Below are positions 1 through 64,000 of a stretch of 64,000 nt of DNA, one piece after another. Below the pieces are notes generated by a model, which worked only from the letters and a program-made list of their open reading frames with translations, ran no database searches and was not told the DNA's origin. Numbering within the stretch: the first letter of the stretch is position 1; each line of letters starts with the position of its first letter. Both the position numbers and the translations under genes were made by a program. This stretch comes from Bacillota bacterium (GTDB lineage: Bacteria > Bacillota_I > Bacilli_A > RFN20 > CAG-826): positions 438 to 64,437 of the forward strand of contig JAEWMX010000013.1 in assembly GCA_023393065.1 (NCBI GenBank), given 5' to 3'.

Positions 1-58
1 GAATATCATTCCCACACTCAGGACATTTAGCTAAAACAGAAGCTCTTTCAGTGAACAT
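1..58 (-). CDS. N-terminal fragment of a Cys-containing (CPECG) protein; the gene continues left of the window
   Basis: Minus-strand ATG at 58-56 preceded by AAAGGAG. It reads MFTERASVLAKCPECGNDI. Only 19 codons are visible. Confidence 0.3.
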   Translation of the reverse strand, partial: MFTERASVLAKCPECGNDI

Positions 59-141
59 TATTTATCTCCTTTATATTTAAATATACTTTACCATATTACA
101 GTTAAAATCATAAATCGGGTTGTGATAACAGTTCCTCATTT

Positions 142-1707
142 TTAAATTATAACCGTGTTTTCGATACCTGAGTAATAGATGAATTTGATGGTGTTATTGT
201 GTTGGACTATCGCCTTATCAAGCAGCAAACTCCATAGTTTGCTCGAAAATTCAGTAACAACGGGTCCAGCGTTCTTGAGATTCATCGCAAACACCTCGAC
301 TCTTTTTATTGCTGCACATTTGCGTTCAACGCGATGTTCTTCAATCTTGAATCTCTCTACCAAGTCTTCATATTTTGCTGTGTATAAATCGATTTGCTCT
401 TGGCTCATGTGAGGATTCTTTTTTACAAGTTCAACGACCACTTCGATTTCGGCGTTAAGCTTAGTGGCTTCTTTTTCTGGTGTTTCATCGTTTTTCAATG
501 TCTCAACGGCTAATTTGCAATCATCTAAAACCTGAGTTCGATCTAATTGATTTAATGAGTCAAGGAACGCCTGTTTAATTTGTTCTTCTTTCAATGTTGG
601 TGTTTGACATTTTTGCTTGCTACTAAACTTGTGATTACATTGATACACAGTTTTTCGATATTTGTCGGTCGAGTGCCACACCTTCTGGCCATAAATTGCT
701 CCACAATCGCCGCATCTCACTTTGCTTGAAAACACAGTGATTCCAGAATGCTTAAACGATGGTTGCTTTCTTCTAGCGGTTTCGATTTGTACCATTTCCC
801 ATTCTTCCACGGGAATAATCGCTTCATGGGAGTCTTTAATGTAATATCTTGTGAGTTCGCCATTGTTCTTTTTTGTTTTATGGGATAAATAGTCAGTGAC
901 AAAGGTTTTCTGAAGAAGGGCATCTCCTTTATATTTTTCGTTTGAAAGGATGCTGATGATTGTTGATGCTCTCCATGTACATACTAGGTTACCGTTCTCA
1001 TCCACTTTTCTAGTCGGTGTTGGAATCCTGTCTTCTGTTAATTCTTTGGCAATTTGATGGGTTGATTTACCCTCAAGATACTCACTAAAAATTCTTCTTA
1101 CAATTTCAGCTTGTTCCTTGTTCACAATCAGTCTTCCGTTTTTCCCCTTATCGAATCCTAAAAAGCTACTATAACCAATTGAGTATTTACCATCGCTCAT
1201 TCGCTTTCTGATACCCCACGTTACGTTTTCAGAAATCGACCTAGACTCTTCTTGGGCTAAGCTGGACATAATAGTTAATAGTAATTCGCCACTTGAGTCT
1301 AAAGTGTTTATGTTTTCCTTCTCAAATATCACTCCAACGCCGATTGCTTTAAGCTTTCTAATGGTGATTATTGAATCAACTGTGTTTCGAGCAAATCTTG
1401 ATACCGATTTAGTGATGATTAGGTTTAGCTTTCCGTTTTGTGCATCCGCAATCATTTCCTGGAAGGCTTCTCGGTTTTTTGTCGATGTTCCGGATATTCC
1501 TTCATCGGCATAAACCCTTACAAGCTCCCATTGGGGGTTCTCTATGATCTTCTTTGTATAATAGCTAACTTGAGCTTCAAACGAGGTGTACTGCTCATCA
1601 CTATCTGTTGAAACGCGGGCATAGGCTGCTACTTTTATCTTGTTAGCAGCCGATAGTTGTAGTTTCGTGTCTTTGTTGATCTTTTGCGGAATAACTTCAA
1701 TTTGCAT
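142..1707 (-). CDS. Large serine recombinase (phage integrase type)
   Basis: N-terminal resolvase domain (AAYARVSTD...SVSRFARN...AQEESRSISENV), a recombinase domain and a zinc ribbon (CGDCG...YQCNHK). 521 aa. Confidence 0.9.
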   Translation of the reverse strand: MQIEVIPQKINKDTKLQLSAANKIKVAAYARVSTDSDEQYTSFEAQVSYYTKKIIENPQWELVRVYADEGISGTSTKNREAFQEMIADAQNGKLNLIITKSVSRFARNTVDSIITIRKLKAIGVGVIFEKENINTLDSSGELLLTIMSSLAQEESRSISENVTWGIRKRMSDGKYSIGYSSFLGFDKGKNGRLIVNKEQAEIVRRIFSEYLEGKSTHQIAKELTEDRIPTPTRKVDENGNLVCTWRASTIISILSNEKYKGDALLQKTFVTDYLSHKTKKNNGELTRYYIKDSHEAIIPVEEWEMVQIETARRKQPSFKHSGITVFSSKVRCGDCGAIYGQKVWHSTDKYRKTVYQCNHKFSSKQKCQTPTLKEEQIKQAFLDSLNQLDRTQVLDDCKLAVETLKNDETPEKEATKLNAEIEVVVELVKKNPHMSQEQIDLYTAKYEDLVERFKIEEHRVERKCAAIKRVEVFAMNLKNAGPVVTEFSSKLWSLLLDKAIVQHNNTIKFIYYSGIENTVII

Positions 1708-3004
1708 GGTTTGCTCCTTTCAAGCTATCTATTGCATTCTTTCTTGCCTGCTCTCTCATTTCCTTCGTCCAGGATTCTGCTCTAGATTTAAAGTTCCAAT
1801 CTTTAACAATGCATGTGCCTTTCTTAAAGTGAAACTCAACCTTTTTTCCAGGTAGTGCAATCATATAATCTACTTTGTCTAAGAATTTCTCCTTCCTAAA
1901 TTCATCAAGTCCAAGTGTCTCAGTGGCCATCCTATACAACTCAAATTCGGGTATTTGTTGATTGTGGCATTCGATACCTATGTTGTTTATTTTATTTTGG
2001 CAATGATAGTAGGCTTTTTCCTTAGTCTTTCTTCTTCTAAAATATCCACCACAATTCGCGCATCTAATAACATGAGTGAATGGATATAAGGTGGCGTTCC
2101 CTTTAGGGGCAGTTTTAAATTGTTCACTTCTAATAGACATCATCGTTTGCGCTTTTTCAAAATCTATTTTAGATATAATTCCCTGGTGATTATCCCGAAC
2201 CAGATATTGGGAATGTTCTCCGTTATTCTTTAATTTCTTTTTGGTTATGTGATTTTGACGATACGTCTTTTGTAGTAACAAATCGCCAGTGTATGTAAGG
2301 TTAGTTAGGATCTGGTCGACACTGTTAACTCGAAAGCTTTTATTGTTCAATGTTCGATAACCATGTCTATTTAAGAATTTAGCAATTTGAAGTTTTCCGT
2401 TTCCTTTTAAACATAGAGCAAAAACAAGCTTAACTACGATGGCTTCGTCGGGGATGATCGTTACTACTCTGTTTTTGATCTCATAACCTAAGGCACGATT
2501 ATGAGGTGGCTTTCCTTCCTGCATATCTTTCCTAATCTTCCATTTTATGTTCTCGCTCATCGACCTGGATTCTTCCTGAGCAAAACTAGCGTATAGCGAA
2601 AGTAACAACTCCCCTTCATAGGAAAGAGTGTGGATGTTTTGTTCCTCAAAGAAAACATCAATACCAAGATCTTTAAAAAGGCGGCTTGTAGTAAGAAGGT
2701 CGACAGTGTTGCGTGCGAATCTAGATACTGACTTAACAAGCACGATGTCAAACTTACGAGCTTTGGCATCTTCTACCATCTTTTGAAATCCAGGCCGATT
2801 AGCTTTCGTTCCGGTCAGCCCTTCATCAGAATACATGCCAGCGTATTCCCACTTAGGATTGTTCTTTATTAGCTTTGAATAATAGGCTATTTGATATACT
2901 AACGAGTTCAGCATTGATTCTTTATCAAGCGAAACACGAGCGTATGCACATACCCTCTTTCTTGGTTCAATTTTCTTCAGTGGCTCAATGATTTTAATGT
3001 TCAT
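1697..3004 (-). CDS. Large serine recombinase, second tandem copy
   Basis: CAYARVSLD...SVSRFARN...AQEESRSMSENIKW and a Cys cluster (CANCGGYF...YHCQNK). It overlaps the downstream recombinase by 11 nt. Confidence 0.9.
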   Translation of the reverse strand: MNIKIIEPLKKIEPRKRVCAYARVSLDKESMLNSLVYQIAYYSKLIKNNPKWEYAGMYSDEGLTGTKANRPGFQKMVEDAKARKFDIVLVKSVSRFARNTVDLLTTSRLFKDLGIDVFFEEQNIHTLSYEGELLLSLYASFAQEESRSMSENIKWKIRKDMQEGKPPHNRALGYEIKNRVVTIIPDEAIVVKLVFALCLKGNGKLQIAKFLNRHGYRTLNNKSFRVNSVDQILTNLTYTGDLLLQKTYRQNHITKKKLKNNGEHSQYLVRDNHQGIISKIDFEKAQTMMSIRSEQFKTAPKGNATLYPFTHVIRCANCGGYFRRRKTKEKAYYHCQNKINNIGIECHNQQIPEFELYRMATETLGLDEFRKEKFLDKVDYMIALPGKKVEFHFKKGTCIVKDWNFKSRAESWTKEMREQARKNAIDSLKGANHAN

Positions 3005-3056
3005 TTTAAATACATTTCCTTGTCACCATATTCACTCTAAAGAGTGAAACTAGCAA

Positions 3057-3227
3057 CTAAAAGGAACGAAAAATAGACTTGTTTTTAACCCCATACTTTT
3101 CAGCGACCTTTTGTTCAACTTTCTCAAAAGAACTCTGATCAATTTCCCCTTTTTTAAGCATCGTTTCAAAGACAGAAATCGATAGTAAATAACGTTCAAG
3201 ATTTCTTTCATAAGTGGTTTTTCCCAT
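3057..3227 (-). CDS. Small 56-aa protein upstream of the recombinases (possible accessory or directionality factor)
   Basis: ATG at 3227. It reads MGKTTYERNLERYLLSISVFETMLKKGEIDQSSFEKVEQKVAEKYGVKNKSIFRSF. This is the only part of track ORF 3057..3449 that is not out-of-frame over the HTH/Zn gene. Confidence 0.35.
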   Translation of the reverse strand: MGKTTYERNLERYLLSISVFETMLKKGEIDQSSFEKVEQKVAEKYGVKNKSIFRSF

Positions 3228-3594
3228 GAGATTTATTTGCACAGGAACGACTGCAAAACCTGTTATTTCTAAATGAAACTGAAGTGAACTCTTTTCTACA
3301 AAACTCACAAACACGAGACACCATTTTCTTGGGTCCAAAACGCTTGTGCCATTTATAACGACACTTGTCATCACAAAATGCCCTGGTGACTCCACCATGT
3401 TTCTTATTAGGAATTTTGATCTCTTTTCCACACATGCGGCAATAAGCATAAGCTTGTATATCTTTGTTTGATTTAATTAGATCAGCGATCGTTGAAAAAT
3501 GAATGCCAATTATCTCTGCAATTTGCCGAGTTGATTTTCCAACTCTATTTAGTTCCAAAATTTTATTTTTTTTATCAATCGTCATTCCGTGCAT
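3208..3594 (-). CDS. HTH plus double zinc-ribbon DNA-binding protein
   Basis: N-terminal HTH (NRVGKSTRQIAEIIGIHFSTIADLI) followed by CRMCGK...FCDDKC and CEFCRK...FCSRSC. RBS is AAAGGAG. Confidence 0.6.
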   Translation of the reverse strand: MHGMTIDKKNKILELNRVGKSTRQIAEIIGIHFSTIADLIKSNKDIQAYAYCRMCGKEIKIPNKKHGGVTRAFCDDKCRYKWHKRFGPKKMVSRVCEFCRKEFTSVSFRNNRFCSRSCANKSHGKNHL

Positions 3595-3604
3595 CTCCTT
3601 TCAT

Positions 3605-3637
3605 TACTACACACATCGAATGGCGATTTTTGGGGGT
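3605..3637 (-). promoter_or_regulatory. Bipartite conserved motif, copy 1 (ACCCCCAAAAA-N11-ATGTGTGTAGTA on the minus strand), just upstream of the HTH/recombinase operon
   Basis: The same 33-nt frame occurs at 32195..32227. The outer blocks are identical and the centre is variable. Confidence 0.4.
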
Positions 3638-3654
3638 GTTTTTAATATTAAAAA

Positions 3655-3692
3655 TGAAAAAAACCTCCAACGGATTATTTCATCCGTGGAGG
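3655..3692 (-). terminator. Rho-independent terminator
   Basis: Minus strand: CCTCCACGGA-tgaaataa-TCCGTTGGAGG followed by TTTTTTT. Confidence 0.6.
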
Positions 3693-3854
3693 CTGCCATC
3701 TTATAGTAGTGGCAACTGTACTCTTCCTTTTTTTGTGCCCAAGGTACCCAGCACACCACGCCCTTTACAGACTAATGGATCGGCCAGAGGTCGAGAGCAT
3801 TCATGACTGCTCACTATATAAATAGGGGAGAAATCTTAAAAATGTACACAAAAT

Positions 3855-3882
3855 TTAAAAAAGCCCTCAAATTAATGAAGGC
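3855..3882 (-). terminator. Rho-independent terminator after the holin gene
   Basis: Minus strand: GCCTTC-attaattt-GAGGGC (one G.U pair) followed by TTTTTTAAATTTT. Confidence 0.5.
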
Positions 3883-3908
3883 GGTTGTCTTTAAGGTTGA
3901 TGATTAGG

Positions 3909-4292
3909 CTAAGCGATGTGTTTTAGAGTATTAATCGTTGCTTCGATTTGTACAGTTAGCCAGGCGCTAGCGTCACCATAGTTTTTTTCTATGTATTTTA
4001 TTGTTTCGCTCGATAGTTGTGACAAGGCGATTTCCTTTGCACGATTAAGAGCCACTTCTTGAGCAGACTGATTAAATGCGCCGTTCTTCTTAAGCGCATC
4101 AACATACGTTTGAAATACGGTTTTAACAGAGTTAAGGACGATCGTTGATGCTTCAGCGATGATCTTCGCCGACTTCTCATTGTCGATTTTTGCACCAATC
4201 CACTGGATCAATTTTGTGCCTAGTAATGTGATGAGCGGGATAACAACGGCTGTAACAACGACAGAAATAATGCTAATAATAATTTCATCCAT
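3909..4292 (-). CDS. Holin-like protein (resembles the LL-H holin family)
   Basis: Single N-terminal TM (IIISIISVVVTAVVIPLITLLG) followed by a helical tail containing VFQTYVDALKK. It sits at the end of the tail module. Confidence 0.5.
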   Translation of the reverse strand: MDEIIISIISVVVTAVVIPLITLLGTKLIQWIGAKIDNEKSAKIIAEASTIVLNSVKTVFQTYVDALKKNGAFNQSAQEVALNRAKEIALSQLSSETIKYIEKNYGDASAWLTVQIEATINTLKHIA

Positions 4293-4295
4293 AGA

Positions 4296-4616
4296 TTAAA
4301 TGCCTCCTTTTCCATGTAGATGCTTATTCCGAATATGCTCTTCGAACTTAGTTGCTAAATTAGAAGTTTCGGATTCGACCTTTATAAGTCTTCCGTCTAG
4401 ATCGTTATAACGTTCCTCGAGTTTGTCGAGCGTCTTCTCGATACGATCAATTGATGACTTAATATAACCAACGTCAGAGATTAATACTCCTTCACTTTTT
4501 CCGATCTGTTTCTGATCACCACGATCATTACGTCGAAACGCTAATATCGCGAAAAATATTGATGAGATTGTTCCTAGTACACTGATGAATGCTAGGACTG
4601 TTGATGTCGTGTCCAT
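4296..4616 (-). CDS. Membrane-anchored coiled-coil protein of the lysis region
   Basis: N-terminal TM (VLAFISVLGTISSIFFAILAF) followed by a coiled coil (IDRIEKTLDKLEERYNDLDGRLIKVESE). Confidence 0.45.
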   Translation of the reverse strand: MDTTSTVLAFISVLGTISSIFFAILAFRRNDRGDQKQIGKSEGVLISDVGYIKSSIDRIEKTLDKLEERYNDLDGRLIKVESETSNLATKFEEHIRNKHLHGKGGI

Positions 4617-5221
4617 TTGTTCACTTCCTCCCTCTCTAAAAATGTTTTAAGATACTCCAAGATTTCCCTAAAATTGACCCGATGTTTTTCTAAGTTTACT
4701 TGTTTGTTTTTATATTCGATGATGAGATCTCTGTCTTTCTCGCTTAGGTAATATTCAAACCTTCCTGTCGCTTGGTAATGCTCAATTAAGGAGCGAACTC
4801 GGTAGAGGTTATAGAGCGATTTTTCATTAATAAGACCTTCAAAGCAGGCCGTAAAATACTCGACATTTACCCTTAACCAGGCAGTCAGATACTTGTCCCA
4901 ATCAATCTTAATGATCTTATAAAATTCTTCTTTAAACTCCTCGGCAATAAATTCGATATTCTCAGAAGCTAAAAGCGTATTATCCATCCATAGTAAGTAG
5001 TAATCTAAAACCCGTTTATCAAAATGAAGCGCGCGTTTAAACGGTTCTACACCGAATAGAAAGAAGTCAACTTTCTCCCGCTTTTCTAATCTGATGTCCT
5101 GGTAGTTTTTAAGAATAACGACATAGTCCTTATCGCTATCATCATTTTGTACGCCATGAATATAGGATCCACAGCGATAGATGGCGAGGACTTTCTTACC
5201 ATAAAACTTATCGGGTAACAT
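4592..5221 (-). CDS. Pol-beta superfamily nucleotidyltransferase-like protein (moron)
   Basis: G-S-x10-D-x-D motif (RCGSYIHGVQNDDSDKDYVV) followed by a helical C-terminal domain. 209 aa. Confidence 0.55.
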   Translation of the reverse strand: MLPDKFYGKKVLAIYRCGSYIHGVQNDDSDKDYVVILKNYQDIRLEKREKVDFFLFGVEPFKRALHFDKRVLDYYLLWMDNTLLASENIEFIAEEFKEEFYKIIKIDWDKYLTAWLRVNVEYFTACFEGLINEKSLYNLYRVRSLIEHYQATGRFEYYLSEKDRDLIIEYKNKQVNLEKHRVNFREILEYLKTFLEREEVNKWTRHQQS

Positions 5222-5987
5222 AGCATTTTCCTGGTAGATGCGCGGCAGAATACGGAGAAACGATCAGTCCGGATGATGTTAATTGAATCCCGACATCGTA
5301 CCAGGTGCCATTAAACTTATATTGATAAACCGCCCCACTACCGGAAGCCGCAGCAGTTGAGAAAACGACATTCCAACCCGCCACAAAAACGTTACCGAAG
5401 CCATTACTTGCGTTCCCAGAATGGATACCACTATAGGTAAAGAACCGGCCACTAACGCTACTGTACGTTCCTTGATAGGCTGGACCATATTGACTATTGA
5501 TACTTGCTCGTTGTGCGAGGTCACGATCTTCTGCGAGGAAGTCAGGACTATGAATTTTAGGAGCATCGTAATTACCGTCCAGGGTGAGTGATGACGCGGT
5601 TTTTGTGTATCGGGCTACTGGTAGTTCATAAATGAGACCACCAAGCTGAAGGTTTTCTTGGATTAGGGAAGGATAACCGGATGGCGTCTCCTTCTTCTCA
5701 AGTGAAACGGTATTGTTTCCAAGATCAAAACAAATGACGACATAGCCATAAGCATTACCATCAAGCGCAACTGCGATTTTAGTATTCGATTCAACATAAA
5801 CGCGACGTCCATAAACCTGCACGTATCCGCTTGAAAGAATAAGATAGTTATTGCTCGTCGTTACATTCACGTTCCCGCCAAGTCCATAGATCCTGCCGTT
5901 GAGGTTTGATGCCATGAAGTGATTACAGTCAGCATCTTGTTTAGATGATACTGAGGCGGAGTCAAAAGTGATTTTTATTAAGGCCAT
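5208..5987 (-). CDS. Putative tail tip / receptor-binding protein
   Basis: Last structural ORF after the baseplate genes. It is Gly/Ser/Tyr-rich and looks beta-rich. No enzymatic motif was seen. Confidence 0.4.
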   Translation of the reverse strand: MALIKITFDSASVSSKQDADCNHFMASNLNGRIYGLGGNVNVTTSNNYLILSSGYVQVYGRRVYVESNTKIAVALDGNAYGYVVICFDLGNNTVSLEKKETPSGYPSLIQENLQLGGLIYELPVARYTKTASSLTLDGNYDAPKIHSPDFLAEDRDLAQRASINSQYGPAYQGTYSSVSGRFFTYSGIHSGNASNGFGNVFVAGWNVVFSTAAASGSGAVYQYKFNGTWYDVGIQLTSSGLIVSPYSAAHLPGKCYVTR

Positions 5988-5988
5988 G

Positions 5989-7050
5989 TTAGGTCCCCCT
6001 TCGGTTGATTAATTTAAGTTTGTCAGTGAGCGAAATACGGTGTTCTCCAAGCGTGATTGTGCCTTGCCTAAAAGTCCCCTTGTAGACCATTTTTGTGACA
6101 ATCGTTTCATAGGTTTTCTTCGGTGTGACAAAGCTCACAAACGTGCCAACCGATAGTTCGCTCAAAGCCTCAATTTTGTTTGCTAGGAACGAAAAATCAA
6201 ACGTTATATTGTGTTCTAAAGATGAATCAATAAGCGCGGAGGTCGCTTTTGTTAATAATGATGAATAATCACTGTCTGCATAAAACTCGCATTTAAAGCT
6301 CACTTTTTCGATTCGTTTTAACGAGCTAGCATTCGTGCTTATCGTTCCATCATTCAAAAGATAATAAGAAACGACACTCGTCCGGAGAACGTTATCAGAC
6401 TTTGGATAAAAGATAATCTTATTTAAGGCATTAGCATTCGTGTCTGAAATAACTAGATTTGAAATGGTTCCTAAATCGCTTTTTATCGTTAAACCCTTAG
6501 TCACCGCCACTACCCTGATTTTGATATTTGAAATGACCCCATTAACGATGATCAACTCATAGGCTAGTCGTATACCATAGGTCTTTGAAAACTCCTCGAC
6601 TAATTTAAGAATGTTTACTTTTTTATCCGCTTCGTAACTGAGGGTTCCTGTTTTATTGATCATTATTTCAGTTAGCAGATAGGATAAATTCTGTTTAGCA
6701 TCCAAACTCGAACGAAAATGCGTATTAATGAGATTGATGAGGAATTGTGAAATGTTTCCAGTGTAGGAATAAACCGGGACCTCAACGTCAAATTTAGATA
6801 GAAAATCCTTCGTTGATAATTTGATGTATCGCTCATCAATCTTCTCGATTGAAGTAATAATTCCAATATAGAAGTAATCGGACTCTCTTACAACAAGGTA
6901 ATCGCCAACATCCGCATTGAGGCTTTCCTTATTAACATGAAAAGTTGATGACTGCGGGACAAGGGCGTCGAGGACGATTTCAAAATCATCACTAGCAAAG
7001 GCATAATCAATCACCTTTAAAGTTTGCTCATTCAAAAATACAATTTGCAT
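5989..7050 (-). CDS. Tail-associated (Tal-like) baseplate protein
   Basis: It follows the Dit-like gene. ATG at 7050 sits behind AGGAGG, and the track start at 7098 would overlap the upstream gene. Confidence 0.5.
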   Translation of the reverse strand: MQIVFLNEQTLKVIDYAFASDDFEIVLDALVPQSSTFHVNKESLNADVGDYLVVRESDYFYIGIITSIEKIDERYIKLSTKDFLSKFDVEVPVYSYTGNISQFLINLINTHFRSSLDAKQNLSYLLTEIMINKTGTLSYEADKKVNILKLVEEFSKTYGIRLAYELIIVNGVISNIKIRVVAVTKGLTIKSDLGTISNLVISDTNANALNKIIFYPKSDNVLRTSVVSYYLLNDGTISTNASSLKRIEKVSFKCEFYADSDYSSLLTKATSALIDSSLEHNITFDFSFLANKIEALSELSVGTFVSFVTPKKTYETIVTKMVYKGTFRQGTITLGEHRISLTDKLKLINRRGT

Positions 7051-7058
7051 AGATCCTC

Positions 7059-7883
7059 CTAATGAGCGATGTACTCTTCCCGAAAAGTAACGTCGCAAGT
7101 ACTGGGCTCTCGCACTCCTGGATCAAAAAAGATCTCACTTATTCCCGGAGGAAGGTAAAGAAAGTTATCATATGAAAAATCTTGATATTGGTAGATGTCA
7201 GTTACTTCACCATTTATCGTTCTTTTAATATATTGATCGATTGGATCAGATGAGACCTCAATCACAGGATTTTCTCTTTCATCAACGAGCAAGCGAAGAG
7301 CGTTCACTACTTCTCCGTTTTGACGAATAATCAAACGTGGATTAAAGACGTTACCAGTAATTTTGATTTTAAGCGGGATGTTTTTGACACACTCGTTAGC
7401 CACATTCACTTTTCCATTAAATGAAATCGAATAGACATGTGTAAATCGATAAGGATAAGTTTTGCCCTCATCGGATTGGACGACATTAATTGTGGTCGAT
7501 TTATCAATGAGCCAAAACGTTAAACATTCTATTTGAACACTACTCCGAATAATGCCTGATTCTATCTGCCCTTTTGTTGTTGAGCGGATATTTACATAGC
7601 AATATTTCAAACCATCCGCCAGGTAATAAAGGCGTAGTTCTTTACTCTTAGTCACATAGTCTCGCCACTTAGTAAAACCCTCATAGCCTTCAAGAAAAAT
7701 TAAAGTCAAGTTGATGACTCTTTGCTGCATTTTCCGTTTGTTTTCGACAAATTTATCTGCAAAATCCTGATATTCAATATCAAAATCAAAGCCAAGACCA
7801 TCAAGCGCTTCGATAAGTGTATTGTTTTTATAATCTAAAAAATAGGTGGTGCCTACTTCGTTAACCAAATATAGTTTACGCAT
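7059..7883 (-). CDS. Distal tail protein (Dit-like)
   Basis: Immediately downstream of the tape measure, with start/stop abutting at 7883. 274 aa, the usual size and position. Confidence 0.6.
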   Translation of the reverse strand: MRKLYLVNEVGTTYFLDYKNNTLIEALDGLGFDFDIEYQDFADKFVENKRKMQQRVINLTLIFLEGYEGFTKWRDYVTKSKELRLYYLADGLKYCYVNIRSTTKGQIESGIIRSSVQIECLTFWLIDKSTTINVVQSDEGKTYPYRFTHVYSISFNGKVNVANECVKNIPLKIKITGNVFNPRLIIRQNGEVVNALRLLVDERENPVIEVSSDPIDQYIKRTINGEVTDIYQYQDFSYDNFLYLPPGISEIFFDPGVREPSTCDVTFREEYIAH

Positions 7884-10186
7884 TAGTAAGCACCTCCTAG
7901 CGCGGCATTAATTGAATCAATATCGACATCGCCGCTCGTATTAATCGTCACGGTATTCGTCGTGCTCTTGTTCTCTACTTTATTGTTAGTGGTCGTATTA
8001 TTTTTGACCGCATTTTTATCTGAGAAAGAGCCACCAGTGAATAGGTCCGCGATCCAAGTGAAAACACCGCTCGCCTTATCTAGTAACCACTTAATCCCGT
8101 CAATGATGGCGGTTAGGATTTCTAAAATGGGTTCAAGGACCGCAAACAGCACTTCTAGCACAGGTATGATGACCGCCTTGATGACGCCGGCAAGCACGAC
8201 CAAAATCGGAGAAATGGCTTCGATGATAGTAAAAAGCACGCTTAGCATCGTCATGAGCGGAGCAAGTAATACATTTAATAGAGGCTCAAGGAGTAGCATC
8301 AAAATACTGATGACTTCAATCACGATTCCAATGATCTCGATGATCGGTTTAAGTAAGGCTACGATGATTTCTAAAATCGGATTTAGGATTTGAATAAAGA
8401 TATCCAGTAGCGAAACTACTAGCTGAATGACGACATTAAGAATATCGACAACGACCATTATGATTTTAATGAGTGGCCCTAGAATCGCATTGATTAATCC
8501 GAGCGCAGCTTCAACAATCTTAATAATTAAATCGATCAAGATTTTAATGATGACAACGATGGGACCTAAAAGCGCCATGAGGACATCGATGATAGGGATC
8601 AATAGCTGTAAGACCATGTTGATAATCTCGGTAATGACCGGAATAAGTGACTCAATCAAATTAATGATTACATCAAGAACGTCGACGATCATGTCCAAGA
8701 CACCATCAAGTAGCGAGACAATGACATCAATGAGCGTATTAATCACGCCCATGAGCGCTTCAATGATGGGCATCAATGCCTGGACCAAGGTCGAGACAAG
8801 TCCCATTAGTTTATCGATTAAACCGCCAAGAATATCAAATAGTCGTTTTAATAGTTCTCTAAACTTTTCATTTTGTAATAAGACAACCGCCAGGATAGCA
8901 ATCAGCGCTCCCCACCCTAAGGTTGAAAACTTGATCGCCGCTCCAGCAATCTTTACCGCCCCACTTACAGCCGTAAAAGCTGTCTTTAATGTTGAAATCA
9001 TCGGTAGCATTTTTGCAAATATTGATAAGGCTGGCCCTAAGGCAACCAATAGACCGGCAAAAATACCAATAGTCGTTTTAACACCACTACTAAGGTTTTT
9101 CCACCAATCAAGGACTTTTCTGACGTTAGTAATTAATTTATCGCGAAGGGCGACGACAATCTTTTCTAGTGTTGGTAAGAGTAGTGTCGAAAAGCTCATG
9201 GCTAGCGAGGTTGTTGTTTGCTTTAAAGAGTCGAGTGCGTCCGTAAAACTGCCTGCAATTTCAGCATCTTCGGTAGAAACAACGCCTAATTCGCGCGCTT
9301 CTTCTCGCCAGCGCTCAATTTCACTAGCGGAAGCAGCAAGCACTGGAGCGAGTTCAGAGCCGATTTTTTCACCAAAGAAAGCATTAGCAACAGCGGTTCT
9401 TGTCGCTTGATCTTCCACACCAGCTAGGGCACCGCGAATCACCTCAAAAGCCTGGTCTGCATTTAAGCCTTTTAGATCATTTACGGTTAGACCAATGAGG
9501 GCTAGTGACGCAGCAACTTTACTGGCGTCACCCGTAGCGATATCGCCAAGGATTGAGTTTACCTTAATAAATGCTTTATCCATTGCTTCAGTGGATGAAC
9601 CGAGGATCTTAGCGGTATATTGCCACTCTTGTAGCGACTCAACTGAGAGCCCAAGCTTTGAAGCAGTGTCGGCAATTTCATCGACTGATTGAGCGGTTTT
9701 AATCGCTAGTGCGGCTAAAGCTGTGCCGGCCGCAATCGCAGGGGCTGTAATGTACTTTGTAAGCGAGGAGCCAATTTTACCAATAGCTGCAACATTGATG
9801 CCAGATAACTTTTTGATGTTATCTTCAGTTTTTTCTAGCTGTGAATTCAAGTTCGCAACTTCGGATTCAGTGTATTGAATAGAGCGCTTTAGTTTATTAA
9901 ACTCCTGCTCACTCATCGCCCCAATTTCGACTGCTTTTTTAGCTTCTTCTAATTGCTTATTTTGTTCTTCTAACTTTTGTTTAGTTAGGGTTAGTATTTG
10001 ATTCAACTTCTCTTGTTTTTGTTTCCAAAGGTCAAGATTGCCTGAATCATATTTTAAGTTTTTATTAACGGCTGCTAGGTCTTTTTGCTGCTCTTTAAGT
10101 CCTGCATTTAAGGATTTGAGATTGGCTTCTAACTCGGTAGTATCAAGCCCTAGCTTAATGTTCATGCCTTTTACTGTTTCAGCCAT
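7883..10186 (-). CDS. Tail tape measure protein
   Basis: 767 aa. N-terminal coiled coil, an Ala/Gly-rich TM region and a long periodic hydrophobic repeat region. It sits after the chaperone pair. Confidence 0.9.
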   Translation of the reverse strand: MAETVKGMNIKLGLDTTELEANLKSLNAGLKEQQKDLAAVNKNLKYDSGNLDLWKQKQEKLNQILTLTKQKLEEQNKQLEEAKKAVEIGAMSEQEFNKLKRSIQYTESEVANLNSQLEKTEDNIKKLSGINVAAIGKIGSSLTKYITAPAIAAGTALAALAIKTAQSVDEIADTASKLGLSVESLQEWQYTAKILGSSTEAMDKAFIKVNSILGDIATGDASKVAASLALIGLTVNDLKGLNADQAFEVIRGALAGVEDQATRTAVANAFFGEKIGSELAPVLAASASEIERWREEARELGVVSTEDAEIAGSFTDALDSLKQTTTSLAMSFSTLLLPTLEKIVVALRDKLITNVRKVLDWWKNLSSGVKTTIGIFAGLLVALGPALSIFAKMLPMISTLKTAFTAVSGAVKIAGAAIKFSTLGWGALIAILAVVLLQNEKFRELLKRLFDILGGLIDKLMGLVSTLVQALMPIIEALMGVINTLIDVIVSLLDGVLDMIVDVLDVIINLIESLIPVITEIINMVLQLLIPIIDVLMALLGPIVVIIKILIDLIIKIVEAALGLINAILGPLIKIIMVVVDILNVVIQLVVSLLDIFIQILNPILEIIVALLKPIIEIIGIVIEVISILMLLLEPLLNVLLAPLMTMLSVLFTIIEAISPILVVLAGVIKAVIIPVLEVLFAVLEPILEILTAIIDGIKWLLDKASGVFTWIADLFTGGSFSDKNAVKNNTTTNNKVENKSTTNTVTINTSGDVDIDSINAALGGAY

Positions 10187-10198
10187 GTTCTCGCCCTC

Positions 10199-10465
10199 CT
10201 AACCTAAAAATTTATCGATATCCTGTTGAGTGGCAGTTCGACTAGGTGTTTCACCTGCATAGACATTCTTTTGGATCTCGACGATTTCTAAGTAAGTTTG
10301 AATGTCAAAAAACTCGCTATCACGGATTGGAATTCCTAATTGCGCCAAGTTGTAAATTATATTTGCCGTGAAACTATGTAAACTTGGCCCACTATCGCGG
10401 GGAGTCTTGTCCGCCGGCTTTGTTTTTGTTAACGGATCCAAGTAACTCAGCAATAACGGTAGCAA
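10199..10465 (-). CDS. Tail assembly chaperone, frameshift extension (gpT-like)
   Basis: It overlaps 10392..10745 by 74 nt in the +1 frame, between the major tail and tape measure genes. Confidence 0.5.
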   Translation of the reverse strand: MLPLLLSYLDPLTKTKPADKTPRDSGPSLHSFTANIIYNLAQLGIPIRDSEFFDIQTYLEIVEIQKNVYAGETPSRTATQQDIDKFLG

Positions 10466-10745
10466 GGGTGCTTAACTCATCGGTGGCATTTAAAACCGAA
10501 AAGTCGAACCCCTGCAAGAATTTATCGTAAGTAATGGTCGTGAATGGTTTGTGTAGAATAAAGACGATTCTAAACAAGATATCGATGAATTTTCCGACAT
10601 CCTCTTTATTCGCCTGGAGTGCTTTATCGAGCGCATCCACATCACTAAATAACTCAGTCCCGAATACTTGCCGATAGGAAATAATCGTAAAAAGGGAGGA
10701 AGCGAGCTTGTACTCTTTCCCCCCTAAGGTGATTGTTCTTTCCAT
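10392..10745 (-). CDS. Tail assembly chaperone (gpG-like)
   Basis: Conserved position directly after the major tail protein. 117 aa. Confidence 0.6.
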   Translation of the reverse strand: MERTITLGGKEYKLASSLFTIISYRQVFGTELFSDVDALDKALQANKEDVGKFIDILFRIVFILHKPFTTITYDKFLQGFDFSVLNATDELSTLATVIAELLGSVNKNKAGGQDSPR

Positions 10746-10748
10746 TGT

Positions 10749-11324
10749 TTATACCACCGTAATCACAGGGATTGTTGGCGCGGATGTTAAGAAATTCGTG
10801 TAGTTACTATCGCCAATCGCCGCGACACTGTTCGTGATCAAGTGTTCGCCAACTTCAAGTGGACGAGCGGTAATATTTAAGGTGATGGCATTAGCTTCGG
10901 CCGAGTCTGTTTTCGACTTTGTTGCCTCACTAATCGGCGTGACGTTACATAGATAAAACCATGCTCGACGTGCTTTGGCATCGCCTTGAAACTCAAGTCC
11001 GAGCGCAAAGGTGACCGTTTTTGCATTGGCCACTTCGACAATGTTGCCGTTAGCAAGCCGTTTATAACCGAGGATGTTAATCTTAAATTCCTCAGTGATT
11101 TCAGTTAGCTTTAAGGTAAGTGTTCTGCCTGCGTTTTGGACGAGGTTAGCAATCACGACATCATCAGCATAAACGGCTGTTGAACCGCCGACGATATCAC
11201 TTGTGAATTCTTGTGCTCCTGGTAGAGCAATGGGGGCCGCATAAGTAAAGGTTCCATCAGTTCCCTGTGTTGCGATCGAATAATGAACATTTCGTAGCCC
11301 ATACGTAATTTTGTTGTTAGCCAT
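10749..11324 (-). CDS. Major tail protein (phi13-like)
   Basis: N-terminus MANNKITYGLRNVHYS... and 191 aa, with typical position. Confidence 0.75.
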   Translation of the reverse strand: MANNKITYGLRNVHYSIATQGTDGTFTYAAPIALPGAQEFTSDIVGGSTAVYADDVVIANLVQNAGRTLTLKLTEITEEFKINILGYKRLANGNIVEVANAKTVTFALGLEFQGDAKARRAWFYLCNVTPISEATKSKTDSAEANAITLNITARPLEVGEHLITNSVAAIGDSNYTNFLTSAPTIPVITVV

Positions 11325-11326
11325 AA

Positions 11327-11662
11327 TTAAATTTCCTCCAGTCTAACTTCATAGACTTTATTTATTGAACCGTCCTCATTGCTATATTCGGATAGGTTTT
11401 CCGGCGTGTATCCGGCTTGAAGTAATGTGCGGACCAGTTTGTTTTCTTGGTTCACATCCTTCTTTTTAGTAATCAACGTGATCTGAATGATACTCGTATA
11501 AAAAACCGGCTTATCTTCAGCAAATACCGATGCTCGTTTACTCGTTTCTTGAAACACAATAAAGGGCGGTTCGGCATTATCTTCGTTGTCATAGGCATTG
11601 GTAGCATAAAACACTTTATCGACAACGCTTAATAAAGTGGTTCGTAGCTTTTCTAAATACAT
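11327..11662 (-). CDS. Tail completion / head-tail joining protein
   Basis: Called from position and size (111 aa) within the connector gene set. Confidence 0.45.
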   Translation of the reverse strand: MYLEKLRTTLLSVVDKVFYATNAYDNEDNAEPPFIVFQETSKRASVFAEDKPVFYTSIIQITLITKKKDVNQENKLVRTLLQAGYTPENLSEYSNEDGSINKVYEVRLEEI

Positions 11663-11665
11663 GGA

Positions 11666-12043
11666 TTAGCCAGCCTGTCTAATGATCTGCCTGATCTCTT
11701 CAAGCATAAGTGGGGTTAGTAATTCGTATGATGGTCGTAAATAGGGCCTAGCCGCGACAAGCTTGCCACTTCGATGCTTGAAGCCAAACTCGACTAAATG
11801 GACGAGGCCGCTCTGTGTTTTTGAGTAGATGACAATGATACGATTTGCCCCTTCGCCATATGACTCCTTAACAAAGGAATCAGCGAGGGCGTTAGGAGCA
11901 CCACTTCGAGGAGCATTAGTGCGAATGTAATCAATAATGTTATCGGCTGTTTTATCAAGACTAGCTTCGATTTGCGTGGTGACATCTTTTGAATATGCTA
12001 CTACGCTTCTTTCGATTTCTTCTGTAAGTTTACTAGGATCCAT
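11666..12043 (-). CDS. HK97 gp10-like tail component
   Basis: GLVHLVEFGFKHRSGKLVAARPYLRP motif region. 125 aa. Confidence 0.6.
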   Translation of the reverse strand: MDPSKLTEEIERSVVAYSKDVTTQIEASLDKTADNIIDYIRTNAPRSGAPNALADSFVKESYGEGANRIIVIYSKTQSGLVHLVEFGFKHRSGKLVAARPYLRPSYELLTPLMLEEIRQIIRQAG

Positions 12044-12383
12044 GGTCGAGAATCTCCTCCCACTTTAAAGGCGTCTCCGAAAGGTAAAGTTCGATGTACT
12101 GCCCGTTAAGATATGTGCGTTTGATTTCATAAATTTTCTCGTAACGAGGAAAGTAAGCGTATTTGCTTCCGTCATAAATAAATGATTGAATGCTCACCTT
12201 AAAATCAAATAAGACTTTTGTTTGTAAAGATGAATAATATTCCTTGGAAGAGATGGAGCTGATAACTCCACCCACCTCCTTGGAGCCGACCAACCGCCAA
12301 GTCTTGTTACCAAGATTATCGACAGCTGTTTTAACACGAAATAGGATGAAGGAAGTATTGTAGGAATTAGGATACGCAATCAT
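12033..12383 (-). CDS. Head closure / head-tail adaptor protein
   Basis: Called from position and size (116 aa). Confidence 0.55.
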   Translation of the reverse strand: MIAYPNSYNTSFILFRVKTAVDNLGNKTWRLVGSKEVGGVISSISSKEYYSSLQTKVLFDFKVSIQSFIYDGSKYAYFPRYEKIYEIKRTYLNGQYIELYLSETPLKWEEILDHGS

Positions 12384-12401
12384 AGGGAAACCCGAGGATT
12401 A

Positions 12402-12716
12402 TCACCCATGAGGAGCACCATTAACCTCAGAGGCTAGAGGCACGAGGCATAACTGTCTGAGTAAGACATCAAAGCTCTTAGGCAACTCTCTCACCGTACC
12501 GTCGCTTTTGAAGCCAAAGTTAGTCTTCACAAATATGATAATAAGAGCTTTTACCAATGAGTTATCGCTCGATTCAGCGATTTCACGAGGAACTCCAGCC
12601 GTTATCAGCAGCCGGCGGCACGAAGCAATATGAACTAACAACTCATCATCGGCATAGTTTTCGGTTACAGGGATTAGCAAAGATTTTTTAGCTATCTCCA
12701 GCATGTTTTCACTCAT
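12402..12716 (-). CDS. Head-tail connector (gp6-like) protein
   Basis: ATG at 12716 behind GGGAGG. It begins MSENMLEIAKKSLLIPVTENYADDELL. Confidence 0.55.
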   Translation of the reverse strand: MSENMLEIAKKSLLIPVTENYADDELLVHIASCRRLLITAGVPREIAESSDNSLVKALIIIFVKTNFGFKSDGTVRELPKSFDVLLRQLCLVPLASEVNGAPHG

Positions 12717-12834
12717 CACAAATACCTCCCTATCTTTTAGATATTTTCCTATTCGCTTAAACGATAGGCCGTCTAGTCCGAAGACATCAGACCTACGTGT
12801 TTCGACCAATAATTAGATGTTGCTTATTAGGCAA

Positions 12835-13977
12835 CTAGCCAGCAGGTTCTGTGGCTTTTTTCTTGATTCGTAAGAATCCTTTATATCCGACTACGTTACC
12901 GCCAGTAAACACGGAGGCTTTGTAGCTGATGATCCCATCTTTGAACTTGTAATCAGTTGATTTAGCAATTTCAACAGGTGAGAACACGGGTACTTCATAG
13001 TTCGTAAGCGCACCATAGGCGATACAGTAAGTACCAGCAGCAGTGCTTGGATCGGCGATGGAACCGCAGTTGCTATTGATGATATATGGAATGCCATCAA
13101 TCGTGGATGCGCTGTAATCGACGATATGTACTTTGCGTCCTTCAGAGGTCCGAAGATTTGCGAAAGCGCGCAAGTCATTTTTACTTAAAATTAAGGCCGC
13201 TCCACCTTCGACTTCTTCATCCCCACCATAAGCGTAGATAATTTCATCAAGTGTGGTTTCGTCAATGGTCTCAATCTCGACATCAGTATTGTCAGCGAGT
13301 GCTTCTACACCGGTCGCAAAGATGCCTTTAAACGTGTTAGTGGTTCCGGCACCGCGTAAGATTTGTTGCGAGATTTTCTTGCGAAGTGCAATGTTAATTC
13401 CTTTTAACACTTCTTGCGAATAAGGAAGCGCTGGTAGTTTTTCCAGCTCTTCAGTGATTTCAGCGTAAGCCGTCACTTTTACTTTAGTAATGGTTGCATA
13501 ACCGAACGTCGGCTCAGCCGTTGTGTAAGGATCACCTTCAGCGGTAAGACCAGCGATTCCATTCGTTTTGATGAAAGACTTCTTATACGTCTCTCCACCT
13601 TCCAAATTTACAATTTTCACTCGATCGACAAGTGTAGAAACTTCACGGAACGGATATTCACCGATCGCGGTGTTTGTGTGTGAGGGCAGTAAGACATTAC
13701 TAGAAGTAACCGTAACTGTGCGACCTTCTTTTAAGTCCTTACCGCGTTTTTCCATGTTTTCGACCATTTGATTGTCATCACGTGTTTGGATCATCGGCGA
13801 CTTATCAAACTTACGCTTCATGACGAGTTTCTTTTCAATGAGATCCCGTTCCTCATTCAGCGTATCTGTTTCCGTTTCGAGTTTTTCGAGTTCGGAAATG
13901 TTATCTTCTTTTTCTGCTAGGCCGCGAATTTCATTCAAGCGGTCAGCAATTTCTTTTTTGCGAATTTCTAAATTCAT
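12835..13977 (-). CDS. Major capsid protein, HK97 family
   Basis: N-terminal delta-domain coiled coil (MNLEIRKKEIADRLNEIRGLAEKE...) and 380 aa. It follows the prohead protease. Confidence 0.85.
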   Translation of the reverse strand: MNLEIRKKEIADRLNEIRGLAEKEDNISELEKLETETDTLNEERDLIEKKLVMKRKFDKSPMIQTRDDNQMVENMEKRGKDLKEGRTVTVTSSNVLLPSHTNTAIGEYPFREVSTLVDRVKIVNLEGGETYKKSFIKTNGIAGLTAEGDPYTTAEPTFGYATITKVKVTAYAEITEELEKLPALPYSQEVLKGINIALRKKISQQILRGAGTTNTFKGIFATGVEALADNTDVEIETIDETTLDEIIYAYGGDEEVEGGAALILSKNDLRAFANLRTSEGRKVHIVDYSASTIDGIPYIINSNCGSIADPSTAAGTYCIAYGALTNYEVPVFSPVEIAKSTDYKFKDGIISYKASVFTGGNVVGYKGFLRIKKKATEPAG

Positions 13978-13990
13978 GTGTGAATTCCTC

Positions 13991-14599
13991 CTAAATATTC
14001 GTTTTTAATTTGAGTCTTTTGCGTATTACTTGTCTCATCTGCTCGTTTTTCACATTCTCCAATGCCCCTAGTTCCGCATCCGCGATTTCTAAGGAACGAG
14101 TCAGTGCATCAATAGAGGTGCCCTCATAGGCTGGTAAATCCACGACCGAAACATCATACAAACGATCAATCTGCGTGATAGTCCGTTTCGGCACTTCTCC
14201 ACTTCTATCCCAGCTTTGACTTTTGACAGTAAAAGCAAATGACATCTTGTCTAGTAACCCAGCGACAATCGATTTATAAACATCCCGATTTGACTGAGTA
14301 TCAATTAATTCGGCTCTAATCTTGAGGCCACGTTCATCAATTTGAAAGGTGAGCGAACCATTACGAGTCCGCGCTAGTATAAGGCGGTTGTCGGTATGGT
14401 TATATTTGAGCGGCACATCTTGTAAATCAGCGCCTTCAAGAGATCGTTGATCGATAACTTCTGTAAAACCATGTTCTCTATCACCGATGAGCGTTTCTTG
14501 GTTAAAAACGATTGCATAACCTTCAATAATCATTTTTTCAGCTTCATCAGGGCTTTTACCTTCAATGGTAGAAAACCGAACTTCTTTATTTTTTAACAT
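13991..14599 (-). CDS. Prohead serine protease (HK97 type)
   Basis: ATG at 14599 behind GGAGG. It contains EGYAIVFNQ...KYNHTDNRLILART...DKMSFAFTV. Confidence 0.8.
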   Translation of the reverse strand: MLKNKEVRFSTIEGKSPDEAEKMIIEGYAIVFNQETLIGDREHGFTEVIDQRSLEGADLQDVPLKYNHTDNRLILARTRNGSLTFQIDERGLKIRAELIDTQSNRDVYKSIVAGLLDKMSFAFTVKSQSWDRSGEVPKRTITQIDRLYDVSVVDLPAYEGTSIDALTRSLEIADAELGALENVKNEQMRQVIRKRLKLKTNI

Positions 14600-15812
14600 C
14601 TTCTTCCTCCTTCGGCTCTTCACCGACTTGGTATTTGTTCGCGCTATTTGCGTCGACATAGTTAAGTGATTGGAGACGCTTATCTCCGCCTTCGATTGGC
14701 TCAAGACCTAGTAAACTTCTCGATTCATTTAAAGAGAGGATTCCTAGTCCCATTAGTTTTTCAATCGCACTGACTTTGGTGTTCCATGACGCGTATTGTA
14801 AACGCTCGGAGTAAAAGACAATTTGCTCTCCGTTTTCTAGATTGTTTCTCGTTAAGAGTGCTTTAGAAAAGGTCTCTGAAAAAGCAATAGCGATGCCTTC
14901 AATCGTCCCTTCATAAAATGCGTTATATTCATCCTCGGTGTATTTGTTGTCATAGATTGATTCACTGACACCGAAATAGGTGATGATCTTCTTTTGTAGG
15001 AAAGTGAGCGTCTCACTACTGACGAGTTTGGGATCGACACTTAGCGGTATGTAATCACTTTTAAGGTCGACGGGGACTATTGAAGAATTGCCATTTATCG
15101 TCGCCTCTTTAAGCGCACGATCGAATTCATCCTTCTGTGCTTTTTTATCTTTTTCCGAGAGCAGCCCATTGATTTTTAGTAAGCCTTTAATTTGAAAGCT
15201 ACTTCTGATGGCGTTATCAATTCCCTGGAGCACAGAGTCGTTAATCTTGATGGTCTTTAAGATTGCAGAATGGTCTGAGATTGCTCCACTGCCACCGAAG
15301 ATATCGTTGAGGCCATAGAACCTCCGCATGTGAATGATGGATTCATAGGGCAGAGTATAGGCTCTTCCATCTAGAAAAGAAAAACGGAGGTATAAATCTC
15401 CGCTTGAATCTTTAATCGCCTCGACTGAGTTAGGTTTGATTGGCCATAACTCTTTTAGTTCATAGGTGTTTTCGTCATAAACTGGATAAATGAATGCGTT
15501 ATTGTTTAGATATAAAAGTGTCACCACTCGATAGATAAAATCGTAAGGCGTCATCAATGGATTAGGCTGATATTTTAGTAAATATGCGAGTGTTCCCTTT
15601 TTCTCCACGACTGACGAGTTATCAAGGTTTTTTACATATCGCGGTTTAAGTTTTGCAGCATGAGTTGCGATGCGATCGATACAAATCTTGACGACATCAC
15701 TGGCGTTGATATTGTTGCCAAAATCGTTAAATATATTTAAGGTTGATTGAAAAACTTTTGTGTCGTAATTCATCGGCTCAACGGTTTTCTTTTTTCTTGT
15801 AAATAATCCCAT
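14586..15812 (-). CDS. Portal protein (HK97 family)
   Basis: 408 aa, between terminase and protease. Confidence 0.85.
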   Translation of the reverse strand: MGLFTRKKKTVEPMNYDTKVFQSTLNIFNDFGNNINASDVVKICIDRIATHAAKLKPRYVKNLDNSSVVEKKGTLAYLLKYQPNPLMTPYDFIYRVVTLLYLNNNAFIYPVYDENTYELKELWPIKPNSVEAIKDSSGDLYLRFSFLDGRAYTLPYESIIHMRRFYGLNDIFGGSGAISDHSAILKTIKINDSVLQGIDNAIRSSFQIKGLLKINGLLSEKDKKAQKDEFDRALKEATINGNSSIVPVDLKSDYIPLSVDPKLVSSETLTFLQKKIITYFGVSESIYDNKYTEDEYNAFYEGTIEGIAIAFSETFSKALLTRNNLENGEQIVFYSERLQYASWNTKVSAIEKLMGLGILSLNESRSLLGLEPIEGGDKRLQSLNYVDANSANKYQVGEEPKEEEDVKK

Positions 15813-15820
15813 AAAGCCTC

Positions 15821-17461
15821 CTAACTTATCATGTTTTCATAATCGGTTTTGTATCGGTTTAAGACAGCATAAGCAATGATTAAAGCAACCGTTCCATCAA
15901 TCCTTCTTAACTTTGAATTCAGCTTCGAAGGCTGGATGTTTCCGTTGATGTCGACCTTCGCTTGGGTGTTACTTAGGCACCACTTCAAAATCGGATTGTT
16001 GTTATAGATCACAAGTTTATTTTTCAGATCAGCTTCAAGTTGTTTCATCGGTTCTGAAAGGGAGTAAACGCCCTGTCTCACTTTTTCCATCGTGAAACCA
16101 GCGTCTTCCATCTCTTTAATCCAGTACTGTGAGTTCCACGGATCAAAGCCAATCCAAAGTGGTCTAATTTGATAAGTTTGAATCATCTTAACAAACCACT
16201 TGGTCACTAGTGTAAAATCATTTTGATTACCATCTGTAAGTGTGATGAATCCACGTTTATGCCAAATATCATAAGGAACACTATCTTCCGCTATGCGCTG
16301 CGCTAATACATCTGAGGGCATGAAAAATTGTGGAATCACATACTTCTTCCCATCTTTGATGACTAAGAGAATTGCCACGGTTAAATCGGTGGTCGAAGAT
16401 AAATCAACGCCGCCTATGGCATAGCTATCTTTCAGGAAATCAAGCTCAAATTTAGTCTCGTTATTTAGATCAGCAAAGTTTAGCCATGATCCACTATCGA
16501 GTTGCTTCAAATTAAAATCTTTACAGAGCATCGTTACACGCGTCGAGAGGTCGTTTTTAGCTTTGTTCATAATGTCATCTAAGTAGGAGACAAGTTTTAT
16601 TTTCCCAATGGAAGGATTGCTCTTTTGCCATGAAGTAGAATCTTCGAAGACCTCATCAATGCTGTCCTGCGTATAAAGCCAAGGGAGAATCCGGATATCA
16701 TTGATTTCGCCCTTAATCATCTTGCGGCAGTAATCGAGTTTGCTATCAAGAAATCCATCTACTGTAGTGCCTTCAGTCGTGATAATGAAAATAAGCGGCT
16801 CTTTCTTAGTTGATTGACTTTGTTTAATCGCGTCATACACTTTTGAATCTGTCATTTCGTGCACTTCGTCAATACATCCGACCTCGATGTTGTAACCATC
16901 TTTATTACGCGACTGCGCCGATAGTTTTTTAATCTTGTTTTTATTCTTAGGCGAGTAGATATAGAAGATATTTTTCTTTGATCGCTTCTCATTTCTAAGC
17001 GGCCGGCTTTGCTCACGCATGTTATTTATCTCTTCAAAAAGGATGGATGCTTGGTCGTTCGTGTTTGAGGCACAGACGATATCAACCCCTCCCGAGCTTA
17101 AGAAAAACTCCGCCAGGTCAATGCCTGCAATGAACGTTGTCTTGCCGTTTTTGCGCGCTACAACGAGCAGAACTTCATTAAACCTACGCAAACCGGTGTC
17201 CGCCATTTTGAAGCCGTAGGAGGCCTCTAAAAACGCTTTTTCCCATAATTCTAGGATGAATGGTTGACCGTTAAAGGGGGATTTAGTGTGTTTACAAAAC
17301 TTTTCAATAAAGTCAATTCGTAGTAGCCCTGGCTTTGTGTCATAGACATAGGCGGGATTGGCCATATCTTCCTTCAAAGCATCGATGACACTTTTTAGTT
17401 CTTTGCCAACCCGGATCCTTCCACTTTCAATTTCATCAAGGTACTCAAGTAAATAACTCAT
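15821..17461 (-). CDS. Terminase large subunit
   Basis: 546 aa. Walker A-like VVARKNGKTT and a nuclease-domain C-terminus. Confidence 0.9.
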   Translation of the reverse strand: MSYLLEYLDEIESGRIRVGKELKSVIDALKEDMANPAYVYDTKPGLLRIDFIEKFCKHTKSPFNGQPFILELWEKAFLEASYGFKMADTGLRRFNEVLLVVARKNGKTTFIAGIDLAEFFLSSGGVDIVCASNTNDQASILFEEINNMREQSRPLRNEKRSKKNIFYIYSPKNKNKIKKLSAQSRNKDGYNIEVGCIDEVHEMTDSKVYDAIKQSQSTKKEPLIFIITTEGTTVDGFLDSKLDYCRKMIKGEINDIRILPWLYTQDSIDEVFEDSTSWQKSNPSIGKIKLVSYLDDIMNKAKNDLSTRVTMLCKDFNLKQLDSGSWLNFADLNNETKFELDFLKDSYAIGGVDLSSTTDLTVAILLVIKDGKKYVIPQFFMPSDVLAQRIAEDSVPYDIWHKRGFITLTDGNQNDFTLVTKWFVKMIQTYQIRPLWIGFDPWNSQYWIKEMEDAGFTMEKVRQGVYSLSEPMKQLEADLKNKLVIYNNNPILKWCLSNTQAKVDINGNIQPSKLNSKLRRIDGTVALIIAYAVLNRYKTDYENMIS

Positions 17462-17682
17462 TCTTCAATGGGCGCGCTTTCTTCTTGGGGATATAACCTG
17501 GGCGCATTGGCCTTAGGAAGGGCATCGTCAGTGGGTTCATCAATATCGTGGTAATGAATCTCGCTATCTTTTTTCCCTAGAATGAGCCAGGGGCCAATAA
17601 TAAGACCATCCGTCACACTTTGAAGGACCTTACCTACTTCTGCATATAGAATGCGTCGTCCGTTTTCTTCTTTTATTTCCAT
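17458..17682 (-). CDS. Hypothetical small protein
   Basis: ORF with a 4-nt overlap onto terL. Confidence 0.35.
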   Translation of the reverse strand: MEIKEENGRRILYAEVGKVLQSVTDGLIIGPWLILGKKDSEIHYHDIDEPTDDALPKANAPRLYPQEESAPIEE

Positions 17683-17693
17683 AAGGGTTCCTC

Positions 17694-18818
17694 CTACGCT
17701 AATGACCAGTTTTTATTAAGCGCGATATTAAGTTCTTCTTGTGTGCACTTAGCAAGGTTAGCGGCACCCAAAGTGAGCACCTTTGCCCCTGCACCGCCTA
17801 GATCCTTCAATGATTGAAACATCAAGACGATGGATTCTTTTGTTAGGTTTGTGACGTTTGAAAAGTTAGATGAAACATTGAAACTCGTTTGTAGTGTGAT
17901 TTTATTAAGTAAAGGGCAATCTTGAATAGCGTTTGCCGGAATCGCTGAGGTCACTGTGTTAGGAATCCAGACTTCGTTTAATACCGGACAACTTTTAATA
18001 ACAGATGTTCCGCCCGAGAGGGTTTGCAGCCGATCGGGAAGGTATAATTTCGTGAGGTTAGGAATGTTCCAAAAAGCATAGCTGCCTAAAGTCCGTAGGT
18101 TCGATAAAGCTTCAAAGCGGACGATGCCACATCCGCAACTGCCGAGATTATATTTTCCCCATGCATCAATTGACTTTGGAAAGGTGATATCGCCAAGATT
18201 CGCAATTCGGTAGATCGCGTAATCTTCGAGTGTTCTAAGCTGCGATCCTTCTTCAAAAATAATCCCGTTACAACCCGAATCATATAAGATACGGTCTTTA
18301 ATGGTGATGATGCTCGAAGGAATAATTAACTTAAATGCCTGCGCATAGTTTGATAAGAAATAGCTACTAATAAATGACGCGGTGTTTGGAATTTGAAACT
18401 CATCAAAAGTTCCCTCAACTAACTCACGCAGAAGATTTTGTTCTTCTGTGGTCGAGTTGTTTCCTAAATTACCACGCGCAACATTCGCAATTAAAGGTTC
18501 GCTTGCATAGATGTAGTTTGCGGTAATGACACTACTTGCATTGGCGGGTTCATCACAGCAGATAAAGGATATCTCCCACCTTCCTTCCCAGGCAGTGACG
18601 GCTTTGGGAATTTCAAAGGTGTTGTCATGAACGCGATATAGATAGTTGGTGTTTTGATGCGTGAATTTTAAGTAGTGATATTCGCTATCAACCTCTGGAT
18701 CAACGGTGAAGTTTAACTTAACCCGCTTACTCTCTTTGAAAACGGAAATCGTTAGAGGAAACTCGCTTGTAATCAGCTTTCCTGTTTTATCAACGTTGAT
18801 ATTTATTTCATATGCCAT
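17694..18818 (-). CDS. Leucine-rich-repeat (BspA/LRR_5-like) protein with an N-terminal beta domain
   Basis: Repeats of about 23 aa (LRTLEDYAIYRIANLGDITFP / LRTLGSYAFWNIPNLTKLYLP / LNEVWIPNTVTSIP...). Confidence 0.65.
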   Translation of the reverse strand: MAYEININVDKTGKLITSEFPLTISVFKESKRVKLNFTVDPEVDSEYHYLKFTHQNTNYLYRVHDNTFEIPKAVTAWEGRWEISFICCDEPANASSVITANYIYASEPLIANVARGNLGNNSTTEEQNLLRELVEGTFDEFQIPNTASFISSYFLSNYAQAFKLIIPSSIITIKDRILYDSGCNGIIFEEGSQLRTLEDYAIYRIANLGDITFPKSIDAWGKYNLGSCGCGIVRFEALSNLRTLGSYAFWNIPNLTKLYLPDRLQTLSGGTSVIKSCPVLNEVWIPNTVTSAIPANAIQDCPLLNKITLQTSFNVSSNFSNVTNLTKESIVLMFQSLKDLGGAGAKVLTLGAANLAKCTQEELNIALNKNWSLA

Positions 18819-18827
18819 AGTGCCTCC

Positions 18828-19160
18828 TTACAAATTCGCGTTCCTCAAGAACTCATCAAATTCGTCGTCGTTATCGATTGTATTTCTACCCATCACAATG
18901 CTGAGTGTCTTAATAATTCCTTGATATACCGTCAAGGTTTTAAGGTATGTTTTGTAGTTAACGGATTCACGAGAGTTACCTTTATTTGAGAACTGAATAG
19001 CCCCATGTTTTTTTAGTGAAACCTCTAGTTCGTCTAATTGAACTTTAAGAAAAGCTGCCTTCATCAGCAGCTCATTAATTAACTTTGTTTTGTTCTCGTC
19101 TACGTCTTTGAATAAATCTAACAACCGAGCGTATTCTATTTGTACATTTTCATAATTCAT
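18828..19160 (-). CDS. Terminase small subunit (P27-family-like)
   Basis: 110 aa. It contains YARLLDLFKDVDENKTKLINELLMKAAFLKVQLDELEVSLKKHG and lies in an HNH-terS-terL context. Confidence 0.55.
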   Translation of the reverse strand: MNYENVQIEYARLLDLFKDVDENKTKLINELLMKAAFLKVQLDELEVSLKKHGAIQFSNKGNSRESVNYKTYLKTLTVYQGIIKTLSIVMGRNTIDNDDEFDEFLRNANL

Positions 19161-19173
19161 CTGCTTCCTCCAA

Positions 19174-19204
19174 TAAAAAAACCAGGCCGTTTCCGGAATC
19201 CTGG
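19174..19204 (-). terminator. Terminator-like hairpin directly upstream of terS
   Basis: Minus strand: CCAGG...CCGgaaaCGG...CCTGG followed by TTTTTTTATT, then GGAGG and the terS ATG. Confidence 0.45.
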
Positions 19205-19268
19205 ATTTTTGAAATTTTAGCCTCCCACATTTGTGAGGTCGGGGCTGCGGTACTAGAACAATAATATG

Positions 19269-19499
19269 CTATCTTTTAACGGGGGGCTTAATCTCGATGA
19301 ATAGTTTAATTCTGTCGAGTTCAACCTCAGGAATTCCCTTTTTAACAAGCTGCTTATAAATCGAACGTGCCTTTCGAGGTGGAACGTTATACTCCTCTTC
19401 AATTAGATATTCATTAATCTCGTCAGCTTTTAGTTGTTGAGTTTTGTTAGGATCATTCCAAATTTCTAAACAATGTGTGATAGTTTCTTTTCGTGACAT
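19269..19499 (-). CDS. Hypothetical protein
   Basis: 76-aa ORF between HNH and the terS leader. Confidence 0.4.
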   Translation of the reverse strand: MSRKETITHCLEIWNDPNKTQQLKADEINEYLIEEEYNVPPRKARSIYKQLVKKGIPEVELDRIKLFIEIKPPVKR

Positions 19500-19522
19500 G
19501 AATATACCTCTTTGGTCCTATT

Positions 19523-19825
19523 TTAACACTCTTGATGAGTCAAATTTCCGTCCCCATCGAAATTTTGTTTGTTCTTATTGAACCGCTTATGCTCTTTGTT
19601 ATGGCAGTCTTTGCATAGCAGTATTAGATTGTCTTGATTTAAAGTTACATTAAGATCATTAACATTACTCGGTGAGACATGGACAATATGGTGAACTTCT
19701 TCTCCAACTCCGCCACATTTCTCGCACCTTCCGTTCGCACTCGTTATCTTGATTAAACGCGCCTGTTGCCAAGCAGAACTTCGATAAAAGCGGTTAATGG
19801 CAGCACAAGTACTAATCATGGACAA
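19523..19825 (-). CDS. HNH endonuclease (packaging-associated)
   Basis: CEKCGG...EVHHIVH...LCKDCHNKEH. Confidence 0.8.
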   Translation of the reverse strand: MSMISTCAAINRFYRSSAWQQARLIKITSANGRCEKCGGVGEEVHHIVHVSPSNVNDLNVTLNQDNLILLCKDCHNKEHKRFNKNKQNFDGDGNLTHQEC

Positions 19826-20933
19826 GCTTTGCTCCTGCCGACAACACTTGAGAAAGTCTGCTTAGCTTTTCCCATGGAAGCTTTAAATCATCTCGACCAA
19901 CATGACCATATTTAGCGAGTTCATAATACTTAACAGATCCGAGACTCAACTCTTCTCTTATACTTCTCGGGCTAAAATTAAACACATTCTTAACTAACTT
20001 TAATAGCTCTTCTTCGTTTACATCTGATGTACCAAAGGTATCTACCGTTAGAGAAATAGGATTAGCGATTCCAATAGCGTACGACACTCCTACTTCACAT
20101 CTATTTGCGAGCCCTGAGGCAACGATATGTTTCGCCACAAACCGACAATAGTATGCGGCAGAGCGGTCGACTTTGCTTGGATCTTTACCCGAGAAAGCAC
20201 CACCGCCATGACGACCAACGCCACCATAGGTGTCACAGATAATCTTACGTCCGGTTAAACCTGAATCAGCATAAGGACCACCAATAACGAATTCTCCGGT
20301 TGGATTAATAAGAATGGAGGTTCTATCACTTATATACTCTGGTGGAATCACATCTTTGATGACTCTTTTTATAATCGGTTCAAAGACACTCCGATCAACC
20401 CCTGGTTTTGTTTGGGCAGATACAACAACGGTTGTCACATGAGATGGAACGCTATCTACATAAGCGACGCTGACTTGGCATTTACCGTCAGGACCGAAGA
20501 CTGAACTGTGAAGGTTCTTTGTAATGCGATCCATTTCGATGGCAATATTCCTTGATAGTTCAATGCTTAGTGGCATCAGTGTGGACGTGTCATTAGAGGC
20601 ATAGCCAAACATGATCCCCTGATCACCCGCGCCATCTTTATCAACACCAAGCGCAATGTCTGGTGATTGTTTGGAGATTAACTCTAATACTTGGAAATGC
20701 TCATGGTAGCCGATATCGTTCAAAACGGATTTAGCAATCTTTGCCGGTTCAATCTTCGCTGTAGTCGTCAGTTCTCCACCAATGACTAAGCAGTTATCTT
20801 TGATAAAACACTCAATTGCGACACGACTTTCTTTATCTACTTCTAAGCAGGCATCGAGAATGGCATCGCTAATTTGATCACAGACTTTATCAGGATGACC
20901 ACGAAAAACAGATTCACTAGTTACAATTTTCAT
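19812..20933 (-). CDS. metK: S-adenosylmethionine synthetase, phage-encoded
   Basis: GHPDKVCDQISD, GAGDQG, GRKIICDTYGG and HGGGAFSGKDPSKVDRS motifs. 373 aa. Confidence 0.9.
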   Translation of the reverse strand: MKIVTSESVFRGHPDKVCDQISDAILDACLEVDKESRVAIECFIKDNCLVIGGELTTTAKIEPAKIAKSVLNDIGYHEHFQVLELISKQSPDIALGVDKDGAGDQGIMFGYASNDTSTLMPLSIELSRNIAIEMDRITKNLHSSVFGPDGKCQVSVAYVDSVPSHVTTVVVSAQTKPGVDRSVFEPIIKRVIKDVIPPEYISDRTSILINPTGEFVIGGPYADSGLTGRKIICDTYGGVGRHGGGAFSGKDPSKVDRSAAYYCRFVAKHIVASGLANRCEVGVSYAIGIANPISLTVDTFGTSDVNEEELLKLVKNVFNFSPRSIREELSLGSVKYYELAKYGHVGRDDLKLPWEKLSRLSQVLSAGAKLVHD

Positions 20934-20963
20934 TACGAACTCCTTATTAAGAAAAAAAGGCCC

Positions 20964-21116
20964 TTAAGCCTTCTTGTTTAGTCTTTTAATGCGCTCGGGA
21001 ATGACATACTTTAAATTGCATTCATCGCAGCACTTTTCGCCCTTCAACGGGCTTGGATTATTGCCATAACCAACAATTGTTTTGTGGCAGATACAACATT
21101 TTTCATTTTTGCTCAT
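20964..21116 (-). CDS. Small 50-aa zinc-ribbon protein (not in the ORF track)
   Basis: It reads MSKNEKCCICHKTIVGYGNNPSPLKGEKCCDECNLKYVIPERIKRLNKKA. ATG at 21116, TAA at 20964. Confidence 0.4.
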   Translation of the reverse strand: MSKNEKCCICHKTIVGYGNNPSPLKGEKCCDECNLKYVIPERIKRLNKKA

Positions 21117-21360
21117 TTTTAATTACCTCTTTAATATTCCGTTCTGGAATGATGGCAACCATGCGCTCATGGGCTAGAAACTCAACCAGCGTGCTCGTCA
21201 TGTCCCCGCCCGTAATGATGATGGCGTACCAAGTTCCCTCTAAATAGGATCCATCTTCGTAAACTTTATCAATGGTTCCTATCACGTCATAAAACTTCTT
21301 TTGATTCTTTAATTTAGCCTTAACAACTGCTCCTTGAGTGACTTTCATGCTAACCTCCAT
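21103..21360 (-). CDS. Hypothetical protein
   Basis: 85-aa ORF with a GGAGG-like RBS (ATGGAGGTTAGCATG region). Confidence 0.4.
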   Translation of the reverse strand: MEVSMKVTQGAVVKAKLKNQKKFYDVIGTIDKVYEDGSYLEGTWYAIIITGGDMTSTLVEFLAHERMVAIIPERNIKEVIKNEQK

Positions 21361-21457
21361 AATGATGATTCATCATGTGTATGTTCGCGTAATAAACAAC
21401 ATATAGCAACGACAAAATCGATATATTTTGCTAGGTGTCGTTTTTTGCTTTTATTGA

Positions 21458-22699
21458 TTAATCTAAGAGCTTTTCACTTTGCTCGACGATATAATCCGGA
21501 ATCGTTGAAAGCGGGATTTTCACACCATCGCGAATGAGAAAACAGCCATCAATACTATTCTTTAATCGACTATATCTTTTAACAATGACATCCACGTAAC
21601 GTTCATCGAGTTCCATCACTAGTGCTTTGCGTTTAAGTTCCTCACAGGCAATTAACGTCGTGCCACTGCCACCGAATAGATCGAGAACTGTTTCACCTTT
21701 TCGGCTTGAGTTATTAATCGCTCGGGCAACTAGTGGGATTGGTTTCATGGTTGGATGCAGGTCATTTGTCTTCGGTTTGTTATATTCCCAGACAGTATCT
21801 TGTGTGCGGTCTTCGGCAAAGTAATGAGTCTCGCCCTCTTTCCATCCATAAAGGATTGGTTCATGCCGCCAATGATAATCTTGTCTCCCAAGCACGAGTG
21901 AGTTTTTAACCCAAACTAGACACTCAGACAGTTTTAATCCAGCACCTTTAAAAGCTGTTCTAAAGTTCAAACCTTCGGTGTCAGCGTGGCAGCAATATAC
22001 GACACCGCCCGGTTTTAAATGCTCGGCCATATTAGTGAACGCTTTTGACAAAAAAGTCAGGAAATCTCCATCTTTTTGCTTATCGTTTTGAATTTTCATC
22101 CCAGTCGAGCCTTCGTAATCTACGTTATATGGCGGATCGGTAAAAATCATATCGACCACTTTTCGATTCACTAAAGCCTTAACGATCTCGGGATCGGTGG
22201 AATCTCCGCACATCACGCGATGTTCATTTAATTCAAAGATGTCACCTTTTTGTGAATATGGATGATCGGTTAATACTTCACTTTCATCAAAGTCATCATC
22301 TTCAGGATCATCACCTAACTTCTTCTGTAATTCCTCAAAACCAAATAGGTCGAGATCTAATTCAATATTGTCAAACTCAATCTTTAATTTATCGAGGTCC
22401 CAGTCGGCAAGTTCCGAAGCACGATTATCCGCTAAACGAAATGCACGAATTTTATCTTCACTTAAGTCATCAGCGATAATGCAAGGAACGTCAGTAATGC
22501 CTAACTTCTTACAAGCCTTGATTCGTGTGTGTCCAGCAATAATGACATTATCTTTTGTGATAATCACCGGGACTTTAAAACCGAATTCCTTGATTGAATT
22601 AGCGACAGCTTCGACAGCTTGATCATTTTTTCTTGGGTTGTTTTCATAAACCTTTAGTTCATCAATATTTTTAATCACTATCTTCAGTTCTTTCGCCAT
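21458..22699 (-). CDS. ParB-N domain fused DNA methyltransferase (N6A/N4C, DPPY type)
   Basis: N-terminal ParB-like region (YENNPRKND...IIAGHTR) and a C-terminal MTase (FTDPPYN, DLFGGSGTT). Confidence 0.85.
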   Translation of the reverse strand: MAKELKIVIKNIDELKVYENNPRKNDQAVEAVANSIKEFGFKVPVIITKDNVIIAGHTRIKACKKLGITDVPCIIADDLSEDKIRAFRLADNRASELADWDLDKLKIEFDNIELDLDLFGFEELQKKLGDDPEDDDFDESEVLTDHPYSQKGDIFELNEHRVMCGDSTDPEIVKALVNRKVVDMIFTDPPYNVDYEGSTGMKIQNDKQKDGDFLTFLSKAFTNMAEHLKPGGVVYCCHADTEGLNFRTAFKGAGLKLSECLVWVKNSLVLGRQDYHWRHEPILYGWKEGETHYFAEDRTQDTVWEYNKPKTNDLHPTMKPIPLVARAINNSSRKGETVLDLFGGSGTTLIACEELKRKALVMELDERYVDVIVKRYSRLKNSIDGCFLIRDGVKIPLSTIPDYIVEQSEKLLD

Positions 22700-23168
22700 T
22701 AGCCCATTCCTCCTGACTTTCTTTCATCTTCTGCTCGGCAAGTTTGAGCTCTTCGCTTCGATCACTAAACTCACGACCAAAATGTCTCGATAATAAGTAA
22801 ACAAGTGCCTTATAGTCTGGTGGAACTTGCTTTGTTACCTTCGTCACTTTACGTCTTGGTGGACTTCCTCGTCCTTTATCTTCGACGATTTGCTCTTCGT
22901 CAACAGTCTCAAAGCCAACAGCACGCTTATACATCGCGCCCATGAGGTCCATTTTTAAGTTGACTCTCGCTGACTCCATGACCTGTCCGATTTCCGGATG
23001 TCTCTTCTTCAACCTAGAAAATGTGGCTTCATCGATACTGAGGCGTTCGCACATTTCTCGCTGTGTCACTAACTTCTTAGAACACTCGGCGATAAAAGCT
23101 TGAATCTCTGGCCACTTCCCTGAGTCTAACCACAGTTCATAGGTATCTCGTTTGGGGATTTTTCCCAT
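22671..23168 (-). CDS. HTH DNA-binding protein (terminase-small-subunit-like or regulator)
   Basis: ATG at 23168 behind GGAGG. It contains QREMCERLSIDEATFSRLKKRHPE. The track start at 23204 runs into a terminator stem. Confidence 0.45.
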   Translation of the reverse strand: MGKIPKRDTYELWLDSGKWPEIQAFIAECSKKLVTQREMCERLSIDEATFSRLKKRHPEIGQVMESARVNLKMDLMGAMYKRAVGFETVDEEQIVEDKGRGSPPRRKVTKVTKQVPPDYKALVYLLSRHFGREFSDRSEELKLAEQKMKESQEEWANGERTEDSD

Positions 23169-23192
23169 GTCGATTACCTCCAAATTGTGTAA

Positions 23193-23226
23193 TAAAAAAG
23201 CCAACGCTTATTTGTCCTGCGCCGGC
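23193..23226 (-). terminator. Rho-independent terminator
   Basis: Minus strand: GCCGGCGC-aggacaaataa-GCGTTGGC (two G.U pairs) followed by TTTTTTATT. Confidence 0.55.
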
Positions 23227-23272
23227 TGTGTTTATGTACTTCTCTACACTTATAGCTTATGTGAATAACTCG

Positions 23273-23309
23273 CTATACGGAAGGTATACTTTACTATACT
23301 TTGCTATAC
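23273..23309 (-). repeat. Four direct GTATAG/GTATAC repeats at 10-11 bp spacing
   Basis: Plus-strand (C/G)TATAC at 23273, 23284, 23294 and 23304. Confidence 0.7.
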
Positions 23310-23722
23310 TCTTTTGGAACTTTTACGAGTTTCAAGGCTCTCTGGTGTAGTTTATAGAGATACACCTGACTGTATGCAAGATCGATGGCGATATCCTCCC
23401 AGTTTCGGCAGTTGATATAGCGCTCACGAAGGATGATTTCAAGCTTTGCATCTCCTATTTCAGCGATCGTTTTAGCAATTTCACGCTTCAATGCCATCAA
23501 CTTATCGATTTCGGCATGAATCATTTTCTCAAGTTCCATAATTTTATCGATGTAGCGTATGAACGGCGCTTCTAGACTTGGCTGCTGTTTGATCTTATTA
23601 GGTCCATAACTCGGACCACTTGGACCAAGCGCAATTGTGTTGATATATTCAAGTTCATTTTCAAATGACTTAATGCGATTATTAAGAAGTCTAGCCTGAC
23701 TTAAGTACTTTTTTGCATCCAT
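23294..23722 (-). CDS. Sigma-like / RinA-ArpU-like phage transcriptional activator
   Basis: 142 aa. The C-terminus (ILRERYINCRNWEDIAIDLAYSQVYLYKLHQRAL) resembles sigma-70 region 4. Confidence 0.5.
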   Translation of the reverse strand: MDAKKYLSQARLLNNRIKSFENELEYINTIALGPSGPSYGPNKIKQQPSLEAPFIRYIDKIMELEKMIHAEIDKLMALKREIAKTIAEIGDAKLEIILRERYINCRNWEDIAIDLAYSQVYLYKLHQRALKLVKVPKEYSKV

Positions 23723-23987
23723 TGCATTTACGCTCCTCTCTTAATGTGATTAGTAATGTCGCTGGATTGATCGAAGTTAAGACTCCGAAGTATGGCGACT
23801 GGATGAACGATTCTATTTCTTCTATTTCCTGGTTATATTTAGCCCGTATCTTTTCATATTTAGATCGGTTCGTTAATCGAAGTAACGCACCACGAGTTTC
23901 AAGTTGAGTTAGACCTTCACAGGCTTTGCGATAATCGAACACAGCGCACTTTACGATGTTAGCGGCTAATTTATCAAAGCACGTCAT
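23691..23987 (-). CDS. Hypothetical protein
   Basis: 98-aa ORF with an ATGA overlap onto SNF2. Confidence 0.35.
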   Translation of the reverse strand: MTCFDKLAANIVKCAVFDYRKACEGLTQLETRGALLRLTNRSKYEKIRAKYNQEIEEIESFIQSPYFGVLTSINPATLLITLREERKCNGCKKVLKSG

Positions 23988-25342
23988 ATATTCGCCCTCA
24001 CTGCTTTAAACAGCGCATTTTGCAGCGTTTCTTTACCGCTTAGGACTTTCAAGATTTGTTCGTCGATCGTCTTATCAGCAATGATATGCATCACAACTAC
24101 AGTGTTTGAAATTTGTCCTTGTCGCCATATCCGGGCAATCGTCTGTTGATATAGTTCAAGGCTCCACGTCAAGCCAAACCACACCAGTGTTGATCCTCCA
24201 CTTTGTAGATTAAGGCCATGCCCTGCTGATGCTGGATGGATAAGTCCGACTTGAAGATTTCCTTTATTCCAGTTATCGATACTTAGTGATGTATTTAACT
24301 CCTGGTAGACAATTCCAAGTGTATTGAGTCGTTCTTTAATCCGCTCAAGATCATGCTTGAACCAGTATGCAAGTAAGATGGGATTGCAATTAGCGGATTC
24401 AACTATATCCTCGAGTGCATCTAACTTTTTATCATGTATAACCTCACTTTTACCAGCTTCAGTGTAAATGGCACCGTTAGCAATTTGAGTTAATTTGCCG
24501 GTCAGCACAGCAGCATTTGCGGCCGTTATTTCCTTTTCCTTAAGTTCCAGCACGAGGTTATCTTTGAAATCTTCGTAATATTGATATTCGTCATCATCAA
24601 GATAGACTTTGTACTCACTGCTAATGAGCTCGGGCATTTTGATGTGGTCTTTCGCCTTCATGGAGATGGTCATGTCACTAATAAGATTAAAGATGGCATC
24701 TCTCGCTCCAGGGAGTGGACGATATGAGAATATGACATTTCCATTACGCTTATCTGGTGTAAAGAAATTATTTCGATAATGAGTGATAAACCTACCAAGT
24801 CGTCTTCCATAGTCAAGCACGCGGAACTCTGCCCATAGATCCATTAATCCATTTCCAGCCGGAGTGCCGGTGAGGCCAACAATGCGTTTTGCATCTGGTC
24901 GTATTTTTAGTAAGTTTTGAAATCTCTTACTTCTACCATTTTTAAATGATGAGAGTTCATCGATGACGATCATATCGAACCGCACATTAACACCGCTCTT
25001 TTCCACTAACCATTGGACGTTTTCTCGGTTAATGATATAAATATCAGCTTTAGCATTTAACGCTCGAATCCGTTCTTCTTCATTTCCTACCGCAACCGAC
25101 ACAACTAGATGGCCAAGATGATCCCACTTTGCGATTTCGTTTGGCCAGGTATCGCGGGCAACTCTAAGTGGTGCGATGATTAATACTTTGCTCACCTGAA
25201 ACGAGTCGAATAGTAGCCCATCAAGTGCGGTCAGAGTAATAACGGTTTTACCTAATCCCATATCCAAGAGAATCGCCGAGATGCTGTTCTCTTCAATAAA
25301 CTTGGTTGTGAATGTTTGATAATCATGTGGTACATATTTCAT
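23984..25342 (-). CDS. SNF2/DEAD-like helicase
   Basis: DMGLGKT, VIDELSSF and RIWRQGQ motifs. Confidence 0.85.
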   Translation of the reverse strand: MKYVPHDYQTFTTKFIEENSISAILLDMGLGKTVITLTALDGLLFDSFQVSKVLIIAPLRVARDTWPNEIAKWDHLGHLVVSVAVGNEEERIRALNAKADIYIINRENVQWLVEKSGVNVRFDMIVIDELSSFKNGRSKRFQNLLKIRPDAKRIVGLTGTPAGNGLMDLWAEFRVLDYGRRLGRFITHYRNNFFTPDKRNGNVIFSYRPLPGARDAIFNLISDMTISMKAKDHIKMPELISSEYKVYLDDDEYQYYEDFKDNLVLELKEKEITAANAAVLTGKLTQIANGAIYTEAGKSEVIHDKKLDALEDIVESANCNPILLAYWFKHDLERIKERLNTLGIVYQELNTSLSIDNWNKGNLQVGLIHPASAGHGLNLQSGGSTLVWFGLTWSLELYQQTIARIWRQGQISNTVVVMHIIADKTIDEQILKVLSGKETLQNALFKAVRANI

Positions 25343-25607
25343 CTATAATTCCTCCTATCAATTTTTCATCATCTAGCACGAACACCAGGAACCCTAGTTC
25401 ACGTAATTGTCTAAATCTTACTTTTTGTAGTTTTCGTGGTTTTTTTCCTGGCGCTTTTACCTCAACGAAGGCGAGCTTACCAACAGCAATCAAGATCAGC
25501 CGATCAGGTAATCCATCAAAACCAGGACTCACCAGTTTTAGAGCCAAACCACCACGCTCCTTAACTGCCTTAACTAGTTTGTTCTCAAGTCTTTTTTCTT
25601 CTGCCAT
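25323..25607 (-). CDS. VRR-NUC nuclease
   Basis: ATG at 25607 behind GGAGGG. It contains GLPDRLIL...FVEVKAPG. Confidence 0.75.
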   Translation of the reverse strand: MAEEKRLENKLVKAVKERGGLALKLVSPGFDGLPDRLILIAVGKLAFVEVKAPGKKPRKLQKVRFRQLRELGFLVFVLDDEKLIGGIIDEICTT

Positions 25608-25725
25608 TTGCCCTCCAATGACAAGGTGTATCAACGTCGTTTCCATAACTTTCTCTAGAGCAAATTTATATCTATTTTTACCTTATGCAAACTTTAGGAA
25701 TTGATATTGATACACCTTGTCATTT

Positions 25726-27984
25726 TTATGTTAAAAAGTCATCAATTCCGTCGATTTCATGCTGCTTTTTCAGCCTTAATCCAACATGATATCTTTTTCG
25801 CTTCTGAACCAGTCTTCTATATCCATTTTTTTCTAATGAGGCGGTAAAATCACTTGTGCTTCTCGCATATTCATTATTCCCAGAACAGAAATTAATGTAT
25901 GTGCGATATAGATCTGAGGAGCTTTCTTTTGCCTTCGGATCAATCTCACAGCATTCATCAAGGAACTGTTGAAACCAGTCATTTTGCTCACGATATTCAT
26001 CGATTGCCGCCTTGACTACTGCGGGAGTTTCAATGATAAAATTGTCAGCTATTACCTTTCGGGCGCCTTCAATAATCCAATACAAAATGTACTCACCGCT
26101 CTGCTCAAGCAGCACTTCAGTAAAGTTCTTAATATCATCTGGCCCAGTCATTTTATTCTTAAATGGGATAACGATTAATCGTCTCCAAATACCATCATCA
26201 CTAGCACTAACCTTTGGTAGGTGGTTCGTATACAAGACCAATGTGTGCGAAGGAATAAAGGAGAATGGATCTTTATACTTCTTCTCAGCGAAAATCGCAT
26301 CTGTCGAACATAGTTGTTTGACTATCGAATCGTTGAGCCGCGCACCTTCCTGGCTTTCAGCCGCCATGATTAGTCGCTTACCACGAAGCTCAGCCATCTC
26401 GGGCTTGATATTACGTCGATTATTAACCGTTAACGTATCCGCTGAAAGATTTCCGCAGTATGAACCCATGACACGAGAAACAGCATTCCAGAAGGTTGAT
26501 TTCCCATTCCCGCCATCGCCATAAGCAATGATTAACGCTTCAATATAGACTTTCCCAATGGCTCCTAATCCACATATCCGTTGGACATATTCAATTAGCT
26601 CATCGTCACCAAATATCTTATTTAGACTCTTTTCCCATTCATCTTTACCTTTTAGGCTAGGAGTATAGGCAGTAATCTTCGTCATAAAATCATCTGGTCG
26701 ATGTTCTCTAGCACCACTGATGCCTTTCTTAAGGTCATAGGTTGCATTAGGCGTACACAGCAAGAAAGGATTCGCATCTAGTTCTTTAAAGTCAATCTCT
26801 AACATTGGATGAGACTCTTTCAAAGTTGCACTGATATTGGATGAACTGCGGCGCTTGACTGCGAATTCTTCATAATTTTTCGCCTCTTTATATTCCGCTA
26901 ATGCCGAATTTTGATCATCCGTCATTACGGTTGATTGCTTGTTTTTAGGGGTTACCGAAATAACATCAAAGACTTTCTCCTTACTTGCTTTCTTATAAGC
27001 TTCCAATACTTTTAGTTTTGCTTCCTTTAATTGGCGTCTAGTTAGTTCTTGCGCGATAAACTGTGCTCCTGGTTCGCTTTCTTGCCAGTAATTTCCTCGA
27101 TATCTTAAAAAATGCGTTTGCGGAGAATAACGCAGTTCGTTTGAAAAGTACTTCGCGAGCACTTCTGCTTGACCTACGTCGGACAAATCCCCAGGCACAT
27201 ATGAGTAATCGTCGTTATATACTTCAGGCGGAATGTAGGTACCGTCTTTAATTATCTTTTGATAAAACTTCTGTGCGCTTCGCCAAATCAGCTCGAGCTC
27301 ACTATCTTCTAATAGGGGAACACATAGTGTCGACTTTTCCAAAAAGAGCGCATAAGCTTCCTCAGTATCACCATACTTTTTAATGATGCGGCCAGCATAT
27401 TTGGACATCGTGCTATTACGATTTCCTTCAATAATTTTGTCATCGAAAGCATCCTCAAAGTCAGTTTCTTCAATAAACTCGTCAACATTGATTTTGCCTT
27501 TAACAATATCCACTTTTGCTTCCGATGTTCCGAAAAAGAAACGGCCTGCATCGAGTGCCTGCTTATCAAAATAAGGAAAAGCATCGCTGACCTTACGCTT
27601 TAAATCTGAGTACTTTTTAGCTTCAGTCACAAACGTAATTGGAAATAACACGTGGAAGCGTGGTCGCGCCTTTTTGCTTCCTTTATCTTTTTGGTGATTT
27701 CGTGAATAGTGAACTGCGAAAGTAACGTGAGAAAAGACTTCTTTAATGTCCTCGACATCAACCCAGCTACTCGGATCATCAGAGTGATCATTGTCGCAAT
27801 CGACGGCAAGACAGTCTGATCCGAGAAAATTATCAACACTACGATAGTTTTCTTTGTATAAGGCGCAGACATAGTCTTTGGATACCGCAGCTTTCAGTGT
27901 TTCACTATCGATAATCTCGATTTTATGGGGATAAAGACAGTTTGTTTGATTAATTAGGTAGTCTGAATAATACATTGTGAACAT
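25726..27984 (-). CDS. Primase-helicase (VirE/D5-P4 type)
   Basis: 752 aa. N-terminal primase-like region (AVDCDNDH) and a C-terminal Walker A (GDGGNGKST). Confidence 0.8.
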   Translation of the reverse strand: MFTMYYSDYLINQTNCLYPHKIEIIDSETLKAAVSKDYVCALYKENYRSVDNFLGSDCLAVDCDNDHSDDPSSWVDVEDIKEVFSHVTFAVHYSRNHQKDKGSKKARPRFHVLFPITFVTEAKKYSDLKRKVSDAFPYFDKQALDAGRFFFGTSEAKVDIVKGKINVDEFIEETDFEDAFDDKIIEGNRNSTMSKYAGRIIKKYGDTEEAYALFLEKSTLCVPLLEDSELELIWRSAQKFYQKIIKDGTYIPPEVYNDDYSYVPGDLSDVGQAEVLAKYFSNELRYSPQTHFLRYRGNYWQESEPGAQFIAQELTRRQLKEAKLKVLEAYKKASKEKVFDVISVTPKNKQSTVMTDDQNSALAEYKEAKNYEEFAVKRRSSSNISATLKESHPMLEIDFKELDANPFLLCTPNATYDLKKGISGAREHRPDDFMTKITAYTPSLKGKDEWEKSLNKIFGDDELIEYVQRICGLGAIGKVYIEALIIAYGDGGNGKSTFWNAVSRVMGSYCGNLSADTLTVNNRRNIKPEMAELRGKRLIMAAESQEGARLNDSIVKQLCSTDAIFAEKKYKDPFSFIPSHTLVLYTNHLPKVSASDDGIWRRLIVIPFKNKMTGPDDIKNFTEVLLEQSGEYILYWIIEGARKVIADNFIIETPAVVKAAIDEYREQNDWFQQFLDECCEIDPKAKESSSDLYRTYINFCSGNNEYARSTSDFTASLEKNGYRRLVQKRKRYHVGLRLKKQHEIDGIDDFLT

Positions 27985-27997
27985 GATGATTTCCCCT

Positions 27998-29956
27998 TTA
28001 TTTTTTCATATAAAACTTGCACGCATAGCCATCCGCTTTGAGGTTTAAGCCCCCAGCCCACGCTGGAACTGTGGCCATGATTTTTGTAATGGATTCGACG
28101 GTTACAGTCTTTGGAACTTCAACTACAATTTCGTCATGAATATGCATCACAATTATTTGATCTTTCATGAGGTTAATTGAGTGACATAAAATATCTCGAG
28201 CAATCCCTTGGACAATGTTTTCGACAAACTTTGGTCCATAAGAGTCAAGTCGCGACCATTTCTTCGTTTGTGAGTGCATACCAGAATAGGTCACACACTC
28301 GCTTCTAAACTTATTCAGTCCGATCTTAGGCATCACATATGCCAATTCTCGTCCACTCGGCAATTTGATAAATAGCATGCCGCTTCGATGCGTAAAGGTT
28401 AAACCGTAGCGTGTCATTGACGTACCATCTCCATCAGAGATGACTTTTTTGACTGCTTTATCGATGTCCCACCAGAGTTTTGTTATGTTTTGATTGGCAT
28501 CACGCCAACTAGAAACTAAAGTAGGTAGTTCTTCTTCAGCTAAGCCCATGTCGAGAGCTCCCATTTCAGTCAGTGCCCCTGTAGAACCACCATAGCCAAG
28601 CGCTAGCTCGGCAATTTTCCCTTTTTGACGAAGATGACCATTGATTCCATTTTTAACTACTGGCACATTAAACATCTTTGAAGCTGAGGCGCAGTAAATA
28701 TCTTCATTCCGAGCGAAGGCATCGATACGCCACTGCTCTTTAGCAAGCCAGGCAATAACTCGCGCTTCAATCGATGAAAAGTCAGCAACGATAAACTTAT
28801 GACCTTCACGAGGTATAAAAGCAGTACGGATTAGTTGCGATAAGGTATCCGGGACATCTTCATAAAGCATTTTTAGCGCGTTGAGGTCTTCAAGTTTTAC
28901 TAAGTCACGAGCGAGTTCAATGTCATCTAGTTTGTTTTGTGGTAGATTCTGGAGTTGCACGATCCTAGAAGAAAAACGGCCTGTGCGATTAGCGCCATAG
29001 AACGAGAACATGCCACGAATTCGACCATCGGCACACACTGCATCCATCATGCGCATGTACTTTTTAGTGGATGTTTTTGATAGCATTTGGCGCAGTGCCA
29101 TTGCTTCTCCGACAGGATCATCGATATTATCGAGTCTAATTTTTTCAACACTCTTTTTACCGAGATCATCAAGGTCTATTCCACATTTCATTAACCACGT
29201 TTTTATTTGTGATACTGAATTAGGATTATCGACATTCGTTAGGTTTTTCATGGCAAATGCAAGCTCTTTTGATGCTTTTTCATTTATTTCTATGCATTTA
29301 TGCACAAAATCACGATCAAGTAATACCCCTTGATCATTGATTGTTTGATCGGCAACATACTCATCCCAAACAAAGTCTGGTACTGGGTAATTCTTAAGAC
29401 GATCCTTTATGGCAAGTTCCACATCAACATCACGAACATTGTATAGCTTAAAATTCTTCCATTTGATTGGATCATGATAATAATAGAATCTTGGTTTTCC
29501 CCGCTTTGAAGGGGAACAAAAATGTTTAATGAGTTCTTTACCTTCATCGAGTTTTTGCACTTTTAGTTTTAGTGTTTCAGCGACAGCTTTAAGAGAAAGT
29601 GGTAGACCTAAGTATGCACTCCAGACCATTGTGCATCTCCATGATTTTGGTGATAAGTATTCGCCTGGAGGCGATCCTAGAAACTTTGATAAGCAGATAC
29701 GCTCAAATGATGCATTAAACGCCCACTTAGTGATGCATTCATCTTTTAAGAGGGCAATAATCTCGGATGGTATTGTCTCGCCACTAGCTAGATCCACCAC
29801 CCGAGTTACGCCGCCATCAACTGAATAACCGAAGAGCAATACTTCAAAGTCGTTAGCTTCAACGTATTTATATACTCCGCAGTTATTCAAGTCGATGCTG
29901 CTATATGTTTCTATGTCGATTGATAAATTTTTAGCCCAGGAAGTCGTCACTGTCAT
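27998..29956 (-). CDS. Family A DNA polymerase with 3'-5' exonuclease
   Basis: The Exo I motif LSIDIETYS and FSSIEARV, HDEIVVEV. The start is uncertain (29956, 29974 or 30007). Confidence 0.85.
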   Translation of the reverse strand: MTVTTSWAKNLSIDIETYSSIDLNNCGVYKYVEANDFEVLLFGYSVDGGVTRVVDLASGETIPSEIIALLKDECITKWAFNASFERICLSKFLGSPPGEYLSPKSWRCTMVWSAYLGLPLSLKAVAETLKLKVQKLDEGKELIKHFCSPSKRGKPRFYYYHDPIKWKNFKLYNVRDVDVELAIKDRLKNYPVPDFVWDEYVADQTINDQGVLLDRDFVHKCIEINEKASKELAFAMKNLTNVDNPNSVSQIKTWLMKCGIDLDDLGKKSVEKIRLDNIDDPVGEAMALRQMLSKTSTKKYMRMMDAVCADGRIRGMFSFYGANRTGRFSSRIVQLQNLPQNKLDDIELARDLVKLEDLNALKMLYEDVPDTLSQLIRTAFIPREGHKFIVADFSSIEARVIAWLAKEQWRIDAFARNEDIYCASASKMFNVPVVKNGINGHLRQKGKIAELALGYGGSTGALTEMGALDMGLAEEELPTLVSSWRDANQNITKLWWDIDKAVKKVISDGDGTSMTRYGLTFTHRSGMLFIKLPSGRELAYVMPKIGLNKFRSECVTYSGMHSQTKKWSRLDSYGPKFVENIVQGIARDILCHSINLMKDQIIVMHIHDEIVVEVPKTVTVESITKIMATVPAWAGGLNLKADGYACKFYMKK

Positions 29957-30491
29957 TAGTGGCAAAGTCGGCATCAGGCGTTGATTTACTTCCGAGTGGT
30001 TCCCCATCACGAATTTTTTGTAGGTGGTTCAAGCCGCAAGCGATACCTTTGTTGCCATTGTTGTTGAATGCATAGAAGGTAATTGATGCACGACCATAAA
30101 TACCACTATAGATTTCACTTGTTTCAATAATTCGATTGAGAGCCGCATCGACAACTTCTGGTTTGTTTGTTGAGTTGGCATTAACGAAATAGCTATTTTT
30201 ATAAGCCACATCGTTTGCTCTTTCTATGTCGCCATCACGAAGTGGGTTTTTAATTGCCGTCATCGGTGGGACAGCTTTTCCAGCACCACGAAGCTTGAAT
30301 TCGCCTTCTTTATAGGCCGCTTCAACAGCGCTTTGGATTTTCTTCACTAAATCGGTATCCGACTTAGGGATAATGAGTGAGACAGAATACTTGGGAACTC
30401 CGCCTTCTGTCGTGGCTCTAGGTTCATTTGCGATTAAGTAGCTGAATCTGACTACTGATGTAATTACCTTACATGGGTTTGTTTTTGACAT
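29931..30491 (-). CDS. DUF2815-like (ssDNA-binding-like) protein
   Basis: ATG at 30491 behind GGAGG. It contains VVRFSYLIANEPRA...KYSVSLIIPK. Confidence 0.55.
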   Translation of the reverse strand: MSKTNPCKVITSVVRFSYLIANEPRATTEGGVPKYSVSLIIPKSDTDLVKKIQSAVEAAYKEGEFKLRGAGKAVPPMTAIKNPLRDGDIERANDVAYKNSYFVNANSTNKPEVVDAALNRIIETSEIYSGIYGRASITFYAFNNNGNKGIACGLNHLQKIRDGEPLGSKSTPDADFATNDSDDFLG

Positions 30492-30498
30492 GATTTTT

Positions 30499-31632
30499 CT
30501 ATTCCTCCATGAAATCATTTTTTGCCAAGTTAAGTTCCGACCTCGCGTCATTATCTTCAACGAGAGTTGGCTTGCCGGATGGTTTATAGACATATTTGTT
30601 TACTAGTTCGGTAAATTTAGCCTTACCGAGGCGTTTCGTTAATTCAGCAATGGATAAGAGTTTTCTTTCAAATGGATCGAGTCCAGCTTCTTCCACCGCC
30701 CTGATGACATCGTCTTCTGATGTGTACTTACGATTAGAGCGTCCTTCGACTAACTTATAACCAGGTATTTGTTTTCCTTTTAGGGCTTCAGCTAGGGCAT
30801 AATCTTTGATGTCATTGCCCCAGGCAACGAGTTCGTCTATTTTGCCGAGAATCTCTGCGATTTCCTCAAGCGACATTAATGCTTTGTCCTTTGCTCGATA
30901 GCCTTCAAGTTTGAGCATCTTTTCTGCTCTATATCTACAGTCATGGCGCGCTTTACAAAATTGGCACCATGAACCGCAGTTGAATTCACCTTTACCTTCA
31001 TAAGCCAGGGCTGTTTTTGGTTTGACTTCGTTGACTACCCATTCGACAAGTTCATCTTTGCTGCATGACCATTCGGATATGTTATTGAGTCTTGGTTGGA
31101 TGATCACCATGTTAATGTCATCGATGTCGTACAAAGACTCAAACATGCGTAAGCTTCCATATGCATAAATCATTAACTGAGGATTATGTTCGCAGCTGAC
31201 TTCAACACCGCGACCTGCCTTGAAGTCGCTGACATAGATTCCGCCATCATAGACGATCACTACATCTGATGAACCCATTCCTTCTGGGACGACATCTGAG
31301 AAATCCACGAGCACCTCGCTGGCGATGAAAGGGTGCTTTCCTTCGACCTTTAATTTGTCATATATTTCCGATATGCAATTCAGGGCAACGTCAGTCCATT
31401 CTTCCATTTCTTCGCTATAGAATTCGAGGTTCGTTGTATCTGCTTCAAAGGGGATTCCGTAGCGTTCTTTTATCTTTTTTTCGAGTAAAAGGTGCGCAGA
31501 ACTTCCCTCTTTTGCATAAATTGAGCCTTCGTCTTCATAGTTTTCTGTAAGCCTTACGCTAGGAGGACATTCCATAGCTCTTTTTAGAGAGCTGCCACCA
31601 ATCAGGGAGTGTCCATTAGTCTTTGGTGGCAT
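30499..31632 (-). CDS. PD-(D/E)XK Cas4-like nuclease (DUF2800-like)
   Basis: SDVVIV...VSDFKAG and a C-terminal Cys cluster (CGSWCQFCKARHDC). Confidence 0.6.
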   Translation of the reverse strand: MPPKTNGHSLIGGSSLKRAMECPPSVRLTENYEDEGSIYAKEGSSAHLLLEKKIKERYGIPFEADTTNLEFYSEEMEEWTDVALNCISEIYDKLKVEGKHPFIASEVLVDFSDVVPEGMGSSDVVIVYDGGIYVSDFKAGRGVEVSCEHNPQLMIYAYGSLRMFESLYDIDDINMVIIQPRLNNISEWSCSKDELVEWVVNEVKPKTALAYEGKGEFNCGSWCQFCKARHDCRYRAEKMLKLEGYRAKDKALMSLEEIAEILGKIDELVAWGNDIKDYALAEALKGKQIPGYKLVEGRSNRKYTSEDDVIRAVEEAGLDPFERKLLSIAELTKRLGKAKFTELVNKYVYKPSGKPTLVEDNDARSELNLAKNDFMEE

Positions 31633-31993
31633 TGCTTAACTCCTGTGCTTTGGCTAATAGTTCTGCATAATCTTTCGGATCGACTTCGCTTAATTTGCTA
31701 ACGCCTAGTCCAATTAGCATCATACGAACATTGGCTGTGTAACCTTTTCTAGATAAGTCAGCTAGAACAGTTCTAACTTCTTCAAGAGTGGGTTGATGTT
31801 TTTCTTCAACAGCAGGTTCAACCTTCTTTGGCATTTCTGCTTCCGAATGGTCGGTCTCTGGCTGCGTCTCTGCGACGAGTGCATTAAAAGTTTCAAAGAA
31901 GTTATTAATTGCACTCACCAACTTGGGATAAACAATGAGGATCTTATCGTCTTGTTTCGATTTTGCCATTTGCATTTTCTCCTTTCTTAACAT
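31616..31993 (-). CDS. Hypothetical protein
   Basis: 125-aa ORF in the replication module. Confidence 0.4.
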   Translation of the reverse strand: MLRKEKMQMAKSKQDDKILIVYPKLVSAINNFFETFNALVAETQPETDHSEAEMPKKVEPAVEEKHQPTLEEVRTVLADLSRKGYTANVRMMLIGLGVSKLSEVDPKDYAELLAKAQELSNATKD

Positions 31994-32159
31994 CCTCGAT
32001 AGTGACTTTTTCTACCGAAGCCCCGATTGCAATCACCGTGAGATTGCTTTTAGTGCCGAAGATCTTGTTCATCAACCTTTTTGAGAGGGACATCCTCTTG
32101 GCAGCTACCACACCATCTGGGTTAGGTGTTTTTGAGATTTGTACTTTTACTTCCTTCAA
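31944..32159 (-). CDS. Hypothetical small protein
   Basis: 71-aa ORF with a TTG start. Confidence 0.3.
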   Translation of the reverse strand: MKEVKVQISKTPNPDGVVAAKRMSLSKRLMNKIFGTKSNLTVIAIGASVEKVTIEDVKKGENANGKIETRR

Positions 32160-32194
32160 TTAAGTACCTCGCTTTCTGAAGAGCTCGTCTTCAC

Positions 32195-32227
32195 TACTAC
32201 ACACATTTGGTGTCGTTTTTTGGGGGT
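32195..32227 (-). promoter_or_regulatory. Bipartite conserved motif, copy 2
   Basis: Minus strand: ACCCCCAAAAA-N11-ATGTGTGTAGTA, the same spacing as 3605..3637. It overlaps the 3' end of ORF 32197..32763. Confidence 0.4.
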
Positions 32228-32694
32228 AGTTTTGAAAAGAATTTTTGTAATTTTTTTTGAATTGCTTTAAAACACTCGAAAATAGATGAAACATCAACAC
32301 CTTCGAGTTCAGCGATTTTACATAGGGTGTAGTCTGGGTGCTCTTCTTTAAGCTGATAACGTCTTAGCTGAGTTTCAGTGAGAGATGACAAAAAGGACGA
32401 GATTGTGTCCTCGTCTAGTGTTTCATCATCAACATAGGTATCCGTTGCTTTATCAGGAATGTCTTCAATATCAAGTTCCATTCCTTTATAAAAACGGGCT
32501 CTATGCCTATCGTGTCTCACGTCTTGCGCGTGTTCTTCTTTTAGCGATTGTTCTAAGAAGACGCACCATTCTTCTTGGGGGTCATATTTGACTCTTTGGG
32601 TTGTTCCATCATCAAATTTCCAAGAGAAATAAAGAGGTTTATTAGTTTCTTTGTTGCGCACCAAAAATACGCCTGGATTATCATAGTTTTTCAT
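32197..32694 (-). CDS. Sigma-70 region-4-like HTH protein (early regulator)
   Basis: C-terminus LTETQLRRYQLKEEHPDYTLCKIAELEGVDVSSIFECFKAIQKKL. The start is uncertain (32694 or 32763). Confidence 0.45.
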   Translation of the reverse strand: MKNYDNPGVFLVRNKETNKPLYFSWKFDDGTTQRVKYDPQEEWCVFLEQSLKEEHAQDVRHDRHRARFYKGMELDIEDIPDKATDTYVDDETLDEDTISSFLSSLTETQLRRYQLKEEHPDYTLCKIAELEGVDVSSIFECFKAIQKKLQKFFSKLPPKNDTKCV

Positions 32695-32944
32695 GTTTTT
32701 ACCTTGCTTTCCGCGAGATAAACCCATGAAGAAAACAGCTCTAAAAAGAATGCCTGAATTCAACTAGTGATTAATCTCGCTAATTTTGAATATGCAGACA
32801 ACCTTATAGGTAGGCTGTTTTGCTTTGTGAGAAGCGTCCTATGTAGACGTCATATCACTTCTCGAACAAAGATTAACATTTAGAATAGACCCTGTAAAAA
32901 CAGGTCCTGTCCAGTAAAAAAACCATGATTTTATCGATGTTTTT

Positions 32945-33013
32945 CAATAAAAAAAGAGGTTGCATAATGTCAACCCCTTAATATTTTGATTTAAAATGGA
33001 CAAGTGCTGTCCA
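32945..33013 (-). promoter_or_regulatory. Candidate early promoter/operator region
   Basis: Minus-strand TTGACA at 32973..32968. Palindrome GGACAAGTGCTGTCC at 32999..33013. A second CTGTCCA occurs at 32908..32914. Confidence 0.3.
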
Positions 33014-34915
33014 CTATAATTTATCTCTTGTTAATGGTTTTCCAGTCCTCTTAATTAAAAACTCATTTACCTTTTCTGCTGGGTGCTCCCTAAAGAATGT
33101 TAAAACTGAGCTCAATGAATCATCAAGTTCGTTCCCCGGTACTAGAGTAATTCCAGCTGAAGCCAAAAGTATCCATGCGATTTTAGGTGGAACATTTAGT
33201 CCTCTAATAATTGCAACAACAGTCCTTTTGTCTTTTTCTTTATCGTAATCGGATCTGTACCGACTTATTGTTTTTATACTTACATCGGCATCTTCAGATA
33301 AACTCTGTTCATCGATATCGAGAAACTCCATCAAGATAGTAAGAGCTTCACCAAATTGAACACCGGAAATTTTTGAAATAACACTATTAACATTTTTTTC
33401 GTGCAACTTATGCTTCTTTTGTCCTTCTTCTGTCATTATCAAGGCAGTGTTTTTTTGAAGAGTCAAATCATACTCTACTAATTTTGATCTATCTCTGCAT
33501 AGATAGCACATCATGTCTAAATCAAGAGGAAGGGAATCGTTCTTATATCTGACGGCAAATTTTACTGCACATTCATCAATATGCAATCTAGCATAGTCGG
33601 TAAGTAGTAAAACACCTTTATTGTTTTTAAACACATATCTCGCATCATTTAAAATCAAGTGATTTTCTACGAAAAGAAAACCGCATGTGTTTAAATACGA
33701 GATCAACTCTTGTTTGAGAAGCAATTCTAGAGATAGGTCGTTAACACTAATCGTGAAGGTCTCATTAGCCTTTAAAGAATCTTTATTGAATGCGTATGGT
33801 CTGATATATGAACCGTCAACCCAGTTAAGTACTCCAATTGCTTCAATAATGCCGATATCAATTAATCTTTTCCTTGCTGCATAGCGAGTAACTTTAAAGA
33901 TACTTGATAATTCATCAATAACATATGGTAGTAGGTCAATCACGTTTCCGCCAAACAGACGACCATAATCTTCAATCAGTTGAAATGCCATTTTTTGGAA
34001 CATTTCTACAGGCATTAAAATATAGGGGGCCAATGCATTGGCTTGCATTTCAATTCTCGCTAGAGTGCTTGTTGTATTGGCGTCTATCCCGCCATGTGTT
34101 TTACAACGTATATTCTTTAGACTGCCATCTAAAATTTGAGAAAAAAGAAAGGCCTTATAGTGAAAATAAGAATGGACACATTCATGTACCACTGTCATAT
34201 TTCTAGATCCAAAAGAATATAGAAAATTTACCTGGTCATCAATTAAAATCGTATTTGCATTTACTTTTATTGAGCGCTTATTGTTGTCTGAATCGAAAAT
34301 ATCCGTATCGGAATCCGCAAAAAAGAATTGGCCAAATATTGAAGAGTCGTCAGTGATTTCAACTGGTACGATGGTAAGTCCCATTCTATTAGCCAATAAA
34401 TCTACGTCAATTGGCATCGGAGTAGCAAGGGCTTCGGGATAAAACTTTTCAAGGATATCATTTGCATAAGAATCAAAATTACTCTTGTCCATAAACGGAA
34501 TAAAGTCACCTGTTAATGGACTATCGAGTTTTGTTTTATTACCATCATATTCGGCTATTGAGTTAATTACGAAATCTTTGAACTTATTCTTAAGGTCGCT
34601 CGTGCAAGAAACTTTAAACCAAACTCTGGCTGAACAGTCTTCGTGATCGTGTCTTTTTCCACACACCCCAACGCAATCTAAATCAACCTCAAGAAGAACA
34701 TCAAAATCAATTACTGAAGGTCCCACTCCATTAATTCGGACAGATTTAAAATTAAGGTAGGCTTCATTCACCTCATTAACGAAATGGAATCCGAAGTCAT
34801 TGATGTGCTCCAGGACCATTTTTCGATTTGAATTACAGTGTTTTAATATCTTATCATGGATATATAGGCCTATGTCGCTGTTTTCTATATATTCGAGAAA
34901 GGTGTTCTTCGTCAT
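33014..34915 (-). CDS. Large ImmA/IrrE-like HExxH metallopeptidase with a C-terminal HTH domain
   Basis: HECVHSYFH motif and a C-terminal HTH-like segment (DADVSIKTISRYRSD). ATG at 34915 forms ATGA with the stop of the upstream gene. Confidence 0.65.
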   Translation of the reverse strand: MTKNTFLEYIENSDIGLYIHDKILKHCNSNRKMVLEHINDFGFHFVNEVNEAYLNFKSVRINGVGPSVIDFDVLLEVDLDCVGVCGKRHDHEDCSARVWFKVSCTSDLKNKFKDFVINSIAEYDGNKTKLDSPLTGDFIPFMDKSNFDSYANDILEKFYPEALATPMPIDVDLLANRMGLTIVPVEITDDSSIFGQFFFADSDTDIFDSDNNKRSIKVNANTILIDDQVNFLYSFGSRNMTVVHECVHSYFHYKAFLFSQILDGSLKNIRCKTHGGIDANTTSTLARIEMQANALAPYILMPVEMFQKMAFQLIEDYGRLFGGNVIDLLPYVIDELSSIFKVTRYAARKRLIDIGIIEAIGVLNWVDGSYIRPYAFNKDSLKANETFTISVNDLSLELLLKQELISYLNTCGFLFVENHLILNDARYVFKNNKGVLLLTDYARLHIDECAVKFAVRYKNDSLPLDLDMMCYLCRDRSKLVEYDLTLQKNTALIMTEEGQKKHKLHEKNVNSVISKISGVQFGEALTILMEFLDIDEQSLSEDADVSIKTISRYRSDYDKEKDKRTVVAIIRGLNVPPKIAWILLASAGITLVPGNELDDSLSSVLTFFREHPAEKVNEFLIKRTGKPLTRDKL

Positions 34916-35673
34916 TCTGAACTTGTGCCTTTCTTTATGTGAAATTTTATATTGTTCTTTTGGCAGAAATCTGAAACGAAGGAAGCGCACTCATTAAAGA
35001 ATTCTTTATATCCTTTGTATTCGCTTACTTGTTTGTTATAGTGAAGCCTTCCAAAAACTATGTAATCAACAAAAGAAATGCTGTTTAAAATATCTTTTAA
35101 ATCTTGATCGCAGATATTAGGGGTTGGATAAGGCTCGATGCTAACCCATGTGTAAAAACCGGCGTCGTGTAGTTTTTTGAGTGCTTTAATTCGTTCCTGG
35201 TATGAAGGAGTGAAAGGTTCATATTTCTTCCGAAAATTCTCATCAAGAGAAACTAGGGTAATTCCATACTCGTTTATTTTTTTGGTGTTAAGAAGTTCGT
35301 CTGGAAGAATACTTTTTGTGAGTATCACCACCTTAATATTTTCTTTGTTTAATCTATTGATTATTTTTAGACTAAGGTCCCCAACCTCTGGGTAGTCGAC
35401 CATAAAAGGATCTGTTGTAAATGAAAGTTGAACCGATTTGATTTGCTTTTTGTATCTAGGAAGTTCTTTTTCCAATAACTCCATAGCGTTCGATACAATC
35501 TTCGGTTCAATCCATTCTTTATAGGATTTAACATTACCGAACCTCCTCGCCATATTAAAAGCATAGCAAGGGTATGTACATCCGTGCGCGCATCCTTTCA
35601 CATGATTAATTGTAAAATCACCATATTCAACTTCTGTTCTATATAGAAGAGTTTTCTTTGTTGTTGAGTTCAT
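34912..35673 (-). CDS. Three-Cys-motif radical-SAM/SPL(SplB)-like protein
   Basis: GCAHGCTYPCYA (CX3CX3C), SFTTDPF and a TIM-barrel-like alternation. Start is ATG 35673 or TTG 35679. Confidence 0.65.
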   Translation of the reverse strand: MNSTTKKTLLYRTEVEYGDFTINHVKGCAHGCTYPCYAFNMARRFGNVKSYKEWIEPKIVSNAMELLEKELPRYKKQIKSVQLSFTTDPFMVDYPEVGDLSLKIINRLNKENIKVVILTKSILPDELLNTKKINEYGITLVSLDENFRKKYEPFTPSYQERIKALKKLHDAGFYTWVSIEPYPTPNICDQDLKDILNSISFVDYIVFGRLHYNKQVSEYKGYKEFFNECASFVSDFCQKNNIKFHIKKGTSSE

Positions 35674-35675
35674 AA

Positions 35676-36872
35676 TCAATTATCCTTTTGTAGTACTATA
35701 TACTTGTCCTCTGTATAATTTGCAGCTTTGACATAACCGACTTTTCTTATTTTTTTAGCATCAATAAGCGGTCTGATAACGTTTCTAATAATGTGTCCTT
35801 TTTTCATAAAAGTGTTTTGTAAACAAATTACTTCAATATTTTCGAATGAAAGTTCTTTTCCAATTTCGCTAAGAATAGCAGGCGACACCTTCTCAAGCTC
35901 TGCGACAAAGGCTTCTTCTTCTGGAGTGCGATTAAACAAATTCAGCTCATTTGCATCTGACTCTTTTTGAGAAACGCAATATTCGTTAGTTGGTCCTAAG
36001 GCTTTCCAGGTTGCTTCTTTAACCTTTCTTAAACCCTCAATGTTTGGAGTAAGATAGATCAAATAATACAAGGTTACGTTCATCTCGTTTTTCATCTTAA
36101 CATAATAGCGGAATTTCATGTGAGTTCCGTCTATTAGTTTGTTTGCTAAACAATCTCTTAGTTGCTCTGCTCTAACATAGGAATCATTTTCATCGAAACA
36201 ACAAAAATTATGTATTAACTCTCCGATTTCTTCCCTATATTTTGTACATTTTGGATTATTAACGTTCCTAGTATAATCGTTGCAAAAAAAGTTAATAATC
36301 AGCTCACAGTATATGGACTTAATGAAATCTTTAATTGCGACAGCCTGATTATATTTGATTAAATTGTATGGATCGACATACAGTAGAACACTTTTATTAG
36401 TTCCATATACAAATTGAAAATGGTACTCACTCTTAATAGTGGTTATAAAATCACAGGCTTCTTTGCAGTAAACTTTTAGATGAACATTAGAAATGTTTTC
36501 TTCTTTGAATTTATCTATGTATATATTAAAAATTTCCTGCATGGTGGATACTTTTTGTGCATCGTAATCGTTTGAAATTAAGAAAAAATTTATATCAGGA
36601 TGATAAAGAGAAAATTTAACAAATGTGTTTAAAACCTCAATGCTGGTTGAGAGATCACCGCTTTCATAAATTCCCGCATTGCTCATTGCATCAATAAAAA
36701 ATATATATTTAGAAACGTGACTCACAACATAAAGCCAATGCTCCACATATTTTCTTATATACTCAATTTTTTTAACAGTATGGGTTTTGATGAATTCGCC
36801 GTACGAAAACTCAGCCTTCCTGTTTTCAAGAAGTTCTTTGATTTCGTTAAAAGAATAACCTTCAAATCCCAT
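35676..36872 (-). CDS. TcmP-like (three-Cys-motif partner) protein
   Basis: 398 aa. The N-terminus HTVKKIEYIRKYVEHWLYV...FIDAMSNAGIY recalls the TcmP family from memory. It sits adjacent to the three-Cys protein. Confidence 0.5.
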   Translation of the reverse strand: MGFEGYSFNEIKELLENRKAEFSYGEFIKTHTVKKIEYIRKYVEHWLYVVSHVSKYIFFIDAMSNAGIYESGDLSTSIEVLNTFVKFSLYHPDINFFLISNDYDAQKVSTMQEIFNIYIDKFKEENISNVHLKVYCKEACDFITTIKSEYHFQFVYGTNKSVLLYVDPYNLIKYNQAVAIKDFIKSIYCELIINFFCNDYTRNVNNPKCTKYREEIGELIHNFCCFDENDSYVRAEQLRDCLANKLIDGTHMKFRYYVKMKNEMNVTLYYLIYLTPNIEGLRKVKEATWKALGPTNEYCVSQKESDANELNLFNRTPEEEAFVAELEKVSPAILSEIGKELSFENIEVICLQNTFMKKGHIIRNVIRPLIDAKKIRKVGYVKAANYTEDKYIVLQKDN

Positions 36873-36941
36873 AAATTACCTACACGATTACCCGCAAATA
36901 GCAGTAAATAGGCTTTAGTCTTTTATATTGTTAAGACCAAA

Positions 36942-39900
36942 TTATTCACCTATTCCAAAGAATCTCTCAAAGAATGTAATAATCTTGATCATGACTCTTT
37001 GTTTTTTTTCTGCTCTATTGCTACCACCAAATCTTGAGATGGGTGGCATAATCTTATCGAGGTCGGTTCCGTTAGTTTTAACATAGCCATCTTTAAGGCA
37101 ATTTGAAATGAATTCTCTTGTTGCGGAATCTTTGAGGCCTTCGCCTTCAACAAGTTCTTTAATCTCTTTTTCTTTTTCTTCAGCGATATACGCATGCCAA
37201 TTCGCCATGACATCATCAACTTCATTAATTCCAGACAAGAAGTTTTGAATAAGCTCGCGTTTGCTTCTTAATTCAGGAGATGCATCCATTGCCTTTTGAA
37301 TCGCGACGATAATCTCACGATCCTTACGGTGGGTATCATGGTATTTTTTAACAAGCATTAAGATGTAATCGATATTTACTTCGATTTGCTTAATGAGTTC
37401 GATCTCAAAAACGATGTCGTCATTGATGTTTCTAAGCTCTCCCTGAGCAGAGGATGGTCTTAAATCAAGATATCTAGAAACGTAATCTTGTAAATCAATG
37501 TCGGAGATAAGCTCTTTTCCAACAAAGTCATCGAAGGATGCTAGTAGGTTCTTTAATCTTAAGATGACACCGAAGAGTTTCAGGAAGTTCCTTTGATTTT
37601 CTTCGCCTTCAATTCGTGGATCAGAGAGGGGATATTTTTCTAATAGTTCTTCGACGAGCTCCCCATAACCTTTATGGTACTTACCTTCGTTATCGGTGTA
37701 CCCGTTGTAGTAATCATTAAAGCCTCTTAGTAAGACTATGCCTGTCGCATCTCTATCGCCAAATAAGGATATCGATTCATCAACTTTCTTTTGAAGAGGT
37801 CTAAAACAGATAATATTTCCGAAAGTTTTGATTGAGTTAAGGATCCGGTTTGTTCTTGAGAAAGCCTGCATTAAACCATGCATCTTAAGGTTCTTATCAA
37901 CCCAAAGAGTATTTAAAGTCGTGGCATCAAAGCCAGTAAGGAACATGTTCACGACGATAAGCAAATCAATCTCTTTATTCTTCATTCTTAAAGAGAGGTC
38001 GCGATAATAGTTCTGGAATCCTTCCCCTTCAGTTGAAAAGTTTGTACGGAACATTTCGTTGTAATCTTTGATTGAAGCTTCAAGAAAATCACGTGAGGAC
38101 TGATCGAGTCTAGAAGTATCTTCTGGGTTTTCTTCATCGATAATGCCATCGATCTCGTCTTCGTTCGCCCCATACGAATAAATGATGGCAACCTTGAGTT
38201 TCTTGGCATCTGGAAGTTCTTTGATCTGTTTCTTGAATTCAGCATAGTAGAGTTTAGCAGAGGATATGGAAGCTGTCGCAAAAATAGAGTTAAACCCACT
38301 GAGGCGAATCTTTTCTCTTACTTCTTCTTTGCCTTTAAGCACGTCATGGACATTCGATATCACACTTTGGCTATAAGTCTTCTCATTACGATATGTCTTT
38401 TGATTATAGTGATCAAGAATGTATTGAGTGACTAAGGAGATTCTTTGAGGAGCATTAAACGCTGCTTCTCGGTCAATATCTTTAACCTTTTCATCTTCGA
38501 TTGCGTCATCTTGATCCATCGTCTTAATGTAATCGACTCTGAAAGGGAGAACGTTTCGATCGTTAATGGCGTCAATAACTGTATAAACATGCAGTTGATC
38601 ACCAAAAGCCTGTGAAGTTGTCTTTAAATGAGGATTCCCACCCGTGGAGGAATTAACACTAAAGATTGGAGTCCCAGTGAATCCGAAAATATAGTATTTA
38701 TTAAAGTTTTTGATAATGGCAGTGTGCATGTCGCCAAATTGGCTACGATGGCATTCATCAAAGATGAGCACTATTTTTTTATCAAAGACTGGATGTATCT
38801 TATTTTGCTCGATGAAGATAGAGAGCTTTTGAATGGTAGTAATAATGATTGTGCTATTTGGATCTTCAAGTTGCCTCTTTAAAACCGCTGTGGAGGTATT
38901 AGAGTTTGCTGCACCTTTTTCAAAACGATCATATTCGCGCATGGTTTGATAGTCGAGGTCTTTTCTATCAACAACGAATAACACCTTATCAATATACGGA
39001 AGTTTTGAGGTGAGTCGAGCAGCTTTAAAGGAGGTGAGGGTTTTGCCACTACCCGTTGTATGCCAGACGTATCCGCCAGCTTTAATGGAGCCAAACCATT
39101 TATAGTTCGTTGCCACTTCAATTCGGTTAAGCATTCTTTCCGTTGCAGCGATTTGATAGGGCCGCATCACGAGCAGTTTTTCTTCGGCAGTGTAGACACA
39201 GTATTTAGTAAGAATGTTTAATAAAGTGTGCTTCGAAAAGAATGTCCTAGTGAAGTCAATTAAATCCGGAATGGTCTTGTTCTTCGCATCTGCCCAGAAA
39301 GAAGTGAATTCAAAGGTATTGCTCGTTTTATCTGTCTTTTGCGTTTTATTAATATCTTTAACGTGGGAGAAACGAGTGGTATTCGAATAATACTTCGTAT
39401 GAGTTCCGTTAGAGATAACAAAAATTTGGACGAATTCGAATAAACCACTGCCAGCCCAAAAGCTGTCTCTCTGATATCTGTTTATTTGATTGAAGGCTTC
39501 TTTAATAGCTACACCGCGTCTTTTAAGCTCGACATGAACTAGCGGTAGACCATTAACCAAAATGGTGACGTCATAGCGGTTCTTATAGGTTCCGTCGCTC
39601 ACTTCATATTGGTTAATGACTTGGAGTTTATTGTTATGGATGTTGACCTTATCGATCAACTTAATGTTCTTTGTTTCACCATTATCTCTCTTTAGCGGGA
39701 AGATGTGGTTTTCTTGAATGATCTCTGTCTTTTCTTTGATTCCGGCGTTAGGTTTACAAAGACAGTTATTAAAGATTTGCTTCCATTCGTTATCGGATAA
39801 TTGATAGTCATTGAGAAGTGATAATTGTTTTCTTAGGTTATCAATCAAATTCTTTTCTTCGCGAATCAAAATGAACTCGTAAGATTGTTCTCCGAGCATG

Positions 39901-40022
39901 CGAATAAACTCTTTTTCAAGAGCAGCTTCGCTTTGATAAGCATCAGAACGAGAAGTGATCGGCTTATATTCCGTCACTACTGTTTCTTCATTTGATTGAG
40001 AAATAACCGTATATTGAGCCAT
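36942..40022 (-). CDS. hsdR: Type I restriction enzyme R subunit
   Basis: 1026 aa. HTTGSGKT Walker A and FDECHRSQ (DEAH box). Confidence 0.9.
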   Translation of the reverse strand: MAQYTVISQSNEETVVTEYKPITSRSDAYQSEAALEKEFIRMLGEQSYEFILIREEKNLIDNLRKQLSLLNDYQLSDNEWKQIFNNCLCKPNAGIKEKTEIIQENHIFPLKRDNGETKNIKLIDKVNIHNNKLQVINQYEVSDGTYKNRYDVTILVNGLPLVHVELKRRGVAIKEAFNQINRYQRDSFWAGSGLFEFVQIFVISNGTHTKYYSNTTRFSHVKDINKTQKTDKTSNTFEFTSFWADAKNKTIPDLIDFTRTFFSKHTLLNILTKYCVYTAEEKLLVMRPYQIAATERMLNRIEVATNYKWFGSIKAGGYVWHTTGSGKTLTSFKAARLTSKLPYIDKVLFVVDRKDLDYQTMREYDRFEKGAANSNTSTAVLKRQLEDPNSTIIITTIQKLSIFIEQNKIHPVFDKKIVLIFDECHRSQFGDMHTAIIKNFNKYYIFGFTGTPIFSVNSSTGGNPHLKTTSQAFGDQLHVYTVIDAINDRNVLPFRVDYIKTMDQDDAIEDEKVKDIDREAAFNAPQRISLVTQYILDHYNQKTYRNEKTYSQSVISNVHDVLKGKEEVREKIRLSGFNSIFATASISSAKLYYAEFKKQIKELPDAKKLKVAIIYSYGANEDEIDGIIDEENPEDTSRLDQSSRDFLEASIKDYNEMFRTNFSTEGEGFQNYYRDLSLRMKNKEIDLLIVVNMFLTGFDATTLNTLWVDKNLKMHGLMQAFSRTNRILNSIKTFGNIICFRPLQKKVDESISLFGDRDATGIVLLRGFNDYYNGYTDNEGKYHKGYGELVEELLEKYPLSDPRIEGEENQRNFLKLFGVILRLKNLLASFDDFVGKELISDIDLQDYVSRYLDLRPSSAQGELRNINDDIVFEIELIKQIEVNIDYILMLVKKYHDTHRKDREIIVAIQKAMDASPELRSKRELIQNFLSGINEVDDVMANWHAYIAEEKEKEIKELVEGEGLKDSATREFISNCLKDGYVKTNGTDLDKIMPPISRFGGSNRAEKKQRVMIKIITFFERFFGIGE

Positions 40023-41233
40023 TATCCCTGTAACTCCTTGAATGTCAATAGTTTATCGCGATAGTATTCGTACTGTTTTTGACGGGCGGCGATTTCAGCG
40101 GGAAGGCCTATTGAGAAATCGTTACAATATGCGGCAAATTTATCAAGAATATCCACTATGGTTTGTTGTTCTTTGAGAGATGGCAAGGGTATGACTATAT
40201 TGGATATAGCCGGAACGCTAGAATGGACAACTTTGCTTTTCACTTTTCCTTTTCCTTTTTGATTAACTGCGTCTTTTGTTGACAATGCATAGGATAAATA
40301 TTTTGCATTTTGGTTATGCCGTAAAACAACAATATCACCCCCAACATAACCATCTTCATCTCCGACATAGGCGGTTGTCTTTGCAATATCCTCAATATTT
40401 TCTCCGGTAATAGCAAATAATACGTCGTTCTTCTTTAGTGTCTTAGGATTTGCTATTAAGTCTTTTTTGGTGTGGGAAATACATTGTGAAAAATGGACAC
40501 CGTATGAAGTGTAAATTTCACCATAACGAATACAAGGAACACCTTCGGCAGTTACCTCGTCTCGCTTAATCCCGTTACCTCTAAACATGGTTGTTGCTAT
40601 TTGAGATAATTTGACCCTAGGATAAGAAGCGTTCGATATAAGCTCGTCCCTATAATACTCATACTGCTTCTTCCTGGCTGTAAGCTCTGCTGTAAGCTCT
40701 GCTGTAAGCTCTGTGAAATTGTCCAGAATTCGTACAATTTCATATTGAACCTCGATAGGTGGGATGGGGATAATTAATCCTTTAATATCATCATTGCTTA
40801 AGTTTTTTACAGATCCGCCGTTTAGTCCAGTGATTAATGTTTCTATGGAATTGCATAAAACGTAATATAAATATTTATTCAAAATTGAATTCATAGGGGT
40901 GAACATTCCAACGCGTTGATTTAAATAACAAATATTTTTTGAGTTATTTATTCCTACTTTAATTGTCCCACTCATACCAATAACAATCTTTTGAGGGTAT
41001 ATGATATATTTGTCTAAATTTTCAATATAATAACCTGGATTAAAATATTCCATATTTTCAAATGATATTTCGTTTCCTTGAATGTTGGTTGTTCTACAAA
41101 TTGGAAGACCTTCCGTCAGGAATAAAGATGATTTAAATGCAAATCCTGTAATAAAATCTGATACTTCTCCTAACTTTCTATATTCCACCCCGTTAGGGCA
41201 TAACTCTTGAATGAGTTCTTCTAACTTACTCAT
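40022..41233 (-). CDS. hsdS: Type I R-M specificity subunit (IC-like)
   Basis: Two TRDs separated by the conserved ILDNFTELTAELTAELTARKKQYEYYRD, with a C-terminal ILDKF...ARQKQYEYYRDKLLTF. Confidence 0.9.
   Translation of the reverse strand: MSKLEELIQELCPNGVEYRKLGEVSDFITGFAFKSSLFLTEGLPICRTTNIQGNEISFENMEYFNPGYYIENLDKYIIYPQKIVIGMSGTIKVGINNSKNICYLNQRVGMFTPMNSILNKYLYYVLCNSIETLITGLNGGSVKNLSNDDIKGLIIPIPPIEVQYEIVRILDNFTELTAELTAELTARKKQYEYYRDELISNASYPRVKLSQIATTMFRGNGIKRDEVTAEGVPCIRYGEIYTSYGVHFSQCISHTKKDLIANPKTLKKNDVLFAITGENIEDIAKTTAYVGDEDGYVGGDIVVLRHNQNAKYLSYALSTKDAVNQKGKGKVKSKVVHSSVPAISNIVIPLPSLKEQQTIVDILDKFAAYCNDFSIGLPAEIAARQKQYEYYRDKLLTFKELQG
40677..40712 (-). repeat. 12-bp tandem repeat x3 (GCTGTAAGCTCT) encoding (TAEL)n in the HsdS central spacer
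   Basis: Three exact units at 40677, 40689 and 40701. Confidence 0.95.
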
Positions 41234-41235
41234 GA

Positions 41236-42789
41236 TTAACCTTCGATTTCCGTAACTATCTTAGAAATCTCTTCACGGAGCATATTTTCTTTTTTAACTA
41301 TCTCCTCAATTTCAGCATTAAGCTTAATAATGTTGATTTTTTCTCTAGTGTCTTCTTGTTCTACATATGTCGAAACAGAAAGGTTATATTCACTTTCTTT
41401 AACTTCCTCAAATGATGAAACTTTAACCATATGATTCTTATCTTTTCTATCAGTATAAAACTTAACAATATTAGCAATGTTTTCGTCAGTCAGCTTATTG
41501 TTATTGGTTACTTTCACACATTCTCTAGATGCATCAATGAATATGACGTTCGTATCTAACTTATTCTTCTTTAAAACCATGATACTTGTCGCAATTGAGG
41601 TGCCAAAGAATAAATTGTTCGGAAGTTGAATAATACAATCAACAAAGTTATTGTCTACTAAGTACTTTCTAATTTTTTGTTCTGCTCCACCTCGATACAT
41701 AATCCCCGGGAAACAGACAATTGCAGCAGCCCCGTTCGTTTTTAGCCATGATAAAGTATGCATGATAAAGGCCATGTCTGCTTTTCCTTTAGGAGCAAGG
41801 ACACCAGCAGGAGCAAATCGCGGATCGTTAATTAATAGAGAATTTGAATCACCCGCCCACTTAATTGAGTAAGGTGGATTTGAGACAATGACTTCAAAGG
41901 GTTCATCATTCCAATGTTCGGGTGAGATAAGAGTGTCTTCACAGGCAATGTTAAAATTATCAAAACCTACGCCATGTAGGAACATGTTAATTCTGCACAG
42001 ATTATAGTTTGTGATATTAATTTCTTGGCCGAAGTAGCCTCTTCTTACTTTTCCTTCACCAAGTACTTTATGAGCCTTTAATAGTAATGAACCTGAGCCA
42101 CATGCAGGATCGTAGACCCCATCAACTTCAGTCTTTCCAACTGTTGCGAGCCTCATAAGTAGTTCTGAAACTTCTTGAGGAGTGAAAAATTCTCCGCCAC
42201 TTTTACCCGCATTTGATGCATACATCGACATCAAATACTCATAAGCATCACCAAAAGCATCAGTCTTATTGTTAGTAGTATAGGTGAGATTCATATCGCC
42301 GATGCCATTCAGAATTTTTACTAATTTTTCATTCCGTTTAGCTACAGTTGACCCGAGCTTATTTGAGTTCACATCGATATCATCGAATAAACCACTGAAG
42401 TCGCTTTCGCTACTTGTTCCGGTGGCTGATTCCTCAATGTGCTTAAATACCTTTTCTAATGTCTCATTAAGATTCTCGTCATTTGGCGCTTTCTTTCTAA
42501 CGTTACTAAATAACTCGCTTGGGAGAATAAAAAAACCTACAGCATTCACCATTTCATCTCTAATTGATTCAGCTTCTTTATCAGATAAATTGGCATACGA
42601 AAAATTCGAGTTTCCACTATCGTGTTCGTTCTTATTAATATACTTTTCTAGGTGTTCAGAGATGTAGCGATAAAACATGATTCCTAAAATGTATTGTTTA
42701 AAATCCCAGCCATCAACACTTCCACGAAGATCGTCGGCAATGGCCCAAATAGCACGGTGTAATTCTTCCCTCTCTTTATTAGCAGGCAT
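41236..42789 (-). CDS. hsdM: Type I R-M N6-adenine methyltransferase subunit
   Basis: [11 protein letters not shown] and [10 protein letters not shown] motifs. 517 aa. Confidence 0.9.
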
Positions 42790-42839
42790 AAAGAATCCTC
42801 CTTTTGATCAATATAATTTGTAAAAATTAACTTAAAAAG

Positions 42840-42875
42840 ATTTTACCACAAAAATGACGATTTGTTTATTACTTT
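42840..42875 (-). promoter_or_regulatory. Candidate hsdM promoter (extended -10)
   Basis: Minus strand: TGGTAAAAT (-10 at 42845..42840) and a weak -35 TAAACA 17 nt upstream. Confidence 0.4.
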
Positions 42876-42876
42876 T

Positions 42877-42970
42877 TGGCACTATGCACGTCATCGTGCC
42901 ATAATTTAATGTTGCCGTGCCACAATTGACATAGCCGTGCCACAATTGAATGAAGCGTGCCACCTATTGG
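42877..42970 (-). repeat. Array of CGTGCCA half-sites: one inverted pair plus direct repeats at 20-21 bp spacing
   Basis: GTGCCA at 42896, 42917, 42937 and 42957. Inverted TGGCAC at 42877. Exact 16-mer GCCGTGCCACAATTGA at 42914 and 42934. Confidence 0.9.
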
Positions 42971-43056
42971 CATTGAAAACAAATAAATGTACCATTTTCA
43001 GCTTTTTTATAACGCTAATATAAAGAGGCAATATTCAAAAAATATCGATTGAATGT

Positions 43057-43089
43057 AAATAAAAAGGACTGACACAATTGTATCAATCC
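43057..43089 (-). terminator. Rho-independent terminator of tRNA-Trp
   Basis: Minus strand: GGATTGATAC-aatt-GTGTCAGTCC (with G.U pairs) followed by TTTTTATTT. Confidence 0.6.
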
Positions 43090-43102
43090 TGACCATTCTA
43101 GA

Positions 43103-43176
43103 TGGCAGGGGCGGCAGGAATCGAACCCGCATAGTTGGTTTTGGAGACCAAAGTATTGCCGTTATACGACGCCCCT
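43103..43176 (-). tRNA. trnW: tRNA-Trp (anticodon CCA)
   Basis: Hand-folded cloverleaf: acceptor AGGGGCG/CGCCCCT, anticodon loop CTCCAAA, T-loop GGTTCGATTCC, encoded CCA. 74 nt. Confidence 0.9.
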
Positions 43177-43190
43177 AAAGGCCTCTACGA

Positions 43191-43613
43191 TTATATGTTA
43201 CGGGCGAGGCGGTTGACAAGTCCCATATCGACTTTGCCATCAAAATTGACTTTGAAGTGCTTCATGATTGAAGGGATCGATTTATCGCTTAACATATTGA
43301 TTTCATCAATGATTTCCTGCTCGCTCATCATCTTCGGCAAAAACGATTTGGCAATTTCCTCTTGGTGTAATATAGCTTTAACCATTTCGCTATTATTGAC
43401 TTTTGCATAGCCTTCTTTTTCTTCGCTGAGCTCCTTGACGACTTTGGAAATAACGCGTAGCAAATCACTATCTCCGACTTCTTTAGCGTCAACTCTAGCT
43501 TCAATCAATAGCTGCCGATAGCGAGTTATGATAATCGTCAAAACAGCGCGAGCTTGCGCGTCTTTGGCTTTTAGCGCTTCAAGATTAGCTTTTTCAATTT
43601 TTTCAATTAACAT
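43191..43613 (-). CDS. GatB/YqeY domain protein
   Basis: 140 aa. It contains LKAKDAQARAVL...SFLPKMMSEQEI...VNRLARN. Confidence 0.75.
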   Translation of the reverse strand: MLIEKIEKANLEALKAKDAQARAVLTIIITRYRQLLIEARVDAKEVGDSDLLRVISKVVKELSEEKEGYAKVNNSEMVKAILHQEEIAKSFLPKMMSEQEIIDEINMLSDKSIPSIMKHFKVNFDGKVDMGLVNRLARNI

Positions 43614-43629
43614 ATGTCACTCCTTAAAT

Positions 43630-45144
43630 TTATACTGTCTCTTTGCGAAGAATGTCACGGCTGAGACGCAAAAATGAATAGTAGACGGCGATTATTTCCA
43701 GACGGCCGATGAACATGATGACAGCCAAAATCCACAAGACGGCTGGATTTTGGCTGGCATGCGTGATGCCGACGCTTAAACCGGTGCCGGTGACGGCGCT
43801 GGCCACCTCGAAGAAAGCATCGTCAAAGTCGATGCCGGATGGCAAGATGGCGATGGCGATCGTGCCGACAAAAAGCACAGCGATGTATAAGACGACAAAA
43901 GATACCGATTCGCTGTAGTACTCATCGGTCAACTCTTTTTCTTCGCCATAGCGAAGGTAGAAGCGGGGACGGATGATTCGACGCGAAGAAATGCGGCTCA
44001 ATAGCGAATAATAAACACCTTTGAGCGTGCTCGCGACTCGCAGCTGTTTGATACCACCGGCAGTCGAGCCAAGAGCGCCGCCGAACATCATTAGAACACT
44101 CGACATGAAAAGCAGCGAAGGACCGAGATAAATAATTGGATGATAGGAGCTAAATCCGGTCGTCGTAATCGATGAAATCATGTAAAAGGCCCCGAGCCTA
44201 AGGGAGTCGAAAAATGATAAATCACCAAGCGAGGAACTATGTGTAAAGTACACGGAGACGACAAAGAGGGGAATGAAAATTAAAAGCATCAAGAGCATAA
44301 AGCGCACTTCGATATCGCGAAATACTTTTTTGAATTTGCCTTGAATTAAGAGGAGGTGGATGACGAAGTTGGTCGCGCCGGCCAGCATCAAAAGAATGGA
44401 GACGATTTCAATAGCGATGATATTGCCACCGACAGATAAAACTCCTCCTGGACTAGTTGAGAAGCCGCCGGTTCCCACCGCCGTAATGGCGTGGTTTAGA
44501 GCATCAAACAAATTCATTCCTGCAAGTGTGTAGGCAATGGTTCCAAGCAAGATAAATCCTGAATAGATAGAGAGGATTAAACGCGACGATTTGGCGAGAT
44601 TAGGAATCAATTTATCATTGTGACCTTCGGATGAATATAAGCGCATGCCATAGCGGTCGGATAAGGCGCTGACCAAAACGAGGACGAGACCGACAGCGCC
44701 AAAGAAAATCAACAAGCTTCGATACAAAGTATAGATGTGATAGCCATAGGCGTTAGGATCGACGGTAAAATCAAACACGGTCAACCCCGTGGAAGTAAAA
44801 CCGCTGGTCGATTCAAAAATGCTCTGTGTAAAATTCATATCGCCGCGTAACAAAAAGGGGATGGCGCCGATAACGATGGCAAAAATCCAAATTAAGACGA
44901 TTAAAATGAAGTCTTGATGCTTGCCGAGCCTCTCCTTTTCTCGGCCGCTGAGCAAAGAAAGCGACAAGGCGAGACCGCTTACGACGCTCGATAGACCGAC
45001 GATATAAAAGTTAAATGCCACTCCGCCTTCGCTCGGATAGAATAGCAAAGCGACAAGCGGCAAAAGACAAATCAATCCGATGAGAATTAAAAAGATACCT
45101 AAATAACCAAAAATTAAGCGATATCCTGAGGCGGTTTTTTTCAT
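43630..45144 (-). CDS. Potassium uptake membrane subunit (TrkH/KtrB family)
   Basis: 504-aa polytopic protein with repeated SGFTSTGL/GTGGFS/TTTGFS/TGTGLS selectivity-type motifs. Confidence 0.85.
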   Translation of the reverse strand: MKKTASGYRLIFGYLGIFLILIGLICLLPLVALLFYPSEGGVAFNFYIVGLSSVVSGLALSLSLLSGREKERLGKHQDFILIVLIWIFAIVIGAIPFLLRGDMNFTQSIFESTSGFTSTGLTVFDFTVDPNAYGYHIYTLYRSLLIFFGAVGLVLVLVSALSDRYGMRLYSSEGHNDKLIPNLAKSSRLILSIYSGFILLGTIAYTLAGMNLFDALNHAITAVGTGGFSTSPGGVLSVGGNIIAIEIVSILLMLAGATNFVIHLLLIQGKFKKVFRDIEVRFMLLMLLIFIPLFVVSVYFTHSSSLGDLSFFDSLRLGAFYMISSITTTGFSSYHPIIYLGPSLLFMSSVLMMFGGALGSTAGGIKQLRVASTLKGVYYSLLSRISSRRIIRPRFYLRYGEEKELTDEYYSESVSFVVLYIAVLFVGTIAIAILPSGIDFDDAFFEVASAVTGTGLSVGITHASQNPAVLWILAVIMFIGRLEIIAVYYSFLRLSRDILRKETV

Positions 45145-45147
45145 ATT

Positions 45148-45810
45148 CTATTTTTTGTTTTGAATGAATTTAACGATTTTTTCCTGTTCGCTAGGAGTTG
45201 AGATGATAAGGAGCTTGTCCTTCGGTTTGATGACTGTCGAGCCGTTGGGAATGATGACGTGGGGTTCGCGGTATATGCAACTGATAGTCGCGTTCTTCGG
45301 AAAGTTGCAATCCATAATTTTCTGATTGGCGATTCGATAGGCAGAATTGATGATAATCTCCGTTAAGACGATTTTATCTTCTTCGATTGATAGCGTTTGC
45401 AAAACATCCTCTAAAGATGATGCCGATTTAATTGAGTTGGCCAAAAGATAAGTCGAGGAGATGACGCTATCGATGCCGAGTTTTTTGAAAATATCGACAT
45501 TTTTGGGGTTCGTGACCGTGCAGATGCACTTTTTGACATTAAATTCTTTTTTGGCCAGCATGCAGGCTGCGTAATTATCGGTGTCTTTTTCGCCGAGGGC
45601 GATGAAGATATCGGCATTTCGCGCTCCCGAGTCTTCCAAGACAAAACGCTTATATGGTTCGCCGACAAAAACGGCGACCTTGTTGTTCCTGACGATATAA
45701 TCGGCGAAATTCTTATCGGAGTTGATAACGATTAAGTCCTTCGTCTGATCTTTAAACATGTTGATGACGAAGTCGGCTTCGTGCTTGCCGTTAGCGATGA
45801 CGATTTTCAT
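45148..45810 (-). CDS. TrkA/KtrA-like regulatory subunit (RCK N + C)
   Basis: 220 aa, next to TrkH, with an RCK_C-like C-terminus. Confidence 0.75.
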   Translation of the reverse strand: MKIVIANGKHEADFVINMFKDQTKDLIVINSDKNFADYIVRNNKVAVFVGEPYKRFVLEDSGARNADIFIALGEKDTDNYAACMLAKKEFNVKKCICTVTNPKNVDIFKKLGIDSVISSTYLLANSIKSASSLEDVLQTLSIEEDKIVLTEIIINSAYRIANQKIMDCNFPKNATISCIYREPHVIIPNGSTVIKPKDKLLIISTPSEQEKIVKFIQNKK

Positions 45811-46220
45811 TATAGGTTCTCCCCCTTCATCAAGTTAAATTTATTGATTGAGAGTTCAAAAGGATATATGGCTTTGATTTTCAAACCGCTGAGGAGAGCG
45901 CCGCGCTCCGGATCGTCGAGGCGAACATAGATGCTTGGAACTTCGTAGATGGCGCAGGCGACATGTGCCAAAAAAAGATTAACGTTATCGTCTCCCGTGG
46001 CAATCACGACTTCTTTGGCGGTCTTGATGTATGCTTCCTCAAGCAAAGAGAGGTCGGTGGCGTCGCCGACGAGCTTGTAGCCGCTAAAAGACTCAGGCAA
46101 GCGATCAAAAGCGCTGCTAGAGCGATCGATGACTAAAACGTTTTGACCTTTCTCTGAAGCGAGAGCGGCAATATTCGCTCCCAATCTTCCGCAACCGATA
46201 ATTAATACTTTATTTCGCAT
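45810..46220 (-). CDS. TrkA-N (NAD-binding RCK) domain protein
   Basis: IIGCGRLG Rossmann motif. 136 aa. Confidence 0.75.
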   Translation of the reverse strand: MRNKVLIIGCGRLGANIAALASEKGQNVLVIDRSSSAFDRLPESFSGYKLVGDATDLSLLEEAYIKTAKEVVIATGDDNVNLFLAHVACAIYEVPSIYVRLDDPERGALLSGLKIKAIYPFELSINKFNLMKGENL

Positions 46221-46366
46221 ATCATTAAACCTCGACTTATCAGTCTTCCAATGAATATAGTAATTATATAACCATTATCTAGTAAATAAAATGAAGGATT
46301 TATCATCGTATTAATAATTTTGGATTCGCGCTTTTTCTTTCTAAGAAAATGTTATAAACTAATTAT

Positions 46367-48175
46367 TTGTCGAGACTTAATAAAATCATGAAAAAATACA
46401 TCAAATTAATCAAAGAGGCACTCGAGGGTATAGAAAAGCTCTATATCTTTCACTTCTTCGTTTTACTAGTCTCAGTCTTTTTCATGATTTTGTCGAGCTT
46501 TACCAGCAAAATCTTAATTGATACGCTTCGCGGCGATATTTTTAACAATCCAAAAGCCGGGGCCTTAGAAATCATTATCGCCAATATTTACGGCGGACCG
46601 CAATTCCTCAGTGAAAATCTTTGGATTTTCGCCATTATTATCGTCACGATTGCCATCGCCGTCGCCCTATTAGTTTTTTCCCGCATTTTTATCCGTTCCT
46701 ATCTCGGTCCGCAAATCGCCCGCAATATGCAACTCAAACTCTTTAATCACATCGAGCGCTTGCCTTATTCGTTTATGAAGAAATCGCAAAGCGGCGATGT
46801 CATTCAAACATGCACTCGTGATGAAGAAGTGTTTCGCCGCTTTTTGACGCGTGAAACATATTCGATCGTCTATACTTTTTTTATTGTCGTCTTTTCCTTT
46901 TCAATCTTGTTTTCGATCAATTGGCAGCTCGCTCTTGTTTCGATGACCTTGATACCATTCCTATTTGTCTATTCCTTTTTTGTCATCAAAGAAGTGCGAG
47001 TTCGCTACCGCAAAACGGACGATTCCGAAGCACTACTAACATCGAAAATTGAAGAGAATCTCTCCTCCGTTCGCGTCGTTAAAGCCTATAACAACGAGGC
47101 TTACGAAATCGACCGCTTTGAAGAGCGGCTGGTTGATTACCGAAAAAAATACATTCATTGGCGAAAACTATCGGCCTTTTTCTTCTCGTCTAGCGACATC
47201 TTTGTCTTTGGACAAATTCTTTTGACGACCCTGTTTGGCATCGCGCAAGCCTATCGCGGTGACATCACGGTCGGAACCCTCGTCGTCGGCTTTACTTTCG
47301 TCAACATGATGGTATGGCCAATTCGCGATGTGGCAACCATTCTTTCCAATGCTGCGCGCGCTGTTGCTTCGATGGATCGCCTGTTGATTATTCTCGGGGA
47401 ACCGCTCGAGGATATCGCCACTGGCGCACGTCCAAAAATTGCCGGAGAAGTCATTTTTGATAATGTCGCCTTTCAATTTGAAGATGCCGATAAGCCTGTT
47501 TTGCAAAATATTAATTTGAAGGTCAAAAAGGGAGCGACAGTCGCCGTCCTTGGCAAGACTGGGGCAGGCAAATCGACCCTCGCTTATCTTTTGACTCGCC
47601 TTTATGATCCGACTTCCGGTCGCATTTTAATCGATGGTCAAGATATTACCGACATCGCTCGTTCGCACATTCGCCAAAATGTGGCAACGGTATTGCAAGA
47701 ACCATTTCTTTTCTCTAAATCAATCATCAGCAATATACGCATCGCTAACCCCAACGCGAGCGAAGAAGAAGTGTATAAAGCGGCGCGAATTGCCGATATT
47801 CACGATAATATTCTAAGTTTTAAGCAAGGTTATGAGACGCCTGTAGGAGAAAAGGGCGTCACATTATCGGGCGGTCAAAGACAGCGCCTCGCCATTGCTA
47901 GAACGATAATAAATAAAGCCCCAATTCTAATCTTTGATGACTCCTTGAGCGCCGTCGATACAGAGACCGACATCAACATTCGCACCGCGCTAAAAAAGCG
48001 TTCTGAAGAGACGACTACTTTCATCATCACGCACCGCATAGCAACCGCCAAAGATGCCGACCTCATCGTCGTTCTTGAAAACGGGACGATTAGCGAGCAA
48101 GGGACACATGAACAACTAATTAAAAAGAAAGGCTTGTATCAACGAGTTTATGAGATACAAACGAAGTTAGAATAA
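46367..48175 (+). CDS. ABC exporter, fused permease/ATPase (degenerate-site half)
   Basis: GKTGAGKST, LSGGQRQR, Walker B ILIFDDS (Asp in place of the catalytic Glu). Start is TTG 46367 or ATG 46388. Confidence 0.85.
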   Translation: MSRLNKIMKKYIKLIKEALEGIEKLYIFHFFVLLVSVFFMILSSFTSKILIDTLRGDIFNNPKAGALEIIIANIYGGPQFLSENLWIFAIIIVTIAIAVALLVFSRIFIRSYLGPQIARNMQLKLFNHIERLPYSFMKKSQSGDVIQTCTRDEEVFRRFLTRETYSIVYTFFIVVFSFSILFSINWQLALVSMTLIPFLFVYSFFVIKEVRVRYRKTDDSEALLTSKIEENLSSVRVVKAYNNEAYEIDRFEERLVDYRKKYIHWRKLSAFFFSSSDIFVFGQILLTTLFGIAQAYRGDITVGTLVVGFTFVNMMVWPIRDVATILSNAARAVASMDRLLIILGEPLEDIATGARPKIAGEVIFDNVAFQFEDADKPVLQNINLKVKKGATVAVLGKTGAGKSTLAYLLTRLYDPTSGRILIDGQDITDIARSHIRQNVATVLQEPFLFSKSIISNIRIANPNASEEEVYKAARIADIHDNILSFKQGYETPVGEKGVTLSGGQRQRLAIARTIINKAPILIFDDSLSAVDTETDINIRTALKKRSEETTTFIITHRIATAKDADLIVVLENGTISEQGTHEQLIKKKGLYQRVYEIQTKLE

Positions 48176-48176
48176 A

Positions 48177-50117
48177 ATGGCTAATTTTGCATTCGAAGAA
48201 GAAAAATCGCCGAGTAAATTCAATCTCGGAGTCTGGCGCAAAATGCTGCGCTACACTTTTCGCAATTGGCCGCTATTAATCGTCCTTGCCCTGTCGATGC
48301 TCGTCACGACTTTTTACGATTCGAGTTTCATGCCGCTGATGAATGCGGCAGCCATCGCCGCAATTCCGGAAATTCCCTTTGGGGGGAGTGTCACCGGCAT
48401 GATTATCGATGTCGAACTCATTTTTGGAGTCCGCTTCACTCTTGATTTCCTCGGTTACGCCCTCGTATTCGGTGCCGGCATTCTCATACGCTCCATATCG
48501 ATATTCGTCACTTTCTTTGTCACTAACTATTTCGATATGCTGATCAACACATCGCTGCGGCGCGACGCTTTCCGCCGAGCCCAGGAATTGAGTTTTTCTT
48601 ACTATGATCGAACACCTTCGGGTTGGTTGATTGCCCGGATGCAAAACGACACCTCGGCGATCAGCGACACTTTATCATGGGGGTTAATTCGCATTGTGTG
48701 GATTACATTTGAACTGATTTTCACTTTAGTGACGATGTTTTCTCGCGATATTATGTTATCGCTTATCATTCTTTCAATCGCCCCTATTTTGATGGTTGTC
48801 GCTCCCATCTTTCAGCGTCTGCTATTAAAGGCGCAGCGCAAAGCTCGAAGCGCCTACTCCAATTTCGTCCGCTGGCTCGTCGAGTGCATCAATGGCGTCA
48901 AGACGATCAAGACGCTGAATATCGAAGAGAAAATGTTTGAAGAAGCCGACGATGTGACGATGAACATCTATGTCAAGCGGCGCAAGGCGTTTAAAATTCA
49001 CGCGTTCTTCATGCCGGTCATCAACGTCTTATCGGCATCGACCACCGCTCTCGTCATTCTCTTGGCCACTTCAAGTTTGGGTCTGATCGATGCCATGACT
49101 CCTGCTGGTGTCGCTACCCTCGTCTTATTTATCGGTTTTGTCTCACAAATTTATAACCCGATTCAAGAGTTTTCGGAAGTTGCCAACGAATTTATCGAAA
49201 CGCAAGCCAAAGTTGAGAAAGTCATGTCCTTAATCGAGACGGAGCCAGATATCGTCGATCGTCCTGAAGTCATCGAAAAATATGGCACGTTATTTAATAA
49301 CAAACGAGAAAATTTTGAACCTTTGCAAGGCGATCTCGTCTTTGACCATGTGCACTTTTCATACATCAAAGGCACTGAAGTCATCCACGACCTCAATCTC
49401 CACATCCGGCAAGGCACCTCTTTGGCCATCGTCGGCGAGACCGGATCCGGTAAGTCGACCACCGCGAATCTCCTATGCCGTTTCTATGAGCCAAGCGAAG
49501 GGCGCATTCTCGTCGATGGCATTGATTATAAGGAGCGTTCCGTCGGCTGGTTGCGAAGCAACATCGGTTATGTTCAACAGACCCCTTTCGTCTTTCGCGC
49601 TTCCTATTATGACAACGTTCGCTACGGTCGCCCTGAAGCCACATTAGAAGAAGTGATCGAGGCTTGCAAAGTCGTCGGTGTCCATGATTTTATCATGACG
49701 CAAAAAGACGGATATATGAGCGAACTGGATGATGGCGGAAGCCAACTTTCCGGTGGTCAAAAACAACTGATTTCATTTGCGCGCGCCATCATTCGCAATC
49801 CGCGCTTGCTCATCCTTGATGAAGCGACGTCGAGCATCGACACCGAAAGCGAAGGCGTTATTCAGTCAGCCATGAATAAAATCCTTAAGGGGCGCACGAG
49901 CATCATCATCGCTCACCGCTTATCGACAATCGTTAACTGCGATCGCATTCTCGTGATGTCAAACGGCAAGGTCATTGAAGACGGAAGTCACTGTGAGCTT
50001 ATGGCCCTGAAAGGGCAATATCACCATCTGTATATGAATCAATTCCGCGAACTCAACCTCGAATCGCAAATTTCGACCTACGAGCAACAAATCGAACAGA
50101 TGGATGTCAAGCTTTAA
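48177..50117 (+). CDS. ABC exporter, fused permease/ATPase (consensus-site half)
   Basis: GETGSGKST, LSGGQKQL, LLILDEATS. Confidence 0.85.
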   Translation: MANFAFEEEKSPSKFNLGVWRKMLRYTFRNWPLLIVLALSMLVTTFYDSSFMPLMNAAAIAAIPEIPFGGSVTGMIIDVELIFGVRFTLDFLGYALVFGAGILIRSISIFVTFFVTNYFDMLINTSLRRDAFRRAQELSFSYYDRTPSGWLIARMQNDTSAISDTLSWGLIRIVWITFELIFTLVTMFSRDIMLSLIILSIAPILMVVAPIFQRLLLKAQRKARSAYSNFVRWLVECINGVKTIKTLNIEEKMFEEADDVTMNIYVKRRKAFKIHAFFMPVINVLSASTTALVILLATSSLGLIDAMTPAGVATLVLFIGFVSQIYNPIQEFSEVANEFIETQAKVEKVMSLIETEPDIVDRPEVIEKYGTLFNNKRENFEPLQGDLVFDHVHFSYIKGTEVIHDLNLHIRQGTSLAIVGETGSGKSTTANLLCRFYEPSEGRILVDGIDYKERSVGWLRSNIGYVQQTPFVFRASYYDNVRYGRPEATLEEVIEACKVVGVHDFIMTQKDGYMSELDDGGSQLSGGQKQLISFARAIIRNPRLLILDEATSSIDTESEGVIQSAMNKILKGRTSIIIAHRLSTIVNCDRILVMSNGKVIEDGSHCELMALKGQYHHLYMNQFRELNLESQISTYEQQIEQMDVKL

Positions 50118-50257
50118 ATCGCATCTGAATCTGATGCTTGATAAATAACCATACTTACTTTTTTAAAGAGCTTTCTAAAAGAAAATCGCTTGTTTTCTTA
50201 TTTGCGGCAATTTGATAAAATAAGCGAAGTTGTAGACTTACAAAGGTCGAAATAAAT

Positions 50258-51307
50258 ATGAAAATTAAACATAAAATTAAACAGGGAATAATGCTTAAAG
50301 CCCTTCAATCAAGTGCTAAAAAGCAGCCGTTCGATATTGCAAAAGCCGATCATTTTATCCTTGCTGATCAAGTAGGAGACAACCTGACTGATAGCCACTA
50401 TTTTTCAGCTCACGGAAATAATGGCGAGAGCTTTTTCTTTCGCCATGCGAAACGAAGTAATTCAACGACGGAAATATGGTTTTGCCTCAGAACTAGCGAT
50501 GGAAAAACGATTGTCAATACGCATGAGCTGTATCCATCAGATAACTGTCCAGCAAGCGTCAAATGCACTAAGACAGGTGATGAGATGACGATTAAGTTTC
50601 AAGGCGAAGTATCTTATGCAAAAAAAGGTGAACATGATGTTTTATCTTTTGATAAAGAGTCATTTGAAATTACGGCAAAAGCGACTTTTATCGCTTCGAT
50701 GCCCGCTTTTGATTTTGCGACCGGACTCGACCCGATGTTCGTCGCCGAGGCCCTCGCTAATGAAAAGTGGAATAAGACCTTTTGGCGAAATCTAAAAATT
50801 AACCGTCAAGTCCACTATGAACAGCCGGGTGTCATTCGTCTTGAAGTGACCATTAACGGCCAAAATTCGACATATGTTCTACCGGCGATGCGCGATCATT
50901 CATATGGTTATCGCGATTGGGATTACATGAACCGCCACATCTGGCTCATGATTCTTTTTGAAGACGGTGAAGTTCTCAATCTCAACATGGTTGATTATCC
51001 CCATATGCACAATCTGATGACCGGCTATCGCAGCCGCGGAGGAAGACATGTTCCAGTTCGCTCCTTAACACGATTAAAAGAGTTGGGCGCCGATGGTCTT
51101 GTTCCGCTAAAAGTGGAAGTTGAAGTACCATCAAAAGAAGGAATTATTCTAAAACTTATCGGAAAGCGCGACTTTGTCGTCGACTTTTCTTTCGCGGATG
51201 GCAAATATCACATCTTTGAAGGCGTGGGGGATTTTATCTACGGCGACAAAAGAGGACGAGGCATTCTCGAGTTCGGATATAACAGCGGCATCAGACGCTG
51301 GAAATGA
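50258..51307 (+). CDS. Hypothetical beta-rich protein, coupled to the PEP-utilising enzyme
   Basis: 349-aa ORF with no motif recognised. Its stop overlaps the next start (ATGA at 51304). Confidence 0.5.
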   Translation: MKIKHKIKQGIMLKALQSSAKKQPFDIAKADHFILADQVGDNLTDSHYFSAHGNNGESFFFRHAKRSNSTTEIWFCLRTSDGKTIVNTHELYPSDNCPASVKCTKTGDEMTIKFQGEVSYAKKGEHDVLSFDKESFEITAKATFIASMPAFDFATGLDPMFVAEALANEKWNKTFWRNLKINRQVHYEQPGVIRLEVTINGQNSTYVLPAMRDHSYGYRDWDYMNRHIWLMILFEDGEVLNLNMVDYPHMHNLMTGYRSRGGRHVPVRSLTRLKELGADGLVPLKVEVEVPSKEGIILKLIGKRDFVVDFSFADGKYHIFEGVGDFIYGDKRGRGILEFGYNSGIRRWK

Positions 51308-53700
51308 GGGAAGTTATGAAAATAGCGTGGTTAGATAAAATACCGGAAGCAGATTTAAAAGAAGTCGGCGGCAAGGCAAAAGGCCTTTATCTCTTGCATA
51401 AACTCGGTCTTGAAGTCGCGCCTGGTTTTGTCGCATACGGAATTTCTTCTAAAGAAGACGAGGATATTCTCTTTCAGCATTGGAAAGACGCTAAGCTCGG
51501 CGAAGTCGCGGTCCGTTCCTCGGCGACTCTCGAAGACGGGGTCGAATTATCTCAGGCCGGTCAATATGAAACTTATACATGCATCGCTAGCGATGAGCAA
51601 TTCAAAGCAGCCATTCGAGGTTGCCTCGAAAGCCTAAATCAAGCAAATGCCGCCAAATATCGCCGCTTCTTCAACCAAGCTCAAAGCTCGATGAATATCA
51701 TTGTTCAAAGAATGGTCAAAGCGAAATCGGCCGGTGTTCTTTTCACCGTGAATCCGACGACGCGCGAAAACGATGTCCGCATCGAAGTGGTTGCCGGGCT
51801 CGGCGAGAACCTCGTTTCCGGTAAGATGCAATCGCAGCTTATTTTAATAAATAGGCAAAATCCTTCTTATTCAGTTCTAACCACTCTTCTTTCAAAAGAT
51901 AATATCAAACAGCTATTTCAAGAAGGTTTAAACGCTGAGCGAGAGTTGAAAGTCCCGCTCGATCTCGAATTTGCCATCGACGAAGATGACCATGTCGTCT
52001 GGCTTCAGGCTCGCCCGATCACCACTCTTGATGATCCGACGATCGGAGAGCTCAATACGCCATACGCGGTCGAGGGAGACATCATCACTAATCATAATGT
52101 CGGCGAGATGCTGCCGGGCGCGATTACTCCACTGACGATTTCGACCGTCGTCTACGCAATCGATTACGGGCTTCGCAAGATGCTCGCCGATGTCGGTGTC
52201 GTCAAAAAAATCGAAGATGTGCCAGAAGAGCTGTTGATCAGCCACTATTACGGCCACCTCTTTTTCAATATGCGCCACCTATATCGCATTACAAAAGCCG
52301 TGACGGGAGCCGCCAAAGAAAATATCGATGTCGGCATCTGCGGTCAAATTCTCGACTATGAACAGCCCGATGACTTTAAGAAAATGAACGGATTTATCCG
52401 CCTCCGCAACGGACTTCGCTATGGCAAATTCATGTTTGGCTATAAGAAGGCGATGAAAGATATATCCTCGATCGCCGAACGCATCCATTTCGCTGGCGCA
52501 ACAGTCGATGAACTATACGCGTCAATCGGCCACAATCTAGATTTACTCAACCAAGCTCTACTTGACCATTATGTTACCTCGGTCTATTCGGGGGCGATGA
52601 ACAGCGCGCTATTCTACATTCTGGCGCGCGACAGCGATAACCATGATGAAATCAAAGGTCGCATCGCATCCGTCCTTGAAGACATCGATGGCATCGAAAG
52701 CGCGGATATTATCAAATCGCTTCGCGAAATTGCCGTCGAAATCTTAAAAGACCGGCCAGATGCCGATTGTTTTAACCACCAAAATCTGCAAGAATACCTC
52801 CGTGAGGCTCCTTCTTCAGTCGTCATGCTAAAAGATCGATTTATGGAAAGGCACGGCCACCGCTGCATTCGCGAATCCGAACTGCGCTCCCCGGGCTGGA
52901 AGGACGACGAAGAGGGGTTTGTCCTACATCTTCTTACATTGATTAAATCAATGGTCGGCTATCGGCAAAAAGAAAAGAAAGATGGTCCTGACAACATCGA
53001 AATCTTCTTATCCGATTACTATGGTTTTAAGCGCATAGCTCTTCGCGCATTTGTCAATGGATCGCGAAAAGGTTGTCGCATTCGCGAGTATTCGAAATCT
53101 AAAATGATCTTAGCTGTCGACAAATTTAAAGCTGGCTATCGCCGCCTCGCCGAGATGCTCGTTGAAGAAGGAGCGCTTCCTGAAGCAGATCTCATCTATT
53201 TTCTAACACATGATGAAATAGGAAAAATGCTTACTTCAAAAGATTCAAAATATGTCAAGCGCGCTTTCATCCGCAAACGTCTTTTGCCGGAGCAAGAAAG
53301 GCTCAAATTCGCCCATGTCAATGTCGGCATGCCTGTACCGATATCTTCGACTTTTGATTTTGCCATGAAAGGCGCGACGCTTTCGGGAACACCTCTTTCG
53401 CGCGGGCAAGTCGTCGGTCGGGCTCGCGTCATCACCAACGCTGAAGATGCCAAGAAACTTCAAAAGGGCGAAATCATGGTCGCGGGTTACACCGATATCG
53501 GCTGGTCGCCTTATTACGCGCTCATAGGCGGTCTTGTCACAGAGGTGGGAAGCGCCCTCTCTCACGGCGCAGTCGTCGCTCGTGAGTATGCTCTACCATT
53601 GGTATCCAATGTCAAAAATGCCACCGCCGTCATTCGCGACGGAGATATGATCTCAATCGACGGAGCTCTCGGCACCGTTGTCATCGTCGATTCGATATAA
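51304..53700 (+). CDS. PEP-utilising phosphotransferase (PpsA / rifampicin-phosphotransferase-like architecture)
   Basis: N-terminal ATP-grasp (GGKAKGL...VRSSATLED) and a C-terminal swivel His domain (TDIGWSPYYALIGGLVTEVGSALSHGAVVAREY). Confidence 0.8.
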   Translation: MREVMKIAWLDKIPEADLKEVGGKAKGLYLLHKLGLEVAPGFVAYGISSKEDEDILFQHWKDAKLGEVAVRSSATLEDGVELSQAGQYETYTCIASDEQFKAAIRGCLESLNQANAAKYRRFFNQAQSSMNIIVQRMVKAKSAGVLFTVNPTTRENDVRIEVVAGLGENLVSGKMQSQLILINRQNPSYSVLTTLLSKDNIKQLFQEGLNAERELKVPLDLEFAIDEDDHVVWLQARPITTLDDPTIGELNTPYAVEGDIITNHNVGEMLPGAITPLTISTVVYAIDYGLRKMLADVGVVKKIEDVPEELLISHYYGHLFFNMRHLYRITKAVTGAAKENIDVGICGQILDYEQPDDFKKMNGFIRLRNGLRYGKFMFGYKKAMKDISSIAERIHFAGATVDELYASIGHNLDLLNQALLDHYVTSVYSGAMNSALFYILARDSDNHDEIKGRIASVLEDIDGIESADIIKSLREIAVEILKDRPDADCFNHQNLQEYLREAPSSVVMLKDRFMERHGHRCIRESELRSPGWKDDEEGFVLHLLTLIKSMVGYRQKEKKDGPDNIEIFLSDYYGFKRIALRAFVNGSRKGCRIREYSKSKMILAVDKFKAGYRRLAEMLVEEGALPEADLIYFLTHDEIGKMLTSKDSKYVKRAFIRKRLLPEQERLKFAHVNVGMPVPISSTFDFAMKGATLSGTPLSRGQVVGRARVITNAEDAKKLQKGEIMVAGYTDIGWSPYYALIGGLVTEVGSALSHGAVVAREYALPLVSNVKNATAVIRDGDMISIDGALGTVVIVDSI

Positions 53701-53714
53701 TCGCATCATTGCAA

Positions 53715-53745
53715 TAAAAAAAGTGGACCGAAATCCACTTTTTTA
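53715..53745. terminator. Bidirectional terminator between convergent genes
   Basis: AAAAAAA-AGTGGA-ccgaaa-TCCACT-TTTTTT. Confidence 0.7.
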
Positions 53746-53763
53746 AATGTTTCTGCGATTAGC

Positions 53764-54429
53764 TTAGAAGAATTTAGCCCGAGCCTGATCCTTCGTCTCT
53801 TTACTTGCAGTAAAGGGAATGCGGGTCGAATAGCCGGCTTTGGCGGCGACGATCATCTTGGTCGGCCAAGCGAAGATGTCTTGGTTCCATTTTAAGACGG
53901 TGTCGTTATAAACTTCGCGAGCGGCCGTAATTTCTCTTTGTAGATAGCTATTTTGCTGCATCGCATCTGCTAAGGCGCGATGAGCCTTGAGATCTGGATA
54001 AGCTTCGAAAGCGACGCGAATGCTACTCATCGCGGTGTCGAGTTGACCGGCGACTTCGTTGCGGTTGCCTTCGTTGGGATTGACGCCACCGCGGAACTGG
54101 GCGACGGTTTTCATAACATCCTTATCGAGATCGACGGATTTTTCGACGATGCCAACGACGTTTTGAAGTATTTGCACTCTCTGCTCGAGATAGTTATCAA
54201 TCTGCGAAGCATTGTGCTGAATCTTCTGTTGAAGTTGCCGTAAGTAGTTGCGAGCGCTGATCTTCATAAAGAGGAAAACGAGTCCGGGAATAATTCCTAA
54301 CACCCAGAGAATGATTTCAAAAACGAGCGATCCAGCTCCGACCTTTACGGGAATCTGCTTTTCGATAACGTTGACGTCTCTTCCTTCTTGATTGACTGGT
54401 CCAGTCACTTCATCTAATTCATTTGCCAT
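53764..54429 (-). CDS. lemA: LemA family protein
   Basis: N-terminal TM followed by NYLRQLQQKIQHNASQIDNYLEQR...AAREVYNDTVLKWN. ATG at 54429 behind GGAGG. Confidence 0.85.
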   Translation of the reverse strand: MANELDEVTGPVNQEGRDVNVIEKQIPVKVGAGSLVFEIILWVLGIIPGLVFLFMKISARNYLRQLQQKIQHNASQIDNYLEQRVQILQNVVGIVEKSVDLDKDVMKTVAQFRGGVNPNEGNRNEVAGQLDTAMSSIRVAFEAYPDLKAHRALADAMQQNSYLQREITAAREVYNDTVLKWNQDIFAWPTKMIVAAKAGYSTRIPFTASKETKDQARAKFF

Positions 54430-54474
54430 ATTAGATACCTCCATCTTTATATTATATATACACTTGGCTCAGTG

Positions 54475-56298
54475 TTATCTACTTTTTTTAATAATATATG
54501 CTAAGAACAAGCCAACCGTGTATACATCTTTGTCATCAGCCAGTTTGCCCGAGCGCATCGATTCGATGGCTTTCTTAAACTTATCGGCATATGTCTCTTC
54601 CTTCTCTTCACCGACAGCATTGATATTGACATCGGTGTCTTGCGAGACGGGAATATATTCAACCCAGTCGACGGGCACGTTATGAGAGCGGCCATCTCCG
54701 CCCATCACCGGAATGTAATCAGTGCGGTTAATTGTCTGATAACCATAGGCCGTAACGCGAATCGTGTCGCAGAAGCCACCGCTTTTGACGACTGAAGTCT
54801 TAAGGATGTTGCGCGTCCCCGAAAGTTTGTGAGCGAACTCGGACTCGTTCATGGCGTTGACGACGTGCTCGTGCTCGTAGAAGCTCACATAGCTATCATA
54901 CAAATCTTTGTAGATGTATTCGTGGGGCTTATGCTGCTGATAGAGGGGGATAGCCAGAATCGGCGCGAATGTAAAAAACATCTGCTTGAAGTATGTGTTG
55001 TGGTATTCGATAAATAACGTGCGCACGGCGTCGTAATCGTACCCTTGAAAGAAATTCGGAGCCGGGTCAAAATTCACACCGGCGAGATGCTCCGGATAAA
55101 TAATATTTATCATCTTGTGTTTGACAAAGTCAAAATCATCGCCGTAAGCCACCTCTTTATCTTTCATCAACTGCAGGAGTTGCTTTTGCGCTAATGGGGT
55201 GAAAAGCAAACGGAACTGCACTTCGTTGTTGCGATTAGAGGCGCCGAACAGGACTTCAAATTCGGAGTTGCCCATGACGGTGTAATCCCCACCTTTTTTG
55301 GTGCTTTTCTCCGACATTTTATTGAGCTTTTTGACCTCTTTATTGACTTTCTTTTCAATCTGCTTGTCACTGAGCTCTTCGGCATCGGAATCCTGCCGCG
55401 AAAAGATGAGATCGGGAGCGGCTTCATTACCATAGACGAGATAAGGCTCTTGATGATAATAAGGGCAGGGCTTTGTCACGCTGGCTCGCAAGGTCTGGGT
55501 ATGATGGTTGGTCACTAAGCGACCGTTGACATAGGAGGTCGTCGTATAATGGATGACGAGTTCGCCATAATATGTTTTGGTGCCGAGATGATGGACGAGG
55601 TCGTTGGCGATAAAAAATGGATTGCCGATGATGTCGCCGGATTGAACATAGAGTGTCGAACGATTGACATCGTGGGCTTCCGCCAAACCGAACTTGTTGA
55701 CGAGGTAGTCGAGGCGTTTGCTATCAAACATCTTATCGAGATTGATAATTGGGATCGTTTTGCGAAAAAGGCTAATGCCCATTCCGCGCGTGAATAATTC
55801 ATTAAGTGGAGCCATCTGAGCCCAAGCTTCTTTGAGCAAATCCTCGATTATTTTATCGATTTTTGCTTTCATTCCCCGCAATTCTTTAAGTTTTTTATTA
55901 ATAATGACAACAATTAAGACGATGAAAAGAATCGGCAGAGCGAATCCAAAAACAATCATCAAGATTGGAGCCAATAGGCTTTGAGTTCCCTGAACGAGCA
56001 TGATGATTCCGACGATAGCGGCCACTAATCCGACGACCGTAAGAAAAACTAGAAATCCGCGAAGGGCATTTTGCTTACTAATTTTCTTAACAACTTCGTT
56101 TCGCTCGCTCTCGTGTTTTTTTATCTTGCGATTCGTTTCGCGGTTCGCTTCGATATCTATCTGCGATTTCTCAACGAGACTATCAAAGTATTCAGTCGTG
56201 TTTTTATGAAATAAATCTTTGTAAACATTTTTATAGGCAAGAAGTGGCTCAAAAATATTGTCGCCGTCAAATCCAGTAAACTCGCTTGTATTTTCCAT
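54475..56298 (-). CDS. Large membrane protein partnered with LemA (DUF3137-like by recollection)
   Basis: 607 aa. Two TM helices (aa ~85-135) after a coiled-coil N-terminus, then a large soluble C-terminus. Confidence 0.55.
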   Translation of the reverse strand: MENTSEFTGFDGDNIFEPLLAYKNVYKDLFHKNTTEYFDSLVEKSQIDIEANRETNRKIKKHESERNEVVKKISKQNALRGFLVFLTVVGLVAAIVGIIMLVQGTQSLLAPILMIVFGFALPILFIVLIVVIINKKLKELRGMKAKIDKIIEDLLKEAWAQMAPLNELFTRGMGISLFRKTIPIINLDKMFDSKRLDYLVNKFGLAEAHDVNRSTLYVQSGDIIGNPFFIANDLVHHLGTKTYYGELVIHYTTTSYVNGRLVTNHHTQTLRASVTKPCPYYHQEPYLVYGNEAAPDLIFSRQDSDAEELSDKQIEKKVNKEVKKLNKMSEKSTKKGGDYTVMGNSEFEVLFGASNRNNEVQFRLLFTPLAQKQLLQLMKDKEVAYGDDFDFVKHKMINIIYPEHLAGVNFDPAPNFFQGYDYDAVRTLFIEYHNTYFKQMFFTFAPILAIPLYQQHKPHEYIYKDLYDSYVSFYEHEHVVNAMNESEFAHKLSGTRNILKTSVVKSGGFCDTIRVTAYGYQTINRTDYIPVMGGDGRSHNVPVDWVEYIPVSQDTDVNINAVGEEKEETYADKFKKAIESMRSGKLADDKDVYTVGLFLAYIIKKSR

Positions 56299-56427
56299 CT
56301 TTAATTCCCCTCATCACGAAGCGAATAAGCCTATAAGGCTATCGTTCTTTTTCATTGTAGCACAACAAAAGAATGACGAAGATATTTTTAGATGAAAACA
56401 AAATTATGATTTAATAGTTAAATAATC

Positions 56428-57573
56428 TTAGTTGTTGTGCGCGACGCGATAAAAATATTCGCCGGCAGTCGAGAATTTAATCGGCAAATATTTCGTATCC
56501 ATGTAAAACTGAAATACTTCGTAGCTGTCGTAAATTTGAATATCGCCACCGATATCGACGGGTAAATATTGAATGAGCTTGGTCGGAAAGCGATATTCGA
56601 CTTCTTGGCCTTTATCGGTGCCGCGATAGACATACAAGTCGCGATTCAAAGTGATGGTGCCGGTTCCGGTTTCGACGAGGCTGTTGCCTTGATAGCGAAC
56701 GAGGCGAACGGAGGTTTTTAGCGAATAGTCAGGCGTCTTCGAGATGAGTTCTTCCAGCGCTAAGCGCTGCCGCTCGTAATTGCTAAATAGACTTCGCCCA
56801 TCCAAGAGACCATACTCGTCATAGATTAGTTCGCGCTGACATTTTGGACAGACGAGTTTATGCTGTTGGCTCACCAGTCCCTCATGTCCGCAGTCCGGGC
56901 ATTGGTAGATGAGATTTTCGAGATTATTAATGTCGTTTAAACGATAGATGTGGCGATGCTCTTCATTATAGGCGCCGGCATCAAATTCAAGGCTTCGATC
57001 AACGGATTCATAGATACTTTTTTCATCAAGTTGTTCAAGTTGGTCTGGGGTAAAGAGATGAACCATCGAAGTGAATACTTTTCCCTTGAAAATTTTATTG
57101 GTCCAAGGAGGAGACATCAAAAAAGCATTCTTATCATGGACGACATAGACATTGACTTTCGCCTTTTTTAAAAATTTAGCGATTGCGAAAGGCGACTTTA
57201 GGCTCTTGCCGTGATATGTGATCTGACCTTCGGGAAAAATGCCGATGATACCGCCGGTTTTCAAAATTTTTAAAGCGCTGGCGACAGCCTTTAAATCGCC
57301 TTGATAAGAGCAGATTGGAATCGCTCGCGCCAGCTTTAAAAAGGGGCGGCGTTCCGGTTCATAGAACATCTTGGCGGCGGCCATGTAGTTGATTCGGTGA
57401 GGATAGAGAGCTGCCGTTACAAACACATAGTCGCGAAAAGATGCGTGATTGGATAGGATGATGGCCGGCTTCTTTATTTTGATTTTATTAACCAAGCGAT
57501 TGCCTTGAAGATAGGCCGATATCTTTAAGATGCCAGCTAAAGGCAGCCACAAAAAAGGATTGGGGCGTTTCAT
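56428..57573 (-). CDS. PlsC-family acyltransferase with a C-terminal zinc-ribbon domain
   Basis: NHASFRD (HX4D), FPEG, then CPDCGHEG...CPKCQ. Confidence 0.75.
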   Translation of the reverse strand: MKRPNPFLWLPLAGILKISAYLQGNRLVNKIKIKKPAIILSNHASFRDYVFVTAALYPHRINYMAAAKMFYEPERRPFLKLARAIPICSYQGDLKAVASALKILKTGGIIGIFPEGQITYHGKSLKSPFAIAKFLKKAKVNVYVVHDKNAFLMSPPWTNKIFKGKVFTSMVHLFTPDQLEQLDEKSIYESVDRSLEFDAGAYNEEHRHIYRLNDINNLENLIYQCPDCGHEGLVSQQHKLVCPKCQRELIYDEYGLLDGRSLFSNYERQRLALEELISKTPDYSLKTSVRLVRYQGNSLVETGTGTITLNRDLYVYRGTDKGQEVEYRFPTKLIQYLPVDIGGDIQIYDSYEVFQFYMDTKYLPIKFSTAGEYFYRVAHNN

Positions 57574-57576
57574 AGA

Positions 57577-58983
57577 TCAGGAGAGCGACTCCGCGTTGAT
57601 GGGCTCGTCGTCTTGTAGGCTAATTTGCTCTTTTAGTTTTTGCTGCTCTTTGGCATCGATGCGATAAGATAAAGAAATTAGCGAGCCAATGCCGAGTAAA
57701 ATCAGAGGGGCGAGAGCCATAATAATGCGAATCGCTAAAAGCGAACTATCCGGTTGTGTGAGGATCGGCGGTTGTCCCGGCACCCTTTCTTTAAAACCGG
57801 CAAGGCCCAAGATAAACATAGCAAACGATAAACCGAGAGCTTGGGCAATTTGCGAGACAAAGTTGGAAAAACCACTCATCTGACCTTCGATTCTCTTTTT
57901 AAACTTCAACTGGCCAGCATCGGCGACATCGCCGAACATTGTGTGGGGAATTAATCCGGGGGCACTGATGCCAAACCCCATCACGACCGCTAATATGTAG
58001 ATGACGATGGGGTTGACATTAGCTGGAACAAAGAAGAGTCCGATAGCTGAGACAATCCAGATAATCGCTCCAAAGCGATAGGTAAAAGCCTTGCTAAACT
58101 TCTCGATCATTTTTAAATAGAAAGGTAAGGCGACAATTTGCGTAAAGAACATTAAAGCCGCGGCAATTGTTCCGACCATCGAAGTGCCTCCGCTCGCGGT
58201 GACATCTTTGATGATATAGAAATCGATGTAAAAGAAGAAAAGACCGCTCATGACCGACATGGCGATTTGCATAAACAAGAACATGCCGAGATACTGGCGG
58301 AATGGTTTTAATTTCAAGGGTTCGGCCAAAGCTTTAAAAGATAATTTGGTTTTGACAATCGGGCTTTTAATCTCTTCCTTGGCAAAGAGACCACTCAATA
58401 AAATGCTGATGCCAAAAAAGATGCCGAAACTGAGGCTCATCACCTGATAGCCAATTCGCGGATCGGCAAAGGAATCGACAATAATTTTCGGGACGGCAAC
58501 GCATATAATCGATGAGAAGATGCTAAAAGCGAGGCGGTAGGAATTAAATGAGGCCCGGTTTTGATAGTCCCTTGAAATCTCGCTAGCCAAAGAGAAATAG
58601 GGAATCATAATCGTCGACTGGACAGCTACAAAAATTAAGTAAGCGAGGAGGACGGCGATGACTTGCAGCGCCTCATTGGAAAAATTAAAAGGGTAAAACA
58701 TCAAAAACATCGCCACTACGATTAAGGGCGAACAAATAATCAAATAAATTCTTCTTTTGCCAAATCTTGACTGCGTGCGGTCGGAAATCCACCCGATGAT
58801 CGGATCGATGACGGCATCGAAAATGCGCGCCACCAAGATGATAAAACTGCTCCAAAATGGATTGATGCCAACAATAAGAACTAAGAATACGGGATAAAGA
58901 AAGTTAATAATATTAAAAGAACCTCCGCCGAAGAGGTCAGCCGAGGCAAAAGCGAGCTTTCTTGCCAAATTATTCTTTTTCAT
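57577..58983 (-). CDS. MFS transporter, GPH (MelB-like) family
   Basis: DAVIDPIIGWISDRTQSRFGKRR signature. 468 aa, about 12 TM. Confidence 0.8.
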   Translation of the reverse strand: MKKNNLARKLAFASADLFGGGSFNIINFLYPVFLVLIVGINPFWSSFIILVARIFDAVIDPIIGWISDRTQSRFGKRRIYLIICSPLIVVAMFLMFYPFNFSNEALQVIAVLLAYLIFVAVQSTIMIPYFSLASEISRDYQNRASFNSYRLAFSIFSSIICVAVPKIIVDSFADPRIGYQVMSLSFGIFFGISILLSGLFAKEEIKSPIVKTKLSFKALAEPLKLKPFRQYLGMFLFMQIAMSVMSGLFFFYIDFYIIKDVTASGGTSMVGTIAAALMFFTQIVALPFYLKMIEKFSKAFTYRFGAIIWIVSAIGLFFVPANVNPIVIYILAVVMGFGISAPGLIPHTMFGDVADAGQLKFKKRIEGQMSGFSNFVSQIAQALGLSFAMFILGLAGFKERVPGQPPILTQPDSSLLAIRIIMALAPLILLGIGSLISLSYRIDAKEQQKLKEQISLQDDEPINAESLS

Positions 58984-59137
58984 AATTTCTCCATGATAAT
59001 TGCATGTCGCTTTTATGTATTTTAAATAAAGAAACGAATTTGGAGAAGAGTTTTTTAACTTATGGCCTTTTATATAAGGCGATAAGGAGGATGTTTGCTT
59101 TAAAATCGGTTAATACGCTATGGGATAGCATTTTATA

Positions 59138-60076
59138 TCACACTTTTATTTTTTTCTTAATCAGGCTGATAATTTGAAATATAACAAATAGCGAGAGGAC
59201 AGACCCGGCTAGGTATAAATACATGTATGTCCGGTCGAACTGAACATTAAATAATTGCAGATTAAAGCCGTAACTAGTCTTAATTTGCTCGATTACTTCA
59301 AGGGGCATCGTCGCCTCCAATTTTGTAAGGATAGGGCGCATTAGCACGACGCGAAAGAGACCGGTCGCGTGTGAACCAGGAATCAGATTGGCAAAATTTT
59401 GAATCGAAAGAGGCAAAATGCTGACCGGCATGTAGGCTCCGATTAGAAAGCCGATCAGGGCGCTGAAGACGCCGGTGAAAGATGCGGCTGTCGAAGTATG
59501 ATTAAAAAAGGCTGTTAAACACATAACGAAGATGACGGCGGACAGAGAAGATAAAACTAAAATGCCGAATAATTCAAACAGATTTGCGGCCGAAAAGGTC
59601 ACTCCGCTAGAAATGGCTAAAAAGACGAGGGCGATGATAAGAAAAACGAAACTTAAAAACAAGGTGATTACAAAGGCGCTGATAAAATAGCTTAATGTCA
59701 GATTGACGAGGCGGACTGGAGAGGCGGTAAAATCATCGACGATGCGCCGCTCGCGGTCGCTGATAGCCACAAACATGCTATTTAGCGAGATGGTTAGTGA
59801 GGAGATGCCGAGGATACCGGATATTACCCACGCATTGGCCACCGTGGCGATATCGGCATCGCTGACCGTTTGTCCCTGCGGAATAAAATTCCTTATCGTA
59901 TCCATTTGAAAATCGCCCATAAACAAAATGTAAATAACCAGGATTAAAACGGGCGCCATCATCGAGAAGACAAGCGTCGTCTTGTTTTGAAAGAATATCA
60001 AAATATTGCGCTTGGTGAGATGCCAAATGTTATATAAATAATCATCAAATAGCTTAAAAATTCGATTCTTTTTCAT
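59138..60076 (-). CDS. ABC-2 type transporter permease
   Basis: Six-TM profile. ATG at 60076 (MKKNRIF). Overlaps the ATPase gene. Confidence 0.7.
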   Translation of the reverse strand: MKKNRIFKLFDDYLYNIWHLTKRNILIFFQNKTTLVFSMMAPVLILVIYILFMGDFQMDTIRNFIPQGQTVSDADIATVANAWVISGILGISSLTISLNSMFVAISDRERRIVDDFTASPVRLVNLTLSYFISAFVITLFLSFVFLIIALVFLAISSGVTFSAANLFELFGILVLSSLSAVIFVMCLTAFFNHTSTAASFTGVFSALIGFLIGAYMPVSILPLSIQNFANLIPGSHATGLFRVVLMRPILTKLEATMPLEVIEQIKTSYGFNLQLFNVQFDRTYMYLYLAGSVLSLFVIFQIISLIKKKIKV

Positions 60077-60998
60077 GATTATCGTCAATTTTCTTTCCCG
60101 TCACATTTAAAAAGACATGATCCATATTCCCTTTCAAAACTTCAAAATCATCAAATAGAGGGGCGTATTTTTCCACGATTTCAAGAGCGTCCGTCGGCTG
60201 GCTAATCGTGACTTCATAGGCATTATTGCGATAGACATAGGTCAGTTTCTCGCCATCGAGCAACTGATTGATCCGGTCGCTTTCATCAGCAATGATGCGA
60301 AGAATATCGCTTGTAAAGCGGCTCTTGAGTTCGTCCGGGCTTCCACTCGCGCTGATTTTCCCTTCATCGATAATGACTACATGATCGGCTTTGACGACTT
60401 CCTCCATGTAGTGAGTTGTCAAAAAGATTGTTAACTCCGTCTTGTTTTTTAAATCATTTAGCGCATCCCAGACCATGATGCGCGTGTTAGGATCGAGGCC
60501 GGTTGTCGGCTCGTCTAAAAAGAGAATTTGCGGATTGTGCAAAAGTGCGCGGGCGATATCGACTTTGCGCCTTTGCCCACCTGACAATTTGCCATAAGGA
60601 CGCTTGATAATCGCATGTAAGGCAAGGATGTCGATTAGATAGTTTATCTTACCCTCGGCCTCCTTGCGACTCATCGGATAGAGGCTGGCCCGCGAATAGA
60701 GATTTTGCAAGACCGTGAGTTCGTTGTCGAGGACGCTCTTTTGAAAGACGATGCCGATTTTGTTCTTGATTTTATCGGCATCTTTGTCGGTATTTAAACC
60801 ATCGATGATGATTTCGCCCGCATCTTTTTTTACGATTGAGCACAAAATGTTAATCGTCGTCGATTTGCCGGCGCCGTTGAGGCCGAGAAAAGCAAAAAAA
60901 TCGCCGCGTTTAACGCTGAAATCGATGCCGCGAACAGCTGCGACTTTCCGATAGTTTTTCACGAGTCCTCTGACTTCGATAATGTTATTGTTTTGCAT
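60054..60998 (-). CDS. ABC transporter ATP-binding protein
   Basis: GLNGAGKST, LSGGQRRK, ILFLDEPT. Confidence 0.85.
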   Translation of the reverse strand: MQNNNIIEVRGLVKNYRKVAAVRGIDFSVKRGDFFAFLGLNGAGKSTTINILCSIVKKDAGEIIIDGLNTDKDADKIKNKIGIVFQKSVLDNELTVLQNLYSRASLYPMSRKEAEGKINYLIDILALHAIIKRPYGKLSGGQRRKVDIARALLHNPQILFLDEPTTGLDPNTRIMVWDALNDLKNKTELTIFLTTHYMEEVVKADHVVIIDEGKISASGSPDELKSRFTSDILRIIADESDRINQLLDGEKLTYVYRNNAYEVTISQPTDALEIVEKYAPLFDDFEVLKGNMDHVFLNVTGKKIDDNHEKESNF

Positions 60999-61764
60999 CG
61001 CTAATCTTCTTTAATTGCTTTCTAATTTTATAATAAAAATCGTTTGCCACCAATTTTTCAAAGATTCCGTAAATATGCCTGCCCAAAACTTTTCGTGAAA
61101 AAGCGGCGAAGCGAAAGCCGCGTTTTTGCTTTTTGCTATGCCACGAACCGGCATAATGATGCACGCCGAGAGTATTTGCGGTTCGGTTCTCTTTGAACGT
61201 TATATAGCTTATCGGATAAAAATAGTCGCTTGATAGCAACGCGATGTTATCTTGCACCGAAAAGCGTCCATCCATTTTTCTTTTGTAAAAAAATCTCAGT
61301 ATGGCGCTGACGGCGTGGACCGAAAAGGGATTGCTATAAAAACCGATGTGATGCTCCAAGTCGTAACGGCGCACGAGTTTTTCAAAAACTGGATGCTTGG
61401 CTGCGCTGCCTAAAATGGCGGTTCCCACCCAATACTTGCTCTCATAGCACATGAAGCAGTCATAATTAAGCATTTGGTCAGGATTTGCGAAAAACTCGAA
61501 ATCGGTATCGACGTAAATACCTCCATATTCATAGAGGACGACGACTCTAATAATATCGGCGGCATAAGCCCAATTGTGAGAATCGATTGCTAAATCGACT
61601 AGAGGATGACGGCCGCGAACAAAATTCGATTCATTCCACTCAACTATTTCATAATCTGGACAAAACTTTTTCCAGCTTTCGAGACATTTTAAAACGCTTT
61701 CTGGCTTTGGTCTGCCCCCGAGCCAAATATAGTGAAGTATTTTTGGTATCATCGCTTTTGCCAT
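60985..61764 (-). CDS. Glycosyltransferase (DXD, Gly_transf_sug-like)
   Basis: IPKILHYIWLGG...AADIIRVVVLYEYGGIYVDTDFE. Confidence 0.7.
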   Translation of the reverse strand: MAKAMIPKILHYIWLGGRPKPESVLKCLESWKKFCPDYEIVEWNESNFVRGRHPLVDLAIDSHNWAYAADIIRVVVLYEYGGIYVDTDFEFFANPDQMLNYDCFMCYESKYWVGTAILGSAAKHPVFEKLVRRYDLEHHIGFYSNPFSVHAVSAILRFFYKRKMDGRFSVQDNIALLSSDYFYPISYITFKENRTANTLGVHHYAGSWHSKKQKRGFRFAAFSRKVLGRHIYGIFEKLVANDFYYKIRKQLKKISDAKQ

Positions 61765-61812
61765 TTCCCCTTCGAAGACGAGCCCGCCAAAAGCGGTATC
61801 TAATTAATTATA

Positions 61813-62022
61813 TCATTCAAATGGCTCGAATTTTTCTAAATCTATATCGTTTTTGCTAATTTGCGTCGTCCCATCGATGACGCGATATCGCTTTCCTTCT
61901 TTGGATTTTATTACATCCCCGATGTGAAAGTTTGATATGACCGGCAAATAATAGTGCTTCACTTCAAAACCATGCGGGTAACTTTCGACGATAATAGTCA
62001 TATATTTTGTTTCTTTTACCAT
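61813..62022 (-). CDS. Hypothetical small protein
   Basis: 69-aa ORF. Confidence 0.35.
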   Translation of the reverse strand: MVKETKYMTIIVESYPHGFEVKHYYLPVISNFHIGDVIKSKEGKRYRVIDGTTQISKNDIDLEKFEPFE

Positions 62023-62085
62023 ATTAAATCTCCTAGATGATTGTGTTTCGGCGATTTTACTATCACTATCGCTTTAACGGTAGTC

Positions 62086-62397
62086 TTAAGACAATGTTTT
62101 ATTGTTATCGCTTTTCTTTTTTAAATAACAAAAAAGGATCGTCGAAGAAATCAGAGCCGCCACAAATCCAACAAAAGCTAAACCTGAGATCAACAAGTAG
62201 CCTAATCTACTCCAATTTTGAGAAAGCAAACCGATAACGAGAAAAGCCAAGGCGATAGCCAATAAAACTCCAGGAAGCAAGAAAACATAGCCCTTTTTTG
62301 TTCTGGATAAGGCTCGGCTTATCGGAATGTTAACAATGGCGATTAGCACAAAGATGCCAATCGCACTCATGATTTGACTCGTTTCGCTGAAATTCAC
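62086..62397 (-). CDS. Small membrane protein (3 TM)
   Basis: 103 aa, GTG start behind GAGGAG. Confidence 0.5.
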   Translation of the reverse strand: MNFSETSQIMSAIGIFVLIAIVNIPISRALSRTKKGYVFLLPGVLLAIALAFLVIGLLSQNWSRLGYLLISGLAFVGFVAALISSTILFCYLKKKSDNNKTLS

Positions 62398-62653
62398 AAT
62401 GCGCTCCTCTAGTTTAACTATATATGAAAGAGAGGCCCAAAAAACAACGATACGCTTTGCAACATCGTAGCGCCATGTGTCTCAGTTTGCGCTTGAGGAA
62501 TGACATCACCCAGTAACATAATATGCCAAATCTCCAAATATAAGTTTCTTATCAACCGGGTTTCTCACGATGATAAAAACAAGAGATGATCGCCTCTATT
62601 CGAAATATTTCTCGAAGCATCTTTTGGGCTTGCAGGTATCATCAAAATCAGGC

Positions 62654-62690
62654 AAAAAAAGAAAAAATCTGCCAAACTGCTCCAAGACAG
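62654..62690 (-). terminator. Terminator after the tRNA pair
   Basis: Minus strand: CTGTC...GGCAG hairpin followed by ATTTTTTCTTTTTTT. Confidence 0.45.
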
Positions 62691-62706
62691 ACTTCAATTC
62701 TAACAG

Positions 62707-62783
62707 TGGTGACCCGTACGGGATTCGAACCCATGAATGCATGCGTGAAAGGCATGTGAGTTAAGCCACTTCTCCAACGGGCC
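62707..62783 (-). tRNA. trnE: tRNA-Glu (anticodon UUC)
   Basis: Hand-folded: acceptor GGCCCGT/ACGGGTC, anticodon loop CTTTCAC, GGTTCGAATCC, encoded CCA. 77 nt. Confidence 0.9.
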
Positions 62784-62790
62784 ACATAAG

Positions 62791-62866
62791 TGGCGCCTAC
62801 CATAGGACTCGAACCTATGACCGATCGGTTAACAGCCGATTGCTCTACCGACTGAGCTAGGTAGGC
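62791..62866 (-). tRNA. trnN: tRNA-Asn (anticodon GUU)
   Basis: Hand-folded: acceptor GCCTACC/GGTAGGC, D arm GCTCAGTCGGTAGAGC, anticodon loop CTGTTAA, encoded CCA. 76 nt. Confidence 0.9.
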
Positions 62867-62895
62867 GTGTTATTCAAAAGAATAACGCAAGAAGT

Positions 62896-62924
62896 ATATT
62901 ATCAAAACGGCTCTGAATATGCAA
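62896..62924 (-). promoter_or_regulatory. Sigma-A-type promoter for the tRNA-Asn/Glu unit
   Basis: Minus strand: TTGCAT, 17 nt, TAATAT. Confidence 0.5.
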
Positions 62925-62931
62925 TCAAGAA

Positions 62932-63162
62932 TTATTCAGTTCCGCACTTCTTATGAATAGCGCTGATTAGATCGCCAATCGTTTGTAGAGAAGTCATCTC
63001 TTCATCAGAGAATTTAATATTGTATTCATCTTCTAACTCGAGAATGAGCTCTACCATATCCAAGGAATCCAAGCCGTAATCCTTAAGGGTCTTCGCTTCA
63101 TCAACTTCATCGATGTTCAATTTCTTTTTAAATTTTTCAAGAACGTTATTTACTTTTGCCAT
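62932..63162 (-). CDS. acpP: Acyl carrier protein
   Basis: 76 aa with a DSLD phosphopantetheine-attachment motif (LGLDSLDMVEL). Confidence 0.85.
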   Translation of the reverse strand: MAKVNNVLEKFKKKLNIDEVDEAKTLKDYGLDSLDMVELILELEDEYNIKFSDEEMTSLQTIGDLISAIHKKCGTE

Positions 63163-63269
63163 GATTTGACCTCACTTCGTTGTATTATACCAAAAAAGTA
63201 TCTTTTGTAAGAAGCAAAATGTGCGAACAAAAAAAGGGCATACGCCCTTATTGGATTTGTAAGTGATTT

Positions 63270-63413
63270 CTATCCTAATTCAACTGGTGCCGTAATTTCG
63301 CTAGCGGCTTGATTGGCTGCCGTTGAAAAGGCTGTAATCAATACACCACTAATCAACGAAAAAATAGCGATGACAAGCAGGACGCCAAATAATTGTCCTT
63401 TGATTTCTGACAT
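63270..63413 (-). CDS. Small hydrophobic pilin-like protein (Flp-like?), not in the ORF track
   Basis: It reads MSEIKGQLFGVLLVIAIFSLISGVLITAFSTAANQAASEITAPVELG. AGGAGAA-type RBS. It lies next to TadE-like and TadC-like ORFs. Confidence 0.35.
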   Translation of the reverse strand: MSEIKGQLFGVLLVIAIFSLISGVLITAFSTAANQAASEITAPVELG

Positions 63414-63428
63414 GTTTTCTCCTTTCTT

Positions 63429-63797
63429 TTAATTGTAAAACCCAATGACAACTCCTCGCGTTATCGATATAACTAGAGGTTCGCTGCTCATAATGACGGG
63501 CTGGTAAGAGGTCGCCACAGTATATATGTAAGTATCGCCAAAGCGGGGTGTGCAATTATTTGTACATGTTATTGTTGCATTCGCATATCTTTCGACAAAG
63601 AACGAGATTTCCTCATTTATTCCGCCATTTTCAACGATGAGATGACCTGCCGTCATTGCAACGGCATCAAGGTTTGTATAAATTATCTGAGTATTTATCA
63701 AATCAGCGCCAAGAAAAAAGACACTTATTACAAAAAGAAAAGATAGGATTAGACCGATTTTAGATCCCACTAATAATATCTCCGATAACCGATACAA
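63429..63797 (-). CDS. TadE-like / pilus-locus small membrane-anchored protein
   Basis: N-terminal hydrophobic segment GLILSFLFVISVFFLGADLIN. About 120 aa. Confidence 0.3.
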   Translation of the reverse strand: MYRLSEILLVGSKIGLILSFLFVISVFFLGADLINTQIIYTNLDAVAMTAGHLIVENGGINEEISFFVERYANATITCTNNCTPRFGDTYIYTVATSYQPVIMSSEPLVISITRGVVIGFYN

Positions 63798-64000
63798 CTC
63801 CGAGGGTAATCATCATCGTGATGAGACCGGCGCCAAGTAATGGTAAAACCATTAATGAATCGAATCCTTTCTTTACCTTCTCAACTTCGTCGACATAATG
63901 CTGATCGGCAATTTTTGAAAAGATACTTTGAAATTGGAGAATGCGAAGATTGTCATTTCCTTGCTCCACCATTTGAAAAACGCAAATCATCGCTTGTTCA
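63760..64000 (-). CDS. C-terminal part of a type II secretion F / TadC-like membrane protein (truncated by the window edge)
   Basis: The C-terminal TM (LMVLPLLGAGLITMMITLGVVSVIG) is typical of the GspF/TadC C-terminus. The ORF is open to the window end. Confidence 0.3.
   Translation of the reverse strand, partial: EQAMICVFQMVEQGNDNLRILQFQSIFSKIADQHYVDEVEKVKKGFDSLMVLPLLGAGLITMMITLGVVSVIGDIISGI

Follow-up and report, generated by a model that had tools for sequence, protein, structure and literature searches.

Does a set of genes packed end to end on the same strand necessarily work as one system? This question is raised by three genes in the window, the 64,000-nucleotide stretch of bacterial DNA analysed here. 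The original prediction placed a TcmP-like protein (gene 1), a radical-SAM enzyme (gene 2) and a peptidase-HTH fusion (gene 3) in a single dedicated trio controlled by gene 3. We favor, at slightly better than even chances, a different reading in which two separate things lie side by side: a TcmP/radical-SAM cassette that would act on nucleic acid, and the phage's own regulator, gene 3.

Layout of the locus

ORF calls and direct reading of the sequence bore out the three packed ORFs, their junctions and their motifs (Table 1). Gene 2 would encode 255 aa from a TTG start (34912..35679, minus strand); the ATG at 35673 is preferred from the homologue alignment. Gene 3 would encode 658 aa from a GTG start (33014..34990, minus strand) and 633 aa from the ATG at 34915. 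Its homologues measure 630-640 aa, and the record P0028 is the identical 633-aa protein. At the first junction (...GATAATTGATTATGAAC) two T residues separate the TcmP stop codon TGA from the next ATG, and at the second (...TCAGAATGACGAAG) the radical-SAM stop and the gene-3 start overlap as ATGA. The motifs GCAHGCTYPCYA (CX3CX3C), SFTTDPF and HECVHSYFH were all found in the translations.

A Type I restriction-modification (R-M) system lies immediately upstream of the trio. GC content across 33-43 kb is 0.33-0.39, compared with 0.40-0.42 in the phage backbone and 0.43-0.48 in the host; the domain calls and GC profile thus agree with the predicted setting, an R-M neighbor in an AT-richer prophage arm. 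Prophage markers in the window include serine recombinases, TerL, PolA and D5 primase, and host genes begin at 43191. The spacer between the end of hsdR and the start of tcmP is 69 nt, and a terminator scan of this spacer gave no terminator-like site. A terminator-like hairpin found 35 nt past the gene-3 stop probably ends the transcription unit, and the promoter-like site 5' of hsdM is a possible start for a six-gene unit, hsdMSR-tcmP-rSAM-gene 3.

Table 1. Positions of the genes and putative control elements, with the evidence for each.
Feature	Position	Strand	Evidence
TcmP protein, gene 1 (398 aa)	35676..36872	-	TIGR04474, PADLOC PDC-M30A, AF2 model and Foldseek
Radical-SAM partner, gene 2 (253 aa from ATG 35673)	34912..35673	-	Pfam Radical_SAM, phrog_13321, CX3CX3C
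Phage backbone regulator, gene 3 (633 aa)	33014..34915	-	Peptidase_M78, phrog_4031, synteny, model
HsdR, Type I R-M	36942..40022	-	HSDR_N, SWI2_SNF2, T1R_D3-like and EcoR124_C domains
HsdS specificity subunit	40022..41233	-	Methylase_S, two stretches
HsdM methyltransferase subunit	41236..42789	-	N6_Mtase 3.5e-112, HsdM_N
Promoter-like site 5' of hsdM	42840..42868	-	TAAACA-17-TAAAAT, TG extension; consensus match only
Terminator-like hairpin and T-run	32954..32979	-	9-pair stem, then TTTTTATT
20-nt element, two copies (ACAGGTCCTGTCCAGTAAAA, ACAAGTGCTGTCCACTATAA)	32900..33019	.	Direct repeat D2, inverted repeats I1 and I4

The TcmP/radical-SAM cassette

Gene 1 scores 71.4 bits against the TcmP model TIGR04474 (cutoff 53), which all diverged copies tested also exceed, and it matches PADLOC PDC-M30A (2.6e-14), in keeping with its earlier assignment to this family. 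Pfam and PDB sequence searches with TcmP gave no match. When its AF2 model (pLDDT 91.7) was submitted to Foldseek, the top matches were all class-I methyltransferases (2f8l, RlmJ 6qe5, PacII and CamA), at TM values of 0.3-0.5 that mark them as distant, and gene 1 is predicted to have a class-I SAM-methyltransferase fold. At its C-terminus the model shows the helix-strand pattern usual for winged helices. Like the (D/N)PP(Y/F) amino-methyltransferases, which include RlmJ and the gamma-class N6-adenine DNA methyltransferases, the modeled protein combines a Rossmann fold with an acidic residue ending strand 2 (N101-D102) and a DPY motif IV (VDPYN) after strand 4. However, it is very distant from them (approximately 10% identity), it has one proline rather than the two of DPPY, and the glycine loop of the window subfamily is non-canonical. 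Motif I in this subfamily reads FIDAMSNAG, with D-A-M-S-N-A-G where the canonical motif has DxFxGxG and the first G changed to N; this form (DxMxNxG) is derived relative to the TcmP family, so the protein may bind SAM or transfer methyl groups differently or not at all.

Gene 2 passes the Pfam Radical_SAM threshold (54.9 bits, cutoff 29.5), falls slightly short of SPL (26.4, cutoff 27) and DUF5131 (PF07505; 27.8, cutoff 28.9), and matches phrog_13321 (1.9e-26). Its N-terminal signature is DUF5131-like and its core resembles SPL/PA0069-type enzymes. By these profile matches gene 2 is a radical-SAM superfamily enzyme related to DUF5131 and SPL, much as its earlier description as SPL-like had suggested; DUF5131, SPL and MJ0683-like enzymes are placed together in megacluster 5 of RadicalSAM.org (PMC9477430). 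The cysteine spacing that had been singled out as atypical is a fixed feature of the family, since GCxHGCx[YF]PCYA (CX3CX3C) is invariant in 71/71 representative partners. Classical TcmP/DUF5131 pairs similarly place a three-Cys partner next to TcmP, and hhalign weakly aligned gene 2 with classical DUF5131 over the N-terminal Cys region only (50% probability), whereas in Gordonia phage Easley the cysteines of the classical partner are spaced CX6CX2C.

TcmP and the radical-SAM enzyme form a near-obligate two-gene cassette. The radical-SAM gene is immediately 3' of TcmP in 71 of 78 representative TcmP loci, 66 of these with a spacing of at most 400 nt and five with a second TcmP paralogue in between. 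Conversely, 64 of 68 viral loci seeded with the radical-SAM protein have an ORF matching the TcmP HMM immediately 5', with two such ORFs in 14. TcmP accumulates changes at about twice the rate of its partner: relative to the copies in the window, TcmP homologues have a median identity of 29% and radical-SAM enzymes one of 58%, and in one locus (L129) the values are approximately 19% and 72%.

The cassette is mostly located beside or inside R-M operons (types I, II, III, IIG and IV) and at lysogeny-expressed prophage ends. Its commonest neighbors are ResIII, N6_N4_Mtase, RE_endonuc, Eco57I, N6_Mtase, DNA_methylase, MmeI_Mtase, GmrSD and SWI2_SNF2, so the anticipated association with defense genes is seen with restriction-modification families above all. 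The pair matches the PADLOC candidates PDC-M30 and PDC-M41 (gene 2 only weakly, through PDC-M30B and PDC-M41B). PADLOC PDC systems are candidate antiviral-defense systems that came to light inside Type I R-M, BREX and DISARM loci, and the window pair likewise adjoins a Type I R-M system. The original prediction named no published function for the pair, and a literature search found no functional study of it, nor biochemical or genetic data for any family member. The description of an uncharacterised candidate module stands, but the module is not new in kind, because the family is already catalogued in TIGR04474 and as PDC-M30/M41.

What the pair may do

Most probably the pair would be a module for SAM-dependent modification of nucleic acid that the lysogen expresses alongside the Type I R-M system. 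TcmP and the radical-SAM enzyme would form a single complex, with DNA the most likely nucleic-acid substrate. Recognition or base handling would fall to the fast-evolving TcmP, which may also be an N-methyltransferase, and catalysis to the conserved radical-SAM enzyme, whose 5'-deoxyadenosyl radical would attack the presented base. The outcome may be a covalent mark or a lesion that serves R-M-like defense or epigenetic protection of the lysogen. No nuclease dedicated to the pair was found, and the R-M-like logic is therefore incomplete.

The target could instead be tRNA or rRNA, or the product a modified nucleotide, in which case the pair would not modify DNA but be an effector of the toxin or viperin type. 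RlmJ, an rRNA m6A methyltransferase, is the best single TM match of TcmP (TM relative to target 0.51), and one cluster of TcmP homologues carries a fused dsRNA-binding domain (PF00035), so RNA is a possible substrate. The radical-SAM protein also has a faint PADLOC pVip match (E = 0.007). However, the fusion is confined to that single cluster, which lacks a radical-SAM neighbor, the nearest HMM relatives of gene 2 belong to the SPL/PA0069/Rv2578c ("DNA repair photolyase") group rather than to the viperins, and the gene context is mainly one of DNA methylation and restriction. We consider an RNA or nucleotide effector rather unlikely.

That same kinship raises the prospect of an SPL-like repair lyase that removes a lesion, such as a by-product of a neighboring methyltransferase, with TcmP as its lesion-recognition partner. 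DNA methyltransferases are often neighbors of the pair, and by HMM the closest radical-SAM families are SPL, the COG1533 group (PA0069, Rv2578c) and radical SAM mobile pair protein B (TIGR04470). Nevertheless, gene 2 misses every SPL-family threshold. It lies just below that of Pfam and far below the NCBIfam cutoffs of the SPL/COG1533 group (68.6/360, 58.1/430, 47.5/410 and, for TIGR04070, 29.2/400 bits). Compared with that group it is shorter, differs in Cys spacing and has an obligate methyltransferase-fold partner, and a search of solved structures with its profile retrieved no SPL structure. A mobile, patchy, defense-island distribution with a fast-evolving partner is also atypical of repair, and this explanation appears very improbable.

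A role in phage counter-defense, with the pair modifying phage DNA during replication against host restriction as orphan methyltransferases and hypermodification do, is unlikely, though less so than the two preceding roles. Phage genomes do encode the pair, TcmP has a predicted methyltransferase fold, and the window prophage also encodes MetK and a ParB-methyltransferase; DNA methyltransferases and SAM synthetase are common in this phage lineage and have been read as anti-restriction (PMC11283538). Against this, 56 of the 71 representative pair loci are on bacterial genome contigs, among restriction endonucleases, GmrSD, reverse transcriptases, AbiH and TIR genes. Where prophages carry the pair, it is found at the lysogeny-expressed end or by the immunity repressor (in Gordonia phage Easley, TcmP is directly 3' of it) and not in replication or late modules. 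In the window, moreover, the pair appears to belong to the same operon as an entire Type I R-M system, HsdR included.

Gene 3 and its phage

The predicted fusion of an HExxH peptidase to a C-terminal HTH was recovered in gene 3. In order, its domains are an N-terminal alpha/beta domain, an ImmA/IrrE M78 HExxH peptidase, a beta-rich middle and a C-terminal XRE-type HTH (model pLDDT 84.7). Peptidase_M78 is above cutoff (23.5 bits, cutoff 22), phrog_4031 matches over the full length (1e-122), homologues form more than 100 clusters, and the invariant residues H244, E245, H248, H252 and E289 make up the catalytic HExxH...E. HTH_3 is sub-threshold in the window protein (15.3 bits), with HTH_3 or HTH_26 recorded for several homologues; in the model, the HTH superposes locally on the XRE-type domains of ImmR, DdrO, 434 Cro and P22 c2 (probability 1.0, TM relative to target 0.8). 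The peptidase and HTH recall ImmR/ImmA (ICEBs1), DdrO/IrrE (Deinococcus) and CapH/CapP (CBASS), the last also through a weak PADLOC capP match (9.2e-6). Unlike these, gene 3 is one chain with a C-terminal HTH and two extra domains, and its predicted switch is tied to a phage replication module rather than to one defense system.

These resemblances, and the ATGA overlap, invite the view that a gene-3 protease-repressor senses a signal and controls the TcmP/radical-SAM output, as in ImmR/ImmA or CapH/CapP. The co-directional trio recurs with a diverged gene 3 (65% in L007 and L008, 48% in L129, 34% in L016), with an 8-nt overlap in L007. A divergent gene-3 homologue is upstream in 23 of the 68 radical-SAM-seeded viral loci, and in Gordonia phage Easley a HELVH peptidase and an HTH gene adjoin the TcmP/DUF5131 pair. 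Yet the co-occurrence that holds for TcmP and the radical-SAM gene does not extend to gene 3: of 70 representative pair loci, 7 have a homologue of it nearby and 63 have none. Peptidase_M78 is among the two downstream neighbors in only 3 of 61 pair loci. Among the best 80 gene-3 phage loci, the radical-SAM gene adjoins gene 3 in three and is absent from 77, whereas a DUF2800/SSB/PolA replication module adjoins it in 61 (DUF2800 downstream in 61, PolA in 55). Related phages fill the same slot differently: 46 GenBank phages with gene 3 carry other upstream cargo, such as tet(W), R-M genes and methyltransferases, and none is among the matches to the radical-SAM protein. L110-type loci have a small XRE gene of their own at the head of the TcmP operon. 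Finally, where both occur, gene 3 is either co-directional with the pair or divergent from it, a pattern expected of a cargo slot adjoining gene 3 and not of an operonic partnership. A single trio under gene-3 control is thus quite improbable, although the joint presence of gene 3 and the pair in those seven loci, and in 26 of the 68 viral loci (a set not dereplicated), makes some regulatory interplay possible.

Gene 3 is therefore a backbone gene of Heliusvirales-like prophages and not a member of the pair; it lies where the cargo slot meets the early replication genes, and the trio arises in the window because the pair occupies the slot 5' of gene 3. Homologues of gene 3 are present in phages classified as Ca. 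Heliusvirales, and the window prophage resembles these gut phages and the S. suis phi-SsUD.1-like prophages in gene content (PolA, DUF2800, an Enc34-like SSB, D5 primase, TerL, MetK and DNA methyltransferases). PolA, DUF2800, SSB, D5 primase, TerL, MetK and DNA methyltransferases are typical of the Ca. Heliusvirales lineage (PMC11283538). The window prophage had no nucleotide-level match among GenBank phages, and its host, unlike theirs, is an Acholeplasmataceae MAG.

Its domains and position suggest that gene 3 represses or switches the early genes and contains its own protease, and that it would be co-transcribed with whichever cargo lies 5'. In the window that cargo would be hsdMSR and the pair, read from a promoter near 42868 to the terminator at 32979-32954. 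The 20-nt copies ACAGGTCCTGTCCAGTAAAA and ACAAGTGCTGTCCACTATAA, which lie exactly 100 nt apart and flank the terminator together with the DNA 5' of the early genes, are candidate operators for the gene-3 HTH.

Organization of the locus

Three co-directional, tightly packed genes encode a 398-aa TcmP protein (gene 1), its radical-SAM partner (gene 2; genes 1 and 2 are hereafter the pair) and a 633-aa protein with an ImmA/IrrE-type HExxH peptidase and a C-terminal HTH (gene 3). The packing and the motifs quoted in the original prediction were all confirmed in the window sequence. The TcmP stop codon TGA is followed by TT and then by the favoured start of gene 2, whereas the stop codon of gene 2 overlaps the start of gene 3 as ATGA; the latter start agrees with an identical 633-aa protein on record and with relatives of 630-640 aa. 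Directly upstream of the trio lies, as predicted, a complete Type I restriction-modification (R-M) system, with HsdM, HsdS and HsdR all identified by their Pfam domains and all co-directional.

The proposed prophage setting was borne out by the serine recombinases, TerL, SAM synthetase, ParB-methyltransferase, D5-type primase, PolA, Enc34-like SSB and DUF2800 genes in the window. The arm carrying the trio is AT-richer, as had been noted, with a GC content of 0.33-0.39 at 33-43 kb versus 0.40-0.42 in the phage backbone. The recombinases occupy the far prophage end, and the left attachment site is probably beyond the window. At the other end, host genes (YqeY, TrkH, TrkA) start at 43191, and a strong terminator-like hairpin following the yqeY-like gene likely marks the host/prophage junction between about 42870 and 43060. 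The NCBI record of the identical TcmP protein derives from an Acholeplasmataceae MAG, and megablast of the region against GenBank phages returned no match.

Consensus scans located a promoter-like site and a hairpin just 3' of gene 3, and found no convincing terminator between hsdR and tcmP. As consensus matches, these sites are compatible with a single transcription unit that would run from the promoter-like site ahead of hsdM to the hairpin behind gene 3.

Features of the window discussed in the text
Feature	Position	Strand	Remark
Two adjacent, overlapping large serine recombinases (Resolvase, Recombinase, Zn_ribbon_recom)	142-1707, 1697-3004	minus	Far prophage end
BspA-type leucine-rich-repeat protein (LRR_5)	17694-18818	minus	Between TerL and the MetK region
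MetK (all three Pfam domains)	19812-20933	minus	
ParB-N-terminal/N6_N4 DNA methyltransferase fusion	21458-22699	minus	
188-aa ORF	32197-32763	minus	Just 3' of gene 3
20-nt element, two copies exactly 100 nt apart	32900-32919, 33000-33019		3' of gene 3
Hairpin of 9 pairs with T-run	32979-32954		Consensus scan; just 3' of gene 3
Gene 3 ORF	33014-34990	minus	ORF call; ATG 34915 gives 633 aa
Gene 2, radical-SAM ORF	34912-35679	minus	ORF call; homologue alignment favours ATG 35673, giving 253 aa
Gene 1, TcmP ORF	35676-36872	minus	ORF call
Promoter-like site	42868-42840		Consensus scan
Strong terminator-like hairpin, 11 pairs and T-run	43065-43090	minus	After host yqeY-like gene

Genes 1 and 2 form a near-obligate pair

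We collected relatives of the window TcmP subfamily from one genome per GTDB species, which yielded 119 loci, most of them in gut Clostridia and Bacilli MAGs, and added 35 further loci from IMG/VR; dereplication at 90% TcmP identity left 78 representatives. A radical-SAM gene followed immediately 3' of TcmP in 71 of the 78, at a distance of ≤ 400 nt in 66 of these and with a second TcmP paralogue in between in the other five. Two of the remaining seven representatives were contig ends. In the reciprocal test, which used a radical-SAM seed in IMG/VR, a same-strand ORF matching a broad TcmP HMM lay directly upstream in 64 of 68 loci, and 14 of the 68 had two such ORFs. Judged in either direction, the two genes occur as a near-obligate pair.

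The two members have diverged to different extents, the median identity to the window copy being 29% for TcmP and 58% for the radical-SAM enzyme. At one locus (L129) the radical-SAM enzyme is 72% identical and TcmP only ~19%, yet this TcmP scores 126 bits on TIGR04474. These differences suggest a conserved catalyst paired with a fast-diverging partner, a pattern that resembles the divergence of specificity subunits.

The assignment of gene 1 to the TcmP family held against the curated model TIGR04474 (71.4 bits versus a cutoff of 53, E = 1.1e-19, profile positions 2-262 of 263), and the protein also matched PDC-M30A, a PADLOC phage defence candidate (PDC), at 2.6e-14. TcmP has no family in Pfam, where relaxing the E-value limit to 1 still brought up no methyltransferase family. 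PDB sequences gave no relevant match to profiles of either TcmP or the radical-SAM family. An AlphaFold model of TcmP built from 25 homologues reached a pLDDT of 91.7, and all its significant Foldseek matches (PDB, BFVD) were class-I SAM-dependent methyltransferases, including lmo1582, RlmJ, PacII M and CamA. Because the TM scores were 0.3-0.5, kinship to these known methyltransferases is distant. Conserved in the alignment are a loop resembling motif I (FIDxMSNAG), N101-D102 where strand 2 ends, D138, and D167-P168-Y169 after strand 4. This layout is that of the amino-methyltransferases, from which TcmP differs in having one proline rather than two and Asn in place of the first loop glycine. 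The canonical glycine loop (DxFxGxG or GxGxG) is absent from the window subfamily, which has D61-A-M63-S-N65-A-G67 with M63, N65 and G67 invariant, and such a derived loop may alter SAM binding; a canonical SAM-binding loop is present in L129, in the second TcmP of the viral locus L110 and in gp39 of Gordonia phage Easley. In the model, the helices and strands of the last 80 residues appear to be arranged as is typical of a winged helix. Among 1.84 billion representative proteins, a profile search recovered 2087 TcmP relatives at E ≤ 1e-3 and 121 at the stricter E ≤ 1e-30, indicating a real family of modest size.

Gene 2 had been described as an SPL-like (spore photoproduct lyase-like) radical-SAM enzyme with an atypical cysteine cluster. 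Its radical-SAM nature was upheld (PF04055, 54.9 bits versus 29.5, residues 24-200), but the SPL assignment fell just short of the Pfam cutoff (PF20903, 26.4 versus 27 bits) and far below TIGR04070 (29.2 versus 400 bits). The DUF5131 gathering score was also missed (PF07505, 27.8 versus 28.9 bits), and among NCBIfam models similarity to PA0069, Rv2578c, mobile-pair-B and SPL was far sub-threshold. The profile search of the family retrieved no solved SPL structure. DUF5131, SPL and MJ0683-like enzymes are grouped together in megacluster 5 of RadicalSAM.org (PMC9477430), which fits an intermediate position for gene 2. PADLOC matches were weak (PDC-M41B, 2.2e-6; PDC-M30B, 1.2e-5), and the radical-SAM relatives in a plasmid collection were all remote. 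The Ophion radical-SAM defence system was considered as a relative and rejected, being viperin-related with different partners.

The atypical cluster motif is a fixed feature of the lineage: instead of CX3CX2C, the window protein and 71 of 71 representative partners carry CX3CX3C, in the form GCxHGCx[YF]PCYA with an invariant Pro within the motif, so that every member examined has left the canonical spacing. The classical DUF5131 protein of Easley has CX6CX2C instead, and its hhalign match to gene 2 is weak, since it covers only the N-terminal Cys region at 50% probability.

The TcmP/three-Cys family is already catalogued, as TIGR04474 and as the candidates PDC-M30 and PDC-M41, which have their B family in common but differ in their A family, with 104 and 75 occurrences, respectively. 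The window pair is set apart by a radical-SAM-proper partner with the invariant CX3CX3C and by the derived motif I of its TcmP. Despite an NCBIfam model and a PADLOC candidate entry of its own, the pairing has no functional paper in the literature searched, which covered TcmP, DUF5131, PDC-M30, SPL-like defence enzymes, CX3CX3C and COG1533; this agrees with the original prediction. The sole mention of 'CX3CX3C' was in a NifB review and did not bear on this family.

Gene 3 is a phage gene with its own distribution

The predicted fusion of an HExxH peptidase to a C-terminal HTH was supported. Gene 3 passed the Peptidase_M78 cutoff (PF06114, 23.5 bits versus 22), matched phrog_4031 over its full length at 1e-122, and has H244, E245, H248, H252 and E289 invariant in 35 homologues. 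HTH_3 was sub-threshold in the window protein (residues ~537-577), and HTH families are recorded for several homologues. Whole-chain Foldseek of the structure model (pLDDT 84.7) against the PDB gave nothing significant, and the usable matches were local ones to the HTH; locally, the HTH superposes on ImmR, DdrO, 434 Cro, P22 c2 and C.BclI with probability 1.0 and TM-target ~0.8. N-terminal NTF2/VirB8-like matches were too weak to rely on.

The original prediction joined gene 3 to the pair as its controller, a self-contained protease-repressor. A dedicated regulator of the ImmR/ImmA or CapH/CapP type would be expected to co-occur with the system that it regulates. The tight packing of the three genes would suit such a unit; their distributions argue against it. 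No gene-3 homologue was present at 63 of 70 non-self representative pair loci, the remainder having it co-directional downstream (2) or divergent upstream (5), and Peptidase_M78 occurred in only 3 of 61 downstream neighbour sets of the pair. In the viral radical-SAM set, which is not dereplicated, gene 3 was nearby in 26 of 68 loci, divergent in 23 and co-directional in three. Conversely, among the best 80 of 181 IMG/VR gene-3 loci, DUF2800 lay downstream in 61, PolA in 55 and SSB in 53, and the radical-SAM gene was absent from 77, one of the three exceptions being the window's own phage. Conserved co-occurrence across genomes was thus seen for genes 1 and 2 but not for gene 3 with them, and neither the three-gene unit nor the dedicated controller was sustained.

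GenBank phages gave a similar distribution. By tblastn, gene-3 homologues were found in 46 of them, comprising S. suis phi-SsUD.1-like prophages and 'Ca. Heliusvirales' gut phages, where gene 3 separates the replication genes from variable cargo such as tet(W), methyltransferases or restriction genes. A tblastn search with TcmP reached only Gordonia phages, at low identity, and is unfit to show absence in related phages because 25%-identical copies miss the E-value limit in a large database; absence was judged instead with the well-conserved radical-SAM protein, in whose matches none of those 46 records appeared. In phage NatCom_21982, the gene-3 homologue is preceded by a 272-aa gene; its product was considered and is no radical-SAM enzyme.

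Most simply read, the data place a cargo slot 5' of gene 3, at the end of the prophage, with the pair as one recurrent cargo that can take either orientation. On this reading, the ATGA overlap would come from the compacting of genes that share a transcript and would be no sign of a dedicated partnership. As to gene 3 itself, our best guess from its domains and its position at the junction with the early genes is that it would serve as a single-chain repressor/protease switch of those genes, analogous to ImmR/ImmA and DdrO/IrrE; a role as lysogeny switch is plausible. Ten small prophage ORFs were tested as well, and none of them encodes a further recognizable XRE-type HTH protein. The two 20-nt repeats overlap palindromes (TGGACA-N5-TGTCCA), bracket a terminator-like hairpin and the downstream control region, and are candidate operator sites of the gene-3 HTH. 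Gene 3 is a widespread 630-aa protease-HTH protein, and it appears to flag a site of cargo insertion in phages of an abundant gut lineage.

The 188-aa ORF just 3' of gene 3 has a weak YlxM/p13-like HTH match (E = 0.0055) and may be an early-gene regulator; it is kept in few related phages (3 of 80 loci).

Restriction-modification context and possible function of the pair

Neighbours were tallied over two genes on either side of the pair at about 61-65 representative loci, and R-M components made up the commonest Pfam families. Upstream these were ResIII (9), N6_N4_Mtase (5), RE_endonuc (5), Eco57I (4) and N6_Mtase (4), with DNA_methylase (3), MmeI_Mtase (3) and GmrSD_N (2) rarer; downstream they were N6_N4_Mtase (8), ResIII (6), SWI2_SNF2 (5), DUF488 (4) and GmrSD (2). 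The pair stands at the end of or inside R-M operons, of Type I in the window and in L016, with DpnII/Bsp6I and a C5 methyltransferase in L007, with C5 methyltransferases and McrBC in L129, with MTaX1 and a C5 methyltransferase in L004 and with Type III Mod/Res in L110. Other pair loci adjoin reverse transcriptase, AAA_21/RloB, TIR or AbiH genes. No nuclease is dedicated to the pair. The PDC entries themselves originate from genes lodged inside Type I R-M, BREX and DISARM systems (bioRxiv 10.1101/2024.01.29.577857), so that the window reproduces the context in which such pairs were already flagged.

From these observations we infer joint action of TcmP and the radical-SAM protein on nucleic acid. 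TcmP would be a recognition or base-handling subunit, possibly an N-methyltransferase, the radical-SAM enzyme would be the catalyst, and the product, a covalent mark or lesion, would serve in defence or epigenetics. RNA is a possible substrate as well, in view of the RlmJ similarity and one fusion to a dsRNA-binding domain. We advance only tentatively, as a possibility that we rate on the unlikely side, that the pair is a self-contained antiviral or epigenetic system with new radical-based covalent chemistry on DNA (or RNA), in which a rapidly diversifying methyltransferase-fold subunit picks the target and a highly conserved radical-SAM enzyme with a non-canonical cluster motif carries out the reaction, alongside or as a back-up to SAM-dependent R-M. 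If the pair does modify or damage nucleic acid, it would bring new radical-SAM chemistry to bacterial immunity or epigenetics. To the catalogued family our analysis adds the methyltransferase fold of TcmP, a sub-lineage with a true radical-SAM enzyme, the near-obligate linkage and unequal divergence of the two genes, and the habitual embedding of the cassette in R-M operons and in lysogeny-expressed parts of prophages.

Several individual loci depart from the window arrangement. At L110 (7645-15783; IMG/VR UViG_2788500514_000004), a small XRE/C-protein-like gene is followed by TcmP1, of 379 aa and with the derived motif I, by TcmP2, of 289 aa and with a canonical loop (DAFAGTG), and then by the CX3CX3C radical-SAM gene and Type III Mod/Res, the operon being divergent from a gene-3 homologue only 58 nt off; similar loci exist, and loci of this type keep derived and canonical TcmP paralogues together. 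At L011 (7001-8569; protein P0023), a TcmP homologue ends in the dsRNA-binding domain (PF00035); its neighbours are AbiH and a C5 methyltransferase/AAA_5 pair, with no radical-SAM gene adjacent. This fusion is a hint that RNA binding or independent action is possible for some TcmP proteins. In Easley (L208, 3344-7816; MH155867.1), TcmP (187 bits; annotated 'methyltransferase') directly follows the immunity repressor and is itself followed by a convergent classical DUF5131 gene (GCDRVSAGCDHCYA), a HELVH peptidase, an HTH gene and the tyrosine integrase. Easley is an independent TcmP pair in a prophage immunity region beside an ImmA-like peptidase and an HTH gene; this order places the pair in a lysogeny-expressed region beside immunity regulators and fits prophage-borne accessory genes.

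Two further features of the window prophage are of note. Besides the BspA-type protein of the prophage, LRR_5 proteins were seen close to the pair in two other loci (L009, L010). The prophage also carries MetK and a ParB-methyltransferase fusion, and its phage-borne SAM supply shares the element with three SAM-using cargo functions, namely the Type I R-M system, TcmP and the radical-SAM enzyme; MetK is reported in 58.9% of Ca. Heliusvirales genomes (PMC11283538).
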